Origin: an uncultured virus (IMG/VR IMGVR_UViG_3300042881_000982) | Lineage: Duplodnaviria > Heunggongvirae > Uroviricota > Caudoviricetes | Length of the DNA stretch: 64,000 nucleotides | IMG/VR virus record: IMGVR_UViG_3300042881_000982 | Reading direction: 5' to 3' (one strand) | Shown here: positions 1 to 64,000 of the stretch, piece by piece | How the letters are laid out: each line of letters begins with the position of its first letter | Position numbering within the stretch: the stretch's first letter is position 1 | Position numbers and translations under genes: made by a program | The notes under the pieces: generated by a model | Seen by the model: the letters and a program-made list of their open reading frames with translations, nothing else | Told to the model about the DNA's origin: nothing | Databases searched by the model: none

Positions 1-3000
1 TCGCCCAGTGAGCAAGACCGCCGCCAGAAATGGCATCGATAGCGCCGATGGCAGTGCCACCGTTGGTCCACCAGACAGACGGCACGGTGCCATTGCCGTC
101 GAAGGCCACGACACGATTTGTGCCGCGCCCAGCAAGGACATTGCTGAAAGTAGTTCCAGCCGCCGTTAAGGTGCCGTTGCCCGCGTTTAGCGCACCTTCA
201 ATCAACAGCCCGTTGGTCGCTACCGCCGTTGCGGCAAGCCCGCTTCCGATGGTTGTCCCACCGTTGATGTGGAGCTTTTTATTCGCAACAACTGACCCGC
301 CGCCGCCAATGGCGAACGTAGATGTAGAGCCGTTGTAGAACATGGTGTCGCCACCGCTGACATCCGCCCAAGAAATGCCAGCCCATGAAGTGCCATTACC
401 GTTCAGATATAACTGCGCGTCAGTGCTGTTCTGGATAGTCAGAGTGCCGCTAAGCGTGCCTCCCGTCAACGGAAGGTAGTTGCCGGGGGTGAAGTTGCCG
501 GAGTTCCAGATTGGGTAGTAGCTACCGCCGACCTGTAGGTACGCGTCATTGACGCTGCCGACACCGAGGATCGTTTGGCCCGAACCACCGCCACGGATGA
601 ACTTGGTGCTGTCGCCTAAGTTGATCTGATTGAAGTTAGACGTACCGGCCATATCGGCGTAGAACGCGGTGTCGTTGCTATCGTAGAAGATCGGTGCACG
701 GAACGAGCCAGTGGAAGCGGCGTAGCCATCAGCCAACGTCAGCGGGGTTAGATAGCTGTTGTTCGCGCTGTTCGGCGTGATGAAGTTGACGCCGTTACGG
801 AAAATAACCTCGCGGCCTTCACCCTGACCATTGAAGCTGCCGCTTGCGTTGCCACTTACGTCAACACCCATAGAAATGGTGGTCAAATACTCGTTTCCGA
901 GGACAACCGTCCTGTAGCTGGATGAGTACCCGAAGTTCGAGGCTTGGGCGAACTTAGCTTCAATGGAGCCATTACGCATATACAGCGTGTTGAGGACGCT
1001 GTTGCCAGCGCCGTTGATGTAATACGCGGTATTATCGCTATCGTAGAAGATTGGCGCACGCATGTCGATGTTGGCTACGACTGAGCCGCCGCTGTCGATA
1101 ACTAAGCGTTGGTTACCATTCGTATTAAACTGTATCGAACGCGAACCTTGTACATCTAGCTCTACCTTAGTGGGGCCACTGTAAAGGTATCCAGAGTAAG
1201 CCCCTGCAATCCCGAATGTTAATATCGCGTCGGTTGCCCCATTGATCGTCAAGTTCCCGCGACCAGTGGCGGCTAACAATGCTGACGTAGTTCCGATACT
1301 GGTGTTACCTGCGCTGTCGATGCGCATACGTTCTGCGTTATTGGTACCAAAGGTAAGGTTACCCGCCTGTCCGTTTAGGATATTCAGGTCTGTGGAACTG
1401 CTGTAAATTGTCTGTCGGTATGCCCCGCCAGTTTGGAACACCAACTGACCACCAGTAGACCCGTTCAACGATAGAGTGCTGTAGCCCGCAGAATTTGTGG
1501 GTGTAGCCGTACCAATACCGACGTTCGTCCCATCGTCGTAGATCACCGACGCGCTGGTAGGCGAAACGCCGTTACCCTTAAGCAGATAGCCGGAGGCCAG
1601 TGTAGAGTTACCCGTGCCCCCGCGTGAGACGGCAAGCTGGCCTGACCAGCCCGCAGTTATGGATGTTGCCGCGAGGAGCGCAGTCGATGGGCTTCCGCCC
1701 AGCGTCAGGGTGACGTTAGTGTCGTCTGCCTTGGTTAGAGCCGCGCCAGTGATATCACCGCTGGGGATCGTAGCCGACGCAGTGAAAGCCGAAGTGCCGT
1801 TACCCTTGAGGTAACCAGTCAGTGTGGTCGCACCGCTACCACCGTTGCCTACTGGCAGCGTGCCGCTGACATGCGTCGTGAGACCAATCTTACCCCACAG
1901 CGGGGCGTTGCTGACACCGCCAGAGATGAGCGCATTACCTGTAGCTACATCAGCCAGAGAGCTTAATGTCGTAGTGCCAGAGGCGTAGAGGATGTCGCCA
2001 ACGGTGTAGCTGCTGATCCCAGTACCGCCATTACCTGCACCAAGGGTGCCGCTGACCTGCGTGGTGAGGCTAATCGTACCGGACAGGTCACTGGTCGGGA
2101 TAGTCGCTGTCGTACTGAACGCAGCAGTGCCGTTACCGACAAGATAGCCCGTTAGTGTGGTTGCACCCGTACCGCCGTTACCAACAGCCAGTGTGCCGCT
2201 GATATGCGTGGTTAGACCGATTTTGCCGTAGGAAGGATCAGCGCCAGCACCGCCTGAGATAAGTGCATTACCAGTGGCTACGTCAGCTATTACACCTATT
2301 GTCGTAGCCGAGGCCGCATACAACAGGTCGCCAGTTGTGTAGCTGCTCTGCCCTGTGCCGCCTGCCGTTGCGGGTAGCGTGCCTGTGGTTAGCGTACTAG
2401 AAGACGTCGCGTAGACCGCGCCGCCAGTTGTAAAACTGGTGAGACCTGTACCACCTAACGTCGTAGCTACAGGTGAAGTGAGGCTGAATGTCGTGCCAGT
2501 CAGTGTCAGGCCGGTGCCTGCCGAGTAAATCTGAGCACTGGAGATTTGGGCAAACGTGATTGCCGTCGTACCAAAGACAATCGTACCAGTGGTATTGCAG
2601 GTGTAGGTCTCGCCTGCGCCAGTCGTACCCTGTTGGACGAAGACAGTTGAGCCTTCACTTAGACCGTCTGGGCTAGCGTTGACGTAAGTGTCTGCATCGC
2701 TGGAACGCGTCAATACCCAGTTGGTCGAGCCAGAACCTACACTTGTCACGACGTAGATGCCGTTCTGGGTCTCATCGGTCTGTTCGTAAATCAGGACGCG
2801 GTCAGCGACACTAAGCGTCACACCATCAACAACCAGCGCGGCCTGCGTACCAGCATTGGTCAGGGTAGCGCCTACTCCGGCAGTCCCATTGTTGTATGTC
2901 GCGTTCAGGTTGATCGGTGACTCGACGCGCACCGGCTCGTGGTAATGGATACCAGCGGACGTCTGAGTATCTACATACTGCTTGGTCGCCACTTGAAAGT

Positions 3001-3508
3001 TAGTAGTTGGGTCCGCAGCCACAGTAACCTGCGTCAGCGACGGAGACATCGTATATGACGGAGTTGCGCCGCCAATCAGGACGCCCGTGCCCGTTGCAAG
3101 CATCGCTGTGGTGTTAGCCGCAGTCTGGTAAGGGATAGACCCCGCTGCACCGCCAGCTAGGTTAGCCGCAGTGGTTGCGGCTAGCGCATTACCATAGTCT
3201 TCCGTGACAGCCTTTTCGGATGGGTAAGTGACGAAAACGTCCTTGGTGCCCGCAGCAAAATCTACAAGCGCACCACCATTGCTCGACGCCAATACCGTGT
3301 TACGCGCTAGGGTCGTACCGGAAGACGTGTAGGTGCCAACGCCGACTTCCCACTGGGTGTCGCTGTTAATCGTATAATACGTCGTGTTACCGTTACCGAT
3401 TACCGAAAAGTTCTGATACCCGGTTGGCGCGGTCCCGCTGAGCGTTACCGTACCCGTACCAGTTGTAGCAGTGGTATCCCTAACGCGATCAGCGAGGACA
3501 AGAGCCAT
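1..3508 (-). CDS. Giant tail fibre / receptor-binding protein, N-terminal part (runs off the window start)
   Basis: ATG at 3508 (MALVLADRVRDTTATTGTG...). Spot-checked in frame at ~680 and at the window edge (...AIDAISGGGLAHWA). Gly/Thr/Ser-rich with L(P/A)VxNGGxG repeats and RAPIFYDS repeats also present in 62432-64000. Absent from the ORF track, consistent with no stop inside the window. Confidence 0.85.
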   Translation of the reverse strand, partial: MALVLADRVRDTTATTGTGTVTLSGTAPTGYQNFSVIGNGNTTYYTINSDTQWEVGVGTYTSSGTTLARNTVLASSNGGALVDFAAGTKDVFVTYPSEKAVTEDYGNALAATTAANLAGGAAGSIPYQTAANTTAMLATGTGVLIGGATPSYTMSPSLTQVTVAADPTTNFQVATKQYVDTQTSAGIHYHEPVRVESPINLNATYNNGTAGVGATLTNAGTQAALVVDGVTLSVADRVLIYEQTDETQNGIYVVTSVGSGSTNWVLTRSSDADTYVNASPDGLSEGSTVFVQQGTTGAGETYTCNTTGTIVFGTTAITFAQISSAQIYSAGTGLTLTGTTFSLTSPVATTLGGTGLTSFTTGGAVYATSSSTLTTGTLPATAGGTGQSSYTTGDLLYAASATTIGVIADVATGNALISGGAGADPSYGKIGLTTHISGTLAVGNGGTGATTLTGYLVGNGTAAFSTTATIPTSDLSGTISLTTQVSGTLGAGNGGTGISSYTVGDILYASGTTTLSSLADVATGNALISGGVSNAPLWGKIGLTTHVSGTLPVGNGGSGATTLTGYLKGNGTSAFTASATIPSGDITGAALTKADDTNVTLTLGGSPSTALLAATSITAGWSGQLAVSRGGTGNSTLASGYLLKGNGVSPTSASVIYDDGTNVGIGTATPTNSAGYSTLSLNGSTGGQLVFQTGGAYRQTIYSSSTDLNILNGQAGNLTFGTNNAERMRIDSAGNTSIGTTSALLAATGRGNLTINGATDAILTFGIAGAYSGYLYSGPTKVELDVQGSRSIQFNTNGNQRLVIDSGGSVVANIDMRAPIFYDSDNTAYYINGAGNSVLNTLYMRNGSIEAKFAQASNFGYSSSYRTVVLGNEYLTTISMGVDVSGNASGSFNGQGEGREVIFRNGVNFITPNSANNSYLTPLTLADGYAASTGSFRAPIFYDSNDTAFYADMAGTSNFNQINLGDSTKFIRGGGSGQTILGVGSVNDAYLQVGGSYYPIWNSGNFTPGNYLPLTGGTLSGTLTIQNSTDAQLYLNGNGTSWAGISWADVSGGDTMFYNGSTSTFAIGGGGSVVANKKLHINGGTTIGSGLAATAVATNGLLIEGALNAGNGTLTAAGTTFSNVLAGRGTNRVVAFDGNGTVPSVWWTNGGTAIGAIDAISGGGLAHWA

Positions 3509-3517
3509 TAGTTTTCC

Positions 3518-3997
3518 TTATGCGATACGGATAATGGCCGTTGTGTTTGTGGCCGTCGGGAAGATAATCGTAAAATCACCATCCGTCGAGGTCTTATCCG
3601 AACCAAAATCCAGCACAGCCACAGCAGCGTTCGTAAGCGTGGTATTCGCGTTCGAGTTAGCTGAAGGTGTGCTGTTATAGATTAGCGCACCACGAGCCGT
3701 GATCGTCGCGTTGGGAAAGGTCAGGTCCGAGAAGTCGGTGAAGCCCGTGCCAGACGAGGACGTATTGTTCGACGTCACAACACCAAGGTTCACCAGCGTA
3801 CCACCGCCAGCGGTGTAGTTCGTGCCCGAAGAAGAAACTTCTTGGCTGGATGTATACGCCGTAGTGTTGGCATCCAGTGAAGCGGACGAGGTATATAGCG
3901 ACAGCTTGAAAGTGTCGCCGCCGGTAGCCCGGAAATCGTGCACGGCCAGCATAAGCTCGGCCTTAAACGACGTGGTCATTGCTTGGGTAATTGCCAT
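3518..3997 (-). CDS. Conserved virion structural protein
   Basis: 159 aa, MAITQAMTTSFKAELM...AVLDFGSDKTST; AAGGAGG RBS; directly upstream of the tail fibre. Confidence 0.7.
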   Translation of the reverse strand: MAITQAMTTSFKAELMLAVHDFRATGGDTFKLSLYTSSASLDANTTAYTSSQEVSSSGTNYTAGGGTLVNLGVVTSNNTSSSGTGFTDFSDLTFPNATITARGALIYNSTPSANSNANTTLTNAAVAVLDFGSDKTSTDGDFTIIFPTATNTTAIIRIA

Positions 3998-4009
3998 CTT
4001 ACGGCCTCC

Positions 4010-4291
4010 TTATGCGTCGAGGATCGGGATCAACTCTGGGTGACCCGCCTGTTTAAATTTGTTTACCAGAGTTACGTTATGGGACCGCACAGCCTCGTGC
4101 ATATAGTGGACGAGCACTGCGCGGATGCTATCCTTGAAAGCTTCGGCCTGATCGCGAATAGCAGGGTGTGCCTGACTGCCCACGTAAATGATTTTGTCGA
4201 GAGCGCGCTCAGCAGTTTCCTCAGGCGTGAAACCACGTCCCTCGGTCGCCATAACCATCACATTCCCGATATCGCTAGAACCACTAAACAT
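4010..4291 (-). CDS. Hypothetical phage protein
   Basis: 93 aa ORF tightly packed in the late operon, GAGG RBS. Confidence 0.7.
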   Translation of the reverse strand: MFSGSSDIGNVMVMATEGRGFTPEETAERALDKIIYVGSQAHPAIRDQAEAFKDSIRAVLVHYMHEAVRSHNVTLVNKFKQAGHPELIPILDA

Positions 4292-4292
4292 A

Positions 4293-4973
4293 TTACCTCA
4301 CCGGATACCGAACTTGACCAGAACGATACATATCCTGACGGTTTTTGCCTTCGCCAAGTTGTTTAAGCATCGCCATCGCTTCGTCATACCGCTTCTGGTA
4401 GCCCGCGATGATATCTGCCTCGCCCTTCATGAAAGTGTACGCTTCAAGCAGCGAGCCGTAAAGCAGGACGCTATCGAAGTTATCGCCCAACCACGACGTA
4501 CCTGCCGTCACAATCGAAGGCGGGTAGTAGAAGTAGTGCAGTTCGACGGAGTAATTGCTATCTGGCGTTGGGCCAAGGATATACGAGTTCTCGTCGAAAT
4601 AGGCGTAGCAGTATGGGAGACCCTGATCGTTGGGGTTGGGATACGCCTGCCGGATGAAGTTCACATCCTTGTTCAGCAGATACTCGTAGTTCCCATCCCC
4701 GTCGATCACCGCGATTGAGAAGTTGGCCAGCCAATCTGAAGGCACGGACAGGTATTTATTCCCCGACGTGCAGTTGCCTGTTACGTTCTTGCGGAGGTCC
4801 AGCAACTGGACGGTGTTGAAAATACGCTGCTCAGCCTCTTGGATGAACGTGTTAATCTGTTCGGTAGACGTCAACGTCACCGTGCTGGAACCGTCAGAGC
4901 CGGTCCATGAGGTGTTGGGGAAGTCGTTTTCGACGTACCCTTTGATTGTCTCGAACAGAGTAGCGTAGTTCAT
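4293..4973 (-). CDS. Head-tail adaptor / tail tubular-like protein
   Basis: 226 aa with GLPYCYAY...ILGPTPD..Y.VELHY and LLYGSLLEAYTFMK patterns typical of podovirus adaptors. Confidence 0.6.
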   Translation of the reverse strand: MNYATLFETIKGYVENDFPNTSWTGSDGSSTVTLTSTEQINTFIQEAEQRIFNTVQLLDLRKNVTGNCTSGNKYLSVPSDWLANFSIAVIDGDGNYEYLLNKDVNFIRQAYPNPNDQGLPYCYAYFDENSYILGPTPDSNYSVELHYFYYPPSIVTAGTSWLGDNFDSVLLYGSLLEAYTFMKGEADIIAGYQKRYDEAMAMLKQLGEGKNRQDMYRSGQVRYPVR

Positions 4974-5116
4974 TAGCCCATCTTCTTGCTGTGCCCAGTA
5001 CCCTTAGTCGCTGCACCCGTACCACGGGTCTTCTGCGTTTGGGTATTGGCAATCTTGTTGGGATAGCCGTTGTTGCCGAGGTCGGCCTGCGTGTAGGTCT
5101 TTGGCATCTTATCCAT
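4973..5116 (-). CDS. Small basic protein (RGTGAATKG motif)
   Basis: Likely start ATG 5116 (MDKMPKTY...), overlapping the upstream stop; Lys-rich C-terminus. Confidence 0.55.
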   Translation of the reverse strand: MDKMPKTYTQADLGNNGYPNKIANTQTQKTRGTGAATKGTGHSKKMG

Positions 5117-5234
5117 TTTTATTGACCTTTCCCATGTCCTTCTTCGGCTTGCTGCCGCTTTTCTGGTTCGCAATCTTCGCGAGATTACGGCCCATGCTCA
5201 ACATCTGCTTGTTAGTCTTGCCACCTTTAGCCAT
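5109..5234 (-). CDS. Small basic protein (41 aa, MAKGG N-terminus)
   Basis: Read by hand: MAKGGKTNKQMLSMGRNLAKIANQKSGSKPKKDMGKVNKNG*; GGAG RBS; below the ORF-track cutoff. Confidence 0.6.
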   Translation of the reverse strand: MAKGGKTNKQMLSMGRNLAKIANQKSGSKPKKDMGKVNKNG

Positions 5235-5235
5235 T

Positions 5236-5676
5236 TTAATTCTCCGTCTGAACAGTTACGGTCCCTACTTGACCACTACCTAATAGCGTATTTGGAAGCC
5301 CAGATAAACCCAAAGGATTATTTAGGCCAACAGGATTCCAACCCCACTGGATTATACGGCTACCGCCCGACGGCGTACCGGAGTCTAGCACGTTGTCATT
5401 GGGTACTTCACCTTGGGTCTCGATCCGCAGACCAGTCAGACCGCCTTGGAAATATGTCGTGTCCGGACGCGGGTTACGCAGCGCCTGAGGATCATCAACC
5501 GGGTACATACCAAGTTGAAGCTGTGGCTGATCTGGTTCCCAGCATGACGGGCACACGAGTATATTGACGTTCTTCGTCTTGATGACGAGACGCCGAAGCT
5601 GCTTGAGCTTATAGCGGAACCCGCAGCGGTCACACTGCGAAATTGCCCATTTACCGGAGGCAAACCTATTTGGCAT
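5236..5676 (-). CDS. Conserved phage protein with CxxC...CxxC zinc-binding motif
   Basis: CDRCG...CPSCWEPDQPQL..DPQALRNPRPD; AAGGAG RBS. Confidence 0.7.
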   Translation of the reverse strand: MPNRFASGKWAISQCDRCGFRYKLKQLRRLVIKTKNVNILVCPSCWEPDQPQLQLGMYPVDDPQALRNPRPDTTYFQGGLTGLRIETQGEVPNDNVLDSGTPSGGSRIIQWGWNPVGLNNPLGLSGLPNTLLGSGQVGTVTVQTEN

Positions 5677-5685
5677 TGCTTCTCC

Positions 5686-6396
5686 TTAATAGAACATCTG
5701 ACGCGGTGCGATGCGCAACGACGCCTTCTCGCGATCCTCGTCAGCAGCCTGCTGCCACAATTCCTCGTATTCCATCTTGAGCATCTGGCTGCGCTCAAGC
5801 GCGCCGGGGATTTTCTTCGATAGGTGGAAAGCCAACCCAGCCACCATGCACGGCAGGAAGCGGAACGGGATGTCCTGCGTCGTGATACCGTTACCAGCAT
5901 CCTGAATACGGCGAAGCCGCCAGTAGACGAAGGTGTAGTAGTTTGACTGTTCTGGGGCAGGCCAGACATTGATGTTCGGATAAGCCACACCAGTACCCGG
6001 TTCGGTCGCGCCTGACTGGCGGTTGATCCACACCTGAATAGGGCGACCCTGCGCGTTCTTATTTGGGATCGTCGAGTATGTGTCGATGCTGATCCGTGAG
6101 ATGTTGATATCCGTCTGGCCTTGGCCAGTCTGCGTACGGATCACGTGGTCGAGGAGGTCAATGGTATCCGCAGGTAGGTCATAGACGATCTGGCCCTGCA
6201 CCATAGGGATCGAACCTTGCTCGATGGTCCACAAGTTAATGCCACGGTTTGCCCACTCAATGGTGAGTAAGTTCAGGCTACGCCGCGCCGTACGCAGGTC
6301 ATAGCCCGTCCGAAGCTCGGCACCACAGCGCTCGAACGCTTCCTCAACGAGTTCGTTAAGGTTCAGGTTAAATGCTGTGTTGCCGGATGTGGTCAT
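5686..6396 (-). CDS. Head-tail connector / adaptor protein
   Basis: 236 aa, EEAFERCG..LRTGYDLRTARRSLNLL..EWANRG.NLW; position in the late operon. Confidence 0.6.
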   Translation of the reverse strand: MTTSGNTAFNLNLNELVEEAFERCGAELRTGYDLRTARRSLNLLTIEWANRGINLWTIEQGSIPMVQGQIVYDLPADTIDLLDHVIRTQTGQGQTDINISRISIDTYSTIPNKNAQGRPIQVWINRQSGATEPGTGVAYPNINVWPAPEQSNYYTFVYWRLRRIQDAGNGITTQDIPFRFLPCMVAGLAFHLSKKIPGALERSQMLKMEYEELWQQAADEDREKASLRIAPRQMFY

Positions 6397-6788
6397 CTAA
6401 ATCTCGCTGTCTTCTTGGCAACGGTTTTGGGCTGCTTGACGAACTGTTTGCCTGCCTTCGTACCTTCGCGCTTCGCCTTGGTTGTAGCAGCATATTCAGA
6501 AGATGTCAGCGCCTGTCGTGCCTTCTTCGGAAGGTAGCGTTCGCCAGTTGCTTTCGGCCCTTGAGTAGACGGCTTGCCTGACTTGGTTCCCCAGTCTTCC
6601 TTACCCCATTTGGATAAGGATTTCTGCGCTTCTGTCTTCGGGCCGCTATAGCTGCCGCCGGACTTCTTATACCGTTGGGTCGCAAGCTGGGCTTTACGGG
6701 CGGACCATTGACCCGCGTTTCCACCCTTCGTGCCAGCCTTTACGCTGGCAACGATGCGCTTCCACTTAGGTTCGTCCGACCGTGCCAT
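6393..6788 (-). CDS. Lys-rich basic protein (DUF5872-like)
   Basis: GQWSARKAQL, QKSLSKWGKEDW, GERYLPKKAR motifs. Confidence 0.6.
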   Translation of the reverse strand: MARSDEPKWKRIVASVKAGTKGGNAGQWSARKAQLATQRYKKSGGSYSGPKTEAQKSLSKWGKEDWGTKSGKPSTQGPKATGERYLPKKARQALTSSEYAATTKAKREGTKAGKQFVKQPKTVAKKTARFR

Positions 6789-7078
6789 TACTTCTTCTTA
6801 AAGCCTTTCAGCATCTGTGCGAACCGTGCACGCTGACCTAACTTGCCGGGGGCCTTGGCAGCTTTAGCAAGTTTTCCTGCTGGGATTTTCTTACCCTCAG
6901 GAGTGCCAAGCTGCGCACGGAGTGCGCCGGGCTTTTTGATCGCTTTGGAGATGTCGAGCTTTGCTTGACCTCCCTTTGCGTACATCGAGACATCATCAGG
7001 GTTGTCCTTCCGTTTGATCGTCTTCTTACCCGGCATCTTGGAGGGATTTATCGCCCCCATGCCCCGACAAGCGCGCAT
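6788..7078 (-). CDS. Lys-rich basic protein
   Basis: 96 aa; YAKGG then AIKKPGALRAQLG...KLGQRARFAQML. Confidence 0.65.
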   Translation of the reverse strand: MRACRGMGAINPSKMPGKKTIKRKDNPDDVSMYAKGGQAKLDISKAIKKPGALRAQLGTPEGKKIPAGKLAKAAKAPGKLGQRARFAQMLKGFKKK

Positions 7079-7410
7079 TAGACCATCTTACCCTTGGTCT
7101 TGCCCTTAACGGCACAGCCGTCAATCGAGCCGCCCTTAGCGTAGCACTTGCCGCCGCCAGCCTTCTTGACCATGGCACGGCCCTTGGTGTCAGCAGACTT
7201 CTTGACGAGAGCCTTACCAAACTTAGTTGCTGCGAATGGCATAGCCTTACCACCTTTCGCCATACCCGGAGAACGGTTTCCACGCCCGATAGCCGCAGCA
7301 TTTTCTGGCGTAACCTTGAGGTCCTTTACGGACTTACGAAACTTAGCATCTGACGCACGATCAGCAGCAGATGGCTGTGGGGGCGTTGACTTTTTCTTCT
7401 TATCCATCAT
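7078..7410 (-). CDS. Lys-rich basic protein
   Basis: 110 aa; MAKGG and YAKGG motifs, C-terminal DGCAVKGKTKGKMV. Confidence 0.65.
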   Translation of the reverse strand: MMDKKKKSTPPQPSAADRASDAKFRKSVKDLKVTPENAAAIGRGNRSPGMAKGGKAMPFAATKFGKALVKKSADTKGRAMVKKAGGGKCYAKGGSIDGCAVKGKTKGKMV

Positions 7411-7655
7411 GACTTTGTCCTTCCTATCTCTTCAACTTTAGCTTCAAGGCGCTCGAAGGCCCGGTCAAACCGGTCTCCTAACTTATCAACCAACGTGGTC
7501 ATCTCCGAACGAGTTACATGTTCGCGGGCGACTTCTTCACGGGTCTTGTTGAGCAGGATGCCAAGACGGTCCAACTCGTCGATCTTGCCCTTAAACAAGA
7601 AGCCCATGACAGCCACCGCTGCGCTCAATGCGATGTTCCAAAGCATCATCTCCAT
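7407..7655 (-). CDS. Small membrane-anchored coiled-coil protein
   Basis: Likely start ATG 7655 (MEMMLWNIALSAAVAVMGFLF); one N-terminal hydrophobic helix followed by charged heptads. Confidence 0.6.
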   Translation of the reverse strand: MEMMLWNIALSAAVAVMGFLFKGKIDELDRLGILLNKTREEVAREHVTRSEMTTLVDKLGDRFDRAFERLEAKVEEIGRTKS

Positions 7656-7656
7656 G

Positions 7657-7911
7657 TCAGCACTTCCAAGCACGGAGGGATTTGTTGATACGGCTGTTAG
7701 GGTCATTTGCAGTCTTCTTGGATGTAAGCTTCTTCTTCATCCCAGACATCCGGGCGCAAAATGACTTCTTACGTGAGCCGCCTTCAGGCTGCGGAGCCTT
7801 AAGCCCCGGCTTCCCCGGATTGGCTTTGTTATAGGACGCACGACCCTTGGCGTTCAAGCCGCCCTTAGGGTTCTTACCTTCCTTACGTGTCCAAGCCGGG
7901 GTCTTAGCCAT
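7657..7911 (-). CDS. Lys-rich basic protein (DUF6321-like)
   Basis: EGKNPKGGLNAKGRAS...RKKSFCARMSG...SRINKSLRAWKC. Confidence 0.65.
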   Translation of the reverse strand: MAKTPAWTRKEGKNPKGGLNAKGRASYNKANPGKPGLKAPQPEGGSRKKSFCARMSGMKKKLTSKKTANDPNSRINKSLRAWKC

Positions 7912-8339
7912 CAGACAAAACGTCCTTTCGTCTTGCCCTTGGTAGCGCAGCCATCGGCGCGCTTGGAGGCAGAGCCACCCTTAGCCAGCTTGGTCAGTGG
8001 TTGACCCTTATGCTTGGCGCGCTCGTGCTTATGCACGGCTTGAGCGGCGCTAACCTTACCGCCCTTTTTCATCATCGGTGCACCGGCAGGAGCTTCTTCA
8101 GCCATCATAATGTCTTCTACCATCGGACGTCCCCGCATACCTGTGCCTTTCTTCTGCATTTCTATTTCCATAGCTGCGCGCTTCGCGGCATTCTTTTTCT
8201 GTGCCGATCCAGCCAAACGGGGCATTATACCCGCCATAGGACCAAGTGCCTTATTCATCGCACCCAGTCCTTTACCGAACATACCTTTACCGCTTATCGC
8301 GCCTGCGAGCGGCGAAATGTCACCTAGCTTGATACCCAT
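7911..8339 (-). CDS. Basic Met/Lys-rich protein
   Basis: Start ATG 8339 overlapping the upstream TAA; MKKGG, LAKGG and C-terminal ADGCATKGKTKGRFV. Confidence 0.65.
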   Translation of the reverse strand: MGIKLGDISPLAGAISGKGMFGKGLGAMNKALGPMAGIMPRLAGSAQKKNAAKRAAMEIEMQKKGTGMRGRPMVEDIMMAEEAPAGAPMMKKGGKVSAAQAVHKHERAKHKGQPLTKLAKGGSASKRADGCATKGKTKGRFV

Positions 8340-9076
8340 TATGCTGCTTCCTTCTGTGTGGGGGCGAGCATCGGATAGAGAACGTCGGTGCCGAAGCAGC
8401 CTTCGTATTCTTGTACGCCCATGTGTCCAAGTTGAATGCTGGGGTCGATCCAAACTTCGAAACCGATCTCGCGGGCACGGTCGCAGAACAGGAAGTCCTC
8501 GCCCATGTAGCCCTCTTCGGTGAGTTTGAAATCAAAGAGGCAGGGGATCATGCGGTCTGAGCGCTGATCCTTATAAACCCACTCAGGGTTAGCAGCAGTC
8601 ATCTGCTCAAATACTTCGCGGCGAATCAGCATGAAAGCGGTCGCAACGCGTTTACCACGGACCAGACCCATACCGTTCATGGTAAGCTCATGGTTCTCGT
8701 CATAGTCAAGGTCAGCGATATAGACCTTATTTTCGCTACGTGTGCGCGGAACACCTGCGACGATGCCCTTCTTCGGATCGCTACCCCAAGCCATAAGACG
8801 GAAGATGTGCTCCGGCTCAAAGTTGATGTCGCTGTCGATGAAGAGCAGATAGTCGCAGGTGGATTCCAGCATGTCTTTAACAAGCAGGTTACGAGCGCGG
8901 GAGACGACAGAACATCCGCAGATGCTGCCAATCTGTACCGCAATACCGTGCTGGCCAGCCACCTGTGTGAACCGAGCCAGCGAAACCGCCAGCTTCAAGG
9001 AGACCTTGAAGTCGTAGGCAGGCAGAGCAATGAAGATACTCTTACCGGCTAAATCGTAACCTTTTTGTGCTTGCAT
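8339..9076 (-). CDS. GT-A fold glycosyltransferase-like protein
   Basis: IALPAY, SRARNLLV, LLFIDSDI (DxD), ATAFMLI.REVF, GEDFLFC, LGHMG motifs. Confidence 0.7.
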   Translation of the reverse strand: MQAQKGYDLAGKSIFIALPAYDFKVSLKLAVSLARFTQVAGQHGIAVQIGSICGCSVVSRARNLLVKDMLESTCDYLLFIDSDINFEPEHIFRLMAWGSDPKKGIVAGVPRTRSENKVYIADLDYDENHELTMNGMGLVRGKRVATAFMLIRREVFEQMTAANPEWVYKDQRSDRMIPCLFDFKLTEEGYMGEDFLFCDRAREIGFEVWIDPSIQLGHMGVQEYEGCFGTDVLYPMLAPTQKEAA

Positions 9077-9079
9077 ATA

Positions 9080-9574
9080 TCACCCATAATAGACGGTGAG
9101 GCTGGTCTGGTTAGCAATCTGGGCATAAATTCCATTTCGCGCCACAATACCTTCACCGGGAATTAACAATGTAACAACGTCATTGCTAGCGTTGGTGTCG
9201 AAAGACATCAACCACCGAGTGTTATAACTGCAAGCCGTACCCGGAGCTACCGTACCTGAGTTAAGGTCATTCACAGTGAACGCGTTGGTAGTTGCCGTCT
9301 GGACGATATAGTTGCCGTTAGTAGCCCCAGCAGCACCAAAGGAAAGACCCACACCCTGTCCGGGCAGTAAGCCATGGGCATTGCTGGCTACCGTGATGGT
9401 GTTCCCAGAACGGCCATAAGTAGCCGATGTCTGTGCAACGGTGGAGTCCCAGATATTTATCGTACCTGCTACGTTAGTGCCCGTACCGATAACCCCTTTG
9501 AGACGCGTGCGCTCAGGGACCATCAAACCAGATTGGTTAAGATGCGCGGATAAGACGTCTGTTTGCATGGCCAT
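9080..9574 (-). CDS. Virion structural protein
   Basis: 164 aa beta-rich protein in the head gene cluster; GGAGG RBS. Confidence 0.6.
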   Translation of the reverse strand: MAMQTDVLSAHLNQSGLMVPERTRLKGVIGTGTNVAGTINIWDSTVAQTSATYGRSGNTITVASNAHGLLPGQGVGLSFGAAGATNGNYIVQTATTNAFTVNDLNSGTVAPGTACSYNTRWLMSFDTNASNDVVTLLIPGEGIVARNGIYAQIANQTSLTVYYG

Positions 9575-9592
9575 AGCCCTCCTGTTGAGCTA

Positions 9593-9904
9593 TTACGAAG
9601 CAGTCGTTACGGCAATCCAAGTGGTGCCGCCATCCGAGACGTATAACCGTGTCGAAGTAGACGAGCCATCGCTGCGCAGATAGAGCGAACCCTTGGCGGC
9701 AGCTACGGTTGGAGCGCCTGAACCAAAGTATACGCCCATGCCAGCAGCCGTGTTGGTGCCGGTGAAAGCAGCAGCGCCGCCAGCCGTAAGAGCCGAGCCG
9801 CTTAGAGCAGCGACACTACCGGTAGCCGTAATGGTTGTAGCCGAAACAGCGCCTTCGAAGCCGTTCTGCGAGACGACTGGACCTGAAAAAGTTGTAGTAC
9901 CCAT
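9593..9904 (-). CDS. Capsid fibre / decoration protein
   Basis: MGTTTFSGPVVSQNGF N-terminus typical of genes following the capsid gene; GGAG RBS. Confidence 0.55.
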   Translation of the reverse strand: MGTTTFSGPVVSQNGFEGAVSATTITATGSVAALSGSALTAGGAAAFTGTNTAAGMGVYFGSGAPTVAAAKGSLYLRSDGSSTSTRLYVSDGGTTWIAVTTAS

Positions 9905-9919
9905 GATAATATCTCCGTG

Positions 9920-9986
9920 TAGTAGCACTTGTACGTACCGTCTCTACTATGTCTGCTAGGGCAGTCGGTACGAATTAATCACCTAG
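9920..9986 (-). ncRNA. Structured pseudoknotted RNA downstream of the gpT-like capsid gene (candidate Mu-gpT-DE motif)
   Basis: Three interleaved pairings: CUAGG/CCUAG, CGUACCG/CGGUACG, UAGUAG/CUACUA; lies just after the capsid terminator. Confidence 0.6.
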
Positions 9987-10006
9987 ATGCGTTAGGTATA
10001 ACACCT

Positions 10007-10043
10007 AAAAGAAAAGAGGGGAAGCAGTTTCCCACTTCCCCTC
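10007..10043 (-). terminator. Rho-independent terminator after major capsid gene
   Basis: GAGGGGAAGUGG-GAAA-CUGCUUCCCCUC followed by UUUUCUUUU. Confidence 0.85.
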
Positions 10044-10054
10044 CCCCTGTTTCC

Positions 10055-10966
10055 TTAGGCAGCGCCTTCGGAACCGTACATGCCGAGTGGATCGGACCAG
10101 CCGAAGCTGTAACGCTCGCGAGCCTTGTAACGGACGTTGCCCGTATCAAAGTCACCGTCCATGCTGTTTTGCATAGGCGTACGAACGAAGTGCTTCAGGC
10201 CATTTGGCACGTCGGTGGTCAAGAACCACGCATCCGTGTCGGTCAAGAAGTGGTTAACAGTGTAACCTTCTGGGATCGAGCCATTCGACTTAAGCGCGTT
10301 GATGTCGTTGTCAGCCGTCGAAACGCGAAGTTCGGTTTCGAGCAAACGAGTAGCAACAAACATCAGGCTTGGCGGAACTACCAGCTTACGCGGTTTAGCC
10401 GCGATGAGCAGGCCACGTTCATCCGTCCACGCAGCAATCTGAATTACAGCCGCTTCAAGCGACGTTTCATTCAAATCAGCGGCTGTAGTTGGGATGTTCG
10501 AGTTGGTGCCACCAGAGACGAGCGGGTGAGCGTTCGAGAACAACGGTTGACCATCGCCACCGGCATAGTCGGTGTCGAAGCCATTGTTCAGGATTGCAGC
10601 AGCCTTAGTCTGCTTGGTGTACGCCATGGCACGAGCCAAAGCCTTTGTGTAACGCGACGACAAAGAGTCGTACAAGTTATCTTCAATCGCTTCTTCCGTG
10701 AGCGAGAACCCGAGGGCAATCGTTTCGTGGTTGTAGCGAGCAGTGAAGACTTCCTGCGCGTTGTCATAGGCGATAGCAGAACCTTCGTTCTTGACCGGAG
10801 CAGCGGAGAAACCCGACAGCTTCGTTTCTTCTTCGAACGAACGCTCAGAGCTTTCGGTTTCGAAAATCTCTTTGTGCTCTTCGCCGTAGCGTGCGTATTC
10901 CAGACCAAACAAAGCGTTCAGACCGGGCAATAGCTCCTTAAGGAGTTGTGCGCGTGAAATTGCCAT
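10055..10966 (-). CDS. Major capsid protein (Mu gpT-like family)
   Basis: MAISRAQLLKELLPGLNALFGLEY...YNHETIALGFSLTEEAIEDNLY...DFDTGNVRYKARERYSFG; biased codons; terminator downstream. Confidence 0.9.
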   Translation of the reverse strand: MAISRAQLLKELLPGLNALFGLEYARYGEEHKEIFETESSERSFEEETKLSGFSAAPVKNEGSAIAYDNAQEVFTARYNHETIALGFSLTEEAIEDNLYDSLSSRYTKALARAMAYTKQTKAAAILNNGFDTDYAGGDGQPLFSNAHPLVSGGTNSNIPTTAADLNETSLEAAVIQIAAWTDERGLLIAAKPRKLVVPPSLMFVATRLLETELRVSTADNDINALKSNGSIPEGYTVNHFLTDTDAWFLTTDVPNGLKHFVRTPMQNSMDGDFDTGNVRYKARERYSFGWSDPLGMYGSEGAA

Positions 10967-10978
10967 TAGTCAGTCTCC

Positions 10979-11584
10979 TTACACGCCAGTAGGGTTGAGA
11001 TACTGGTGCATCCCCTGATTCCACTTGACGATAACTTCGGTGTAAGAACCGGGGTTACCCGCCAGAGCGGTTTCAGGAACAACATCAATAACGCGAATCG
11101 GCCACGTCGAAGTGGTGTTAGTCGCGGCAGTGATGGCCACCTGTGAATTGCCAGTAATGGTCGAGCCTGTGTTCTGGGCCAAAACAGCGTTGTTACCGAC
11201 CGAAGTACGGTTGACAGAGCTAATCGTGGTCGAGTTGAAGGCCGTCACAACGGCACACTTGAACAGAGCGTCCGGATCGTCTTGCACGTATGCAACAACG
11301 TCGGAGATGTTCGTCGTACCGGGGTAGTACTGACGGAAGGTTTTCCCGAACACCGGATCGGTGTACGAGCAACCAAGGAACACGCCGACTGGCGTGGCGG
11401 CAGTTGTGCCGGTGTCTTTAGCCAAAGTACCCGTGTCGGCCAGCTTTACGACGTCACCATAAAAAATGGCAGTCGAAGAATTGGTCGCAATAGGAATCTG
11501 GCGTGTAGCACCTGCAAACACCTGCCCACCGATCAAATTGATCGGGATCAGCCCATAGGGGGCTGAAACAGAAGGATATGCCAT
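10979..11584 (-). CDS. Head decoration / minor capsid protein
   Basis: 201 aa, APYGLIP, IFYGDVV, GVFLGCSYTDP; immediately upstream of the capsid gene. Confidence 0.65.
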   Translation of the reverse strand: MAYPSVSAPYGLIPINLIGGQVFAGATRQIPIATNSSTAIFYGDVVKLADTGTLAKDTGTTAATPVGVFLGCSYTDPVFGKTFRQYYPGTTNISDVVAYVQDDPDALFKCAVVTAFNSTTISSVNRTSVGNNAVLAQNTGSTITGNSQVAITAATNTTSTWPIRVIDVVPETALAGNPGSYTEVIVKWNQGMHQYLNPTGV

Positions 11585-11602
11585 TGTTTCTAAGCTCCTA
11601 GC

Positions 11603-12052
11603 TTATTTGCCTCTACCAAATGACGTCGATGACTTCTTCTCGCGGAAGAGAGGCATACGAGCGTCGTTCTCTCTCATGAAGTTGTTGTCCACGGATTCGA
11701 TCTGGTCACGGTTCTTGTTAGCGTAATAACGCTTACGTTGAGCCATGAACTCTTCAGGAATCTTACAGAGCAGCAACCCACCCATTTCAATGCTGTCCTT
11801 AAAGCGGCTGTTAGGATCGGCGAGAAAGCTGAGCTTGGGCTGCTCCTCAATCCGTACCGGTTCCCATCCCTCGCGGAACTTGGCTGAGACGTTTTTGGCG
11901 TCTGACTGCTCCATCGTTGAAGTGCGAATCCACTTATATGAGTACCCGGGCTGCTTTTCAGGCTCAGGAAGCCCTGCTGCCGGTGCCCACGACTCAGGTC
12001 GCTTCGCGCTCGTACGATCTTCGTGCTCACGTGCTATTCTAGTTTCTGCCAT
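11603..12052 (-). CDS. Conserved head-module protein
   Basis: Likely start ATG 12052 (MAETRIAR); YKWIR, REGWEPV, GGLLLCKIP. Confidence 0.65.
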   Translation of the reverse strand: MAETRIAREHEDRTSAKRPESWAPAAGLPEPEKQPGYSYKWIRTSTMEQSDAKNVSAKFREGWEPVRIEEQPKLSFLADPNSRFKDSIEMGGLLLCKIPEEFMAQRKRYYANKNRDQIESVDNNFMRENDARMPLFREKKSSTSFGRGK

Positions 12053-12053
12053 T

Positions 12054-13007
12054 TTAACGCTCCATCTTCGCAAATTCACGAGCATATTGCTCGGGGGTTA
12101 AGCCCAGTTTCTTAGCTATTGATAGCTGAGACTGTTTAAGTACAATCTTTTTGGAGGACGTACTTCGGGAAGCTGGTGCGACTACATTGGCAGCCTTCGA
12201 TTGCCGTGAAGCTCTCGCAGTGCCTTCGGTCGCTTTGGACTCGTCTCCGAAATATTCCGGAAAACGACGACGCATCGTTGTGTCGATAGCGCCCCAATAT
12301 TCGTCGGTGCCCACAAACTGCGGACCACGTTCTTTCTCAAGCTTCTGGTGAAGCCCAAGCGCTGATGCAGTCATCTCCGGATCAGTACCCCACCACATAT
12401 TGCGCTCTTGCCACGCAACTGTTTTCTGGTCTGGTCGCGGGATTTGCACCTGCGGTTGAGCAAGTTGTACATCTTCCCCTACGTCTTGTAAAGTAGGTCT
12501 ATACCCAGCAAGCTGTTGCAGCTTGTATTGGGCTTCGGTTAGCTTCTGCTGCGCGTCTAAAACGCGATCAGTATCACCAGCTTCGTAAGCATCCTTATAC
12601 TCACGTTTGGCCTGTGCAAGCTCGAACTCAGCGTTCTGCTTGAAGCTACCAACCAGTGTCTGTTCGCCCTCAGAAAGGGTAGATTTCAACCGGCGGTTTT
12701 CTTCGAGGAGGCGCTGCGCTGCGTTGAGAGCTTCTGTCTGCTCACGCATGACACGCTCTTTCTCACGGCGCTCGTCGTGCCAAACCTTCTTCATCTGCTT
12801 AAGGCGGATTTTAACCTTCTCGGAGTATTCTTCGAGTTCGTCAGCCTCAAGCTCATCAACGACTTCCTTTGGCATAGGCTCGCGCCCACGATCCGCCTCA
12901 GGGGTATCGTCTTCAACGTCGATATCAGGCTCGTTGCCTTCGTCGGAAACAGGGGTTTCGTCTTCGGCTTCCCACTGGAAGTCGTCATCATTTGGCTCTG
13001 CTGCCAT
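12054..13007 (-). CDS. Scaffolding protein
   Basis: Acidic N-terminus, long coiled coil, C-terminal IAKKLGLTPEQYA; between portal and capsid genes. Confidence 0.7.
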   Translation of the reverse strand: MAAEPNDDDFQWEAEDETPVSDEGNEPDIDVEDDTPEADRGREPMPKEVVDELEADELEEYSEKVKIRLKQMKKVWHDERREKERVMREQTEALNAAQRLLEENRRLKSTLSEGEQTLVGSFKQNAEFELAQAKREYKDAYEAGDTDRVLDAQQKLTEAQYKLQQLAGYRPTLQDVGEDVQLAQPQVQIPRPDQKTVAWQERNMWWGTDPEMTASALGLHQKLEKERGPQFVGTDEYWGAIDTTMRRRFPEYFGDESKATEGTARASRQSKAANVVAPASRSTSSKKIVLKQSQLSIAKKLGLTPEQYAREFAKMER

Positions 13008-13037
13008 ATTACTTCTCCTTTGTACGGTTGCCCGTTT

Positions 13038-13448
13038 TTACCCGCGAGAAATCCCGCGAGGGTCTTCCACGACGCCTTCAACCGCATCATCGTTAATGAT
13101 ACGGAATTGACGGCCATGAATTACGATACGTGTGCCCGCGTGCGGACGCACAAGAATGAAATCACCTTCCTTGCACCAAGGACCGCTTGGGAAGCGCTTC
13201 TCGTCAGCGTAGCAGTCTGGGCCGAGCTTTGCGGCATAGAGTACTGTGGCGAGCAGTTCTTCGTGGTGGATGGTTACTTCGGCTTTGATGATGCCACCCT
13301 CAGTGGTCTTCTCGATCTCAGGGATAGCGCACAGGATGCGATACCCAGAAGGCTCAGGAAGCTGCTTAGCGCGGTCTTCAAAGGCAAGCTCAGGGGCTGC
13401 ACCCACCTTGGGGATGGGACGCCCAGAAAGATCAACGAGATCAGTCAT
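13038..13448 (-). CDS. GroES-like co-chaperonin
   Basis: PSGYRIL...TEGGII...LGP...KEGDFIL...GTRI.I.G..FRIINDDAV pattern of Cpn10. Confidence 0.75.
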   Translation of the reverse strand: MTDLVDLSGRPIPKVGAAPELAFEDRAKQLPEPSGYRILCAIPEIEKTTEGGIIKAEVTIHHEELLATVLYAAKLGPDCYADEKRFPSGPWCKEGDFILVRPHAGTRIVIHGRQFRIINDDAVEGVVEDPRGISRG

Positions 13449-13635
13449 CGTCGTTCTCCAAGCGCTGTGCAGTATCCGCGAGGACGCTGGTCGCCATCAT
13501 CAAGCCACGGATGATCCCGCAGGCATATTTGTAATCGCCGTGATCCTTGGCACCGCCACGAGCGAGGTCGTCGCTCATAACCGTGATCTCTTCTTGGATT
13601 TTATCGGCGATGTGTTTTAGGACATCATTCCTCAT
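13441..13635 (-). CDS. Hypothetical protein
   Basis: 64 aa, YKYACGIIRGL; coupled to the portal gene. Confidence 0.65.
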   Translation of the reverse strand: MRNDVLKHIADKIQEEITVMSDDLARGGAKDHGDYKYACGIIRGLMMATSVLADTAQRLENDDD

Positions 13636-16115
13636 TCATTTTCCTTCGGTTGCTGGGTTGGAGAAACAGGGGGTTTTGCAGCTTGGAACTGTTCGCGGGC
13701 AACTTCTATGCCCATACGAAGTCCTTCCATCTGCTCCTTGGCGGACAAGCTAGCCTCATCCGTTGCAATCTTGGCCCCAACTTGGAGGCCAGCGATTTCT
13801 TCTTGTGACTCGATGCGCGCCATCTCAAGGTCGAGACGGTCGTTCTTCTCAGCGGCGTCGATCTGCATCTTCTGCCTCTTGAGTTCGAGTTCACCTTTTT
13901 TAATCTCAAGCTCCTGCATTTGCATTTGGACGATTGGGTCCTGCTGCATCTGTTGGTTCTGCTGCTGTTGAGCTTCAGCTTGGTTCTTTTGAAGGAGTTG
14001 CGATGAGGCTGCTGCGGCCAGACGCGAAATCGCAAGCTCAGTGTTCTCATCCATCTCAGCGTTGGGCGGAGGCAGCGGCACACCGGCCTGCTCTTCGACC
14101 TGCTTGCGATACTCGAAGGCTAAGTGTTCTGCTATATGTGCCTGCATGGCAGCTTGCATAGCCTGCGCGTTGGGGTTCTGACCCATAAGCTGCGCGACCT
14201 TGGGGTCTTGCATCGCGTTCATATGCACCTGAATATGTGCTTCATGGTCTTGGTAGATAAACGCCTTGACTGGCTTACCGTTGATGACGTCCATGTTCTC
14301 AGACACAGGGTCACGCGGCTTCATGTCGTCACCGTCCTTGAGTGGTACGAGCTTCTCAGCGTTCTTGATCCCGAGCACCTCAAGCATCTGGCGATGCAGG
14401 TATGGCATGTCGTAAAGCTGCGGCGCGCCTTGTGCGAGTTGCAGAACTGCTTGATATTGCACAATCTTCTGTGCCATCGTCGCAGCGTTGGGGTCGCTGA
14501 CAGGGATGACCGTGACCATGTCATAGTCAGATTTCTTGGCCTTGCGGCTGCCTTCTTCCGGCTCGTAGTTATATTCTTCTGGCGTATAATCCGCGATGAT
14601 AACCTTGAGGAGCTTGAACTCCTGCTTCATCGAATAGTGGATGCGTGCCTGAATAGCCGACATGGTCTTGAGCGTGCGCTCAAGGATCGCCAGAGTGGTG
14701 CCGACAGGGGCTTGCCCCGACATGTCAGAGACCTGCAAATCAGCCGCAGAGGCGAAGCGACGGCCTTCCTCTACGATTGTACCGAGGAGTGAATAAAGGA
14801 CCTGTGATGGCTCCTTATAGGGCAACGGCATGATGTTATCACGCATTGTGCCTGAAGCGACGTCCACATCGCGCCATTCAGCAGGCGCAATCGGCGTATC
14901 GTCACCCTTTACCCGAAGACCTTTAGTTTTGAAGCCACCCGGTAGATTAGATAGAGTACCAGCATCAACAAGCTGCCGAATAAGGCTGGTACCAGACTTA
15001 GCAAAAGCACCAACAAGGTGAATAAGGCCAAAAGCGTAGAAGCCAAAGCCCGGAACGTATCCATAATGTACGAAATGGTTGCGTTTCTTTTTAAGGTCAT
15101 CCTCGGGGTCCCAGTTACGACGGATAGACAGGATTGTTTCGGTCGCCTTGTCCATGGTCACGACATAAGGGACAGCAATCTCAGCTTCAGCCTCGTCTTC
15201 AGCAAATTTGTCGTCCGGTAGGACCAAATCGACGTGCATTTCGAGCAATTTGTACCTGTCATCGGAAGAGGCTCGGAAGCCCATCTTCTCAGCGATAGCC
15301 TTCTCGATGTCGTCGAGCGTATCAACAGGCTCAGGCAGGTCTACATCACGGTAAAAGCCCGACGCTTGGAGCTTTTTAAGCTCGTTCGGGGTCTTCCGCA
15401 TCACATGGGTGACACGTCCAGCGACTTCCAAACTGGACGCGCCATAAGGCACCACGACATCTTCTGCCGGGATATACATCGACGCCTGACGACCGAGTGA
15501 TGGATCGAAATACACCTTCTTGAACGCGTTTCCTGCGAGGCCCAACCCCCACAACATGCGTTCGTGCTCAGGGCGATACTCGACCATCACATCGGTCAAC
15601 TGGTAATTCATATCATCTTGGACACGCTGCGCGGCATCACGCTTTTCAGACGTTTCTTTACCGATAATCTCCGTGCGCACTGGCCCAGCGGCAGGGAATG
15701 TCTCCATCATGGTCTCAGCTTGGAACTTTACCAAAGCTTCGGAGAGGAGCGGGTGGTAGACGCCGCAGGCACCCGGCCAAGGCTCAGTCCGGTCTTCGAC
15801 CTTCATACCAAGCAGTTCGAGACCATCGACGTAGGTCTGTATCCAGTCCTTGCGGCTCGACAGGTCTTCCTCAAATTCACCCAACAGGTCGCCCGCAAGC
15901 TGCGTAAGCTGGCCTTCATCAAGGTCTTCGGCCAAGTTCTCATTGAACTCGTCGTTTTCTTCCTCATCAGGGTCGATTTCGATCTCCATATCGCCAGAAC
16001 GGATGGTTACTTCCTCTGGGTCTTCGATCTCAATCTCGATATCAGGCTCTTGGCCCATCATATCTTCAGGTGAAAGGCCAAGCGGCGCTTGGTTGAGGGC
16101 CTTGTCGATGTCCAT
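13632..16115 (-). CDS. Portal protein (P22-like)
   Basis: 827 aa after terL; AGNAFKKVYFD, LVDAGTLSNLPGG, Gln-rich C-terminal coiled coil. Confidence 0.85.
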   Translation of the reverse strand: MDIDKALNQAPLGLSPEDMMGQEPDIEIEIEDPEEVTIRSGDMEIEIDPDEEENDEFNENLAEDLDEGQLTQLAGDLLGEFEEDLSSRKDWIQTYVDGLELLGMKVEDRTEPWPGACGVYHPLLSEALVKFQAETMMETFPAAGPVRTEIIGKETSEKRDAAQRVQDDMNYQLTDVMVEYRPEHERMLWGLGLAGNAFKKVYFDPSLGRQASMYIPAEDVVVPYGASSLEVAGRVTHVMRKTPNELKKLQASGFYRDVDLPEPVDTLDDIEKAIAEKMGFRASSDDRYKLLEMHVDLVLPDDKFAEDEAEAEIAVPYVVTMDKATETILSIRRNWDPEDDLKKKRNHFVHYGYVPGFGFYAFGLIHLVGAFAKSGTSLIRQLVDAGTLSNLPGGFKTKGLRVKGDDTPIAPAEWRDVDVASGTMRDNIMPLPYKEPSQVLYSLLGTIVEEGRRFASAADLQVSDMSGQAPVGTTLAILERTLKTMSAIQARIHYSMKQEFKLLKVIIADYTPEEYNYEPEEGSRKAKKSDYDMVTVIPVSDPNAATMAQKIVQYQAVLQLAQGAPQLYDMPYLHRQMLEVLGIKNAEKLVPLKDGDDMKPRDPVSENMDVINGKPVKAFIYQDHEAHIQVHMNAMQDPKVAQLMGQNPNAQAMQAAMQAHIAEHLAFEYRKQVEEQAGVPLPPPNAEMDENTELAISRLAAAASSQLLQKNQAEAQQQQNQQMQQDPIVQMQMQELEIKKGELELKRQKMQIDAAEKNDRLDLEMARIESQEEIAGLQVGAKIATDEASLSAKEQMEGLRMGIEVAREQFQAAKPPVSPTQQPKENE

Positions 16116-17668
16116 TAATAATACCCCTGATTACGGTTTGACCTGAAATACTGGATTTCGTCCGGTTCGTCTAGCGTAGTAGTCACATAGCCTCCACGAC
16201 GGAAGCGGTGCATCGCCATAGACACCGTATCGACATAGTCATCGTGGGTACCTGCGGGAAATTCTGCAACTTCATCAATCACTTCTTCGGCCCACCGAGT
16301 TGCAGGTGCCCACACCCGTCCAGAGGCAAACAGGTCGCTCACAGCGTTCAATCGGGAGATTTTGTCGTTCCCCCGTGTAGGTGTAAACTCTTGTACCGGT
16401 ATCCCCATCGCCCTCATCTCGTAGATCAAAGGTGCACCGGAAGCCTTTTTCTCGATTATCACACTGTCGGGGTCCCACTCTTTATACTCCTCGACTGCTA
16501 CTTGCTTAAGCTGTGGGAACTCCATGCGGTCTCGGAAGGCATTTAGGAGGATGATGTTGGCTTGGTCGTTGCCTGCGTCGTCAGGGTGATAAAACACGCC
16601 CCATGTTGTGCACGCTGAATAGTCGGCACGTTGCGTCTTCTCGAAGGCTGTATCCCATGCCATGAGGATAAAGTCGCACTGGGGCGGCGTTTCCTTCGGC
16701 CACTCCTGCCACCACTCACGTTTGACGATAGCCGCGCTCTCGGAGATGGGGTTTTGTTGGTACTGCGCCATCCACTTGCTGTTGGGGACGTCGCGCTTAA
16801 CCTTCTCAAGTTCCTCAAGCTCCCAGAACTCAGGCCACAACGGCTTCTCCGAAGGCAGAATTGCTGGAAATTCAATGACTTCCCACTCACCGAGGCTGTC
16901 ATTAGCAGCCGCATCCTTGAGAATCTGTCCGGTCAGGTCTCTTTTAGACCAACGTGTCATCACGACGACGATAGACCCACCCGGCTGGAGACGCTGACGA
17001 GGCCCAGAAGTGTACCACTCGTAGGTCTTATCATAGATGTCGGGGTTAACTTCGGCGATAGCCGCTTCCTGCTCGGAGTGCGGATCGTCAATAATTAGCA
17101 CGTCAGCACCCTTACCGGTCACGGCACCACCGATACCGATAGCAAAGTAATCCCCGCCTTTGCTTGTGTTCCATCGGCCAGCCGCCTTGGAGTCCGAGGC
17201 CAGCGAAAGGTCGGGGAAAATGTTATGGTAAGTATCTGTATCTACAAGGTTTCTTACCTTACGACCAAAGCCTACCGCAAGCTCTGCGGTGTGGGAGCAT
17301 TGGATGATCTTTTTATGAGGGTATTTGCCGAGGAACCATGCAGGTAGCAGGTAAGAGGCGAACTCCGACTTTGTGTGTCGCGGTGGCATATTAATAATGA
17401 GCCGTTTGCACTCACCACGAGCAACGCGCTCGAAGGCATCAGCCATTTTTGCATGGTGCCTACCCCCAATAAATGTCGGCCACACTTCCTTGACGAACCC
17501 GAGGAACTTATCTTGGGCAGCCTGCTTGGCTTTTAGCTCCTGAAGCTTATCCAACTCTGCCAGCAGCTTCTCCTGCTCGTGTACAGGTAGCATAGGCAGG
17601 ATTCTTGGCAGATCAGCCAGACTGATCTCGTTGATTGTCTTGATGTTGGGCCGACCGCGCTGTGCCAT
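16115..17668 (-). CDS. terL: Terminase large subunit
   Basis: RLIINMPPRHTKS (Walker A), LIIDDP (Walker B), MTRW, AWDTA nuclease motif, HDDYVD. Confidence 0.93.
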   Translation of the reverse strand: MAQRGRPNIKTINEISLADLPRILPMLPVHEQEKLLAELDKLQELKAKQAAQDKFLGFVKEVWPTFIGGRHHAKMADAFERVARGECKRLIINMPPRHTKSEFASYLLPAWFLGKYPHKKIIQCSHTAELAVGFGRKVRNLVDTDTYHNIFPDLSLASDSKAAGRWNTSKGGDYFAIGIGGAVTGKGADVLIIDDPHSEQEAAIAEVNPDIYDKTYEWYTSGPRQRLQPGGSIVVVMTRWSKRDLTGQILKDAAANDSLGEWEVIEFPAILPSEKPLWPEFWELEELEKVKRDVPNSKWMAQYQQNPISESAAIVKREWWQEWPKETPPQCDFILMAWDTAFEKTQRADYSACTTWGVFYHPDDAGNDQANIILLNAFRDRMEFPQLKQVAVEEYKEWDPDSVIIEKKASGAPLIYEMRAMGIPVQEFTPTRGNDKISRLNAVSDLFASGRVWAPATRWAEEVIDEVAEFPAGTHDDYVDTVSMAMHRFRRGGYVTTTLDEPDEIQYFRSNRNQGYY

Positions 17669-18270
17669 TAGGCGTCATCGTCCTCTTCTTCAGGTGCGGG
17701 GGTCACGTTGCGCGTGTAGACGCCCAGTTCCTCGTCGAGGTCCATACCGGTGGGGTTCACATCTATAACGTCGGCGTTTAGTAACCGTTTGATGCGCTCC
17801 TTGATCTGGGCTTCGAGAGCATCGGGACTATTATAGTTGATGGTGATCTCGCTGCGCTCGGTGAACAAGGAGATATCTGAGTGTTTACCAAGCAGTTCCA
17901 AGGCTTTTAGCTCGTACTTCGTGTCCCCGCAGTTCGCGATTTCGAGAAGTTTGTTTGTTAAGGCGGCGCGCACTTGGTGCACATCGAACGCCAGATTCTG
18001 TCCATAGGTCTTGAGGAAGCCAGATGCTGCGAGGGCGGTGCTGTAATTTTTGAGCGGAGCGGTCGCTTGCTTCTTTGCCACAGCGTCGATCAACGCTTTT
18101 TCTCTGTCGAGGGTGGCTGGGTCTATTTCCAACGGAGCGCCAAGGGTCTCCAATAGCTCTGCCGTGTTCGCCGCGACCGTTATCTCATCCATGAAGGTGT
18201 CGAGTTGGTCAGGTTCCAAACTAAACGGAACCGGATGATCGGTACTAGGTTCGATTTTTACAACAGGCAT
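17668..18270 (-). CDS. Probable terminase small subunit
   Basis: Likely start ATG 18270 (MPVVKIEP); first late gene, coupled to terL; KALELLGK motif. Confidence 0.55.
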   Translation of the reverse strand: MPVVKIEPSTDHPVPFSLEPDQLDTFMDEITVAANTAELLETLGAPLEIDPATLDREKALIDAVAKKQATAPLKNYSTALAASGFLKTYGQNLAFDVHQVRAALTNKLLEIANCGDTKYELKALELLGKHSDISLFTERSEITINYNSPDALEAQIKERIKRLLNADVIDVNPTGMDLDEELGVYTRNVTPAPEEEDDDA

Positions 18271-18301
18271 GTGGCGCAGCGTCCGGTTTGAGGGAGCAGA
18301 A

Positions 18302-18335
18302 CTTGCATATACCCCCCTATATGCAAGCACGTCAA
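18302..18335 (-). promoter_or_regulatory. Late-operon sigma70-like promoter overlapped by an inverted repeat
   Basis: TTGACG (18335-18330), 17-18 nt spacer, (G)TATATG; inverted repeat CTTGCATATA-C6-TATATGCAAG at 18302-18327. Confidence 0.55.
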
Positions 18336-18586
18336 GGTACCATTGACGGGGGGTGTTTCCTGAGCGCCGGATTGACGGTGTATGGCTGGAAAAATGAGGG
18401 GGGTGGGGGGTCATTTTTGAAACCGTGTGATATTTTGAGCATATTATTATGTATACGGGAGCGGTGACATTTCTCTGTAGTTTGGGGGGTTGGGGGTAGG
18501 TAGGGTTCGGCAAGGCTCAATTCGCAATCCCCCCGCCCCCCTTGCTTTGCGCGCCCTCACCCTGCCCCCGTTTCGGTCGCGCCTAG

Positions 18587-18600
18587 CTTACCCGAGTAAG
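18587..18600. promoter_or_regulatory. Palindromic CTTACCCGAGTAAG site, copy 1 of 7
   Basis: Same 14-mer at 20039, 20156, 20544, 21372, 26222; one-mismatch copy at 21973. Confidence 0.8.
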
Positions 18601-18648
18601 CAAAGCCTCACCCTATCGCCCCGCCTTGCACCTAGCACGCTAGGGCGC

Positions 18649-18677
18649 TTGACATTGTATAGTTATTCGGGCAGAAC
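18649..18677 (+). promoter_or_regulatory. Early promoter (TTGACATTGTAT family)
   Basis: Extended -35 TTGACATTGTAT identical to 20073 and 21897; weak -10. Confidence 0.6.
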
Positions 18678-18729
18678 AATGGGGCGGGGCAATGACGCGC
18701 CCGCCTCAAAAGAAAATGGAGTAATTACA

Positions 18730-19491
18730 ATGACTAAGCAATCAATCGACCTATCGACCGCAAGCCTCACAGGTAATGAAGCCGCCGCTTTCCTTCCCCT
18801 AGCCGCGCAAACGGCAATCACTGGCAAGGCATCAATCGACGCTGGCAAGGCTAAGGGCGCAAGCGCCCTTGCCGTTATGGTAGCAGGGTTTGCATCGGAT
18901 GAAGTCGCGGAACGTAAATGGTCATTCGATATCGACGGCAAGGCGGGTGAGGTTCATACGCTTGTGCGCTGCACTGGCCTAAGCGAGTTCGGGAATGATG
19001 ACCTAGCGTGGAAGCGCAATAGTCAAGGCGCGATTAGCAAGGTCGCGCAATCGGCTTACAAGTCTGGCCTTCAACATATTTTCTTTAGCCTTCCCTCACC
19101 TATCCCCGCCGTTTGGACAATGGCCAGCAAGGCGGCTTTGATATCCCGCGCAATCCGTGAAGAAGGGATGATTGCCACGATTGACAATGGCGAATTGAAA
19201 CTATCGGGCGGCACAACGGAACGCGCCAAGGCAATGGGGGATGCCAAGTCGCTTTCCGCGCTGGCCAAGGTTGCCAATGGGGCAACGGGAAGCAATCGCG
19301 CTGCACCTAACAATGAAGCCGCAACGGATGAAGGGCGCGTTGCCACAGCGTTTGAGATAAGCCGCGATGCCGTGGCGCTTGTGAAGTTAATCGCCAAGGG
19401 CGAAACGGATGAAGGCCAAGCCGTGCTAGGTAACTTGCGCGAGATTGCCCGATTGATTGCCAGCAATCCGGATGCCTTCGCGGATGACTAA
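18730..19491 (+). CDS. First early gene, hypothetical Ala-rich protein
   Basis: ATG 18730 with GGAG RBS (MTKQSIDLST...); own promoter and terminator. Confidence 0.75.
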   Translation: MTKQSIDLSTASLTGNEAAAFLPLAAQTAITGKASIDAGKAKGASALAVMVAGFASDEVAERKWSFDIDGKAGEVHTLVRCTGLSEFGNDDLAWKRNSQGAISKVAQSAYKSGLQHIFFSLPSPIPAVWTMASKAALISRAIREEGMIATIDNGELKLSGGTTERAKAMGDAKSLSALAKVANGATGSNRAAPNNEAATDEGRVATAFEISRDAVALVKLIAKGETDEGQAVLGNLREIARLIASNPDAFADD

Positions 19492-19512
19492 AGCCTAAGC
19501 CGATAGGCGCAA

Positions 19513-19544
19513 GGGGGCTGGCCGAGAGGCTGGCCCCTTTTTTT
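19513..19544 (+). terminator. Rho-independent terminator
   Basis: GGGGCUGGCC-GAGA-GGCUGGCCCC followed by a U7 tract. Confidence 0.85.
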
Positions 19545-19669
19545 GTCCGCGCCCCGCGTGGGCGGCGTCATATTATGATAGTAGATAGAGCGAGCGGGCG
19601 AACGAGCGAGCGCGTGGCCAACCGCTATGCACACGTGCATAGCGTCCAAAATATGCGCCCGTCAAGCAC

Positions 19670-19990
19670 TTTTCTTTTGTAAGGTTTTTGTCTTTTGTAA
19701 GGTTCTAATGTAAGGTTTTTTTTTCATTACAAAGCAGGACTAAGCTGGGTTTTTGCCCTAATGTAAGAATGTAAGGTTTTTTTTCGGGTTATAATCAAAC
19801 TCCCAAACTTCTTGGGCGGCCTCGCCGATTCCTTACGACATTGTCAGACTTTGGGATTCTATATATATATGATTTTTTTTTCTTACATTATTACAATACC
19901 CCAAAAAACCTTCCAAAACCCGCAGGAAAGCTGGACTTTCATTTGTAAGAAAGTGCGTAAGAAAGCACTTTTCCAAACCTTACTTTACTA
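19670..19990. repeat. AT-rich non-coding region with TGTAAG/CTTAC iteron-like repeats (putative replication origin)
   Basis: TGTAAG at 19678, 19696, 19709, 19762, 19770, 19944; CTTAC at 19832, 19882, 19979; central (TA)n and T runs. Confidence 0.55.
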
Positions 19991-20038
19991 CAAAGCGCAG
20001 AAATCCGTGGTTTATGGGTCAAAAGGCCCACTTTTTAC

Positions 20039-20052
20039 CTTACCCGAGTAAG
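20039..20052. promoter_or_regulatory. Palindromic CTTACCCGAGTAAG site, copy 2
   Basis: Exact match 20 bp upstream of the -35 at 20073. Confidence 0.8.
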
Positions 20053-20072
20053 CTACCCGCGAGCGCAAGGAC

Positions 20073-20101
20073 TTGACATTGTATGATTACACTGCTATAC
20101 G
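20073..20101 (+). promoter_or_regulatory. Early sigma70-like promoter
   Basis: TTGACA-N17-TATACG, with GCTATAC at the -10. Confidence 0.7.
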
Positions 20102-20155
20102 AAAGGAGTCGGGGCGAGAGAGGCACGACACACAACGGCTAGCCTGACCGGCTAC

Positions 20156-20181
20156 CTTACCCGAGTAAGCAAGGAGCAAAC
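20156..20181 (+). promoter_or_regulatory. Palindromic site copy 3 fused to extended RBS AAGGAGCAAAC
   Basis: CTTACCCGAGTAAG-C-AAGGAGCAAAC-AAC-ATG. Confidence 0.8.
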
Positions 20182-20184
20182 AAC

Positions 20185-20532
20185 ATGAGCAAGACACCAC
20201 GCATCAATGGCCGCACCTGCCGACCATACGTCCAAGACCGTAAGGCGTTCACCAATTCAAACGGCCAGCTTTACGCTGTGCGGCACACGCCGCTTCTATA
20301 TGTCGTTTACTCATACGGGGAGCACTGGCCACTGTTCGTCCATGATGGCTTCGACTGGTATGAGAACGAAGATAGGTGCAGTCCAACCACGAGCCGCCAC
20401 AGAAGCTACGCCAACCCATATAAGGACACCGACAAGCGGTCAGTCCATTGGCTCAAGGCGTTCATCGCCAACCACAAGGGCCACTACCGCGCAATGGACG
20501 ATGTGCAATCCACATTGGGGCTGGCCGCCTGA
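20185..20532 (+). CDS. Early hypothetical protein
   Basis: 115 aa with strong RBS; YVVYSYGEHWPLF, SPTTSRH. Confidence 0.75.
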   Translation: MSKTPRINGRTCRPYVQDRKAFTNSNGQLYAVRHTPLLYVVYSYGEHWPLFVHDGFDWYENEDRCSPTTSRHRSYANPYKDTDKRSVHWLKAFIANHKGHYRAMDDVQSTLGLAA

Positions 20533-20543
20533 GGGCGGCCTAG

Positions 20544-20557
20544 CTTACCCGAGTAAG
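20544..20557. promoter_or_regulatory. Palindromic CTTACCCGAGTAAG site, copy 4
   Basis: Exact match directly before the AAGGAG RBS of 20572. Confidence 0.8.
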
Positions 20558-20571
20558 CAAGGAGAGACGAG

Positions 20572-20679
20572 ATGGTCGAGAGATGTGAGTGCTGTGGCGA
20601 AGGCAAAGACGCCATGGCCGAGACCGAAACAGCATGGCAGTGCAACGACTGCGAACAATGGAACGAGGGAGATGAATAA
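20572..20679 (+). CDS. 35-aa zinc-ribbon-like peptide
   Basis: MVERCECCGEGKDAMAETETAWQCNDCEQWNEGDE*; AAGGAG RBS; TAATG overlap with the next gene. Confidence 0.6.
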   Translation: MVERCECCGEGKDAMAETETAWQCNDCEQWNEGDE

Positions 20680-21101
20680 TGGGATACCGTTCAGACGTTA
20701 AGATTGTGTTCTATCTAACCAATGGGACAAGCGACAGCATCGACGAGTTCAACGCCAAACAAGGCACGACCACCCTCCCGTTCGCCGCGCTCAAGCTGTG
20801 GTTCGACGAGAATTACCCCGTCATGGTAGCCAAGGATGAATGGGGCGTCGAGATTGACTACGGGGATAACTACATCATGGCCAGCTATACCGATGTGAAA
20901 TGGTATCCGAGCTACGAGCATCCTACGGAAGTCGAGAAGGTTTTTGCGAATTTCAGCGACACATTCCGTAGCGACGAGCGTGACCATCGCGCACAGTATG
21001 AGTTCGTGCGTGTCGGTGAGCAAGACGACGACATTGAGGCAGACCGTAGCAGTTACGCCGACCATCGACTGGCCGTCGAGCGCAGCATCATATTTGAGTG
21101 A
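20679..21101 (+). CDS. Early hypothetical protein
   Basis: 140 aa, MGYRSDV...VKWYP.Y...EFVRVGE. Confidence 0.75.
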   Translation: MGYRSDVKIVFYLTNGTSDSIDEFNAKQGTTTLPFAALKLWFDENYPVMVAKDEWGVEIDYGDNYIMASYTDVKWYPSYEHPTEVEKVFANFSDTFRSDERDHRAQYEFVRVGEQDDDIEADRSSYADHRLAVERSIIFE

Positions 21102-21110
21102 GGGAGAAGA

Positions 21111-21368
21111 TTGATGACCCTTACGGCTACCATAACAAAATGCAGCTACGACCCGCGCACGTTCAAGGCACTACCTATCAAGTATGAGACCATTGAGGCC
21201 GAGAACAGAGACAAGCTATTCGCCTTGTTCTTCCGCGAGTATGCCAACCGATACAAATATTGCAACGACACCCACTATGAGTTCACAGATGCCAACATGC
21301 TGGACGGATACCACGAGTGGTTCAGTGATGTGAACAACTACGCCGACAATGGCGGCGATATGTGGTGA
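21111..21368 (+). CDS. Early hypothetical protein
   Basis: 85 aa, GGAG RBS. Confidence 0.65.
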   Translation: MMTLTATITKCSYDPRTFKALPIKYETIEAENRDKLFALFFREYANRYKYCNDTHYEFTDANMLDGYHEWFSDVNNYADNGGDMW

Positions 21369-21371
21369 TAC

Positions 21372-21385
21372 CTTACCCGAGTAAG
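21372..21385. promoter_or_regulatory. Palindromic CTTACCCGAGTAAG site, copy 5
   Basis: Exact match, intergenic. Confidence 0.8.
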
Positions 21386-21411
21386 CAAGACACAAAAGAA
21401 GGAGAAGACCA

Positions 21412-21651
21412 ATGACGAATGACCTAACTACCAAAATGCGCGCAGCAACCCTGCTGCGTAGGCACGATCAATTACGCAAAGAGTTACGCGCCACAGAGCA
21501 AGAGCTATCCAAGGCAGTCACTGCCTATGGGCGGGAGACCGGACACTGGGGACTGACCAAAGACCACTTCCGCATCCAACTGGACAACGAGGAGCGCATC
21601 CGTCTGGAGCAAGCAGCCGAGCGTGACGCATGGGAGAAAGCCAATGCTTAA
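21412..21651 (+). CDS. Early hypothetical coiled-coil protein
   Basis: 79 aa, AAGGAG RBS. Confidence 0.65.
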   Translation: MTNDLTTKMRAATLLRRHDQLRKELRATEQELSKAVTAYGRETGHWGLTKDHFRIQLDNEERIRLEQAAERDAWEKANA

Positions 21652-21742
21652 TACTATCATCCACGTCGCAGCCGAAATCTTTTTCATCAGCGTGGGCATC
21701 TTCGCCATCTGGGCAATCCACAAAACCATCAAGGGAGCATAA
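21644..21742 (+). CDS. 32-aa membrane peptide
   Basis: MLNTIIHVAAEIFFISVGIFAIWAIHKTIKGA*; GGAG RBS. Confidence 0.5.
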   Translation: MLNTIIHVAAEIFFISVGIFAIWAIHKTIKGA

Positions 21743-21744
21743 CC

Positions 21745-21900
21745 ATGAAAGACCGCAACTACTACCGCGCCATGACGCACAACGAGCTACGCGAACAAGC
21801 CAAGTATGGCGTCGATGTGGATTGGAAGGAGCTTGCTATAGCTTTGACCGAGCGGCTCGACACCATACGCCGTGAGGTATACGACGAGGTGGAAGGTTGA
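21745..21900 (+). CDS. 51-aa hypothetical protein
   Basis: MKDRNYYRAMTHNELREQAKYG...VEG*; GGGAG RBS. Confidence 0.55.
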   Translation: MKDRNYYRAMTHNELREQAKYGVDVDWKELAIALTERLDTIRREVYDEVEG

Positions 21901-21925
21901 CATTGTATAGCTACTACGCTATACA
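21897..21925 (+). promoter_or_regulatory. Early sigma70-like promoter
   Basis: TTGACATTGTAT..., 17-nt spacer, (GC)TATACA. Confidence 0.7.
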
Positions 21926-21972
21926 GTAAGGGCGGGGCAGAGCAACGAGCCACCCCGTCACCCACCACCTAC

Positions 21973-21986
21973 CTTACCCAAGTAAG
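21973..21986. promoter_or_regulatory. Palindromic site copy 6 (CTTACCCAAGTAAG)
   Basis: One change in the spacer, arms intact. Confidence 0.75.
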
Positions 21987-22012
21987 CAAACACCATCATC
22001 GGGAGCAAAACG

Positions 22013-23200
22013 ATGACGATAACTGCCGAGCGCAAGCTCAAGAAAGCCAAAATCGACGTCATGCGTTCGACACTTCCGAGCCTTCGGTTGTGGTCGGGTA
22101 TCATGGCAATCGGCAAGACGAGCATCTGTGACACTACACCAACTGCATATACCAACGGACGCGACGAGGTCTATGGCCGCGACTTCGTGGAGATGTTGCC
22201 TGTGGCACAGCTTAGCTTCGTCTGTCTGCACGAGGCGATGCACAAGGGACTTCGACATCTGACCGTATGGCGCAAGTTGTTCGAGGAAGACGCCTCGCTC
22301 GCCAATCAGGCTTGTGACTACGTTGTTAACCGTATGATTGTGGCGGCTGACCCCGCCGAGAGCGTGGTTCAGTTCCCGCGCAACCCAGACGGTAGCAGGA
22401 TGGGCCTATATGATAAGAAGTATGACGGCATGTCGGCGCGACAAGTCTTCGACCTGTTGAAGAAAGACCCGCCATCCGATAGCCAAGGCTTCGACGAGCA
22501 TGGCTGGGGTGACGCGCAGGAGCTACCGAAGGAGGAGCAAGACGCGCTACAGAAGGAGATTGAACACGCCATGCGTCGAGGTGAGGCCGAGGCCAAGCGT
22601 TGCGGGGCTGGCAAGGGCGACATCCCTGCCGAGATAGGTGAGCTACTACGTCCGCAGATCAACTGGAAGGACGCGCTGCGCGAGTTCATCACACAGAATT
22701 GCACCGTCAAGGACGATACGACCTATCGACGCCTCAACCGTAGGTTCCATGCACTAGACTTAATCATGCCCACCACCTACGGTGAGAGCCTTGGACATAT
22801 CGTGGCAGGTCCAGACCTGTCCGGCTCGATGTGGATGGGTGACCCGTCCGACATGAAGAAAGTCCTGTCCGAGTTCGTTGGTGTCGTGAACCAAGTAAAC
22901 CCAGAGCACGTTGACCTGCTTTACTGGGACGGCGAGGTGACGGGCCACGAGGAATACAAGCGTGGCGACTACGAGGGTATCGCTAACGCTATGCGACCCA
23001 AGGGTGGCGGTGGCACTGACCCGCGCTGCGTCCAACGATACCTTAAAGAGAACAACATCAAACCTGACTGCATCATTATGTTCACGGACGGGCACGTCTT
23101 TGACCAATGGGGCGACAACTGGCCAGCACCCATCCTGTGGGTGATATGTGGCAACCCAAGCGTAACAAGTAAGACGGGCAAGACCGTCCACGTTCAATAA
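22013..23200 (+). CDS. DUF2201-like putative metallopeptidase + VWA-domain protein
   Basis: TAYTNG, LHEAMH (HExxH), NQACDYVVN; MIDAS-like DLSGSM, GGGGTD, FTDG. Confidence 0.8.
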   Translation: MTITAERKLKKAKIDVMRSTLPSLRLWSGIMAIGKTSICDTTPTAYTNGRDEVYGRDFVEMLPVAQLSFVCLHEAMHKGLRHLTVWRKLFEEDASLANQACDYVVNRMIVAADPAESVVQFPRNPDGSRMGLYDKKYDGMSARQVFDLLKKDPPSDSQGFDEHGWGDAQELPKEEQDALQKEIEHAMRRGEAEAKRCGAGKGDIPAEIGELLRPQINWKDALREFITQNCTVKDDTTYRRLNRRFHALDLIMPTTYGESLGHIVAGPDLSGSMWMGDPSDMKKVLSEFVGVVNQVNPEHVDLLYWDGEVTGHEEYKRGDYEGIANAMRPKGGGGTDPRCVQRYLKENNIKPDCIIMFTDGHVFDQWGDNWPAPILWVICGNPSVTSKTGKTVHVQ

Positions 23201-23216
23201 CAAAGGAGCAAATACC

Positions 23217-24293
23217 ATGAGCAACATCGACTTTACCAATCGCGTTTCACTGCAAGAAGCAGCCGAGCTTATCGCTGCCATCGGCACAACCAACACCATC
23301 CTACTCAAGGGCGAGAAGGGCATCGGCAAGTCTTCGATCATGAAGCTACTGCCCGACCTGCTTGGCTCCGGCTATGAGTATGCCTACTTCGACATGGGCA
23401 ACAAGTCCGAGGGCGACACTGCCATCCCGTTCCCCGACAAGGAGCGCAAGGTTATGGAGTTCTTCATCAACACGGCGCTCAAGCTGCACACGGGTAAGCC
23501 TGTTGTCATTATGCTTGACGAGTTCGGCAAAGCGCCGCGCTCCATCCAGAACATGATGCACACCTTGCTTGAGGTGAACAACAAGCGCATCCAAGACACC
23601 ATGCTGCCAGAGGGTAGTATCGTATTCCTAACCACCAACCTGTCTGAAGAAGGGCTTGGCGATACGCTGCTTGACCATAGCATCGACCGTCTGACTGTGG
23701 TCGAGGTCCGCAAGGCCAACGCCAGCGAGTGGCTGCCGTGGGCTGCCGAGAACAACATCCACCCTGCGCTCATGGCGTGGGTTAACCAAACACCTACAGT
23801 GTTATCCTCATTCAGAGACGACGACTTCGACACCGACAACCCCTACGTCTACAACCCTAAGCGAGTGCAGGGTAAGTTCATCACGCCGCGCTCCCTTGAG
23901 CTTGGCTCCAACGTCATGTGGGGCCGTGACCGGATCAGCACTAACGCGCTTACCTGTGCGCTAGTAGGCACAGTAGGGAGCGCAGGGGCTAACGACATTG
24001 CATCCTTCCTTGCGTATCAGGATGAGATACCTACCCGCGAGAGCATCATCGCTACGCCCGAGTCGGCTACGATACCTACGTCTACTGGCGCAGTCGTAAC
24101 ACTGTTGTTCAACCTTGAACGTGCGGTGGACGGTGAGACCATCGCACCCATCATGAAATATGTCCGTCGCCTCGAAGAAGAATACCAAGCCGTGTTCTGC
24201 ACGTCGCTGGCACGGTCCAAGTCCAAGCAGAAGATAGCGTTCACCAACAAAGCGTTCACTGACTGGGCGCGTGACAACCAAGACATCCTCTAA
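23217..24293 (+). CDS. MoxR-like AAA+ ATPase
   Basis: GEKGIGKS (Walker A), IMLDE (Walker B), TTN, DR, TPRS. Confidence 0.8.
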   Translation: MSNIDFTNRVSLQEAAELIAAIGTTNTILLKGEKGIGKSSIMKLLPDLLGSGYEYAYFDMGNKSEGDTAIPFPDKERKVMEFFINTALKLHTGKPVVIMLDEFGKAPRSIQNMMHTLLEVNNKRIQDTMLPEGSIVFLTTNLSEEGLGDTLLDHSIDRLTVVEVRKANASEWLPWAAENNIHPALMAWVNQTPTVLSSFRDDDFDTDNPYVYNPKRVQGKFITPRSLELGSNVMWGRDRISTNALTCALVGTVGSAGANDIASFLAYQDEIPTRESIIATPESATIPTSTGAVVTLLFNLERAVDGETIAPIMKYVRRLEEEYQAVFCTSLARSKSKQKIAFTNKAFTDWARDNQDIL

Positions 24294-24304
24294 GGAGCAA
24301 ACCA

Positions 24305-25156
24305 ATGACCATCTCAAATGCAGCAATGCTGACCGAGCTTAACATCTCCGTATGGACAGCCAACAAAATCGACAAGGACGCAAGTCGCAAGGTGGCTGAC
24401 GATAACCGTGCGTCTGCTGACGCTGGGCAGTTCCGCAAGAACCTTATGGCAGGGAGCCATCTACGTAAGGAGATTGCTGACTACGCTGCTGGCTGCCGCC
24501 TGTGGCACAACACCCGCACCATGCCTTGGGCTGATCGAGGGCCGAGGCTTCTACCTACGTCGCTATTCTTTGACTACAAGACCGAGGCCAATGCGCGTCA
24601 AGCCTACTTCGACAACAAGGTGAGCGAGTTCCTTATTGCTTACCCGAGTCTGGTGCACACCGCACACAACTACCTTGGCGACCTGTTCGACCCAATGGAC
24701 TACCCCGACACTGACGAGGTGCGTTCCAAGTTCGGGTTCCGTCTTGTGTTCTCACCTGTGCCTGATGCAGGCGACTTCCGTCTAGACCTACCAAAGCAGG
24801 AGCTAGACGCGATGCGGATGCAGTATGAAACCCATGCCAATGAGCGTGTCGAGGCTGCCATGCGTGAGCAATGGAGCAAGCTGCACGACATGGTATCACG
24901 CATGTCAGACAAGCTGGTCGAGCCAGAGGATGAGGACAAGCGCCGCTGGCACGATACGTTCATCACCAACGCACAAGAGATGTGCAGTATGTTGACCCAC
25001 CTGAACGTGACCCGTGACCCTACTCTAGAAGAGGCAAGGCGTGGACTTGAGCGTGCCATTGCCAACGTGGACATCGACGAGATCAAAGAGAGCATCGACG
25101 TGCGCGAAGATGTGAAGGGAAAGTTAGATGCCATCCTCAAACAATACGAGTGGTGA
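24305..25156 (+). CDS. DUF3150-like protein
   Basis: ISVWTA.K.D, TMPWADRGPRLLP, LGDLFDP.DYP, DFR, LNVT.DP; follows the AAA ATPase. Confidence 0.55.
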   Translation: MTISNAAMLTELNISVWTANKIDKDASRKVADDNRASADAGQFRKNLMAGSHLRKEIADYAAGCRLWHNTRTMPWADRGPRLLPTSLFFDYKTEANARQAYFDNKVSEFLIAYPSLVHTAHNYLGDLFDPMDYPDTDEVRSKFGFRLVFSPVPDAGDFRLDLPKQELDAMRMQYETHANERVEAAMREQWSKLHDMVSRMSDKLVEPEDEDKRRWHDTFITNAQEMCSMLTHLNVTRDPTLEEARRGLERAIANVDIDEIKESIDVREDVKGKLDAILKQYEW

Positions 25157-25328
25157 ACACCAGATATATGAGGTGGAGGCATGGGGTTACGGGGAGACAA
25201 AATACTTCTCCGTGTATTGGACGCATGGCGGCAACGGCTTGAAGTATGTGTTCCCCAACATCATAGCTCGTGACGAGCTAGAGGCATACACCATCGGACT
25301 ACAGAAATTAGCAGAAGGAGCAGACTAA
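25128..25328 (+). CDS. Hypothetical protein
   Basis: 66 aa ORF filling the gap; start uncertain. Confidence 0.45.
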   Translation: MPSSNNTSGEHQIYEVEAWGYGETKYFSVYWTHGGNGLKYVFPNIIARDELEAYTIGLQKLAEGAD

Positions 25329-26203
25329 TGTTTATCGACGACATCAAGAACCGTTACACCTACCTCAATAGCATGAAGAACCTTGTGCATGAGGAGGCGC
25401 TTGAGCGGCCCGAATACCCAGATCGGGTGATTACTCTACACACCGCGCTCCCCCCAGTGCTAGATAGACTGATGAAGGAGCGTCCGACATGGCGCTACAA
25501 GTCTAAGCAATCGTTCGGGCCTTATGGTAGCAACCCAAGAGTAAGTGAGCTTGTTATCTTTGATAATGACGAGGAGCTTGGGAAGCTGTGGATTGAGACG
25601 CACTGGCGCGACGAGACCATCCGTTACTTCTTCGACAACTTCCGGCTCACACAGATGAGCCAACGCCACATGAAGACCTTCTCTACCAAGCCAGACGTTG
25701 CGGCCAAGCGTATCGTCAAGGCGTTCCACCTCAAGACACCCAAGGAACGCGCTGCTGATGCACACAAGGAGACGCACTCCGTAATCAACGGTATAGCCTC
25801 CGAGACATCATGGCCCTTCCGTCGTGCCAAGGGACGGATTGAGGACCGGCTGTTCGAGTATGCGGCACGTAACTGGGGCGACATCAAGCAATACCTTAAT
25901 GCTGATGATATGGACTTCCCCGCGCTGGCCGAAGCTAATCAGGAGGCTATTATGCTGATGGGCTTCTATAACGACAACAACGGCGTCACTGTGCGTATCG
26001 AGTCCAACGGCGCTTACCTTGTCTCGCGTAGGGCTAACGATGGCTTTGATGCGGTGACCTACACAGACGCATCGCTGACCGACCACCTGCGCGGTGCGCT
26101 GGGCCTACTCAAGCTGATGGACGTCAAGGGCTACATTGACGGTGTAGGCGTCCGCGTCAACACCAACCTCTACTTCGTTATGGACAAGAAAGCAGAGGGA
26201 TAA
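25328..26203 (+). CDS. Hypothetical protein
   Basis: 291 aa, GAAGGAGCAGAC RBS. Confidence 0.75.
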   Translation: MFIDDIKNRYTYLNSMKNLVHEEALERPEYPDRVITLHTALPPVLDRLMKERPTWRYKSKQSFGPYGSNPRVSELVIFDNDEELGKLWIETHWRDETIRYFFDNFRLTQMSQRHMKTFSTKPDVAAKRIVKAFHLKTPKERAADAHKETHSVINGIASETSWPFRRAKGRIEDRLFEYAARNWGDIKQYLNADDMDFPALAEANQEAIMLMGFYNDNNGVTVRIESNGAYLVSRRANDGFDAVTYTDASLTDHLRGALGLLKLMDVKGYIDGVGVRVNTNLYFVMDKKAEG

Positions 26204-26221
26204 CACGGCGTAATTATTTAC

Positions 26222-26274
26222 CTTACCCGAGTAAGCAAACACCTATTGACAATGTATGGCAGCGGTGCGATTAC
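26222..26274 (+). promoter_or_regulatory. Palindromic site copy 7 plus promoter of the replication operon
   Basis: CTTACCCGAGTAAG 26222-26235; TTGACAATGTAT at 26246; weak -10. Confidence 0.65.
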
Positions 26275-26295
26275 CGCAAACAAGGAGCAAACAAC

Positions 26296-26616
26296 ATGGC
26301 ATCTACACCTGAGAAAAGGGTGAAGGAGAAGGTCGTTCGCGTTCTCAAAGAAGAGAGCGTCTATTACTTTTTCCCTGCAACCCACGGCTACGGACGCAGC
26401 GGCGTCCCCGACATCATCATCTGCGTGAACGGACTATTCCTTGCTGTCGAGTGCAAGGCTGGGACGAACAAACCTACCGCACTACAAGTCAGCGAGATCG
26501 AAGCTATCCGGCGCAACAATGGCGTGGCCGTGGTGGTGAACGAAGAGAACTGGGACATGGTGCGCGAACTTATCCGCAAGCTCAAGGCTGCTACTATCAT
26601 AGGAGACACACAATGA
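26296..26616 (+). CDS. VRR-NUC domain nuclease
   Basis: PEKRVK, GVPDII, AVECKA, PTALQ, G..VVVNE. Confidence 0.85.
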   Translation: MASTPEKRVKEKVVRVLKEESVYYFFPATHGYGRSGVPDIIICVNGLFLAVECKAGTNKPTALQVSEIEAIRRNNGVAVVVNEENWDMVRELIRKLKAATIIGDTQ

Positions 26617-26819
26617 ACGATACAAAACCACGCTGGACGGTAACGCTGACCTATCACCACGGAGATGGGCCACGCAGCACCACAATTAACGTCGAGGAAC
26701 TTTTCGAACTTCAAGACATAGTGGAGTGCGGACCTAGCTTCTACACCATCGAGAGCATTGAGATCAAACCAAGTGACCGTTGCCCCAAGATGACCGTGGA
26801 AGAGGCGATGGGCCAGTGA
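26613..26819 (+). CDS. Hypothetical protein
   Basis: Start ATG 26613 (MNDTKPRW...) with AGGAG RBS; 4-nt start/stop overlaps at both ends. Confidence 0.6.
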   Translation: MNDTKPRWTVTLTYHHGDGPRSTTINVEELFELQDIVECGPSFYTIESIEIKPSDRCPKMTVEEAMGQ

Positions 26820-28639
26820 ACATCCTGACCATCGACTTCGAGACCTTCTACGACCGGAGCTATTCGTTATCCAAGGTGACAACGGAGGAGTATATCCGCG
26901 ACGAGATGTTTGAGGTTATCGGCGTATCAGTAAAGCGCAACGACGAGGAGGCGCAATGGTTCAGTGGGACCAAGGCGAAGACTAAGGCGTGGCTTGACCA
27001 GTTTGACTGGGACAACAGCATTGCTGTGGCGCACAACGCTGTGTTCGACATGGCTATCCTCAACTGGCACTTCGACATCCGCCCCAAGCGGATTGCTGAC
27101 ACGCTCTCCATGCTTCGCGCCATTGATGGGCCTGATGCGGGTAACAGCCTAGCTAAAGCTGCCGAGCGATATGGGCTGGGCGTCAAGGGTAACGAGGTGC
27201 TGAACGCACTGGGCAAGACACGTTTGGATTTTGAGCCAGACGAGATGGCGCGTTACGCTGGGTATTGTATCAACGATACCGACCTGACCTATGAACTGTT
27301 CCAACGGATCGCGGCTGGCTTTCCTGCTATTGAGCTACGTCTAATAGACCTGACGATCCGGATGTTTACGGAGCCTGTGCTAAGCTTAGACAAAGAAGTC
27401 CTCACAAACCACCTGTCTAATGTGAAGAGTGCCAAGGAAGCGCTCATGTCCAAGCTGAACTACGACAAGGCTGACCTGATGAGCAACCCCAAGCTGGCTG
27501 AACTGCTGGTGTTTCATGGGGTTGATGTGCCGATGAAGGTTAGCCCTGCTACGGGTAAGGAGACCTACGCCTTCGCCAAGAACGACGAGGCTTTCAAGGC
27601 GCTGCTGGACCATGAGAACCCACAGGTGCAAGCGATTGTCGCTGCGCGGCTAGGGGTAAAGTCTACGCTGGAAGAGACACGCACCGAGCGGTTCATCAAG
27701 ATTGCGGAGCGCGGCACATTGCCTGTGCCTCTACGCTACTACGCTGCACATACTGGGCGATGGGGAGGGGACGATAAGGTTAACCTCCAGAACCTACCCC
27801 GCAAGTCACCATTGAAGAAGGCGATGCGCGCACCAGACGGGTATATCTTTATCGACTGCGATAGCAGCCAGATCGAAGCGCGGACCTTGGCGTGGCTGGC
27901 TGGGCAGTATGACCTCGTTGATGCGTTCGACAAAGGTGAGGACGTGTATAAGATTATGGCGTCTTCCATCTACGGTGTGCCTGTCGATGAGGTGACAGAC
28001 CCGCAGAGGTTCGTGGGTAAGACCACCATCCTTGGTGCAGGGTATGGTATGGGCGCTGTGAAGTTCCAAGCGCAGCTAAAGACCTTCGGTGTCGATATGC
28101 CAGCGGAGGAGTGCAAACGCATTATCACGGTATACCGTGAGACCTACCCCATGATACCCAAGCTATGGCGTCAGGCTGGGGACGCGCTGGATGCTATGGC
28201 TAACAACCAGACGGCCCCGATAGGGCTGGACGGTGTGCTGGTGGTGTATGGTAAGGACGGCATCAAGCTACCCAATGGGTTGAGCCTTAAATATCCAAAC
28301 CTGCGCTGGAAACCTATGCTGGGTGGTAACCACAATGAGATGGTCTACGACCAGAAGAAGGGCCGCGCCGTCATCCCGACCCGCATCTACGGTGGGAAGC
28401 TGGTGGAGAATATCTGCCAAGCCTTGGCGCGTATCGTGATTGGCGAACAGATGCTGATGGTCGCACGACGCCTGCGAGTGGTGATGACTGTACATGACGC
28501 AGTAGGAGCAATCGCCCCTACAGGGAAAGCCGCAGAGGCAAGAGAATATGTGGAGCAGTGTATGCGTATACGCCCCAAGTGGGCAACGCTGCTGCCGTTG
28601 AACTGTGAGAGCAAGATGGGAGTGAGTTATGGCGGATAG
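26816..28639 (+). CDS. Family A DNA polymerase with 3'-5' exonuclease (Leu762 type)
   Basis: Likely GTG start 26816; IDFET, AHNAVFD, YCIND (exonuclease); HTGRW, NLQNLP, DSSQIEAR (motif A), R..GKTTILG.GYG (motif B), VHD (motif C). Confidence 0.93.
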   Translation: MNILTIDFETFYDRSYSLSKVTTEEYIRDEMFEVIGVSVKRNDEEAQWFSGTKAKTKAWLDQFDWDNSIAVAHNAVFDMAILNWHFDIRPKRIADTLSMLRAIDGPDAGNSLAKAAERYGLGVKGNEVLNALGKTRLDFEPDEMARYAGYCINDTDLTYELFQRIAAGFPAIELRLIDLTIRMFTEPVLSLDKEVLTNHLSNVKSAKEALMSKLNYDKADLMSNPKLAELLVFHGVDVPMKVSPATGKETYAFAKNDEAFKALLDHENPQVQAIVAARLGVKSTLEETRTERFIKIAERGTLPVPLRYYAAHTGRWGGDDKVNLQNLPRKSPLKKAMRAPDGYIFIDCDSSQIEARTLAWLAGQYDLVDAFDKGEDVYKIMASSIYGVPVDEVTDPQRFVGKTTILGAGYGMGAVKFQAQLKTFGVDMPAEECKRIITVYRETYPMIPKLWRQAGDALDAMANNQTAPIGLDGVLVVYGKDGIKLPNGLSLKYPNLRWKPMLGGNHNEMVYDQKKGRAVIPTRIYGGKLVENICQALARIVIGEQMLMVARRLRVVMTVHDAVGAIAPTGKAAEAREYVEQCMRIRPKWATLLPLNCESKMGVSYGG

Positions 28640-29282
28640 CATGGAGCGTTTGAATATCACCCATATACTGGATGAGTGGCCTAGCGGATTGATTAACGCG
28701 GACGAAGTAGCCGATAAGCTGGGGGTGTCTGCCACACGGATTACTGACCTAGCGAATAGCGGCTTTGCCCCGCATTATAAGATTGACGGTGGAGAAATCC
28801 GTTTCAAGTTAGTCGAGGTGAAACGCTGGGCGGTCAAAAATATAATGCAGTATAACGCAGGTAAGGACCTACCCGAACCTGTGATTGTCGTGGCCCACAA
28901 ACCCCGTGCCAACCCTCAGGATGTCCCATACGCAATCCAAGCGGTGCCTAACTTGCGCGATCTGGGTGACTTTATGGTAGGCTCCGGCATCTACTTCCTA
29001 TGCTACAAACAAGAGGTCGTTTACGTAGGGCAATCGGTGAATATCACTGCGCGTATTACAGCACACGCAGGTAAGACATTTGATCGAGTTTTCTTCTTAC
29101 CTTGGCCGAAGGACGATTTAGACCGCGTGGAAGGTGCGTTCATCCGCACGTTGAGAGCACCTTTGAACATGACGGTGCGTGGCGCACCTGCGGCACCCGC
29201 ATCTAGGCAGGATGACGCCGAGGTAATTCGCACCCTCAAACTGTTTAGCGAAGAAAAAATAATGGAGATGTTTAATGACTGA
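28629..29282 (+). CDS. HTH (excisionase-like) + GIY-YIG domain protein
   Basis: LINADEVADKLGVS...PHYKI.G.IRF; GIYFL....VVYVGQS.NI.ARI..H. Confidence 0.65.
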   Translation: MADSMERLNITHILDEWPSGLINADEVADKLGVSATRITDLANSGFAPHYKIDGGEIRFKLVEVKRWAVKNIMQYNAGKDLPEPVIVVAHKPRANPQDVPYAIQAVPNLRDLGDFMVGSGIYFLCYKQEVVYVGQSVNITARITAHAGKTFDRVFFLPWPKDDLDRVEGAFIRTLRAPLNMTVRGAPAAPASRQDDAEVIRTLKLFSEEKIMEMFND

Positions 29283-29745
29283 TAAACGTACATTTTTATC
29301 AGAGCTTCGGGGCATCTGGCGTGGAGTAATCGGTGACGAAGGTGGGCACTGCCCATGCTGCGATAGGTGGGGTAAGATTTACCCGCGTAGCCTTAACGAG
29401 ACTATGGCACGGTCGCTGGTATGGTTGACGCACCACAGCGCCAATGGTGACTGGGTGGATGTGCCGCGCCGCGCACCACGCTGGCTGGTGAAGTCTAACC
29501 AACTGCCGACCCTGCGTTGGTGGGGGTTGGTGGAGCGCCTTGACACCGAGGATAAGACACAGAAACATTCCGGCCTTTGGAGGGCTACCAAGAGGGGCGT
29601 CCTGTTCGCGCAGAACCGCCTACAGGTACCGAAGAAGGTCTACACCTACAACGCCGAGGTCGAGGGCTTTAGCGAAGAGTTAATAACGATCAGAGATTGC
29701 GTTGAGAGCTTTGACTACAGCGCCGTAATGGAGAACAACGCATGA
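29275..29745 (+). CDS. Hypothetical protein (CPCC motif, winged-helix-like)
   Basis: 156 aa, overlapping its neighbours. Confidence 0.65.
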   Translation: MTDKRTFLSELRGIWRGVIGDEGGHCPCCDRWGKIYPRSLNETMARSLVWLTHHSANGDWVDVPRRAPRWLVKSNQLPTLRWWGLVERLDTEDKTQKHSGLWRATKRGVLFAQNRLQVPKKVYTYNAEVEGFSEELITIRDCVESFDYSAVMENNA

Positions 29746-30224
29746 GCGAACCGCATGACGTAGTGAAACTACTGGCTGCCCGTATGGAGAGCCACCCAGA
29801 GGAGTTTGCGCCGGACGGAGAGGGGCGGTGGGCACAGTGGCTTGACGAACTTATACCGTTCGTCACCGAAGCCGAGCGTGTGCTCCTCCGTGGGCCTATG
29901 ATGCAGACCTTCCACGAGCAGGTGCTGGACGAACTTATGAACGGCCCCGAACGCCGCCGCAAGGAAGCGGAAGAGCAGGAGTATGAGCGTAACCTCAAAA
30001 AGTCACTCATGCTTACACAGCAGCAGATGATGCAACAGGCGCAGCAAGGTTTACAGAACGCCTACTCAAACGCGTACGACGTGGACCGTGATATGTACCG
30101 GAGCGCAGGGATTACACACATAGCGGGTCAAGGTCCGAGCCTAAAGGCTGGCATCACCACCCAACCAACCCTTTCAACATCAGCCATCAATCAAATCAAA
30201 CAAGCGCTAGGAATTAAAAAATGA
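29742..30224 (+). CDS. Hypothetical protein
   Basis: 160 aa, LLARMESHPEEF. Confidence 0.65.
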   Translation: MSEPHDVVKLLAARMESHPEEFAPDGEGRWAQWLDELIPFVTEAERVLLRGPMMQTFHEQVLDELMNGPERRRKEAEEQEYERNLKKSLMLTQQQMMQQAQQGLQNAYSNAYDVDRDMYRSAGITHIAGQGPSLKAGITTQPTLSTSAINQIKQALGIKK

Positions 30225-30826
30225 GCGAGTATCAATTCACCAAGGACTGGTTCAACTGGGCACCGGAGGTCTGGACGCAGCTTATCCCGCACCTGTCGGG
30301 TAAAGCGGGTACGCGCACCTTTCTTGAGATTGGTTCCTTCGAAGGTCGCAGCACTGTCTGGATTGCCGAGAACATGATGCAGGATGGCGACTGGATTGTC
30401 TGTATAGATACGTGGGAAGGCGGCGAGGAGCACAGTGCCGAGGATATGGCGGCTGTCGAGGCGCGGTTTGACCGTAATACGGAGTTGTTTGGTATCAAAC
30501 ACAACCACGAGCGGGTTATTAATAAGAACAAAGGCAAGTCAACACATTGGCTAGCCTATGAGATACACGAACAGCAAAGCGAAGTGGACTTCATCTACAT
30601 CGACGGAAGCCACATCGCCAAGGACGTGCTGACCGATGCGTGTATGGCTTGGCAGTTGCTCAAGCCCAAGGGGATGATGGTGTTTGACGATTATATGTGG
30701 GGCAACCCGCGTGACATCCTGCACCGCCCCAAACCAGCCATCGACGCCTTCTGCAATATCTTCGCGGAAGAAGCAGAGATTGTCCACGTTGGATACCAGT
30801 TAGTTGTACGCAAGAAGGGAGAGTGA
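30221..30826 (+). CDS. Class I SAM-dependent methyltransferase (Methyltransf_24-like)
   Basis: FLEIGSFEGRS, CIDTW, DFIYIDGSH, LKPKGMMVFDDY. Confidence 0.85.
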   Translation: MSEYQFTKDWFNWAPEVWTQLIPHLSGKAGTRTFLEIGSFEGRSTVWIAENMMQDGDWIVCIDTWEGGEEHSAEDMAAVEARFDRNTELFGIKHNHERVINKNKGKSTHWLAYEIHEQQSEVDFIYIDGSHIAKDVLTDACMAWQLLKPKGMMVFDDYMWGNPRDILHRPKPAIDAFCNIFAEEAEIVHVGYQLVVRKKGE

Positions 30827-30828
30827 GT

Positions 30829-30996
30829 ATGGATTGGATTATGACTGTAGCAGTGTTTGTATCGGTGTTAGCTAGCTATGCGCTTGGGCGGCTTAGCGCC
30901 ATCGGACACTTCAAACGCGAGAACGAACGGTTGAATAAGGAGGTGCACAAGCTTACGGACCGCGACTCCAAGGGGCGTTTCACAGGAGGTAAGTAG
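30829..30996 (+). CDS. 55-aa membrane-anchored protein
   Basis: MDWIMTVAVFVSVLASYALG...RDSKGRFTGGK*; GGGAG RBS. Confidence 0.55.
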   Translation: MDWIMTVAVFVSVLASYALGRLSAIGHFKRENERLNKEVHKLTDRDSKGRFTGGK

Positions 30997-31175
30997 TGCC
31001 AGTAGTAAGACGGTCTATGACGGTATGGACACCTGAGAAAGACGCAGAGTTACTGAGTTATTATCAGCATGGCTTGAGGCCAGCATATATAGCGGAACGG
31101 ATGGGGCGTACGGTTGCTTCCGTGGAGGGCCGCTATCACAAGCTAAAGAGAAAGCAAAAAGCAAATGACGGATGA
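30996..31175 (+). CDS. GcrA-like (Myb/HTH) DNA-binding protein
   Basis: GTG start, GGAGGT RBS; ..WTPEKDAELLSYYQHGLRPAYIAERMGRTVASVEGRYHKL; 59 aa, missed by the ORF track. Confidence 0.6.
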   Translation: MPVVRRSMTVWTPEKDAELLSYYQHGLRPAYIAERMGRTVASVEGRYHKLKRKQKANDG

Positions 31176-31938
31176 AATTAAAGTACCGACCAAGCGCCCA
31201 AGCATTATGATCGCCACACCTATGTACGGTGGTATGTGCACGGGAACTTATGTGCAGGGCTTGCTGATGACCATGCAGAAGATGCGTGAAGTGGGCGTCA
31301 ACGTGGCGTGGTGCCAGATTATGAACGAGAGCCTCATCACCCGTGCCCGTAACGAACTGGCCCGTGTGTTCCTTGCTAGTGACCATGACTACCTCATGTT
31401 CATCGACGCTGACATTGGCTTTAATGGTGAGGCAGTCGCACAGCTTATGCTGGCTGACAAGGACATCGCCTGTGGCATCTACCCCAAGAAGGAAGTGAAC
31501 TGGGACAGCGTCAACCGTGCGGCACTGGCTGGCGAGACGGACCTAGCAGAACATGCCGGAGCCTTTGTGTTCAACATGGTTGGGAGTGGAGACGCGCACA
31601 GTGACGAGAGCGGCTGCATCGAAGTCCGCCATGGCGGCACAGGCTTCATGCTCATCAAGCGGGGGGTGTTCGAGCATCTTATACCCCACGTTCCAACCTA
31701 TCGCGTATCGTCGTTCAAAGACCCAGAGACAGACGAGTACGCCAAGCCTTTGACCCATGAGTTTTTCGCTACGTCAATCGACGAGAGCGGGGCGCTGTTG
31801 TCAGAGGATTACCATTTTTGTGAACTGTGGCGCACCCACGGTGGCAAAATCCACGCCCACCCGTTTATCCGGCTGACCCACACAGGCACCTATGTGTTTG
31901 ATGGGGACATTCTGAAAAGCGGCGGCAATCTCAAGTAA
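31165..31938 (+). CDS. GT-A fold glycosyltransferase-like protein
   Basis: IATPMYGG, ESLITRARN, LMFIDADI, GTGFMLIKR, LSEDYHFC, LTHTG. Confidence 0.7.
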   Translation: MTDEIKVPTKRPSIMIATPMYGGMCTGTYVQGLLMTMQKMREVGVNVAWCQIMNESLITRARNELARVFLASDHDYLMFIDADIGFNGEAVAQLMLADKDIACGIYPKKEVNWDSVNRAALAGETDLAEHAGAFVFNMVGSGDAHSDESGCIEVRHGGTGFMLIKRGVFEHLIPHVPTYRVSSFKDPETDEYAKPLTHEFFATSIDESGALLSEDYHFCELWRTHGGKIHAHPFIRLTHTGTYVFDGDILKSGGNLK

Positions 31939-31950
31939 GGAGCAAACGAC

Positions 31951-32466
31951 ATGAAGAAGAATACGAAAGCAGCAGGAATTATGAAACTGCTTAAGCAGGG
32001 CTACACCGCTAGGGAAATAAAAGACCGTATGGCAGTGAGCGAAAGTTACATCCATGCGGTTAAGAAACAGATGGAGAAAAAACCGTTCACATCTGAGGAA
32101 GTCGGTGTCCCCGAGGAGACAATTATTGAAGTGGCACTCGCAACCTTGCAGGGTAAGGGCAAACCAAAGCCCGGGGAGTTCATTCAAGCTGATACTAACG
32201 TAGACGCAATACTTGACGCCCGGGGTTCCCGTTATGGGAACTTCCTCGACCATGCGCGGATTACCCAGCGACTTAAGGAAGTGGCTCACGGCTTCGCCGC
32301 ACATCATGGTAAGACCTTTGATGTCGATCAGGCCGAGGCGCTGGACATGATCTTCCATAAGATTGGGCGCATCTTAAATGGTGACCCAAACTACGCTGAT
32401 AGCTGGATTGATATCGCTGGCTATGCTAAGCTGGTGGCTGATCGTTTAGAAGGAAAAGTACGATAA
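31951..32466 (+). CDS. HTH + DUF6378-like protein
   Basis: ILDARGSRYG.F, KIGRILNGDP, DSWIDIAGYA. Confidence 0.65.
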   Translation: MKKNTKAAGIMKLLKQGYTAREIKDRMAVSESYIHAVKKQMEKKPFTSEEVGVPEETIIEVALATLQGKGKPKPGEFIQADTNVDAILDARGSRYGNFLDHARITQRLKEVAHGFAAHHGKTFDVDQAEALDMIFHKIGRILNGDPNYADSWIDIAGYAKLVADRLEGKVR

Positions 32467-32467
32467 C

Positions 32468-33139
32468 ATGACAGCATGGTCCTATAGCAGCATCAAGACC
32501 TTCGACCAGTGTCCGAAGAAATACTTCCACCTTAAGGTTGTGAAGGACGTCAAGGATGACCCCGGCGAAGCCGCTGTCTATGGGACCGCTGTTCACGAAG
32601 CGGCAGAGTTGTTCGTTAAGGACGGCACACCCATCCCCGAGAAGTTTGCTTACATGCGACCCATCGTGGAGCCGCTGGCTGCCAAGCAAGGTGAGAAGCT
32701 TACCGAGGTGAAGCTGGGCGTCAAGAAGACGGATACTGGCTTTGAGGCATGTGGCTTCTTCGACAAGGACGTCTGGTATCGCGGCATCGTTGACTTGGCG
32801 ATTATCGACGGCGACCGAGCTTGGATGGTTGACTACAAGACAGGCAAGAACGCCAAGTACGCAGACCTGAAGCAGTTAGACCTTATGGCTGCTGCGCTAT
32901 TCGTAAAGTACCCAGACCTGAAGATCATAAAATCGGCGCTGGCCTACGTGGTCAGCCACGAGTTCCCAAAGAAGACCCATAAGCGTGAGAAGATGGCCGA
33001 GTATATGTCGGTGTTCGATGACCAATTAGACCAGTTGGAAGCTTCCATGGATAATGGTATATGGAACGCCAAGACAAGTCCGCTTTGTGGGTGGTGCCCC
33101 GTCACCGCTTGCGAACACTGGAAACCACGGAGGAAGTGA
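32468..33139 (+). CDS. PD-(D/E)XK Cas4-like exonuclease
   Basis: WSYSS...QCP, GTAVH, GIVD, DYKTG, QL..., CGWCP...C. Confidence 0.85.
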   Translation: MTAWSYSSIKTFDQCPKKYFHLKVVKDVKDDPGEAAVYGTAVHEAAELFVKDGTPIPEKFAYMRPIVEPLAAKQGEKLTEVKLGVKKTDTGFEACGFFDKDVWYRGIVDLAIIDGDRAWMVDYKTGKNAKYADLKQLDLMAAALFVKYPDLKIIKSALAYVVSHEFPKKTHKREKMAEYMSVFDDQLDQLEASMDNGIWNAKTSPLCGWCPVTACEHWKPRRK

Positions 33140-33417
33140 TGGCCAGAGATTACAAGGCAGAGTACGAGAAGTACCAAGGTAAGCCAGACCAGATCAAGAA
33201 TCGGGCGCAGCGCAATGCAGCCCGTGCCAAGCTGGTGAAGGCTGGTAAAGCCAAGAAGGGTGACGGCAAAGACGCTGGCCATGTGAAAGCCATTGACAAG
33301 GGTGGCTCAATCAAGGACGGTATCCGGCTCGTTAACAAGTCTGCCAACCGTTCGTTCAAGCGGGACAGCAAGGGTAACCTCGTATCGGAGACGAGTAAGC
33401 GCGAACGCAAAAAATAA
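33139..33417 (+). CDS. Small HNH-like endonuclease protein
   Basis: Start ATG 33139; RDYKAEY...RNAARA...GDGKDAGH....KGG......NRS. Confidence 0.6.
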   Translation: MARDYKAEYEKYQGKPDQIKNRAQRNAARAKLVKAGKAKKGDGKDAGHVKAIDKGGSIKDGIRLVNKSANRSFKRDSKGNLVSETSKRERKK

Positions 33418-33435
33418 ACACCTAGGAGCAAACTG

Positions 33436-34980
33436 GTGCAAATCATTGAGAACAAGGCGTTGCTGGTCAACGCAGCGGACTCGTCCGTCATCACGGACAA
33501 TATACATAAGAGCGCAGATACAGCCGAAGGTGTCCTTGTCAAATGGGGACACACCGAGAGCGAAATCCTAGCCAAGCTGGGCTTCGACGATACCCCATCG
33601 CCCATCCTTAAGAGCTACCAATGGACTGGTAAGCTCACCCCGTTCGAGCACCAGAAGACCACAGCCTCGTTCCTCTCCATCCGGCGCAGAGCGTTTTGCT
33701 TCAACGAGCAGGGCACAGGCAAGACGGCGTCCGTCATCTGGGCAGCCGACTATCTCATGAACCGTGGCGATGTGAAGCGCGTCCTCGTCCTATGCCCGTT
33801 GTCCATCATGAAGTCAGCGTGGCAGCAAGACCTGTTCAAGTTCGCCATGCACCGTTCGTGTAGCGTGGCGCATGGTGCCGCCAAGCAGCGGGAGAAGATT
33901 ATCGCAGCGGGTGCCGAGTTCGTCATCATCAACTTCGACGGCGTGGCTATCGTCAAGGACCAGATTATCAATGGTGGCTTCGACCTTATCGTGATCGACG
34001 AGGCTAACGCCTATAAAAACGCGCAGACCAACCGTTGGAAAATCCTCAAGCAAATCGTGAACGCGACAGAACCTCACATCTGGATGCTTACTGGTACGCC
34101 AGCAGCACAGTCACCGCTCGACGCTTATGGCCTCGCTAAGCTGGCTGGTGGACCTAACTGCCCCAAGTTCTACGGTCAGTATCGCGACCAAGTAATGATG
34201 AAGGTGACCCAGTTCAAATGGGTTCCCAAGCCCAAGGCGCAGGATATTGTGCATAGCATACTCCAGCCAGCCATCCGGTTCGAGAAGAAGGATTGCTTGG
34301 ACCTACCCGAGGTGACCCACACCGAGCGCGAAGCGCCGCTCTCCGCGCAGCAGATGAAGTATTACAAGCAGCTTAAGAGCCAGATGCTGATCGAAGCTGG
34401 GGGCGAAGAGGTCAGCGCGGTCAACGCCGCTACACGCATCAACAAGCTGCTCCAGATCAGCGGAGGCGCGGTCTACACGGACACTGGTGAGGTGTTGGAG
34501 TTCGACGTCAGCAACCGCATCAACACCGTGCTGGAAGTCATTGAGGAAGCCACCAGTAAGGTGCTGGTCTTCGTGCCGTTCACGCACACCATCGAGCTTC
34601 TACGCGCCAAGTTGGAGAAGCAGGGCATCTCCTGCGATGTCATCAACGGCAAGGTGCCAGTCAACAGGCGCAGCGACATCGTCACGCGGTTCCAAAACGA
34701 GAAGAACCCACACGTCCTCATCATCCAGCCACAGGCTGCATCGCACGGGCTTACTCTTACGGCAGCAGATACTATCATCTGGTATGCCCCGGTGACTTCT
34801 GTGGAGACCTACCTACAGGCAAACGCCCGTATCAACCGCCCCGGCCAGAAGAACGCCATGACCATCGTGCATATCACGGGTAGCGAAGTCGAAGCGCGCC
34901 TCTATTCCATGCTGCGTGGGAACATTGAGAATCACGAACGCATCATTGATTTATACCGTAGAGAACTTGACACTGTATAA
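33436..34980 (+). CDS. SNF2-family helicase
   Basis: QGTGKT, IDEA, LTGTP, HGLTL, QANARINRPGQ. Confidence 0.9.
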   Translation: MQIIENKALLVNAADSSVITDNIHKSADTAEGVLVKWGHTESEILAKLGFDDTPSPILKSYQWTGKLTPFEHQKTTASFLSIRRRAFCFNEQGTGKTASVIWAADYLMNRGDVKRVLVLCPLSIMKSAWQQDLFKFAMHRSCSVAHGAAKQREKIIAAGAEFVIINFDGVAIVKDQIINGGFDLIVIDEANAYKNAQTNRWKILKQIVNATEPHIWMLTGTPAAQSPLDAYGLAKLAGGPNCPKFYGQYRDQVMMKVTQFKWVPKPKAQDIVHSILQPAIRFEKKDCLDLPEVTHTEREAPLSAQQMKYYKQLKSQMLIEAGGEEVSAVNAATRINKLLQISGGAVYTDTGEVLEFDVSNRINTVLEVIEEATSKVLVFVPFTHTIELLRAKLEKQGISCDVINGKVPVNRRSDIVTRFQNEKNPHVLIIQPQAASHGLTLTAADTIIWYAPVTSVETYLQANARINRPGQKNAMTIVHITGSEVEARLYSMLRGNIENHERIIDLYRRELDTV

Positions 34981-34995
34981 TATAAGGAGTATAAG
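34967..34995 (+). promoter_or_regulatory. sigma70-like promoter
   Basis: TTGACACTGTAT..., 17-nt spacer, TATAAG. Confidence 0.7.
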
Positions 34996-35000
34996 GAGGT

Positions 35001-35076
35001 TGTGTCGGTCCCCTTGCGACGGCGCTGAACAAAAAAGGCGGACCTGAATAGACAGGTTAAGATGGGGACCGGCACA
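35001..35076 (+). ncRNA. Structured 5' leader RNA (multi-stem junction)
   Basis: 13-bp closing stem UGUGUCGGUCCCC/GGGGACCGGCACA with inner hairpin GACCUG-AAUAGA-CAGGUU; starts at the predicted TSS. Confidence 0.5.
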
Positions 35077-35093
35077 CAAATGAAGGAGCAAAC

Positions 35094-35498
35094 ATGTCAG
35101 AACAAATACCAGTTAATGACCTCGTGTCTGCGTATCGTAAGTTACGCGCAGCCATAGCGGAGGCAGAAGAAGCCCATGAGGCCCGTGTGGCCTCGCTTAA
35201 GGAGAAGCTGGACCTTGTGTCCGGTGAGCTTCTGAACTTCTGTAATACGCAGAACCTTGATAGCGTGAAGACCCCAGTGGGGACGGTATCACGGCGTGTG
35301 CAAACGCGCTATTGGACCACCGATTGGGAGAAGATGAACGAATTTATCGTCGAGAACGAAGCCGTGCATCTGTTGGAAAAGCGCATCCACAACGGTAATA
35401 TGAAGCAATTCTTGGAAGAGAATCCGGACGCTCTTCCCATCGGCCTCCAAGTCGATAATAAGTACGTCATCCAAGTCCGCAAACCTAGCGAGAAGTAA
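35094..35498 (+). CDS. Conserved phage replication-module protein
   Basis: 134 aa; coiled coil, SVKTPVGT, DW, LLEKRI. Confidence 0.75.
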   Translation: MSEQIPVNDLVSAYRKLRAAIAEAEEAHEARVASLKEKLDLVSGELLNFCNTQNLDSVKTPVGTVSRRVQTRYWTTDWEKMNEFIVENEAVHLLEKRIHNGNMKQFLEENPDALPIGLQVDNKYVIQVRKPSEK

Positions 35499-35501
35499 GA
35501 T

Positions 35502-35774
35502 ATGGATATTATAGAAACGGTTACGCGGGTAGCACACGAAGCTACCCAAAGGTGGTCTGATGAAGGTATGCCAGATTGTTGGCAGCGCCCATGGGAAGAG
35601 CTATCCGACGAGGAGAAGAACTTCCTCCTAACTTTGGCTAAGGACATCATCTCTCAACCCGACATGACACCTGTAAACGACGACGATAAGTCCCCTCGGC
35701 AGATATTCATCGAAGGTATTTTCTGGGGTACGGTACGTACCCAGTACGCAATAAAATCAGGAGAAAACAAGTGA
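35502..35774 (+). CDS. Hypothetical protein
   Basis: 90 aa, PWEELSDEEK. Confidence 0.55.
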   Translation: MDIIETVTRVAHEATQRWSDEGMPDCWQRPWEELSDEEKNFLLTLAKDIISQPDMTPVNDDDKSPRQIFIEGIFWGTVRTQYAIKSGENK

Positions 35775-36673
35775 GCAACATTACGATTTTTGAAGAAGCA
35801 TCCGACCTGCCCACGGTACGCCGTGAGACGCGCCGCGCAGACAAGATGGGTGGTGGCACTGGCCTCCGTCGCATCGCTACCACGAACGCCGCTACCTTTA
35901 AGCGTGTCGTTGGTGGGGAGCAGATCGGTAAAGCTGTGCCGCACCAACTGGATGTCATCATCGTTGACTGGATGAAGGACGTGTCGCGTGAGTTCTACGT
36001 TAAGGCGTATGACCCAGACGCAAAAGCCACGCTGCCTGATTGCTGGTCGGGGTTGGGTGATAAGCCCGACGCCAAGGCTACCACTCCGCAGTCTGACTCC
36101 TGCGCCGCTTGCCCCAAGAACGTCGATGGTTCGGGCCAGAACGGTAAGGGTAAGGCTTGCCGCTTCAAGCGCCGCGTAGCGGTCCTCGTTGCTGGTGACC
36201 CATCAGGTGAAGTCTACCAGATGAATTACGCAGCGACTTCGCTGTTCGGTAAGAGCGTTGGTAACAACCATCCGTTCGAAGCCTACCGGAAGTTCCTGTC
36301 AGCCAATGGTGAAAACCTCGACACCGTCGTTACTCGGGTAATGTACGACCTTGAGTCGGACACCTCGAAGCTAAAGTTCAAAGCCATCCGCCACCTCACC
36401 GAGTTGGAAGCTGGTCTGGTTGATGCCGCACAGGACGATTCAGAAACCCAGCGTTATATCCAGCTTACGGCTGCTGCGATGGATGGGGCCAAGGCTCCTG
36501 CTGTTGCTGCTATTGCCGCACCTGCTGCGACTGCTAATCCGTTCGGCGACGATGACGAAGAGGAAGAAGTAGCACCAGTCAAACGGGCCGCAAAGCCTAA
36601 GGCAACTGCCGAGGTGAAGCCAGAACTGGCGGAAGTCCTCAACGAATGGCTTGATGATGAAGAAGAGGCTTGA
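35771..36673 (+). CDS. Putative single-stranded DNA-binding protein
   Basis: PDCWS, CAACP, GKACRFKRRVAV, acidic C-terminal tail (WLDDEEEA); between helicase and primase. Confidence 0.55.
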   Translation: MSNITIFEEASDLPTVRRETRRADKMGGGTGLRRIATTNAATFKRVVGGEQIGKAVPHQLDVIIVDWMKDVSREFYVKAYDPDAKATLPDCWSGLGDKPDAKATTPQSDSCAACPKNVDGSGQNGKGKACRFKRRVAVLVAGDPSGEVYQMNYAATSLFGKSVGNNHPFEAYRKFLSANGENLDTVVTRVMYDLESDTSKLKFKAIRHLTELEAGLVDAAQDDSETQRYIQLTAAAMDGAKAPAVAAIAAPAATANPFGDDDEEEEVAPVKRAAKPKATAEVKPELAEVLNEWLDDEEEA

Positions 36674-36675
36674 TT

Positions 36676-36903
36676 ATGCAGGGTTACACCATCCGCATAG
36701 CCAAGGGCATCAAGGAAGCCGATGGTAACCTCATGGGGGTAAAGCTTGGGCGAGTCTGTCTCGCCCAAGACATCCCTGTCGCCGCAGTAGCGGACGCATT
36801 TGGGGTTACACGGCAGACTATATACTACTGGTTTCTTGGAAAAAGTGAGCCAAGAGGACCTGCCTGTGAAGCTATCGAGGCGTATATAGCCAACCTCGCC
36901 TGA
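36676..36903 (+). CDS. Cro/XRE-like HTH protein
   Basis: VADAFGVTRQTIYYWFLG..EP. Confidence 0.7.
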   Translation: MQGYTIRIAKGIKEADGNLMGVKLGRVCLAQDIPVAAVADAFGVTRQTIYYWFLGKSEPRGPACEAIEAYIANLA

Positions 36904-36943
36904 GGTTTTTTAAAGAGCAAATAATAAGCGGGAGATTCCCGCG

Positions 36944-39799
36944 ATGGTGAGTGATGCAATGCAACAACCCGATCTTCTAGAACTTGTGCAGCCAGCCGAT
37001 GGCTGGTTCGCAATTACGAGCATAAAAGGAAGCGGGAAGAAGGCTGACGTCCGTCAGGAACTTGTAGCTACGCGAGAAGAAGTAGATGCTCTGGTTGAGC
37101 GCTATGTCAACGCTGGCTGGAATGTATTCTTTGGGGTCGCCAAGTACGCAACTGGCGACAACCGCACAAAGGAGAACGTGAAGGGGTTGAAAGCCTTTTG
37201 GCTCGATATTGATTGCGGCCCTACCAAGGCCGAGATCGACCCTAACACTAAACGACCTGATGGATATATTGACCAGAAGACGGCGCTCCAAGCGCTGCGT
37301 ACTTTCTGTAAGACAGTCGGTCTTTCTACCCCTACCCTCGTAAGCTCAGGCGGTGGCATCCATGCCTATTGGCCGCTTGAGGAAGAAATATCACGGCGTG
37401 ACTGGGAACCAGTGGCTGAACGCTTCAAGGCGGTCTGCCGCGCCCAGAACTTCTACGTCGATGACAAGGTGTTTGAAGTGGCGCGCATCCTGCGCATCCC
37501 CGGCACGTTTAACTTCAAGCAGGAAGAGCCACGTCCGGTTCAGTTTATCCATGTGGGTGAGACGACTACCATCGAGGCAATGCGCTCGGTCTTCGGTGTC
37601 AAGCCACAGGCGACAATCTTCGACGATAACTTCGAGATGTCGCCGCGCCAACAGGCGCTGATGAGCGGCGTGGATTATAACTTCAAGCGCATAATGGTCC
37701 GCACAGCCAAGGGTGATGGTTGCAACCAGCTTCTACACGCCTACAAGAACCAAGCCACTGTTGGCTATTACGAGTGGTTCTACGCGCTGTCCGTGGCTGC
37801 CATGTGCGGGGATGCTGATACAGCAGTGCACATGATGTCGAAGGGCCATCCGGACTACGACCCGGATACCATAGACAAGAAGGTAGCCACCATCCGGAAG
37901 GCGACAAGCTGCGCCAAGTTTAAGAGCGTCAACCCTGACCTATGTGTTGGGTGTCCGCATCTCGACAAAATCCTCGGCCCCAAGGAATTGGGTAAGGTCG
38001 TCAAGGAATCTGTTGAGGATTCGGTTGTAGTTGAGACGTCGCCCGGTGTGGTTGAAGAAATTGAAATCCCCAAGTACCCCTTCCCGTTCTATCGGGGCGA
38101 GAGCGGGGGCATCTGGCGTAAGCCACCCAAGGACGCGGAAGAGACTGACCCAATCATGGTCTACTCCAACGACTTCTATGTGGTGAAGCGGATGCACGAT
38201 CCGGGTGAGGGCGACTCCGCGTTGTTTCGCTTGCACCTACCACGCGACCCGTTGCGTGAATTTTCCATCCCGATGTTCAAGGTCACCCAGAAGGATGAGC
38301 TTCGCAAGGCGCTCTCCGCACGGGGTGTAGTTAGTTACGGCAAAAAGTTCGACATCCTCATGGACTACGTCATGAAGTCGGTCGAGAACCTCCAAGATAC
38401 ACAGAAAGCAGAAATCATGAGACAACAATTTGGCTGGGTAGACGGCAACAGCCGTTTCGTTTTAGGCGACCAAGAGATCACCGTTGAGGGCAACATCTAT
38501 TCCCCTCCCTCCAAGGCCACAAGCAAGCTGGCCAAGTTCGTCGGCCCAGTCGGGTCGCTGGAAAACTGGAAAGAAGTTTGGAGTCTTTACGGCGTAGAGG
38601 GTATGGAAGCACAGGCTTTCGCCGCGCTTAGCGCGTTCGGGTCTCCGCTGCTCAAGTTCCTCGACCAGACCGGAGCGGTTATCAACCTGTTCAACTCGCT
38701 CTCCGGTACCGGTAAGACCACCATCCTCAACATGGTCAACAGCGTCTATGGGCACCCCAAGGAACTGCGCCTCAAAGAAATCGACACCATGAACGGCAAG
38801 CTCCAGTGGGTTGGCGTTCTCAATAACTTGGCCCCCACGATGGACGAGCTTACCAACGTCACGTCGAAGGAATACTCGGACTTCCTATACTCGCTGTCCA
38901 ACGGCAAGGGGAAAGAGCGCATGTTGGCTGGGTCCAACGAACTGCGTGAGAACAACACCACGTGGCAGAGCATCACGGTCTCGACGTCAAACTCCTCGTT
39001 TGTCGAGAAGCTGTCGATATTGAAGGACAACCCAGAAGGCGAACTGATGCGCCTGATCGAGTATCCCATTGGGTTGGTAGAGACCGTCAGCACTGCGCAC
39101 GGTAAGAACCTATTCGACAAGGTGCTTTTCGCTAACTACGGCCATGCCGGACCTATTTACATCCGTTACGTGTTGGCGAACATGGAGTATGTGCTTGGTA
39201 AGTGCGCCCAGATGCAGGAGAAGATCGACCGTGAGCTTGGGTTGCTCCCCAAGGAGCGCTTCTGGTCGGCTACGCTTTCAGCCAACATCGTGGGTGGTAT
39301 GCTTGCCAAGCAGTGCGGGTTAATCGACTGGGATATGGACCGCATCTATATGTGGGCCTGTGGTCTGGTTGAGCGCATCCGCGTGGACACAGCGGCACCG
39401 TTGAACGGCGTGGAGCAAGTTATCAATGACTACCTCTATCGCCACGTGCAGAACATCCTCGTCGTTGATGACATGGCGGACCTGCGCACCAATATGCAAG
39501 CACTGCCGAAGCGCGAACCAAAGGGTGAGTTGCTAATCCGCATCGAGCCGGACACCAAGATGATGTTCTTTATCGCCAAGCCGTTCAAGGAATACTGCGT
39601 CAAATACCAGATCAACTACAACGACACGTTGGCCAAACTGGAGAAGCAGGGGCGGCTGGTGAAGCGTGACGGCAAGCGCCTATCCAAGGGTATGGCTGTC
39701 TCTGGCGGTAACGTACACTGTCTCTGGTTCAAGCTCGACGATGATTTTATCAAGGTGGATGAGTATACCAAGGAAGACAAATCGGAAGATGCAAATTGA
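36944..39799 (+). CDS. Primase-helicase (RepB-like primase + DUF927 / P-loop)
   Basis: FWLDIDCG, SSGGGIHAYW, RILRIPGT; QFGW, SGTGKTT, DELT, G.GKER; the true start may be ATG 36959. Confidence 0.85.
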   Translation: MVSDAMQQPDLLELVQPADGWFAITSIKGSGKKADVRQELVATREEVDALVERYVNAGWNVFFGVAKYATGDNRTKENVKGLKAFWLDIDCGPTKAEIDPNTKRPDGYIDQKTALQALRTFCKTVGLSTPTLVSSGGGIHAYWPLEEEISRRDWEPVAERFKAVCRAQNFYVDDKVFEVARILRIPGTFNFKQEEPRPVQFIHVGETTTIEAMRSVFGVKPQATIFDDNFEMSPRQQALMSGVDYNFKRIMVRTAKGDGCNQLLHAYKNQATVGYYEWFYALSVAAMCGDADTAVHMMSKGHPDYDPDTIDKKVATIRKATSCAKFKSVNPDLCVGCPHLDKILGPKELGKVVKESVEDSVVVETSPGVVEEIEIPKYPFPFYRGESGGIWRKPPKDAEETDPIMVYSNDFYVVKRMHDPGEGDSALFRLHLPRDPLREFSIPMFKVTQKDELRKALSARGVVSYGKKFDILMDYVMKSVENLQDTQKAEIMRQQFGWVDGNSRFVLGDQEITVEGNIYSPPSKATSKLAKFVGPVGSLENWKEVWSLYGVEGMEAQAFAALSAFGSPLLKFLDQTGAVINLFNSLSGTGKTTILNMVNSVYGHPKELRLKEIDTMNGKLQWVGVLNNLAPTMDELTNVTSKEYSDFLYSLSNGKGKERMLAGSNELRENNTTWQSITVSTSNSSFVEKLSILKDNPEGELMRLIEYPIGLVETVSTAHGKNLFDKVLFANYGHAGPIYIRYVLANMEYVLGKCAQMQEKIDRELGLLPKERFWSATLSANIVGGMLAKQCGLIDWDMDRIYMWACGLVERIRVDTAAPLNGVEQVINDYLYRHVQNILVVDDMADLRTNMQALPKREPKGELLIRIEPDTKMMFFIAKPFKEYCVKYQINYNDTLAKLEKQGRLVKRDGKRLSKGMAVSGGNVHCLWFKLDDDFIKVDEYTKEDKSEDAN

Positions 39800-39983
39800 G
39801 GGCGTAACCTACGAAATTAACTGGCGCGCATTCCGGAAGGGGGCTTCTATGTTCTTCCCCTGCCTCGACCAAACACGTGCTCGGACACAACTAATGGTGG
39901 TCCTCAAGCGACTACGCATCAAGGTGTTGGTCAAGCCCTCCATAGAAAATGGGATTAGGGGTTTACGCATCTGGCGAAAATAG
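39789..39983 (+). CDS. Small conserved basic protein
   Basis: MQIEGVTYEINWRAFRKGASMFFPCLD...GLRIWRK; overlaps the primase stop. Confidence 0.6.
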   Translation: MQIEGVTYEINWRAFRKGASMFFPCLDQTRARTQLMVVLKRLRIKVLVKPSIENGIRGLRIWRK

Positions 39984-39990
39984 GTATGAG
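39962..39990 (+). promoter_or_regulatory. sigma70-like promoter for the predicted sRNA
   Basis: TTTACG-N17-TATGAG, predicted TSS ~39997. Confidence 0.5.
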
Positions 39991-39996
39991 GGCTTC

Positions 39997-40071
39997 GGAA
40001 GTTTGCTCCTTCCAGTTGCTAAACGCATCACTCCCCGACCCCCGGTTGCTCACTCAGCCGGGGGTCTTTTT
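39997..40071 (+). ncRNA. Predicted trans-acting antisense sRNA targeting early-gene RBSs
   Basis: Hairpin GGAAG-UUUGCUC-CUUCC; GUUUGCUCCUU is the exact reverse complement of the AAGGAGCAAAC RBS; ends in a terminator. Confidence 0.6.
40037..40071 (+). terminator. Rho-independent terminator at the early/late convergence point
   Basis: GACCCCCGGUUG-CUCACU-CAGCCGGGGGUC-UUUUU. Confidence 0.85.
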
Positions 40072-43000
40072 ATTGTTTCTCGGTTTCGAGACGGCGCAGA
40101 TAGAGATCGCTTAGGTATGGGGTACTCTCATCCATTGGCAATCCACGAGTGCCATAACTTTCGACAGCGTTATTCACCGCGTTGTTTTGAACCTCGTAGA
40201 ACGAGTCTATCCCAATTACATGAGTCGGATAGGTCTGGTTGAACGTGACCCAATCCTTTACAATCTGCTGCTGCGCAGCATCTGTCTCTGGGGTACTGCC
40301 GTACTGGTAGCGGTCAAGCGCAGTCTTACGTAGTTTGTTCAGGAAGTCTTCACGGGCCTTCTTGACCTTGACGTCGATAGACTTGGCTTCGTAGTTTTGC
40401 TGCTGTTTCTGGCTGGCTTCGGTTGAAGCAAAACCAAGGGCTTGGAGGATAACTTTGTCGCTGCTCCAGAAGTCCTTGTCCATGCCGACCAATTCACGGG
40501 CATAATTTGTCTGGCCTTCGGTAGCGAAGCGGTTGGCCTTGGCGACGTTGCTGAACAGTTTTGGCGTTTTCTCCAAAGCACGGTTGGTGTAACCGTTTAT
40601 CAAGTCCTTACCGGCCTTCAGGTAATCCATGACCATGTTGCCAGCCGCCCCGGTCAGGGCGCTGAATGTGTACTCCACAACCTTGCCTTCTGGTGTCTCA
40701 GCCCGAGATTCCCTTGGCACAAAGAACAGGAAGTCGAGCGCCACTGAGTTGGATAGGTCGATATCAGTGATGGCCGAGATCGGTCCTTTCTCAACCGAAC
40801 GTGCCACAACTTCAGCGGTGTCATCATCAAGCCCGAAGAGATTGGCGACCGTGCCATCCGACCCAAAGAACTTGGGTATCCAGACGTTCCGGAACCACCA
40901 GTCAACATTATAGGTGGCCTTGATGTTGCCGTTCTCGTCGAGATAGCTGAGACCGCCTTCTTCCTCCTCGTCATCGCCAAACGCCCATAACAACATGCTA
41001 GCGATGGTGGTGGAGAGACCATACAACGGCACTCCGGTGAGACCTGCATAGAGGCCGATATTGAAAAGTGCGCCAGTCGCAGTCTGGATAGCAGCTTTCC
41101 GCTCTCCGGGTTCAAGCCCGCTAACCTTAATAGCCGTGTACATGTTCCGTGCCAGCAGCGACGTCATCATGTACGGGTAGCTCATGAACTGCCCCGCCAG
41201 ACGCCCTATCCCTGTGTTGAGGACACGTGGCTTGTTGTACGATGAGAAGTCGAAGGTAGCTGCTAGCGTAGTCTCCACAGCCGCTTCGATGGCGTTCTTC
41301 TTTGCTTCGGCGTGGGTCTGCCCCTTTTTCTTATTCTCCCGATACGCCAGTTCCAGCGCGGCCATGTAGGTAGCTTCGCGGTTCACGCGCTCCATCTGGT
41401 GCATGAGCGTACCCATGGCCTCGAAAGCGAAGGTTGTACCGCGCCAAGCAGCCGTGTGCACACGGCCTTTCATAAGTTCCTGAAGAGCGCTGCTCTGCTG
41501 GGGGTCAGCATTACCATAGCCGCCAATCTGGTTGGCAAAGGTATCCATCCAAAGGTTTAGGTCGCGGCCTTCGTTCCACCCTTCCGACAACACTTCGTAC
41601 AGTTCCGGATCGCTCTCTTCCTTGAGCGCCGAGATCGGGTTGTCGAGTAGGTTGGGCTGCTCCCAATCAAAGGTAAAACTGCCATCCTCGCGCTTGATTG
41701 CCTTCAACGGACTGGTGACGAAACCACCAAGGCTAGAGAAACCGTACTTGCTGAGAGCGGCAGTGGCCTTGGCCGACCCATATTTCTGGGCCAATATCGG
41801 GAGCGCCACAATGTGAAGCTGCGTAAGCTGAATAAGCGCAGTCTTAGGGTTAGCCAAATACTGGTAGAAGGCCATCTTATTACCAAGCTCGATAGCGCCC
41901 TCCCAATAAGGGTTGCCCCGCTCCGGTGGCATTAGGTCGCTCAACGTGCGGAGTTCGATCTCCTTGATGAAGACGTTCATCTTCTCACGGTCAGGCATAT
42001 CCTTGACCATATCCTTGGCCCGGGAAATCTCTGTTCGTAGCTTTTCCCCGAACTTAGCGCGCTTCACATCGTTAATGGATGCGCGTCGGAAGTTGGCAAA
42101 GTTTTTCAGGATGTCGGTGCTGTAACCAGCGCGCATCTTACGCGGAGCCATGTGCTTACGCATATCACCAGCCGACATGGTCTGAAGCCACAGATCAAAG
42201 ACTTGGCTTCTAAGTGCACCGAGGTCTTTCTGGTCACCCTCAAACAGGTCGAGGACTTCCTTCAGCGGACCACCCGCCATCTGTCCGAACTGGTTGCGGA
42301 GGTCTTCCACATTCCCAGTCTCGGTGACTTCCTCACCACGAGACTCCATTATCCGTACGAACTGGTTCCGTTGGGTTGAGGTCTCAAACAGTTTGAAAAT
42401 GCTATTAGCGCCCGTACCCACACGTGCGTAGTAGGAACCAAAGCGCATAGCTGGGAAGTAGATAACCTGCTCCCGTGCCGGTTTGAACTGCGCTTCGAGC
42501 TTCTCCAATGCCTCGTCGAGTGCCTCGTCTTTCTTGGTCTCCATGAGACGCGAACGCAGCGCATCATACTTGGCTTCCAAATCGCGCCGATGGCCATCCC
42601 GCAGGAGCTTAAAAATTTCACGGCCTTTACCGCCACCAAACTCCGGACGACCAAGATCACGCCAACCGATGACGCGCTCGTCACCGGGAACACCTACGTA
42701 GACGCTCTTGATATCTTCGAATCGGCGAGCGATTTTATCTTCGACCTTCTTTTTACCTTTGGCGTCACCAACCGTGACGTTCCCCAGTTCGGTCTGAAGC
42801 TCCTTGGTTTTCTTGTCGAGTTTGGCATACGCCTCAGGCGTAGCTGCCTTGGTCGGGTCCACCTGATATGCCACAGTGGCGAACTCAAGGTCCGATAGAG
42901 CCTGTGCGGCCTTCGGATACTTCTTCAGGAAGTCAGCGACCTGCTCCAACTCATCGGCAAGCTTTAAATATTCCTTGGTCTGGAACCGAGTGATATCCTG

Positions 43001-46000
43001 CTGAGTGATCCGGTCAGCCTCAGTAAGACCCGGAATGCGCCCCTTCAAAACACGGAAAATATCTTCGGTCGAGAGGGTAGGCAGGATCAGTTGCCACTTA
43101 CCAATATCAACGGTGTCAATGGCCCCACGCAGTAGCGCCCAGTTTTCCTTGTCACCACGTGCCAGTTTAACGAGGTCAATCCCATCGCTCAGAACGTCAG
43201 CCGTATCGTTAGTAGCCGCAATCCGCTTCTGGATACGGTTCATCTTAGTCCGGATAGCCTTGGCCTTTGCCAGTGCCGTGCGCTTCTGCGCTTCGGTTAG
43301 GACAACCGGCTTACCATTGGAAACGACCTTGGGTTTTCTAGGTGCGGGCGCACTCGGACCACCAGTGGCGGGCGGAGCCGTAGGCGGGATAGGCGGCGCA
43401 CCCGGAGGAGCCGCAGCAGGAGGAATCTCGGACGCAACCTCTGCGGGTGCTGGTGTAGCAGTAGTTTCCTGTACAGGTTCCTGTACAACTGGTGCAGCAG
43501 TTTGCGCTTCGGCGACACGTTCCTGCGCCCACTGCGCCCCAGCTACACGCGAGAGGGCTACATCGCCGCCCTCAGATGGCCCAAGGGGGATTTTTGCATT
43601 GTCGAGACCGTAGGTTTTAAGCGCGTCGGAGTAGGACATCGGTTCGCGGCCATTGCGGATGTCATCTACACCTTCAAGGAACGCGTCTTGGTCGAAGTCA
43701 CGGTCTTGTGCCTCGGAGATAGCAAAGCTTTCGAGGTTCGTTAGGATTTCCTGTGGAGTAGCCGCAGCCGCTGGCGTGATAGTAGAAGGTGCAGCAGTTG
43801 GGGCCGGACGCACCATGGTGCCGTCAGGTTGCTCTTGGAAGCCAAACCCGCTGTACCACTCGGTAAGCTCAGTCGGCGTCATCTCTTTACCTACTTCAGC
43901 CGCAAATGGCTCAGGGCTAAGCTGAAGCTCGGTGCCGTTGGTGTCTGCCACCTTGGTAAGCTGCTCCATGGCCTTACGGCCACCACCCGTCTCGACTGCG
44001 CGCAGGCTGTCCACCTTGAGGATATTATCCGCCAAGGGCGTAAGCTGGATGCCACCACCTTCGATCAACACCTCATTGGTGTTGTCTGGGTTAACCGTGC
44101 CAAGGCCAGCCATGTCATTTACGGTGCGCACTGCGGGCGGAGCCGGAGGAGTGGGTGTAGGCTCAACCGTAGGCGCAGCCATCTCAGGCAGCGGCGGGAG
44201 CGCAGCCGTCTCGGGCGGGGCCGCTATATCAGGCGCAGCCGCCACAGGTGGAGGCGTAACAGGCGCAGCAGGTGTAGCCATCTCGGGCGGGGCCGGAGGC
44301 GTAACGGGCGCAGCAGGTGTAGGCGCAGCCGCCACAGGCGGAGGCGCAGCTTGAACGGGTGGTGGGGGCGGAGGTGTAGGTGTGATACCCACTTCACGCG
44401 CACTGGCTTGGGCTAATGTCGGGATAGGACCAGCAGTAGGGGTAGGCGCGGCAGCGGCTTCAATGGCAGCCTTAACAGGAGCCACAGCCACTTCGTCAAT
44501 GGAAGGCGCAGCCGGAACAGCGGGCGCGGCCATAGGTTCAAACGCGGGCACGGGCGTAACCGGTGCGGGACGCTCTATACCTGCTACGTTATACACAATA
44601 TCGACAGGATCAAACTGTTTGCCACGACTGGCCGCAGTCGCCATCTGGCGGGCGGCTTGGGTGTACTTGCCCTTTGGAAGCGCTTGAAGTTCAGGTGTGT
44701 CAATCACGATATCCGACACAAGCTGCTGTGCAGCCGAAGTGCGCTCTGACAATGTGGGGGCTTCCATGACCGGCGTGATGTCAAACGTAGGCGTAGGCGT
44801 GGGCGTGGTTATTTCAGGCGCAGGTGCAGCCGTTAGTGGACTGACTCCCGCTCCCTCGCCAACATCAGGAACTGATACGCCAGAAACAGGCCGCTCCAGT
44901 CCTCCTCCGACAATTTCTCCAGCGTCTGTAACACTGGGTGAGGGCGGCGCGGTTCCGATATCAGGAGCAACGCCTGCTCCAACTCCTCCGACGACATCCA
45001 TTCCGGTATCAACATCGGATACGACATCGGCCTCTCCTTCTACGCCAAGCATAGTGTTAATGATTGCTGTGTCGTACAGCTTACCCGCGTCCTTAACGGC
45101 TTGGTTGAAGGCTTGGCGTTGAGTTAGGTCAGGGTTCTGGTCACGCAGTGCCTGCGTCTCAACGGTAATTAAGCGGTAAAATTCCTGCTCAACATCCGGA
45201 GAATCTGCAAATGATGTCTTGTTGGTAGCCTCGGCTTTGCCCCGATTAAGCGCGGCACTAACGGCTTCTACGCCTCCACGGAGACTACCACCCATACCCC
45301 CACCAACAAGCGCGCCAAACGCCGCCTGCTCAAACATTTCTCCAGCGTCGATGTCGTTACCAGTTACAAGGCGTGGGTTAGCGTATTCAATGGCTGACTG
45401 GATGGCTTCAGTGCCACCTTCAAGCATCGTCGCCTTACCAATCCGTCCGAGGACAGTCTTGGCTGGGGTAGCGAAAATACCGGCCAGACCTAATTGATCC
45501 AACGCGGTTACCGCGAGCGCTCCGGGAGCAACTTTAACTAAATCTGAAAACTCTACGTCTTGCCGACCTTCTAGCTCTGTTGCTTCCCGAGCTTGACCAC
45601 CAAAAATATTTGATATCCCTAAACCGGGTAGTGGGACAGCGGCAGCGAGAGTACCGGGTATAGCACCTGCTATACCTTCAACCACATAGGGTATGGCGTT
45701 GCGTAAGAAGTCTCTCTTTACGTCTTCCTGAGTGGTTTCACCCTTTATCTCTATACCTTTATCGGCTGCAAAACGTCGAGCTTCTTCCGTGAATTGTTTT
45801 TTGAGTTCAGGGTCGGATTCGATAGCACGCTGGGTATCTTTTATATTTGCTGTCGTAGACAGAAGCCCCCGGGAGAAGAAATCCCCAAGGCGGTCGAAGA
45901 AACCAGTTTGAGTTTTGATATCCTCCAGTGCACCGCGTTGCCCAAGCTCTTGCAAATACGCAGCGCGCTCACGGTCGCGTTTGATCGCACCTTGGCGGTC

Positions 46001-46240
46001 GGTAAAATAATCCAAGAAGCCAAATACACCCGGAGCTTCTACAGCTTTTAACGGTTGACGAGCTTGTAACCGCGCTTCGGCAGTATTTACATCAGGCGCA
46101 GCCGCCACGGGGGCTGGCGCAGGGGCAGGCGCTTTGCTCGCGGCAATTTGTTCCTTAACCACACGCTGAATAACTTCCATTGGCGTGTCATCAGGAAACT
46201 CAAGGACGCGGCCATCGGCAAGTTCGGCGCGTTTTGTCAC
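40070..46240 (-). CDS. Large internal virion / ejection polyvalent protein (Pro-Ala linker, GNAT-like and PLxRFG-like regions)
   Basis: 2056 aa, last late gene; GGGRKAMEQLTKVAD...LTEWYSGFGF; YFPAMRFGSYY; long helical C-terminus. Confidence 0.7.
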   Translation of the reverse strand: MTKRAELADGRVLEFPDDTPMEVIQRVVKEQIAASKAPAPAPAPVAAAPDVNTAEARLQARQPLKAVEAPGVFGFLDYFTDRQGAIKRDRERAAYLQELGQRGALEDIKTQTGFFDRLGDFFSRGLLSTTANIKDTQRAIESDPELKKQFTEEARRFAADKGIEIKGETTQEDVKRDFLRNAIPYVVEGIAGAIPGTLAAAVPLPGLGISNIFGGQAREATELEGRQDVEFSDLVKVAPGALAVTALDQLGLAGIFATPAKTVLGRIGKATMLEGGTEAIQSAIEYANPRLVTGNDIDAGEMFEQAAFGALVGGGMGGSLRGGVEAVSAALNRGKAEATNKTSFADSPDVEQEFYRLITVETQALRDQNPDLTQRQAFNQAVKDAGKLYDTAIINTMLGVEGEADVVSDVDTGMDVVGGVGAGVAPDIGTAPPSPSVTDAGEIVGGGLERPVSGVSVPDVGEGAGVSPLTAAPAPEITTPTPTPTFDITPVMEAPTLSERTSAAQQLVSDIVIDTPELQALPKGKYTQAARQMATAASRGKQFDPVDIVYNVAGIERPAPVTPVPAFEPMAAPAVPAAPSIDEVAVAPVKAAIEAAAAPTPTAGPIPTLAQASAREVGITPTPPPPPPVQAAPPPVAAAPTPAAPVTPPAPPEMATPAAPVTPPPVAAAPDIAAPPETAALPPLPEMAAPTVEPTPTPPAPPAVRTVNDMAGLGTVNPDNTNEVLIEGGGIQLTPLADNILKVDSLRAVETGGGRKAMEQLTKVADTNGTELQLSPEPFAAEVGKEMTPTELTEWYSGFGFQEQPDGTMVRPAPTAAPSTITPAAAATPQEILTNLESFAISEAQDRDFDQDAFLEGVDDIRNGREPMSYSDALKTYGLDNAKIPLGPSEGGDVALSRVAGAQWAQERVAEAQTAAPVVQEPVQETTATPAPAEVASEIPPAAAPPGAPPIPPTAPPATGGPSAPAPRKPKVVSNGKPVVLTEAQKRTALAKAKAIRTKMNRIQKRIAATNDTADVLSDGIDLVKLARGDKENWALLRGAIDTVDIGKWQLILPTLSTEDIFRVLKGRIPGLTEADRITQQDITRFQTKEYLKLADELEQVADFLKKYPKAAQALSDLEFATVAYQVDPTKAATPEAYAKLDKKTKELQTELGNVTVGDAKGKKKVEDKIARRFEDIKSVYVGVPGDERVIGWRDLGRPEFGGGKGREIFKLLRDGHRRDLEAKYDALRSRLMETKKDEALDEALEKLEAQFKPAREQVIYFPAMRFGSYYARVGTGANSIFKLFETSTQRNQFVRIMESRGEEVTETGNVEDLRNQFGQMAGGPLKEVLDLFEGDQKDLGALRSQVFDLWLQTMSAGDMRKHMAPRKMRAGYSTDILKNFANFRRASINDVKRAKFGEKLRTEISRAKDMVKDMPDREKMNVFIKEIELRTLSDLMPPERGNPYWEGAIELGNKMAFYQYLANPKTALIQLTQLHIVALPILAQKYGSAKATAALSKYGFSSLGGFVTSPLKAIKREDGSFTFDWEQPNLLDNPISALKEESDPELYEVLSEGWNEGRDLNLWMDTFANQIGGYGNADPQQSSALQELMKGRVHTAAWRGTTFAFEAMGTLMHQMERVNREATYMAALELAYRENKKKGQTHAEAKKNAIEAAVETTLAATFDFSSYNKPRVLNTGIGRLAGQFMSYPYMMTSLLARNMYTAIKVSGLEPGERKAAIQTATGALFNIGLYAGLTGVPLYGLSTTIASMLLWAFGDDEEEEGGLSYLDENGNIKATYNVDWWFRNVWIPKFFGSDGTVANLFGLDDDTAEVVARSVEKGPISAITDIDLSNSVALDFLFFVPRESRAETPEGKVVEYTFSALTGAAGNMVMDYLKAGKDLINGYTNRALEKTPKLFSNVAKANRFATEGQTNYARELVGMDKDFWSSDKVILQALGFASTEASQKQQQNYEAKSIDVKVKKAREDFLNKLRKTALDRYQYGSTPETDAAQQQIVKDWVTFNQTYPTHVIGIDSFYEVQNNAVNNAVESYGTRGLPMDESTPYLSDLYLRRLETEKQ

Positions 46241-47703
46241 TAGATTGGGTTACCATTCCTATCAAATTTAATCGTGTTGCTGCCACCGCCATACACACGG
46301 TCAGTAATCTCATTAGCCTTGTTTTGCAAATAGCTTAACCCAGCGTTAAGTCCCTTGGCTCCGACGATCCTTTGGTATTCAGGGTCAGTTACCGCGTTCT
46401 TCCTAAATTCGTCCAAAGTACTGGAGAAGAAAGCACCCTTGCGCGCTTGGAGGTCCATACCCCCAACATCCCGTGAAGCAGCAGCCGAAATCAACGCACC
46501 CTGTATATTTGCACCAGCCATGATCTTGGCTTTAACGAGGTCAGCGTCAATCCCAAGGCGGGTCAGTGTATTGTTGAAGTTCCGGTCTTGGAATGCCTGT
46601 TCGAGTGAATTGTAACCCTTGAGCATATCCAGAGCAATTCCGGCCCGAGCTTCGATTTCCTTGTTACCAGTCCGCTCTTCGGCAAGAAGTTCACGCGTAA
46701 GTGCGCGCTCTTCGCCACGCCGTTCCTTGGCCGCAGCCGCGATACCCGGCAAAGCTTCACCAATACCTGCGCTGGCAGCTTGGAGTAGGGAACCCGGTGT
46801 CGTCGCCATCTTTGCGCCGATCTGACCAAGGGCCATCCACATGTCTTCCTTCTTGCTTTTCTTGCGTTCTTCGGGAGACCGCTGCTTTTCAAGGATTGCT
46901 TCCAGTTCTTCCGCCCGTTTAGTCTTACGGGGTGCAGCTTCTGCAAAACGGTCGAGATTGCCAAAGATATCGTTCCTAAAACCACCGAGTTGTGCCGGTG
47001 CTTGAAACGCCGTACCCTGCATAAGCTTGGCACCTAAGTTTTGTGGTTTGCTGCCACTAACCCCGATATCGCCCGCAGCTTCTATAGCGGCTTCGGCTGC
47101 TATATCGTCAGCGGTACCCTTACTAGCAGCTTCTTCAGCCGCCAGTTCATCTTCAGTGGCACCTGCGAGAAGAGCCGCGATACCCTTGGCCTTAACAGGA
47201 CCACCGGGGTTAAACGCAACCATACCGCCGCCAGCATAGCCGTCGTTAAAGCCACCGTTGCTGGACTCGTCGAACATACCATCAGGAAGCGGCATATCAG
47301 ATAGGCCACCGCCAGACATATAAGGAGGAACCATACCGCCCATAGCCATCATCGGCATTTCACCTTGCGGAGCAGGCATACCCATAGGAGGCGCAGCACC
47401 CATCGGGGGCATAGCAGCAGCTTGCGGCGTAGCACCAAGACCCGCCGGAGCCGGGGGAGCCGGAGGAGCACCCTGTGGCGGCATTTGCGGCTGTGGAGCC
47501 ATAACTTGTTGGGCTACAGTCTGCTGCGGAGCAGCTTCCATCTGCGCTGCGCTGCGCATACGGTCAATAAACATACCTGCCATCGTGCCAGCCGTAGGGT
47601 CAAGGATACCCATCTGCATGGCTTCGGCAATCTTCTGCTTGTTGCCACCGTAATCCTTGGCGATCTGCTCGGGGGACTGAAGGTTATAGGGTTTGGTTTC
47701 CAT
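46240..47703 (-). CDS. Internal virion (ejection) protein
   Basis: 487 aa, Pro/Met/Ala-rich with MAMGG, YAGGG and FNPGG motifs. Confidence 0.6.
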   Translation of the reverse strand: METKPYNLQSPEQIAKDYGGNKQKIAEAMQMGILDPTAGTMAGMFIDRMRSAAQMEAAPQQTVAQQVMAPQPQMPPQGAPPAPPAPAGLGATPQAAAMPPMGAAPPMGMPAPQGEMPMMAMGGMVPPYMSGGGLSDMPLPDGMFDESSNGGFNDGYAGGGMVAFNPGGPVKAKGIAALLAGATEDELAAEEAASKGTADDIAAEAAIEAAGDIGVSGSKPQNLGAKLMQGTAFQAPAQLGGFRNDIFGNLDRFAEAAPRKTKRAEELEAILEKQRSPEERKKSKKEDMWMALGQIGAKMATTPGSLLQAASAGIGEALPGIAAAAKERRGEERALTRELLAEERTGNKEIEARAGIALDMLKGYNSLEQAFQDRNFNNTLTRLGIDADLVKAKIMAGANIQGALISAAASRDVGGMDLQARKGAFFSSTLDEFRKNAVTDPEYQRIVGAKGLNAGLSYLQNKANEITDRVYGGGSNTIKFDRNGNPI

Positions 47704-47705
47704 CG

Positions 47706-50309
47706 TTATGCCCCCGCAAAAGTCTTATAGATGCTGGCCGCGCCGAGGCCCGTGCCAAGAAGCTGCTGCCCGATACCCGGCTGTTGAGCGTAAGTCGAGG
47801 TCGTCGAGTTCGGCGTGACCGGAACACCACGTAGCAAGCTGCTATACTGCTGCAACTGCTCCATTGGGTAGTCGCGTTGACGCATGAAGTCCTGATACGC
47901 CATATCGAGGTATTGCTGTTGAAGTGCTTGCTGTTGTGCCGCTGTAGAAGTCTGTTGGCCGAAGCGGGCGAGATCAGCCTGTGATTGGCCCGTACCAATA
48001 TTGGAAAGCGTCTGAGCCATCTGCCCTGCCTGAGCGAGACCTGCAAGACCTTGCTGCGACCCAAACTGGCGCGACTGCTCTGCCATGCGCTGGCGGTCGA
48101 GGTCAGCCTGCTGGTTAGACTGCAACGCGGCAAGGCCCGTCTGGGCACCAAGCTGCTGTGTCTGGAGTGCGGCGCTAAGGTTCTGCTGGCCCGTCGTAAG
48201 TTGCGCCTGCTGGTTAGCCAATGCTGCGCGCATCGCCTGCTCGGCGTTAAGCCCCTGTGTCTGAAGCTGGGCTGCCAAGTTCTGGACATTAGCCTGCGAA
48301 GCGGAGTCAAGGTTGGCAAGCGCCGTCTGCATACCCGTCTGGGTACCAAGTTGCTGGACACCGAGCGCAGCTTGGAGGTTTGCCTGTCCGCGAGTGACGT
48401 CCACACCCTGATTGGCCAACGCCGCTTTAAGTGCATTGTCGGCGTTCATACCCTGCGCTTGGAACTGCTGGGCTTGGTTATTTACACGTGCCTGTTGCTC
48501 GTTCGAGAGGTTAGCCAGTGCAAGCTGCGTACCCGTCTGAGCACCAAGCTGCTGCGTTTGAAGCTGCGACTGTAGGTTCTGCGTTCCCCGCGTGACGTCT
48601 ACACCTTGGTTGGCCAATGCTGCACGTAGTGCGTTATCAGCATTCATACCTTGAGCTTGGAACTGCTGAGCTTGGTTGTTCACACGTGACTGCTGCTCGT
48701 TCGACAGATTCTGCATCGCCACTTGGAGGTTCTGCTGCGCGCCGAGTTCCTGTGTCCCCATCTGGGATTGCAGATTGGCCTGTGCACGGGTGACATCCAC
48801 ACCTTGGTTAGCCAGCGCCGCCCTCATAGCGTTGTCTGCATTCATGCCCTGAGCTTGGAATTGCTGAGCTTGGTTGTTGACGTTGGCCTGCTGTTCGTTG
48901 GACAGGTTAGCAAGTGCCGCTTGCAGGTTCTGCTGCGCACCCAGTTCCTGTACACCAAGCCGAGCCGCAAGATTCTGCTGACCCGTAGCGATGCCAGCCT
49001 GCTGATTGGCCAGTGCCGCCTTCATGGCGTTGTCCGCAGACATACCCTGCGCTTGGAACTGCATAGCCTGATTATTGACGTTAGCCTGCTGCTCGTTGGA
49101 CAGGTTAGCCAAGGACGCCTGAAGACCCGTCTGAGTACCAAGTTGTTGCTGTTGAAGTGCTGCTTGGAGGTTCTGCTGACCTGTGGTCATACCCGCTGCG
49201 CGGTCACGCTCAAACTGTTGCTGCGCACTTTCGTACGCCGCCTGCCGACCACGAGCATCAATATCCCCAAGCTGCTGGCCGAGGTTGCGTTCGCGTTCCA
49301 ACCCAGCAAGAAGCTGGCGAGACCCACCGTAAGTGCCCTGACGCGATGCGCCGAGGTCTTGGACAAGCTGCGCTTGCTTCGCGCTACGGATAGCTTCACG
49401 CTTCTGCGGCTCCATTACGGCTTCCGCAAATGGCGACATGTACTTCTGGGCTTGCTCTAAACCAAAAGCCTGTGGCCCTTCCATACGGAACTGTTCAAGC
49501 GGACCTTGACCGAAAGAAGTGCGCGCCGCCTGCATCGTGGGAGCATTGACATCGACGCCACCAACACGCTCGGCAGCCCCCATCTGGAAGGCTTCGAGGT
49601 CTGGACGATAGCCGGTCTGCGCTGCCCGCATATCAACTGCGTTGACGCCTTGCGCCCCTACATCACGAGCGCCACCTATTTCAAAGGTCCGAAGGTCTGG
49701 GCGGTAACCCGACTGCGCGGCCTGCATATCTTGCGCCGACACACCCTGCGCACCAACATCACGAGCGCCACCCATCTCATACTGCTGTAGATTGGGTTGA
49801 TAGCCGGTCTGCGCGCCCTGCATATTCTGTGAACGAACATTACGCGAGGCAACATCACGAGCGCCACCCATCTGGAAATAATTAAGATCGGGTTGGAACC
49901 CAGTCTGGGCAGTGCCCATCTGAGGTGTGTTGTACTGACCTGCTTGAACCTGCTGTGGCCCACTCATGCTGTACTGCTGGAGGTTAGGCATCCCGATCTG
50001 TTGCGCGCCAAACTGGCCTGTCGCATATTGACCTGCTTGGAGCGAACCAAGTCCAGCGGCTGTGGCGAGAGTAGAAGCGGTACCAAACTGACCCGGCGTT
50101 TGCTGGTTCAGAATATTCTGCTGTACCTGTTGCTGCTGTGGGGTGAAGCCAGCAATACGTTCCTGTCCGTAAGGGGTATAGTCCTTGGTCAGTTCGGTGC
50201 CCGCACGTTGCATCAACCCTTCGAAATACGGACGTGCGTATTCGGGGAGGTTAGACTGGGTTACCTCTTGCTTGACTGGTTGATTGCTGCTGCTGCCACC
50301 CTTAGCCAT
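47706..50309 (-). CDS. Internal virion (DNA transfer) protein with Gln-rich repeats
   Basis: Likely start ATG 50309 (MAKGGSSS); PYGQERIAGFTP, YMSPF, GTYGGSRQ; ~32-aa and ~65-aa tandem repeats. Confidence 0.65.
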   Translation of the reverse strand: MAKGGSSSNQPVKQEVTQSNLPEYARPYFEGLMQRAGTELTKDYTPYGQERIAGFTPQQQQVQQNILNQQTPGQFGTASTLATAAGLGSLQAGQYATGQFGAQQIGMPNLQQYSMSGPQQVQAGQYNTPQMGTAQTGFQPDLNYFQMGGARDVASRNVRSQNMQGAQTGYQPNLQQYEMGGARDVGAQGVSAQDMQAAQSGYRPDLRTFEIGGARDVGAQGVNAVDMRAAQTGYRPDLEAFQMGAAERVGGVDVNAPTMQAARTSFGQGPLEQFRMEGPQAFGLEQAQKYMSPFAEAVMEPQKREAIRSAKQAQLVQDLGASRQGTYGGSRQLLAGLERERNLGQQLGDIDARGRQAAYESAQQQFERDRAAGMTTGQQNLQAALQQQQLGTQTGLQASLANLSNEQQANVNNQAMQFQAQGMSADNAMKAALANQQAGIATGQQNLAARLGVQELGAQQNLQAALANLSNEQQANVNNQAQQFQAQGMNADNAMRAALANQGVDVTRAQANLQSQMGTQELGAQQNLQVAMQNLSNEQQSRVNNQAQQFQAQGMNADNALRAALANQGVDVTRGTQNLQSQLQTQQLGAQTGTQLALANLSNEQQARVNNQAQQFQAQGMNADNALKAALANQGVDVTRGQANLQAALGVQQLGTQTGMQTALANLDSASQANVQNLAAQLQTQGLNAEQAMRAALANQQAQLTTGQQNLSAALQTQQLGAQTGLAALQSNQQADLDRQRMAEQSRQFGSQQGLAGLAQAGQMAQTLSNIGTGQSQADLARFGQQTSTAAQQQALQQQYLDMAYQDFMRQRDYPMEQLQQYSSLLRGVPVTPNSTTSTYAQQPGIGQQLLGTGLGAASIYKTFAGA

Positions 50310-50742
50310 TCTGACCTCCAAAGCCCGCTTCAGCTACGGGTAATTCAAACACTTGCCACAATACACGATATCCGTCATCTTTAAAAGCACGTGCAAGCCC
50401 AAGCCTGCCCGATGCTTCGATAACATCACATCCGCTATCACGTGCCCAACTCTGGAGTGTGGACAGCATCTCGTCCTTCCAACTAAACCCATCGTCACCA
50501 GCAAGAAAGACCAAATCGAGGCAATTCTTACGTGGGTACTGCCAGAAGCGGGTGATTGTCACCCCTTTAATATCATCTCCATCGAGCACAACCCAAAGAT
50601 GCGCTTGGCCGTTAAGTACAATCTCGATGATGTCCTCTGGTTCGTAACGTCCGAAAGTATATTCCGAAGCACTGCTTAAGTAAGGGAAGATACGAGGCCA
50701 AAGCCCTTCAACCAATTCAGGAGGAACCAGACTTACTTCCAT
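50302..50742 (-). CDS. Conserved podovirus tail-module protein (GNAT-like fold)
   Basis: LWVV, YPRK..L...FLAG, WARDSGC..IE..GR.G. Confidence 0.55.
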   Translation of the reverse strand: MEVSLVPPELVEGLWPRIFPYLSSASEYTFGRYEPEDIIEIVLNGQAHLWVVLDGDDIKGVTITRFWQYPRKNCLDLVFLAGDDGFSWKDEMLSTLQSWARDSGCDVIEASGRLGLARAFKDDGYRVLWQVFELPVAEAGFGGQNG

Positions 50743-52325
50743 TATACGAGACCCCGACGTACCTTAGTATCTTGACCGCGCTTGGCTTTCTTCCGGGCTT
50801 TGTGGGCCTTATCCATAAGCGCATATAGTTTATCAGCGCCACGCTTCTGGTTACCCTTACCGATCCGCTTCACAACGCCAGCAGGGATAATGGCTTCATC
50901 ACGCGCAACACGCGCAGGCTGGTCACGCCCTATGCGGGCAGGGACACTATCACTTACACCATCGCCCGGCCCTTGCACGGGACGACCACCAATACGGCGA
51001 AGAGCTTCGAGGCCAGCGTTGCTACTACCGTTACCAAGTTCAGATACCGTGCGGGCATCGAGCACAAAAGCTCCATCGGCCAGTTCGACTTCACCACCAT
51101 CAGCGAAGCCTTCTTCCTCAGGGTCAACACCGCCCATATACGGCACAAAACGCTGGCCGTACATCGGGGAACCCTTAGGCGTCTTCTTGTTGGTGGGTAG
51201 CAAATAGTTCTGCATGATCGGCGTACCCCGCGCAGTGCTGGAACCCGGCTGAACAATCTGCCCCTGCATGTTATATACTTCAGGCATACCAATGTCGAAG
51301 TAACGACGCTCCTTGGACGAACCAAGGATTTCACTGGTGTCTTTAGCAAAGCTCGGCGTGCGCTTCTGCGCCGTGTATGGTCCTTGGTAGGAGTTGTCCA
51401 TCATACCAGATGCGGTTTGGTATCCAGATGGGGCCATTGCACCGGAGATACCTTGTAGTGCTCCCATACCAGCCATCATAGGCGCAGCTTTAGAGATGAT
51501 ACCCGGAGTGCCACCGGGTAGCCCAGTGCGAACTGCTTGACCGAAACGCGAACCCATGCCGCCTGTGAACTGGGCACCACCACCTTGCATAGCCGTTGCA
51601 GCGCCGGGGTTTATTGGTCCAAGAGCGTTAATTGACAACGCCGGGTCTACCACTGCGCCAGTGACTGTCTGCACTCCACCAGTAGTTGCTGCGGAAGGAG
51701 CCGTTGTGCCTAGAGTGGGGGCAGTGTTGGTTATACCGCTAGCTACACCTTGTGGGACCGCTGCACCAAGACCCATGTTAGCGCCGAACATACCGGCCTT
51801 GTCGCCCAGTAGGCCGAAGGCATTACCGCCTGCAAGCTTACCACCGACGCCAGCCATACCAGCCATACCCGCACCACCAAAGGCACCGAGGCCAGCCGTC
51901 AGACCTTTCTTCAAACTACCGGTGCGTGCGAACTGTCCTGCGCCTACGATACCAGCAGCAAGGGGGGCACCGACGCCAGTAGCCGCTAGGGCTGCGCCAA
52001 GGATCGTTGGGAGAAGTTTACCAAGCCAGCCAGCTTCTGGGAGGCCAGTGTGGGGGTTGATGGTGAGAGAGCCACCTGTGGCCATGGCCAGACCTTGGAG
52101 GCTGTTAACCTCGCCCGGTGTCATGTGGACAAGCATGGAGTCGTCGCCACGACCAAAGCTTTGAAGTTGCTCCGCCATTGGATTAGCAAGAACCGAGAGA
52201 CCGCCCTGCGAAGGTAGGCCACCAGTCAGGCCCGGAACCTGCTGTCCAAGCATGGGAGGGTTACCAACTGGGGGTCGCCCAGTGTTCATTTCTGCGTATG
52301 TTGGCGGAGCAGCCTGCATGTCCAT
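50742..52325 (-). CDS. Internal virion protein, Gly/Ala-rich
   Basis: GRGDDSMLVHMTPGE...TINPHTGLPE; hydrophobic Gly-rich segment; FADGG...LADGAFV; GPGDGVSDSVPA. Confidence 0.65.
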   Translation of the reverse strand: MDMQAAPPTYAEMNTGRPPVGNPPMLGQQVPGLTGGLPSQGGLSVLANPMAEQLQSFGRGDDSMLVHMTPGEVNSLQGLAMATGGSLTINPHTGLPEAGWLGKLLPTILGAALAATGVGAPLAAGIVGAGQFARTGSLKKGLTAGLGAFGGAGMAGMAGVGGKLAGGNAFGLLGDKAGMFGANMGLGAAVPQGVASGITNTAPTLGTTAPSAATTGGVQTVTGAVVDPALSINALGPINPGAATAMQGGGAQFTGGMGSRFGQAVRTGLPGGTPGIISKAAPMMAGMGALQGISGAMAPSGYQTASGMMDNSYQGPYTAQKRTPSFAKDTSEILGSSKERRYFDIGMPEVYNMQGQIVQPGSSTARGTPIMQNYLLPTNKKTPKGSPMYGQRFVPYMGGVDPEEEGFADGGEVELADGAFVLDARTVSELGNGSSNAGLEALRRIGGRPVQGPGDGVSDSVPARIGRDQPARVARDEAIIPAGVVKRIGKGNQKRGADKLYALMDKAHKARKKAKRGQDTKVRRGLV

Positions 52326-52392
52326 TGCGATATCCTACCTTGTACCTACGCTTATAGCGTTAATTTTATCAAAACCAAAGCCCTTACACATG

Positions 52393-53085
52393 TCAAACTG
52401 CCTTCGACACAAAGAACGCCTCGACAATAGCCGAAGGAGTAGCTGGGATTGCAGGGGTTACCCCCGCTGAGTAAGCCACCGCTGGCAGATGCTCCATAAC
52501 TACGCTTGCGTTGGTTGTATGCCACATAACTTCGACCCACACACCCGGCGCTTCTGCAAAACCACTAAATGGCGTCACTGCAATAAGGTAAGAAGGGTCA
52601 CCAGTTGATTTGCGTGGTGGGATCGTAAACTTACTGTTCGAGTTAGGCACATCAGTAGTTGTCGTGCCGTTGTTGTATCGCAGCCAGACATCCACCGACT
52701 GCGCATCGTTGGTCGGGTTCTTAAACGACAGGCTGTATATAAACATGTACATACCCGGAGACGCGAAGGTAATCCGTGTGTTGTCTACACCGGTAATAGT
52801 GATACCGTCTGTGAAAGACGTAATCTCCAACCGCACTGCATAGGCTTGGTCGATAGTTGTCGCTGTCTGATCCACGTTACTCAAGAACTGGTTATGCGGC
52901 ATGGTTAGCCCGATGCCACTCCCGTAGAAGAAGTCGGCTGTATAAGTCTGAGCGTTGTTACCTGCACGTGAGTCAAGCTGCGAGAAATAAGTTTCCAGCA
53001 CGCGGATAACCTGCCGTATATACTGCGCATCGTACTCCGATGGAGGGTTAGGTAGCGGCGCGGCTTTGAACTTATCGAGGGCCAT
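52393..53085 (-). CDS. Tail protein
   Basis: Likely start ATG 53085 (MALDKFKAAPLPNPP); beta-rich C-terminal domain. Confidence 0.6.
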   Translation of the reverse strand: MALDKFKAAPLPNPPSEYDAQYIRQVIRVLETYFSQLDSRAGNNAQTYTADFFYGSGIGLTMPHNQFLSNVDQTATTIDQAYAVRLEITSFTDGITITGVDNTRITFASPGMYMFIYSLSFKNPTNDAQSVDVWLRYNNGTTTTDVPNSNSKFTIPPRKSTGDPSYLIAVTPFSGFAEAPGVWVEVMWHTTNASVVMEHLPAVAYSAGVTPAIPATPSAIVEAFFVSKAV

Positions 53086-55007
53086 TAGCGACGTCCATCC
53101 GGACGCGCATCGAGGCGGGGTGCGCCAAGCTGCCATTGGACACCGAGGGTCTCGGACCTGATCTTAAGCGCCATCTGGCGAGCGCGGGCACGCATGAAGA
53201 CCTGATCGGTATAGACGCCAACTGAATTTTCTATGACGCGCTGCGTATCAGCAGCATCCGAACTGAACGCACTGCCGGGGAAGTTGCGTGGTCGGATAGT
53301 CAACGTGACCTCAGGAGATGCAGCGGTCGAACCATCAAAACTAACGTCAGGTAGTATGCGTCGGGCCAGCATGAAGTTGTCGCCGTCGTCGAGATCAAAG
53401 TCCGATGATTGGATATAGCTGTCCATAGGCAGCACATCGTCGTCGATACCGTCTTCATGGTTATAAATGAAGCCGTCGCCAGTGGTTACTGTGCTACCTT
53501 CAACTGTAATTGGTGTGTTTGCAGCCTGCGGATACTGGCGGATCGGCGTATCGAGCCAAGCCGTGCGGTCAATCGAACCATAATACCAGATACGTTCGAG
53601 GTGGTTATAGATGACGTAAGCGTTGTTGTAGTCGCTATCAGCCGTCGGGTAGAACCACCAGACTTCGTTCCACTGCTCGTTGGTGCCGCAGACAATCTGG
53701 TCGGATTGGGCAAAGTTGATGTTGTTGAACACGTGGTTACGCAAGGTGCAAGGTAGCGTCTCGACGCGACCGGTATAGGCATAGAACTTATCTTGGCCCA
53801 TCCAGTAGGTGATGTTTGCAGCCGAAGCCATGGATCGCGGCGAAGCAATCGAGATGTTGTCCGCGTATTCCTGCAAACCAAACACGTCGGTCGTACCAAG
53901 GAACTGAAGCGTATACAGGTTGGTGTCAGTCCAAACCAAGATTTCCTGACGAGTTGGTAGTGCGCGCACGATACGCGAACCGCGAGATACACGGAGGTCG
54001 CCAGCAGTGTTAGTCTGGGTGGGGGTCCAATCCCCCGGAGTATCTTGGTCAGCCCAGCGGATCAACAGTGGGTCAAAGTCGTCAGGGTCCACACTTCCAA
54101 AGGGCACCGCGCCAAATGAAATAAGGTGTTTGTCCTGTTGCGATACCAGCAACTGCATGACCCGTATAGGAACGGCAGCAGCCGTATATCCTTCGTTCGT
54201 CGCATACTCCTGTAAGGTAATAGCGTGCGTGGCCAATGAGGTCTGCGGGTCGTCTGTTGGGCCACGAACCCACCAGTAAGGTGCACCATTGCGGATGTTC
54301 ATCGCAAGGTCGTTGTCGAAGTTGTCAAACCACCAGTCGCGCTGCGGAAGGTTGATACCGCCCGTGGTGCTACCTAGACCCCAAGCGTCACGCCCCCAAG
54401 TCCCCGCACCCCAACCAAGACCTGCGATTGTAATGGGGTTGCCCGGTTCAATTTCAGCTTTAACCGTGTAGCCCGCGCCACTTACAGAGGTGGTAGATGT
54501 AGCAGGTGTAGCTACCGTAAAGGTAAAACTGTTTGCTCCGGTCTTCGTGATTACGTGCGTTGTGTTTAGTTCGATGATGGGGATGCCGCCAAGAGCCGAC
54601 ACAAACCCAGCAACAAGCGCGGGTTCTCCCGTCACCAACCAAGATGGAAGTGGAGCAGTTGTAGTAACCGTGACGATTGCAGATAGGTTGGTTACTGCGA
54701 AGGTGTTGGACCCTGCAAGCGCTTCACCGAACGGAGTAATGTCGTAGTAGTAACCACCGTTCTCAATATAGGCTTTGGTGTCAGTCCCCAGTGCCAGCAG
54801 GTTATCGTTGAACGTCGTAATCCAGTTCCACATCTGGCGGCATACACCATCAAACGAATTAGGCGTAGGCTTTACCCAGCCACCAATCTTCTCCGGATAT
54901 CCTGAGCGAAACCGTATCTTGTCGCACTCGTACCAGCCGCCCTCGTTGGAGTAGTCGGTCTGGTCGCGGTTCACACCGGGCTTAAACTGGAGCTTGATGA
55001 AGGCCAT
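53085..55007 (-). CDS. Tail nozzle / DNA stabilization protein (P22 gp10-like)
   Basis: 640 aa beta-propeller-like; KPGVNR, RFRSGYPEKIGGW, IRWADQ, RTAW, C-terminal RPDGRR. Confidence 0.7.
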   Translation of the reverse strand: MAFIKLQFKPGVNRDQTDYSNEGGWYECDKIRFRSGYPEKIGGWVKPTPNSFDGVCRQMWNWITTFNDNLLALGTDTKAYIENGGYYYDITPFGEALAGSNTFAVTNLSAIVTVTTTAPLPSWLVTGEPALVAGFVSALGGIPIIELNTTHVITKTGANSFTFTVATPATSTTSVSGAGYTVKAEIEPGNPITIAGLGWGAGTWGRDAWGLGSTTGGINLPQRDWWFDNFDNDLAMNIRNGAPYWWVRGPTDDPQTSLATHAITLQEYATNEGYTAAAVPIRVMQLLVSQQDKHLISFGAVPFGSVDPDDFDPLLIRWADQDTPGDWTPTQTNTAGDLRVSRGSRIVRALPTRQEILVWTDTNLYTLQFLGTTDVFGLQEYADNISIASPRSMASAANITYWMGQDKFYAYTGRVETLPCTLRNHVFNNINFAQSDQIVCGTNEQWNEVWWFYPTADSDYNNAYVIYNHLERIWYYGSIDRTAWLDTPIRQYPQAANTPITVEGSTVTTGDGFIYNHEDGIDDDVLPMDSYIQSSDFDLDDGDNFMLARRILPDVSFDGSTAASPEVTLTIRPRNFPGSAFSSDAADTQRVIENSVGVYTDQVFMRARARQMALKIRSETLGVQWQLGAPRLDARPDGRR

Positions 55008-55010
55008 TAG

Positions 55011-55481
55011 CTACCTCAAAAGAATTAAGTCGGCGTTCCCCGAAACAACAACGTCTACGCTGCGCGGGGCAAAGTACAAACCTTGCGTAGCAGTTTTATC
55101 ATCAGCAGTCACCTCACCTTGAGCAACGGTAAAACCCCAGCCAGCAGGTAGCGTGTAGTCACCAGCTACATTAACGTGTCCGGTTTCGGTATCCTCAACG
55201 CTCGTCACTCCGTCCATGCACTCTACACACACCCACGCAACGCCTTCAGGGCCAGCAGTGTATGTGGCTCCCGATTGCTTATACTCAGGCGGATCGTTCT
55301 GGTAGCCGACAGACCAAGGGGGAAGCGTGTTACCGTCTTGGACACGCGTGCAAGCACCTTGGAAAACAAAACTAGAAATCCACCGGATATTGCTAATAGC
55401 CTTGAACACAAAGGTTTCGTTCGGGTCCATATAGACCACGTCAATCTGATAGCGTTTGTACTCGCGGCAGTAGTCGCGCAT
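55011..55481 (-). CDS. Hypothetical protein
   Basis: 156 aa, GGAGGAG RBS. Confidence 0.6.
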   Translation of the reverse strand: MRDYCREYKRYQIDVVYMDPNETFVFKAISNIRWISSFVFQGACTRVQDGNTLPPWSVGYQNDPPEYKQSGATYTAGPEGVAWVCVECMDGVTSVEDTETGHVNVAGDYTLPAGWGFTVAQGEVTADDKTATQGLYFAPRSVDVVVSGNADLILLR

Positions 55482-55567
55482 TACAACTCCTCCGCGTTAT
55501 GGGTGATTTCCAGATAAAGGTTCAGTTTCGGGATTTCGATTATTTCTACCCACTCGGCCATATCCAT
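55481..55567 (-). CDS. 28-aa hypothetical peptide
   Basis: MDMAEWVEIIEIPKLNLYLEITHNAEEL*; AAGGA RBS; TAATG overlap. Confidence 0.4.
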   Translation of the reverse strand: MDMAEWVEIIEIPKLNLYLEITHNAEEL

Positions 55568-55571
55568 ATCC

Positions 55572-56435
55572 TTATGCGGTCTTGATTACAACGCGACCAT
55601 TAGCGCCAGCGCCACCGTTTGAAATGGTGTTGGTGGCTACTGAGCCAGTGCCCCCCGTACCAACTGTAATTGTAAGCACAGTGCCAGCCGGGGAGGTGGC
55701 CACTGCGGCAGTAACACGCGAGTAACCACCGCCACCGCCACCGCCGCCACCCTGCCCATCGTTAACCTTACCGGCAATATATGTTGCGCCACCACTGCCA
55801 CCAGCACCGGGTAGGCCGCCGGGATTCCCCGGTGCTGAAAAACTGCTAACACTAACCGGAAAGCCGCCTACGCCGCCGGATGTAAATGCGTTGACACCAG
55901 CCGCAGTACCGCCACCCTCACCACTTTCTCCGCCAGACCCAGTCGAAATACCAAAGCCGCCTGAGCCGCCAGAAGTATTGGTTGAACCCCCTGAAGCAGT
56001 ACCACCTGCGCCGCCGGAGGCAACATCCCCTATAAAGCCTGCGTCATCACCAGCTTGGCCACCATCTGATGTAAGGCTCACGCCGGTTCCAGTAACTGAA
56101 GATGCCGTACCTGAGTTGGCTGCTGCGCTTATACTATACGATCCACCACCGCCGCCCCCGCCCCAGACTTCAATGACAGCCGTGGAGTAGCCAGAAGGCA
56201 GGGTAAATGTGCCGCTGGACGTAAAGGTAGTGGTACTTGGTACGAAATTACTCGTACCGTAGAAGTTCCGGATGCTGATCGCACCAGAGGAGGGCACAGC
56301 ACCGTAAGTGCCAGTCGTTCCCGGTGGAACCCGACCGCCTCCAGCGTAATATTCATTCAACCCGATAGGGTTCGACCCACCAAATTCACCTTGGATATCA
56401 GCGAGTGATAGCGGTCCGCTTGTAGGAAGAGGCAT
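55572..56435 (-). CDS. Glycine-rich tail-associated protein
   Basis: MPLPTSGPLSLADIQGEFGG, IS..NFYG, VWGGGGGG, GANGRVVI. Confidence 0.7.
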   Translation of the reverse strand: MPLPTSGPLSLADIQGEFGGSNPIGLNEYYAGGGRVPPGTTGTYGAVPSSGAISIRNFYGTSNFVPSTTTFTSSGTFTLPSGYSTAVIEVWGGGGGGGSYSISAAANSGTASSVTGTGVSLTSDGGQAGDDAGFIGDVASGGAGGTASGGSTNTSGGSGGFGISTGSGGESGEGGGTAAGVNAFTSGGVGGFPVSVSSFSAPGNPGGLPGAGGSGGATYIAGKVNDGQGGGGGGGGGYSRVTAAVATSPAGTVLTITVGTGGTGSVATNTISNGGAGANGRVVIKTA

Positions 56436-59089
56436 TAGATACTCCCAAATCCTGTGACGTTATTGAGTGCGGTAAACGCCCCGTTGCTCTCCAGCTTAGC
56501 GATGTTGGTTGCCCCGTATTTAAAGTACAGGACGCCACCGCTTTCCACGATGGAGAAGTTGGTCGTAACGAGGTTAGTCGCGTTTGTGGCTGTGCCCGCA
56601 GTTGTAGCTGAAGTAGCTGAAGTAGCTGAAGTAGCTGAAGTAGCCGTAGCGGCGTTGCCGGAGATGTTTATTCCCCAAGTGCCAGATGCACCGGTGCCGT
56701 CTGCCTTAGGGGCACCGACCGTGCTATAGTCAACCGTGCGTGCTGCGGACCCATTAAAGGTCGTGCCTGCCGCTGCGCCACCTGTGTTGGTGAAAGTTAC
56801 AGCGTTGGTAACTGATCCAGCAGTTGTAGCCGATCCAGCCGTTGTAGCAGACGTAGCCGTAGCGGCGTTACCGCCAATCGAAAGGGAGGAAGCAGTACCG
56901 GTCAAACCCGTGCCAGCGCCAGTGAATGACGTAGCACTAACGGTGCCACTAACAACTAACCGCTCCGAGGGACTTGCTGCGCCGATACCTACGTTTCCGT
57001 TGGAAAGAACAAAAACTTTGTTGTCGCCAGTCCCAGACCCACCTGCCCTAAGGAGGAGAGTGCCACTTGTCCCACCTGCAATACCTGCGGTACCAAGAGG
57101 ATCAGTAAACGCTATAAAAGGATTAAAACCGGAAGTTGACGTTACTTGGACAGCGGCAGTTGCAGTACTACCTTGCGAAACTCCCAGCGTTCCGGTCGGT
57201 GCAGCAGTCCCAATCCCCAACCGGTTGTTGGTGTCGTCCCAGAACAGGTTAGCGTTGTCCTGCGAATACACACCGGAAGTACCTGCAAAGACAACGGAAC
57301 CCACTGTTAAAGCAGTCGTCGTTCCTGTACCTCCGTTGGCGACAGGTAATGCAGTGCCGGAAAGCGTTACAGCCAATGTGCCCGACGAAGTAATAGGCGA
57401 ACCCGTAACTGACAGGAATGAGGGGACCGACATAGCAACAGAAGTAACCGTGCCACCACCACTACCTGCGCCAATTGCGGTACGGAAGTCGGCTGCGCTC
57501 AAAGCAGATACCGTGTTATTTGCGTTGAAACGTGGGAACGTAACCGCATCAGGGTTAGTCAGGGTAAACATGTTACCCCCAAGCGTCGTAGCCCCTAACG
57601 TGTTGTAACTGATCGTTCGGGCGGTAGAGCCGTCGAAAGTTGTCCCCGACGCAGCACCTGAGCCACCGTTGTTAAAGGTAACCGAATTGACAACAGACCC
57701 AGCGCTACCCGTGGTGTTCTGGTTGAGCGTTGGGAATGTGCAGTTTGTAAGCGTACCAGAAGAAGGCGTGCCAAGTGCGCCGCCCGGAGCGACAAAGTCT
57801 GTACCTGCGGTAGCGGCAGTAAAAGCCCCAGTCCCATTTCCCTTTAGAACACCCGTAAGGGTGGTTGCGCCTGTGCCGCCATTGGCGACAGGTAGCGCCG
57901 TGCCGGAAAGCGTGACTGCAAACGTCCCAGAAGCTGTGATACTAGCAGGAGTAACCGATAAGAACGTAGGCACCGTCATACCGACTGAGGTAACCGTACC
58001 CACGGTCGAGCTAGTACCCGCACCGATTGCAGTACGGAAATCAGAAGCGTTTAAAGCCGAGACCGTGTTATTCGCGTTGAAGCGCGGGAACGTAACCGCA
58101 TCGGGGTTGGTCAGGATAAACATATTACCCCCAACCGTAGTAGCCCCAAGTTCCGTGCGCGCACCAGAAGCAGTCGTAGCGTTCGTTCCGCCATTGGCGA
58201 TTGGGAGCGTGCCTGAGACCTGCGTGGTCAGGCTGACGCCGGAGAGTGTGCCGCCAAGAGTAAGCGAACCGGATGTAGTGACCGTACCGGTGAGCGTAAG
58301 ACCATTGACCGTACCTGTGCCACCAACCGAGTTTACCGTACCAGCGCCGAGGTTAGACCGTGCGGTTGGCGCATCAACTGCGCCCGTACCGCCATTGGTT
58401 ACTGCCAGAGCAGTGCCAGACCAGTTGGAGTTGTTGATCGACGAGAGAACAGCAAGAGAGCCAAGACCAAGGTTAGTCCGTGCATCCGCAGCAGTTGAAG
58501 CGCCTGTGCCGCCATCGGCAACAGCAAGGTCAGTGATGCCCGTGATTGAGCCACCAGTGACGGCGATAGCGTTTGCGTTCTGCGTGGCCATTGTGCCAAG
58601 GCCAAGGTTAGTCCGTGCACCCGAAGCAGTGTTGGAGCCTGTACCGCCTGAGAGAACCGGAAGGGCCGAGGCAAGCGTAAGCGATGTGAGGTGGGTAACA
58701 GTATCTACTACGTTAGTACCATTGTTGTAGACCCACATGGTTTTACCAGCCGGAACCGCAATACCTGTACCTGCGCTAGTCTTAACCGTGACCGTGCCGT
58801 CTGTGCCGTTGTTGACGATATACACTTTTTGGATAGCTGGGACGACAAGGTTATAACCCGTAGTCGCAGTACCCGTTAGGTTGAGGCGCATGTGGCGCGC
58901 TGACTGCGAAGCATTGGTATTGGACAGCGTCAGCGTGACATCAGCATTGGAAAACGCGACCGCAGCGGAACCAACAATGGCCTCTTCGAGTGCCGTACCG
59001 AGGTTGACGTTCGTGACGTCGCCCCATGTGGTCGAGTTCTCACCCGTGGTCATTAACTGGATTTTGAGATTGCTATACGTACTTGCCAT
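56435..59089 (-). CDS. Tail fibre protein
   Basis: 884 aa; GENSTTWG..TN, LPVANGGTG repeats, internal ~45-aa duplication, SAT tandem repeats. Confidence 0.8.
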   Translation of the reverse strand: MASTYSNLKIQLMTTGENSTTWGDVTNVNLGTALEEAIVGSAAVAFSNADVTLTLSNTNASQSARHMRLNLTGTATTGYNLVVPAIQKVYIVNNGTDGTVTVKTSAGTGIAVPAGKTMWVYNNGTNVVDTVTHLTSLTLASALPVLSGGTGSNTASGARTNLGLGTMATQNANAIAVTGGSITGITDLAVADGGTGASTAADARTNLGLGSLAVLSSINNSNWSGTALAVTNGGTGAVDAPTARSNLGAGTVNSVGGTGTVNGLTLTGTVTTSGSLTLGGTLSGVSLTTQVSGTLPIANGGTNATTASGARTELGATTVGGNMFILTNPDAVTFPRFNANNTVSALNASDFRTAIGAGTSSTVGTVTSVGMTVPTFLSVTPASITASGTFAVTLSGTALPVANGGTGATTLTGVLKGNGTGAFTAATAGTDFVAPGGALGTPSSGTLTNCTFPTLNQNTTGSAGSVVNSVTFNNGGSGAASGTTFDGSTARTISYNTLGATTLGGNMFTLTNPDAVTFPRFNANNTVSALSAADFRTAIGAGSGGGTVTSVAMSVPSFLSVTGSPITSSGTLAVTLSGTALPVANGGTGTTTALTVGSVVFAGTSGVYSQDNANLFWDDTNNRLGIGTAAPTGTLGVSQGSTATAAVQVTSTSGFNPFIAFTDPLGTAGIAGGTSGTLLLRAGGSGTGDNKVFVLSNGNVGIGAASPSERLVVSGTVSATSFTGAGTGLTGTASSLSIGGNAATATSATTAGSATTAGSVTNAVTFTNTGGAAAGTTFNGSAARTVDYSTVGAPKADGTGASGTWGINISGNAATATSATSATSATSATTAGTATNATNLVTTNFSIVESGGVLYFKYGATNIAKLESNGAFTALNNVTGFGSI

Positions 59090-59098
59090 CTTCGTTCC

Positions 59099-60061
59099 TT
59101 ACGTCGGTATCTGTACCCAAACAACGGTGTTGCCGTCTACCACTTGTACCCAATCCCCGGCTTGGGAATCATCAATCGTCTGCCAGCTTGGTGTTTGAGC
59201 ATCATTTATCGTCGCCCAGTTACCAGTTTGCGCATCATTAACCGGTTGCCAATTCGCGTCTTGGTTGTCATTGATAACGCCCCAGACAAGCGGAGTGGTA
59301 ACTCTACCTACCCCTTGTACACCAACAAGATAAACTTTGGAACCACCTATAACGGTGGCATTACCGATAGCGCCAGAAGCCTCTACGCCCGTGACGGGTA
59401 CGATTTTAGGTATGCGTACGACGACGCTGCCAAGATCAACAGTGGCGCTGACGCCTGTTGGGAAGACCGCAGCACCTGCGCTAGTAGCAACTGTACCGAC
59501 CGCACCTAAGGCTTCTACGCCTGTGGTGACTGCATTGGCCCCAGCGCGGGCCTGTACTGTGCCTATATCACCAAGAGCTTCGACGCCAGTAACGACTGCA
59601 CTTGCGGAGGCTGCGACATTGACGGTGCCAGTTTCGCCGAGAGCTTCGACGCCTGTTAGGAAGACCGCAGCGCCTGCACTGGTAGCCACCGTACCGATTG
59701 CGCCCGAGGCTTCTACGCCTATGGGAGTTATATTGACTGCACCTGTAGCGTTTGCGGTGCCCGTTTCGCCAAGAGCTTCGACGCCAGTTACGACAGCGGA
59801 TGCAGCGGCAGATACGGCAACAGTGCCGACTTCGCCAAGAGCTTCAACGCCTGTTAGGAAGACGCTAACAATCGACCGAGCATCAGCTTGCCCGACGTCT
59901 CCTATGGCTTCGACGCCAGTAACAGAGATATTAACTGCGGCTGTAACCGCAACGGAACCAAGAGAGCACGTGGCTTCGACGCCAGTTACATTCTGGTTGG
60001 CCCGGTTAGTTTCAAGAAGGTCCGCAAAGGCGGAAGCCGCGAAAGGAGAGAAACCGAACAT
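59099..60061 (-). CDS. Virion protein with ~24-aa Val/Gly/Thr repeats
   Basis: MFGFSPFA..F N-terminus; repeated TGVEALG(E/D)xGTV; C-terminal WxxxxDxQ repeats. Confidence 0.7.
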   Translation of the reverse strand: MFGFSPFAASAFADLLETNRANQNVTGVEATCSLGSVAVTAAVNISVTGVEAIGDVGQADARSIVSVFLTGVEALGEVGTVAVSAAASAVVTGVEALGETGTANATGAVNITPIGVEASGAIGTVATSAGAAVFLTGVEALGETGTVNVAASASAVVTGVEALGDIGTVQARAGANAVTTGVEALGAVGTVATSAGAAVFPTGVSATVDLGSVVVRIPKIVPVTGVEASGAIGNATVIGGSKVYLVGVQGVGRVTTPLVWGVINDNQDANWQPVNDAQTGNWATINDAQTPSWQTIDDSQAGDWVQVVDGNTVVWVQIPT

Positions 60062-60110
60062 AATTCTGCTTCCCTCCTTTCGTTATGGGTTGCTTGGTAC
60101 TAGCAGATTA

Positions 60111-60293
60111 TTAACCACCAAGATACTGTGCACCGGCAGCGGCGAGTGTGGCGATTACACCGAGAATCCCAGCTATCTTAGTTTTCTTACCAAACTTGGG
60201 TTTCGGCGCTTCGTCCATAGGCAGGATTTTGCCTGCGACTTTCTTAAGGACTGCCTTCTCGGCTTCCTTCTTCAATATGCTCTTAAAATCCAT
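60111..60293 (-). CDS. Small membrane protein (holin/lysis accessory candidate)
   Basis: Start ATG 60293 with AAGGAG RBS; C-terminal hydrophobic helix; downstream of the endolysin. Confidence 0.5.
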   Translation of the reverse strand: MDFKSILKKEAEKAVLKKVAGKILPMDEAPKPKFGKKTKIAGILGVIATLAAAGAQYLGG

Positions 60294-60304
60294 TGTCGTT
60301 CTCC

Positions 60305-60919
60305 TTATGCCCAAGCAGCGTACTTCTTGGTCTTCAGTTTGCGGTCATCGAGGCCATGTGTGCCCCCGTTGATCCGCTTCGTCAGTGCGAGGATCGCACC
60401 GTCGTTAATGCCTTGGTCACAGATACCCCAAAGCTTGTTTGCGTCAAAGAACCACAAGGCACTTTCAAAACCAAGTTCATTTGCAACGATGTCTGGATTG
60501 TCCAAAATCTCTTGTTCGCGACCAATGTACTTGCCGAATGCGCGGTAATTGTTCTTGCCCGTCAATTGGAGGGGGCCTCGGCCTTTGTACAGCCACCCTT
60601 CGCCTGATGCTTCGTCACCATTGCCCATGCGATTGGCGTAGACGCGGTTTGCAATTTTTTCCGGCTTACGTTCGTAGGCACGAGCCAGTGCATCGGTTGG
60701 AAAGTATTTACCGAAGATGCTGCGCAAGCCCTTGGCACTGTAGTTCAGGTTTTCGCTGAACGCCTTGAAGTTGCCCGACTCATGCGCCGTTTGAGCAAAG
60801 AAATGCGCAGCCCGATTAGGTGATAATTTATAAAAAGCCGCAGCCGATTTAAATGTACCCGGACCGAACGCACCATCTGCATGACATCCACATTTGTTTT
60901 GAAGATTGATTAAGCTCAT
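60305..60919 (-). CDS. Endolysin, glycoside hydrolase family 19
   Basis: DGAFGPGT; AHFFAQTAHESG, ENLNYS, YKGRGPLQLTGKNNY, TKRINGGTHGLDDR. Confidence 0.9.
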   Translation of the reverse strand: MSLINLQNKCGCHADGAFGPGTFKSAAAFYKLSPNRAAHFFAQTAHESGNFKAFSENLNYSAKGLRSIFGKYFPTDALARAYERKPEKIANRVYANRMGNGDEASGEGWLYKGRGPLQLTGKNNYRAFGKYIGREQEILDNPDIVANELGFESALWFFDANKLWGICDQGINDGAILALTKRINGGTHGLDDRKLKTKKYAAWA

Positions 60920-61386
60920 TTGCCAGCACTCCGCCAATCAGGGAAGTCATTTTCGTCAACCACGCCGTCACCGTTGGCGTCATAGCGTAGGTCGTTGCGA
61001 TACTTTTCCCATGGTTCCATGTCGTCGTCATCAGGTGTGTTAAGAAATTCAGTTTCGATGAAGACATGCGGTAACGGTTCTGGCGCAGGTGTGTCCAGTT
61101 CAAGCGGAGCTTCTGGCTCAGGTTCTTTGTCACGCGCATTAGCGTTAAGGCTAAGGCCACCGAGTAGGCCGACGAAGGCACCAATGATCGTCTGGAAGGC
61201 AGGATTAATCATATCCAAGACAGCGGTGCTGTCCACCACGTCGTTAGGCACAAACATACCCACAACAAGTGCCAGCACAACGACAAGAATAACTGCCGAT
61301 AGCGTGACGATTGCCACGCGCACAACAAACTCAACGGTGTCGTTGACGCCGTCATGCTTGCTTTCAAAACTACTCAGGAAGCTCAT
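60916..61386 (-). CDS. Two-TM membrane protein (holin candidate) with acidic EF-hand-like tail
   Basis: Start ATG 61386; two hydrophobic helices; DANGDGVVDENDF. Confidence 0.55.
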   Translation of the reverse strand: MSFLSSFESKHDGVNDTVEFVVRVAIVTLSAVILVVVLALVVGMFVPNDVVDSTAVLDMINPAFQTIIGAFVGLLGGLSLNANARDKEPEPEAPLELDTPAPEPLPHVFIETEFLNTPDDDDMEPWEKYRNDLRYDANGDGVVDENDFPDWRSAGK

Positions 61387-61672
61387 CTTTTTCTCCTTCG
61401 TCTGGCTTCTTGGGCTTGATTGAGCCGCTGCCCTGCCCTGCCATAAGTCCTGCCAATGCACCCACGATAAAAGTCGCTATCGGGTTAATCAGCTTAAAAA
61501 ACTCAGCGTCATTCGGGGACTGCCCCTCCATCGGCTGCGATACAAATATCAGCGAATACAACACCGTCGCCACAATGAACATCAACGTAAACGACAGGAC
61601 AACGCCGACAATGAAACGTAGCAGTTCCTCTGGCGACCAATACTTAACCTTCCTCGACAACTTCTTTCTCAC
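61370..61672 (-). CDS. Two-TM membrane protein (holin candidate)
   Basis: Hydrophobic helices flanking QSPNDAEFFKLINPIATF; start uncertain. Confidence 0.55.
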   Translation of the reverse strand: MRKKLSRKVKYWSPEELLRFIVGVVLSFTLMFIVATVLYSLIFVSQPMEGQSPNDAEFFKLINPIATFIVGALAGLMAGQGSGSIKPKKPDEGEKDELPE

Positions 61673-61838
61673 CTGTATCTATCAGCCATTCGGTGCAATA
61701 GCCCATAGCGATACAGCGAGGCTTCTTGCAGAGTTCGTCTTCCCAGTTTGCTGGGTCTTGGCAGTCATAACGGTAACGGTCTTGGCAACCCGAAAGAGCT
61801 ACCAAGACCAATAGCAAGCTAGCTACCCGCCGAGACAT
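61644..61838 (-). CDS. Cys-rich lipoprotein
   Basis: Signal peptide + lipobox LSGC; RYDCQDPANW...C..P.C....C. Confidence 0.65.
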   Translation of the reverse strand: MSRRVASLLLVLVALSGCQDRYRYDCQDPANWEDELCKKPRCIAMGYCTEWLIDTGEKEVVEEG

Positions 61839-62029
61839 TAGTTTACTCGTTGTTGCGGTATCTGCTCGTTGGCTTGTGTGAATACCTTACGGATAACCGG
61901 GTCGGAGACACGGTGCGGCATTTCAGCAAGCGCAGCGAGAACGGTGTTCAATTCTTGGATAGACAGGACGACCGTAATTTCCGGCGCGGCCTGCTTCTCA
62001 ACGTCATACTTATCAAGTTCTGGATTCAT
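61838..62029 (-). CDS. Hypothetical protein
   Basis: 63 aa, AAGGAG RBS. Confidence 0.6.
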   Translation of the reverse strand: MNPELDKYDVEKQAAPEITVVLSIQELNTVLAALAEMPHRVSDPVIRKVFTQANEQIPQQRVN

Positions 62030-62430
62030 TACTCTTCTCCTTCAGGTGCTGCGGTGGGGGTAACAGGGGGTGTTGGTGTTGGGGTTGGTGTTGGGTCCCA
62101 CGGGAAATCGCCTTCGGGGACGTCCACTACTGGGTCTTTGATTAGCGCAATCTGCTTGTTGATTTGCGCATCGACGTGCTCCTTGTAAGAACCGACAACA
62201 ACGGCTTCTATCCAACCAAGGACATCGGCTTCTGTCAAGTCTTCATAGGGAATGAACGTGGCCGGATCGAGGCTGTCCAACGGGAATGGCGTCGCGCCAT
62301 TAAAGGTACCGCTGTCGCCGTCTTCGTCCGTGCCGGTGCAGGTCCATGTGGATTGAACGACAAAGTTATCGACTGTGCCGTCTGTGGTTTTCTTCAGGGA
62401 CGTGATCGCCCAAGTGTACGTAAGTGCCAT
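62029..62430 (-). CDS. Tail-fibre-associated protein
   Basis: YTWAI, FIPYEDLTEADVLGWI, PW; follows the fibre gene. Confidence 0.6.
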   Translation of the reverse strand: MALTYTWAITSLKKTTDGTVDNFVVQSTWTCTGTDEDGDSGTFNGATPFPLDSLDPATFIPYEDLTEADVLGWIEAVVVGSYKEHVDAQINKQIALIKDPVVDVPEGDFPWDPTPTPTPTPPVTPTAAPEGEE

Positions 62431-62431
62431 A

Positions 62432-64000
62432 TTACTGTTCCTTTGCTTCTAGGGCTTTTACCTTATCTGTGAGTTCTTTTACAGCCTGAATTAACAAGCC
62501 GATAGTCGCGTTGTAATCGACGGTCTTAATGTCTTCATCACCACCGATTGCCTCTGGCAGAACCGCTTCGATTTCCTGCGCGATGACACCAGCATACCGA
62601 CGCTCTTTGTCGTCCATGTCCGTGCGGGTGTATGTCACACCGCGTATCTGGTCGAGTTTGTCCAGCGCGCTTGGGATTGTTTCGATGTTGGCCTTGAGGC
62701 GGATGTCAGAATAGGCAGTGACGTTGCCGGTTGCAACGCAGTCACCGTTGTCCTGAACGTAGAACATGATGGTAACTGTACCGCTGACGTTCTTAGCAAT
62801 GCCGTAGCGCCAGCCGCTGTTGTCTGAACCGAACTCTTGCCGGATTGAATAGGGCGAACCAGTAGACGGAATAATCCGGCCTCCGCCCCCTCCACCTGCG
62901 GGGGATGATCCAAACGTAACGATATTTAGCGCCGAGGTGCCTGCCGGATCAGTATAGTAGCCAGTGTTGTCGTAATCATAGAAGATAGGTGCGCGCATAT
63001 CCGAGACGGCACGCATACTTGGGTCAAGAGACGCCATGAACGAGCCGTTTTGGATGAGCATCAAGCCATGCGTAGACAGGTTTGCAGCGGGACCACCAGC
63101 ACTTGGATACGAGAACCAGAGACCATACGCGCCAGATAAGCTAGTACCATCTGCGTTGCCTTTGTACGCATCACCTAAAGCCCAAACAAGCTGGTAGCGC
63201 GTTGACGAGTAGGTACCGACAATACCAAGACCGTAGTTATTGAAGGTATGGAAGCCGTCTTGGTTAGAGGTGGTCCAACGAGAAGTGCTGGCCCCGTCAA
63301 AATAGTACGCGGTGTTGTTGCTGTCGTAGAAAATGGGGGCGCGGAACGAGCCGGGGCTTTCGGCGTAATTGGATGCGTAGAGATAAAGCGCGGCATTGTT
63401 GTAGTCATTGCCAGCCCATAAGTAAGACAATCCGTCGCCGCTACCTAGAGCGCCGAAACCGCCCCTAAAGGTATTAGACGAGCCGTAAAACAGTAGTCCA
63501 TTAGACCAGCCACCAGCATCACCTTTAATCTGCACGTTGCCGCCGCTAGTACTAAGAGTGATGTTCCTACCGCCGAGGATTGAAACAGTACCTCCAAGAA
63601 CCGTACCGCTGGCCGGATCGACGTAATACCCAGTGTTGTTGCTGTCGTAGAAAATAGGTGCACGGAAAGAGGTAGAAGCAAACATATTGCCGGATACATC
63701 AATACCGCCAACCGTAGCCCCCGCGCTCTCGGAGTAAAAATGGAAGGACGCAGTATCAACAAGTTGCGATGTCGTTCGCTTACCGACATACCAAGAGGGG
63801 CCAGTAGCGCCGAGATAACGCACCATAGCTTCGCCGCCGTCGGTCGATTGGATTTGGAGGTACTTGTTACCCCCGCCGCTGATGGTAAGATTAAAAAGGT
63901 TAGAAGTACCGGCAAAGTCGCCGTAATACCCAGTGTTAGCTAAGTCGTAGAAGATAGGGGCCTGAATACCGTTGCTATTCATGACCGCCATATTGCTACC
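62432..64000 (-). CDS. Giant tail fibre, C-terminal part with peptidase S74 intramolecular chaperone
   Basis: Frame open to the window edge (..GSN-MAVM..); four (R/Q)APIFYD repeats; TAYSDIRLKANI...GVIAQEIE..LPE...VDY...LLIQAVKEL. Confidence 0.85.
   Translation of the reverse strand, partial: GSNMAVMNSNGIQAPIFYDLANTGYYGDFAGTSNLFNLTISGGGNKYLQIQSTDGGEAMVRYLGATGPSWYVGKRTTSQLVDTASFHFYSESAGATVGGIDVSGNMFASTSFRAPIFYDSNNTGYYVDPASGTVLGGTVSILGGRNITLSTSGGNVQIKGDAGGWSNGLLFYGSSNTFRGGFGALGSGDGLSYLWAGNDYNNAALYLYASNYAESPGSFRAPIFYDSNNTAYYFDGASTSRWTTSNQDGFHTFNNYGLGIVGTYSSTRYQLVWALGDAYKGNADGTSLSGAYGLWFSYPSAGGPAANLSTHGLMLIQNGSFMASLDPSMRAVSDMRAPIFYDYDNTGYYTDPAGTSALNIVTFGSSPAGGGGGGRIIPSTGSPYSIRQEFGSDNSGWRYGIAKNVSGTVTIMFYVQDNGDCVATGNVTAYSDIRLKANIETIPSALDKLDQIRGVTYTRTDMDDKERRYAGVIAQEIEAVLPEAIGGDEDIKTVDYNATIGLLIQAVKELTDKVKALEAKEQ

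Follow-up and report, generated by a model that had tools for sequence, protein, structure and literature searches.

A short intergenic element in the genome of an uncultured virus of the class Caudoviricetes probably specifies a base-pairing small RNA (sRNA) that belongs to a new family of phage RNAs and would occlude the ribosome-binding sites (RBSs) of a barcoded set of the phage's own replication genes. The stretch of DNA that was analyzed, 64,000 nucleotides (nt) of IMG/VR record IMGVR_UViG_3300042881_000982, is referred to below as the window. The element's 5' hairpin carries a seed that is antisense to an extended Shine-Dalgarno (SD) sequence, the barcode, at these RBSs. Related phages show joint changes in seed and barcode, suggesting that the entire set of genes is controlled by a single RNA.

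Anatomy and conservation of the junction element

The convergent replication (plus-strand) and late (minus-strand) operons of the window are separated by an 86-nt gap that contains a 5-bp hairpin, a linker, and an intrinsic terminator. The predicted sRNA spans 39997 to 40074 on the plus strand (~75 to 78 nt, with both ends inferred from sequence). Its 5' hairpin, GGAAG-UUUGCUC-CUUCC (39997 to 40013, plus strand), has a 5-bp stem and holds the seed GUUUGCUCCUU(C) at 40001 to 40012; GUUUGCUCCUU is the exact antisense of the RBS motif AAGGAGCAAAC. Downstream lie a linker motif, GCAUCACUC (40025 to 40033, plus strand), that is complementary to the primase start region, and an intrinsic terminator (40037 to 40071, plus strand) whose loop carries GUUGCUCACU (40045 to 40054) ahead of a U run. 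The terminator stem (40037 to 40066) has 12 pairs, 9 of them GC, and is followed by TTTTTATT. The hairpin exposing UUUGCUC and the terminator, which the initial annotation had placed at the early/late junction, are thus both present at those positions. When folded, the 92-nt stretch reaches −34.7 kcal/mol (z = −3.3), a value equalled by 0 of 200 shuffles.

A terminator is also found in relatives, with varying sequence. A GC-rich stem and U tract after the last gene explain only 40037 to 40071, however, and not the invariant hairpin upstream. The 17-mer that forms this hairpin is identical in 10 of 10 aligned protein-anchored sequences (primase identity of 74 to 97%), and its flanks are variable. 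We located 79 distinct relatives with the GCUCCU core via a coding anchor, and 76 of them have a stem in which all five positions are paired. Pair 2 of these 76 stems is G-C in 65, A-U in 9, and C-G in 2, and pair 3 is A-U in 66, G-C in 8, U-A in 1, and C-G in 1; G-U pairs are absent. Stems were counted by script, and a MAFFT alignment of the hairpin misplaced the 5' arm in loop-length variants. Across these relatives, the stem shows compensatory changes. Such comparisons support the view that this conserved, structured junction element is an RNA gene and more than a terminator. A reading of the hairpin on the minus strand as a genuine RBS was rejected on visual inspection, as the reverse complement of 39962 to 40012 has no start codon at the usual distance; the small frame is also lost in one relative (L017).

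A promoter candidate in the last codons of a conserved ORF

The junction element sits 3' of a conserved 64-aa ORF (39789 to 39983, plus strand), an arrangement shared by a large family of uncultured phages from aquatic habitats. This ORF overlaps the primase stop and ends in ...GIRGLRIWRK, and at least 519 relatives of it were found in viral contigs. Its product has no Pfam, PHROG, or confident PDB match, and tblastn of the protein against 50,697 GenBank phage records gave no match. The AlphaFold model has a pLDDT of 94, but despite this confident model the best Foldseek match had an E value of 0.09 and VIA-align Z scores were below 5, too weak for a function to be assigned.

A promoter of the form TTTACG-N17-TATGAG had been proposed upstream of the hairpin. 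Both hexamers and the 17-nt spacer are present and form a sigma-70-like candidate at 39962 to 39990 on the plus strand (−35, 39962 to 39967; −10, 39985 to 39990), but a consensus scan does not report it, because the final base of the −10 box is not T; a final T is not conserved. The hairpin starts 6 nt after TATGAG, and the distance from TTTACG to the hairpin is 28 to 30 nt in 65 of 75 cases. The −35-like box lies inside the last codons of the 64-aa ORF. In 67 contexts, the Leu codon inside this box is TTA in 57, TTG in 9, and CTT in 1, versus 5.1% TTA in the window ORFs, and the Gly codon at the box is GGT in 58, versus 39% in the window ORFs. The third base of the Arg codon that comes next is free to vary. 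Judged by codon choice, synonymous sites in the last codons of the ORF are constrained as a −35 box.

These observations bear on the idea that there is no independent gene and that the element, as nothing more than the replication-operon 3' UTR, has an anti-SD action by fold-back or by pairing at the operon's own RBSs, after processing or while still attached. The element does lie directly 3' of the last plus-strand ORF and ahead of the operon terminator, so every full-length operon transcript carries it; the −10 box is also poor, and the scan leaves the promoter uncalled. However, the frozen synonymous sites TTTACG/TTGCGT beside a freely varying codon, together with the fixed spacing, are predictions of a promoter that a 3' UTR alone does not make, and a single copy per operon transcript is too few for ~9 sites. 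We consider a 3' UTR without its own promoter unlikely. A route through the operon 3' UTR and a route through an own promoter can coexist. In a metatranscriptome check, one run contained 14% of the sampled words; the contigs available were those of relatives, at low depth, and neither ends nor strand could be read from them.

An extended RBS on a subset of replication genes

According to the initial annotation, the seed is the exact reverse complement of the sequence at several RBSs, and we found this to be correct. Allowing one mismatch, AAGGAGCAAAC has 9 matches in the window versus 1.18 expected, and 0 of 100 shuffles reached 9. Exact plus-strand copies are at 20171, 24292, 26282, 31937, and 35083, and one-mismatch copies are at 23203, 25315, and 33423; the single minus-strand copy, at 40001 to 40011, is the hairpin itself. 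GGAGCAAA occurs additionally at 22002, and a second minus-strand GGAGCAAA, at 54532, falls within an ORF and not at a start. Some of the RBS coordinates first given (35082, 25314, 33424, and 22001) were off by one.

The plus-strand sites are all RBSs of genes on that strand. The exact barcode AAGGAGCAAAC precedes a 115-aa ORF (20171 to 20181; start at 20185), a 283-aa gene (24292 to 24302; start at 24305), a 106-aa resolvase-like gene (26282 to 26292; start at 26296), and a DUF6378 gene (31937 to 31947; start at 31951). Variants of it are found at an AAA ATPase gene (AAGGAGCAAAT, 23203 to 23213; start at 23217), a 291-aa gene (AAGGAGCAGAC, 25315 to 25325; start at 25328), and an SNF2 helicase gene (TAGGAGCAAAC, 33423 to 33433; GTG at 33436), and the GGAGCAAA site of a DUF2201/VWA-like gene (22002 to 22009; start at 22013) lies in a predicted hairpin loop. 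The best-conserved target is a 134-aa Gam-like gene, which has a 12-nt complement, GAAGGAGCAAAC (35082 to 35093), immediately 5' of its ATG.

With gene starts taken from crude purpose-written scripts, GGAGCA[AG]A stands directly 5' of the start in 9 of 29 listed plus-strand genes versus 0 of 44 minus-strand (late) genes. This count by strand agrees with the earlier remark that the late-gene RBSs then checked lack the extension. The description of the RNA as a "global" switch went too far, because only ~9 of the 29 plus-strand genes are barcoded and PolA, the primase RBS, and the nuclease have no barcode. The target RBSs are mostly unpaired in predicted local folds, and the predicted duplex energy with the RNA has a median of −17.7 kcal/mol for plus-strand initiation regions versus −13.3 kcal/mol for those on the minus strand (Mann-Whitney P = 3e-4).

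Seed and barcode change together in related phages

Covariation of the hairpin with the RBS extension in relatives had been named as the decisive check, and at the level of clades the outcome is positive. In a sister clade (group B; G042, G043, and L307 to L310), the element reads ...GGUUACCUCUA..GGGUUGACUCCC... in place of the clade A sequence. Group B has replaced both the seed (with GGUUACCUCUA) and the RBS barcode (with TAGAGGTAAC) on orthologous genes, and its replication genes carry (T)AGAGGTAAC. In four group B genomes, AGAGGTAA occurs 5, 10, 5, and 7 times on the replication strand and 1, 1, 1, and 2 times, respectively, on the opposite strand. Every counted genome has an other-strand copy at the junction element, and the second such copy in G042 is elsewhere. 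We also made a computational swap of elements between clades. When compared with an element of their own type, group A genomes have at least 9 nt of complementarity in 6 to 8 of 36 to 39 replication-strand RBS windows, and group B genomes in 4 to 5 of 31 to 36; no window reaches this with the element of the other clade, and on the late strand the number is 0 to 1. In both clades, the orthologous genes for the AAA ATPase, the 283-aa protein, and the Gam-like protein bear the barcode of that clade, and those for PolA, the nuclease, the primase, and a 300-aa protein do not.

Several smaller lineages show matched changes of a single base, or of one base in length, in seed and barcode. At the Gam-like gene, GCAAAAC is found with a UUUUGC loop, GCAACT with UUGC, GAAAGGAG with a CUUUCC arm, GCAACC with GGUUGC, and GCTAAC with GUUAGC. 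At least 9 nt are paired at this gene in 59 of 68 distinct combinations, and bipartite pairings of 9+9 (L361), 11+11 (L389), and 10+9 (group B) are predicted there. Over 62 loci, 139 of 717 RBS windows match the element of the same locus with a complementary stretch of 9 nt or more, a pooled count that, like our Fisher tests, ignores shared ancestry. The corresponding controls gave 0 (reversed), 2 (sense), 9 (complement only), and a mean of 3.55 (20 shuffles), and two loci (L412 and L419) contributed 0 matches.

At a finer scale the correspondence is partial. Of 9 hairpin types, only 4 have their longest mean match with the hairpin of their own type, the loops AUGCUC and CUGCUC are not mirrored at RBSs (AGGAGCAT at 1 of 31 sites and AGGAGCAG at 2 of 11), and in the T1 genomes L402 and G047 the Gam-like gene bears GCTAAC although the seed is unchanged. 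Compensation at the 5' bases of the loop was rejected, as the variants AUGCUC, CUGCUC, and AAUCGCUC are unmatched by RBS changes. The deep swap counts as one event, and there are perhaps 6 to 8 smaller ones; a 72-row FastTree of the relatives is weakly resolved. Complementarity between seed and targets has been kept through sequence change, incompletely so at fine scale.

The barcode might instead be a protein operator, recognized by a RegA-like translational repressor or by a DNA-binding protein that reads the 11-mer in either orientation, in which case the junction copy would be another site. T4 RegA is described as repressing ~30 phage mRNAs at their initiation regions (PMC3014915, excerpted text), and the conserved 64-aa protein next to the element is a candidate without an assigned function. 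An RNA-binding protein, however, would not read the reverse complement, and a DNA-binding protein leaves the fixed orientation and distance to start codons and the covarying stem unexplained. Nor does a DNA-binding protein explain the shifts in pairing register (a G at −2 when the loop loses a U; one-base length changes on both sides). A Pfam scan of 35 window ORFs showed no RegA domain, and 0 of 5 related genomes matched the RegA family (PF01818) in a search whose control genomes likewise gave none. We regard a protein operator as very improbable.

We give very little credence to an ordinary operon end, where the hairpin would be an RNA-stabilizing or pause structure by the terminator and the RBS complementarity a by-product of C/U-rich composition. 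A clear terminator is present, any CUCCU-containing sequence pairs with the SD, and ~6 nt of complementarity is automatic for a C/U-rich sequence. Against this, the loop bases are invariant amid drifting flanks, matches of 11 to 13 nt reach past the SD while controls are near zero, and the group B swap and matched small changes are unexpected from composition. It is also highly unlikely that the RNA chiefly targets host mRNAs (takeover) or incoming related phages, with its own barcoded genes secondary: an anti-SD seed could match many host RBSs, and the clade-specific pairs resemble the P1/P7 c4 immunity specificities (excerpts of PMC12197685), but joint evolution of the seed with RBSs of the phage's own conserved orthologues makes clear that selection acts on self-targets, and the ORF scans showed neither an integrase (57 translations, 35 against Pfam and 22 against PHROGs, with overlapping lists) nor a repressor module (Pfam and PHROGs scans of window ORFs).

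Distribution of the element

At gathering score, Rfam, which includes families of phage antisense RNAs, gave 0 matches in the whole window. At E values up to 10, 39900 to 40120 gave only terminator-driven, sub-threshold matches (best, NsiR1 at 23 bits versus a 39-bit threshold). Blastn of 39000 to 41500 against the 50,697 GenBank phage records found no match, and the 126-nt element had only chance matches there (E ≥ 0.1). The nearest isolate by primase is Pseudomonas phage Rollin (29% identity), whose junction has neither the small ORF nor an intergenic element. A gapped-pattern search of genome contigs for host or prophage copies returned 35 matches. Of these, 34 were rejected as unrelated and without the hairpin; this is roughly the chance number, and most lie in one conserved coding context, which we take to be ribosomal protein S19. 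The one genuine match lies on a contig of 8 kb from a MAG assigned by binning to Actinomycetota, an assignment that is not reliable as host evidence.

A proposed model for translational control by the predicted sRNA

Our favored reading remains a base-pairing sRNA that acts on the barcoded RBSs. An RNA of ~75 nt would probably have two sources, a host-type promoter of its own within the final codons of the 64-aa ORF and the 3' end of the replication operon, and its 3' end would be set by the intrinsic terminator. The 5' hairpin would offer UUUGCUC in a 7-nt loop, where pairing would start and from which it would spread into the 3' arm, forming 9 to 13 bp with the extended SD barcode AAGGAGCAAAC on a fixed subset of replication-module mRNAs. 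The linker would pair in addition with the region around the primase start. With the SD buried in the duplex, 30S subunits are expected to be excluded and translation to be repressed, whether or not the mRNA also decays. The RNA would accumulate over time and with template copy number, so that the barcoded replication genes would be turned down late in infection. We infer repression rather than activation, this timing, and a discrete RNA species; the shut-off, immunity, or carrier state suggested initially would be candidate purposes.

A more tentative idea, possible but doubtful on present comparisons, is that the family uses an RNA "address code," in which sRNA and SD-extension barcode form a private translational regulon and seed and barcode diversify together like immunity specificities. 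If so, one phage's RNA would silence only genomes with a matching barcode; when a single phage infects, it would be a self-timer, and when different phages infect together, a weapon or exclusion device. Seed/barcode pairs would be naturally orthogonal translational switches.

Relation to known systems

Most known phage sRNAs, to our knowledge, have either a single phage target or targets among host genes. In P1/P7 c4, P22 sar, and lambda OOP, phage antisense RNAs, loops are described as pairing around the RBS of a phage mRNA and blocking translation (PMC12197685, excerpted text). The proposed sRNA is c4-like in that a phage sRNA loop is complementary to a phage RBS and specificity differs between related phages. 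However, c4 has one target (ant) in a temperate immunity circuit, whereas here ~9 replication-module genes share a barcode and there is no sign of lysogeny.

In bacterial multi-target sRNAs such as AbcR1 and the staphylococcal UCCC-motif sRNAs, and in the anti-SD 3' UTR of icaR, C/U-rich loops or single strands also pair with SD regions of several mRNAs. AbcR1 is reported to use two modules (PMC4152367). AbcR1 and the UCCC-type sRNAs serve host regulons through a generic SD plus context, whereas the RNA described here would address the phage's own genes through a dedicated 5- to 6-nt SD extension that co-evolves with the seed. In CopA/CopT and RNA I/RNA II, 6- to 7-nt loops initiate "kissing" in a dosage-dependent brake on replication functions. 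Those RNAs are cis-encoded and fully complementary to one target, whereas this one would be trans-encoded, with short seeds and many targets.

T4 RegA is a 122-aa protein that recognizes loose A/U-rich sites, and it is described as one phage factor that competes with ribosomes at many initiation regions of earlier-class mRNAs, layered on transcriptional timing (PMC3014915, excerpted text). The sRNA would by our proposal act in the same way, but its specificity element would be RNA, with predicted Watson-Crick recognition. If this is true, hundreds of genomes of uncultured aquatic phages contain an RNA counterpart of T4 RegA. The proposal would account for an odd RBS common to a subset of replication genes, give a sequence-readable marker for co-regulated genes in uncultured phages, and provide natural orthogonal seed/RBS pair sets (clade A versus clade B). 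The literature that our search returned, including the excerpted 2025 review (PMC12197685), describes no phage RNA whose regulon comprises several genes of the same genome and is defined by an extended SD.

Predicted pairings outside the seed

The terminator loop had been said to pair with an SSB-like start at 35770 to 35779. AGTGAGCAAC is present at these positions, and the 10-nt match between GUUGCUCACU and the start of the gene at 35771 is real in the window, but it fails in relatives with different loops. The mRNA side is explained by coding (MSNITIF). Because G002 and G003 keep the mRNA side by coding while their loops differ, this gene was rejected and is not counted as a target.

The claim that the middle region of the RNA pairs with the primase start fared better. 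The sRNA linker is complementary to GAGUGAUGC in primase codons 2 to 5 (36949 to 36957, plus strand; gene start at 36944), and GAGTGATGC is present at the primase start (36949 to 36957). This predicted pairing is conserved, in reshaped form, in relatives: it comprises 9+5 nt in the window, 15 nt in L006 and L007, 11 nt in G002, and 10 nt in L016.

A predicted RNA gene lies between two convergent operons

The window, classed as a virus record, is a phage genome in which terminase, portal, and capsid genes occupy the minus strand from 2 to 19.5 kb. The replication module (including genes for a family A polymerase, an SNF2 helicase, a PD-(D/E)XK nuclease, and a DUF927 primase) runs on the plus strand from ~19.8 kb to 39983, and large tail and virion genes follow on the minus strand from 40070 onward. 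Its nearest isolates by terminase comparison are aquatic phages with 48 to 56% amino acid identity (Pelagibacter phages HTVC027P and HTVC023P, phage DSL-LC04, and Synechococcus and Planktothrix phages); by primase, they are Pseudomonas phage Rollin (29%) and Rhizobium phages (~23%). A strong terminator-like hairpin (19511 to 19540; 13 pairs and a T run) sits between the divergent late and replication blocks. The last plus-strand gene, a 64-aa ORF (39789 to 39983), overlaps the primase stop codon, and the 86-nt gap that follows, between two convergent operons (39984 to 40069), is the site of the element. The 2,056-aa ORF at the junction (40070 to 46240, minus strand) is matched in PHROGs by DarB-like antirestriction proteins (1e-36) and, weakly, by N4-type virion RNA polymerase (7e-5 over residues 261 to 345).

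The sequence features reported for this gap in the initial annotation were all present, with a few coordinates off by one, which confirms the observation. On the plus strand, the 5' hairpin GGAAG-UUUGCUC-CUUCC (39997 to 40013) is followed by a 23-nt linker and by a 12-bp terminator stem (40037 to 40066) with a U run after it. The predicted fold of the gap was far more stable than those of shuffled controls (z = -3.3; none of 200 reached it). Allowing at most one mismatch, AAGGAGCAAAC has 9 copies in the window versus 1.18 expected; eight are on the plus strand, and the sole minus-strand copy is the hairpin itself.

The initial annotation had proposed a global switch on early/replication genes, in which target genes carry an RBS extension (the barcode) antisense to the hairpin loop and 3' arm (the seed). 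On our own list of gene starts, GGAGCA[AG]A lies directly 5' of the start codon at 9 of 29 plus-strand genes and 0 of 44 minus-strand genes. The nine encode a 115-aa ORF, a DUF2201/VWA-like protein, an AAA ATPase, a 283-aa ORF, a 291-aa ORF, a resolvase-like protein, a DUF6378 protein, the SNF2 helicase, and a 134-aa Gam-like protein, the last assigned by a Pfam match slightly below the cutoff. The motif is missing from the RBSs of PolA, the nuclease, the methyltransferase, and the primase; thus, the predicted targets are a subset of the early genes rather than all of them. Within the replication module, the DUF2201 metallopeptidase/VWA-like gene adjoins the MoxR-type AAA ATPase gene (22013 to 24293), and both are barcoded.

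The element is conserved in a large phage family

A primase-anchored protein search yielded 16 loci, 5 of which stop short of the junction; one (L002) is a fragment of the window itself, and another (L011) is the same as L009 across the junction region. In an alignment of the window with nine others, the 17-nt hairpin was unchanged and the surrounding intergenic bases varied. An identical 17-mer was found in at least 120 viral contigs. Eighty loci taken with flanks from among the matches listed gave 70 distinct contexts, 61 of which share one layout: a small ORF ending in ...RGLR(I/V)WR, a stop codon, a TA-rich box, 6 to 7 nt, the hairpin, a variable linker, and a variable terminator. In 9 of the 70, on other viral contigs (L026, L028, L043, L047, L088, L091, L097, L102, and L104), the 17-mer lies in an unrelated, coding-looking, conserved context with neither small ORF nor terminator close by.

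To keep selection off the hairpin, we scanned for variants with a motif from the small ORF's coding sequence and obtained at least 118 stretches (107 distinct sequences). Among the matches listed, 42 carry the exact hairpin and 65 do not, ~13 of the latter being judged chance. Variant stems include GAGAG/CUCUC, GCAAG/CUUGC, GGUAG/CUACC, GACAG/CUGUC, and GGAAAG/CUUUCC; variant loops have one to four U, or AU, CU, AC, or AAUC, preceding an invariant GCUC. All five stem pairs are Watson-Crick in 76 of the 79 distinct sequences with a GCUCCU core at the expected place, and the two variable stem positions both show compensatory changes. The element matched no Rfam family, and neither it nor the small protein was found in 50,697 GenBank phage records. 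Judged by this pattern of sequence conservation, the element is a conserved, predicted RNA gene in a large phage family.

The 64-aa ORF always lies directly upstream of the element, and its product belongs to a large, well-conserved family: viral contigs contain 519 relatives or more, and 10 residues are invariant across 40 sequences. A confident model of the protein has a strand-helix-strand-strand arrangement, for which we found no convincing structural or family match.

Seed and barcode are exchanged together between clades

Covariation of seed and barcode in relatives had been set beforehand as the test of the proposed regulation, and it was borne out at the level of clades. In relatives with a UGCUCCU core, the commonest replication-strand RBS form is GGAG followed by CAA. 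Counted over whole records of relatives, copies of GGAGCAAA are numerous on one strand, whereas the opposite strand has one or a few. A sister group, group B (G042, 73.6 kb; G043, 61.7 kb; and L307 to L310), retains the small ORF, the promoter spacing, and a terminator, and has swapped both seed and barcode. Its predicted RNA has a long 5' hairpin and then single-stranded GGUUACCUCUA..GGGUUGACUCCC, and its replication genes carry the antisense of this stretch, (T)AGAGGTAAC. GGAGCAA is almost missing there (2 of 20 and 0 of 25 SD sites), and AGAGGTAA occurs many times in the sense and once in the antisense orientation, like the motif of group A, the genomes with a window-type seed.

We then counted RBS windows with at least 9 nt of complementarity to an element in five complete or near-complete genomes. 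In three group A genomes, 6 to 8 of 36 to 39 replication-strand windows matched the own-type element and none matched that of the other clade, with 0 to 1 of 36 to 39 late-strand windows matching. In two group B genomes, the counts were 4 to 5 of 31 to 36, none, and 0 of 42 to 67, respectively. Orthologous genes (45 to 67% amino acid identity) are marked alike in the two clades: each clade's own barcode precedes the genes for the AAA ATPase, the 283-aa protein, and the Gam-like protein, and neither clade has one at those for PolA, the nuclease, the primase, or the 300-aa protein. Pooling 62 nonduplicate loci, 139 of 717 RBS windows showed complementarity over 9 nt or more to the first 60 nt of the element from the same locus, versus 0 for the reversed element, 2 for sense, 9 for complement only, and 3.55 for shuffles. 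By these comparisons, the predicted regulon is conserved between clades, and the covariation supports the core of the initial interpretation, that a single RNA would pair with a barcode shared by replication genes.

Smaller changes are also matched. The Gam-like gene is the best-conserved target, with pairing of 9 nt or more in 59 of the 68 distinct RBS/seed combinations, 22 of which reach 12 nt or more, and its RBS changes with the seed in several lineages: GCAAAAC with a four-U loop (L380 and L390), GCAACT with a two-U loop (L417), GAAAGGAG with a CUUUCC arm (L367, L379, and L401), GCAACC with GGUUGC (L421 and L423), GCTAAC with GUUAGC (L433, where a second gene matches too), and GCAG with CUGC (G015). 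Three lineages have bipartite duplexes, of 9+9 (L361/G003), 11+11 (L389), and 10+9 nt (group B), in which unrelated sequence from farther upstream in the Gam-like leader also pairs with the lineage's own linker. Variant seeds fall in separate clades of a weakly resolved Gam-like protein tree, in which the CUUUCC-arm and two-U-loop variants each appear twice. With all barcoded genes pooled, and by Fisher tests that ignore shared ancestry, G before AGGAGC was found in 18 of 48 cases in CUCUC-arm genomes versus 6 of 76, and AGGAGCAACT in 6 of 23 in two-U-loop genomes versus 3 of 76; in AUGCUC-loop genomes, 3' AAAC was rarer (4 of 31 versus 29 of 76) and G at -2 commoner (18 of 31 versus 14 of 76).

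There were exceptions. A genome's own hairpin type gave the longest mean match for only four of nine types, AU, CU, and AAUC loops had no mirrored RBS change, the Gam-like RBS changed under an unchanged seed in L402 and G047, and two of the 62 pooled loci lacked any match of 9 nt or more. Some relatives, namely L170/G040, L189/G041, L182/G053 (the same as L412), and L419, have junction elements that are divergent. The G040 element matches CCAAGAAGGAG, 5' of one gene's SD. G041 has GGAGCGC at three to five RBSs, with no matching seed found in that genome, and neither its element nor that of G053 pairs convincingly with its own RBSs; G053 and L419 show no clear element/RBS pairing.

Pairing outside the barcode

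The proposed pairing of the linker with the primase start held up: in the window, GCAUCACUC pairs with primase codons 2 to 5 over 9 nt and a further 5. The pairing is kept in relatives, where its length and register differ (15 nt in L006 and L007; 10 nt in L016), and in G002 it spans 11 nt after matched changes on both sides. Directly 5' of the primase ATG, hairpin GCGGGAGAUUCCCGC (36928 to 36942), whose 5' arm contains an SD-like GGGAG, has compensatory stem changes in relatives and adjoins the complementary region; it could serve in translational control of primase. The window does contain the 10-nt match claimed between the terminator loop and the start of the 300-aa gene, but the loops of two related genomes (G002 and G003) differ while coding (MSNITIF) holds the mRNA side, and we dropped this target.

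A candidate promoter and a predicted mode of action

A consensus scan did not call the promoter proposed upstream of the hairpin because its -10 box lacks the final T, but the comparative signal is promoter-like. The -35-like TTTACG lies 28 to 30 nt from the first hairpin base in 65 of 75 sequences, equivalent to a 16- to 18-nt spacer, a hexamer, and 6 to 7 nt. The box falls in Gly-Leu-Arg codons of the small ORF. Across 67 hairpin-anchored contexts, its Leu codon is TTA in 57, TTG in 9, and CTT in 1 (TTA, the rarest Leu codon in the window, makes up 5.1%, and TTA plus TTG 19%), and its Gly codon is GGT in 58 versus 39% genome-wide; the following Arg codon, whose third base falls just beyond the hexamer, is unconstrained at that base. 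This is good but indirect evidence that transcription could start at the hairpin; the element is unavoidably also the 3' end of the operon transcript. Contigs of relatives appeared in one metatranscriptome at low depth only.

The opening bases of the loop fit the U-turn motif of antisense RNAs. In predicted local folds, the target RBSs are mostly unpaired, two lying within hairpin loops, and predicted duplex energies at initiation regions favor the plus strand (median, -17.7 versus -13.3 kcal/mol). A 9- to 13-bp duplex covering the SD should outcompete the shorter pairing with the ribosome, so repression would be expected, and a promoter on each replicated genome copy would make the brake dosage dependent; SD occlusion, repression, and dosage dependence are what we infer for the predicted RNA.

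Within the openly accessible literature that we searched, we found no comparable phage RNA regulon. P1/P7 c4 RNA, whose loops present sequence antisense to an RBS and whose specificity differs between clades (PMC12197685), and T4 RegA, one factor acting on ~30 initiation regions (PMC3014915), are like the element in logic. The element's seed chemistry resembles that of bacterial anti-SD sRNAs. It differs from all three in joining a trans-acting RNA to a multigene regulon on its own genome with a dedicated SD extension, which, unlike in those systems, coevolves with the seed.
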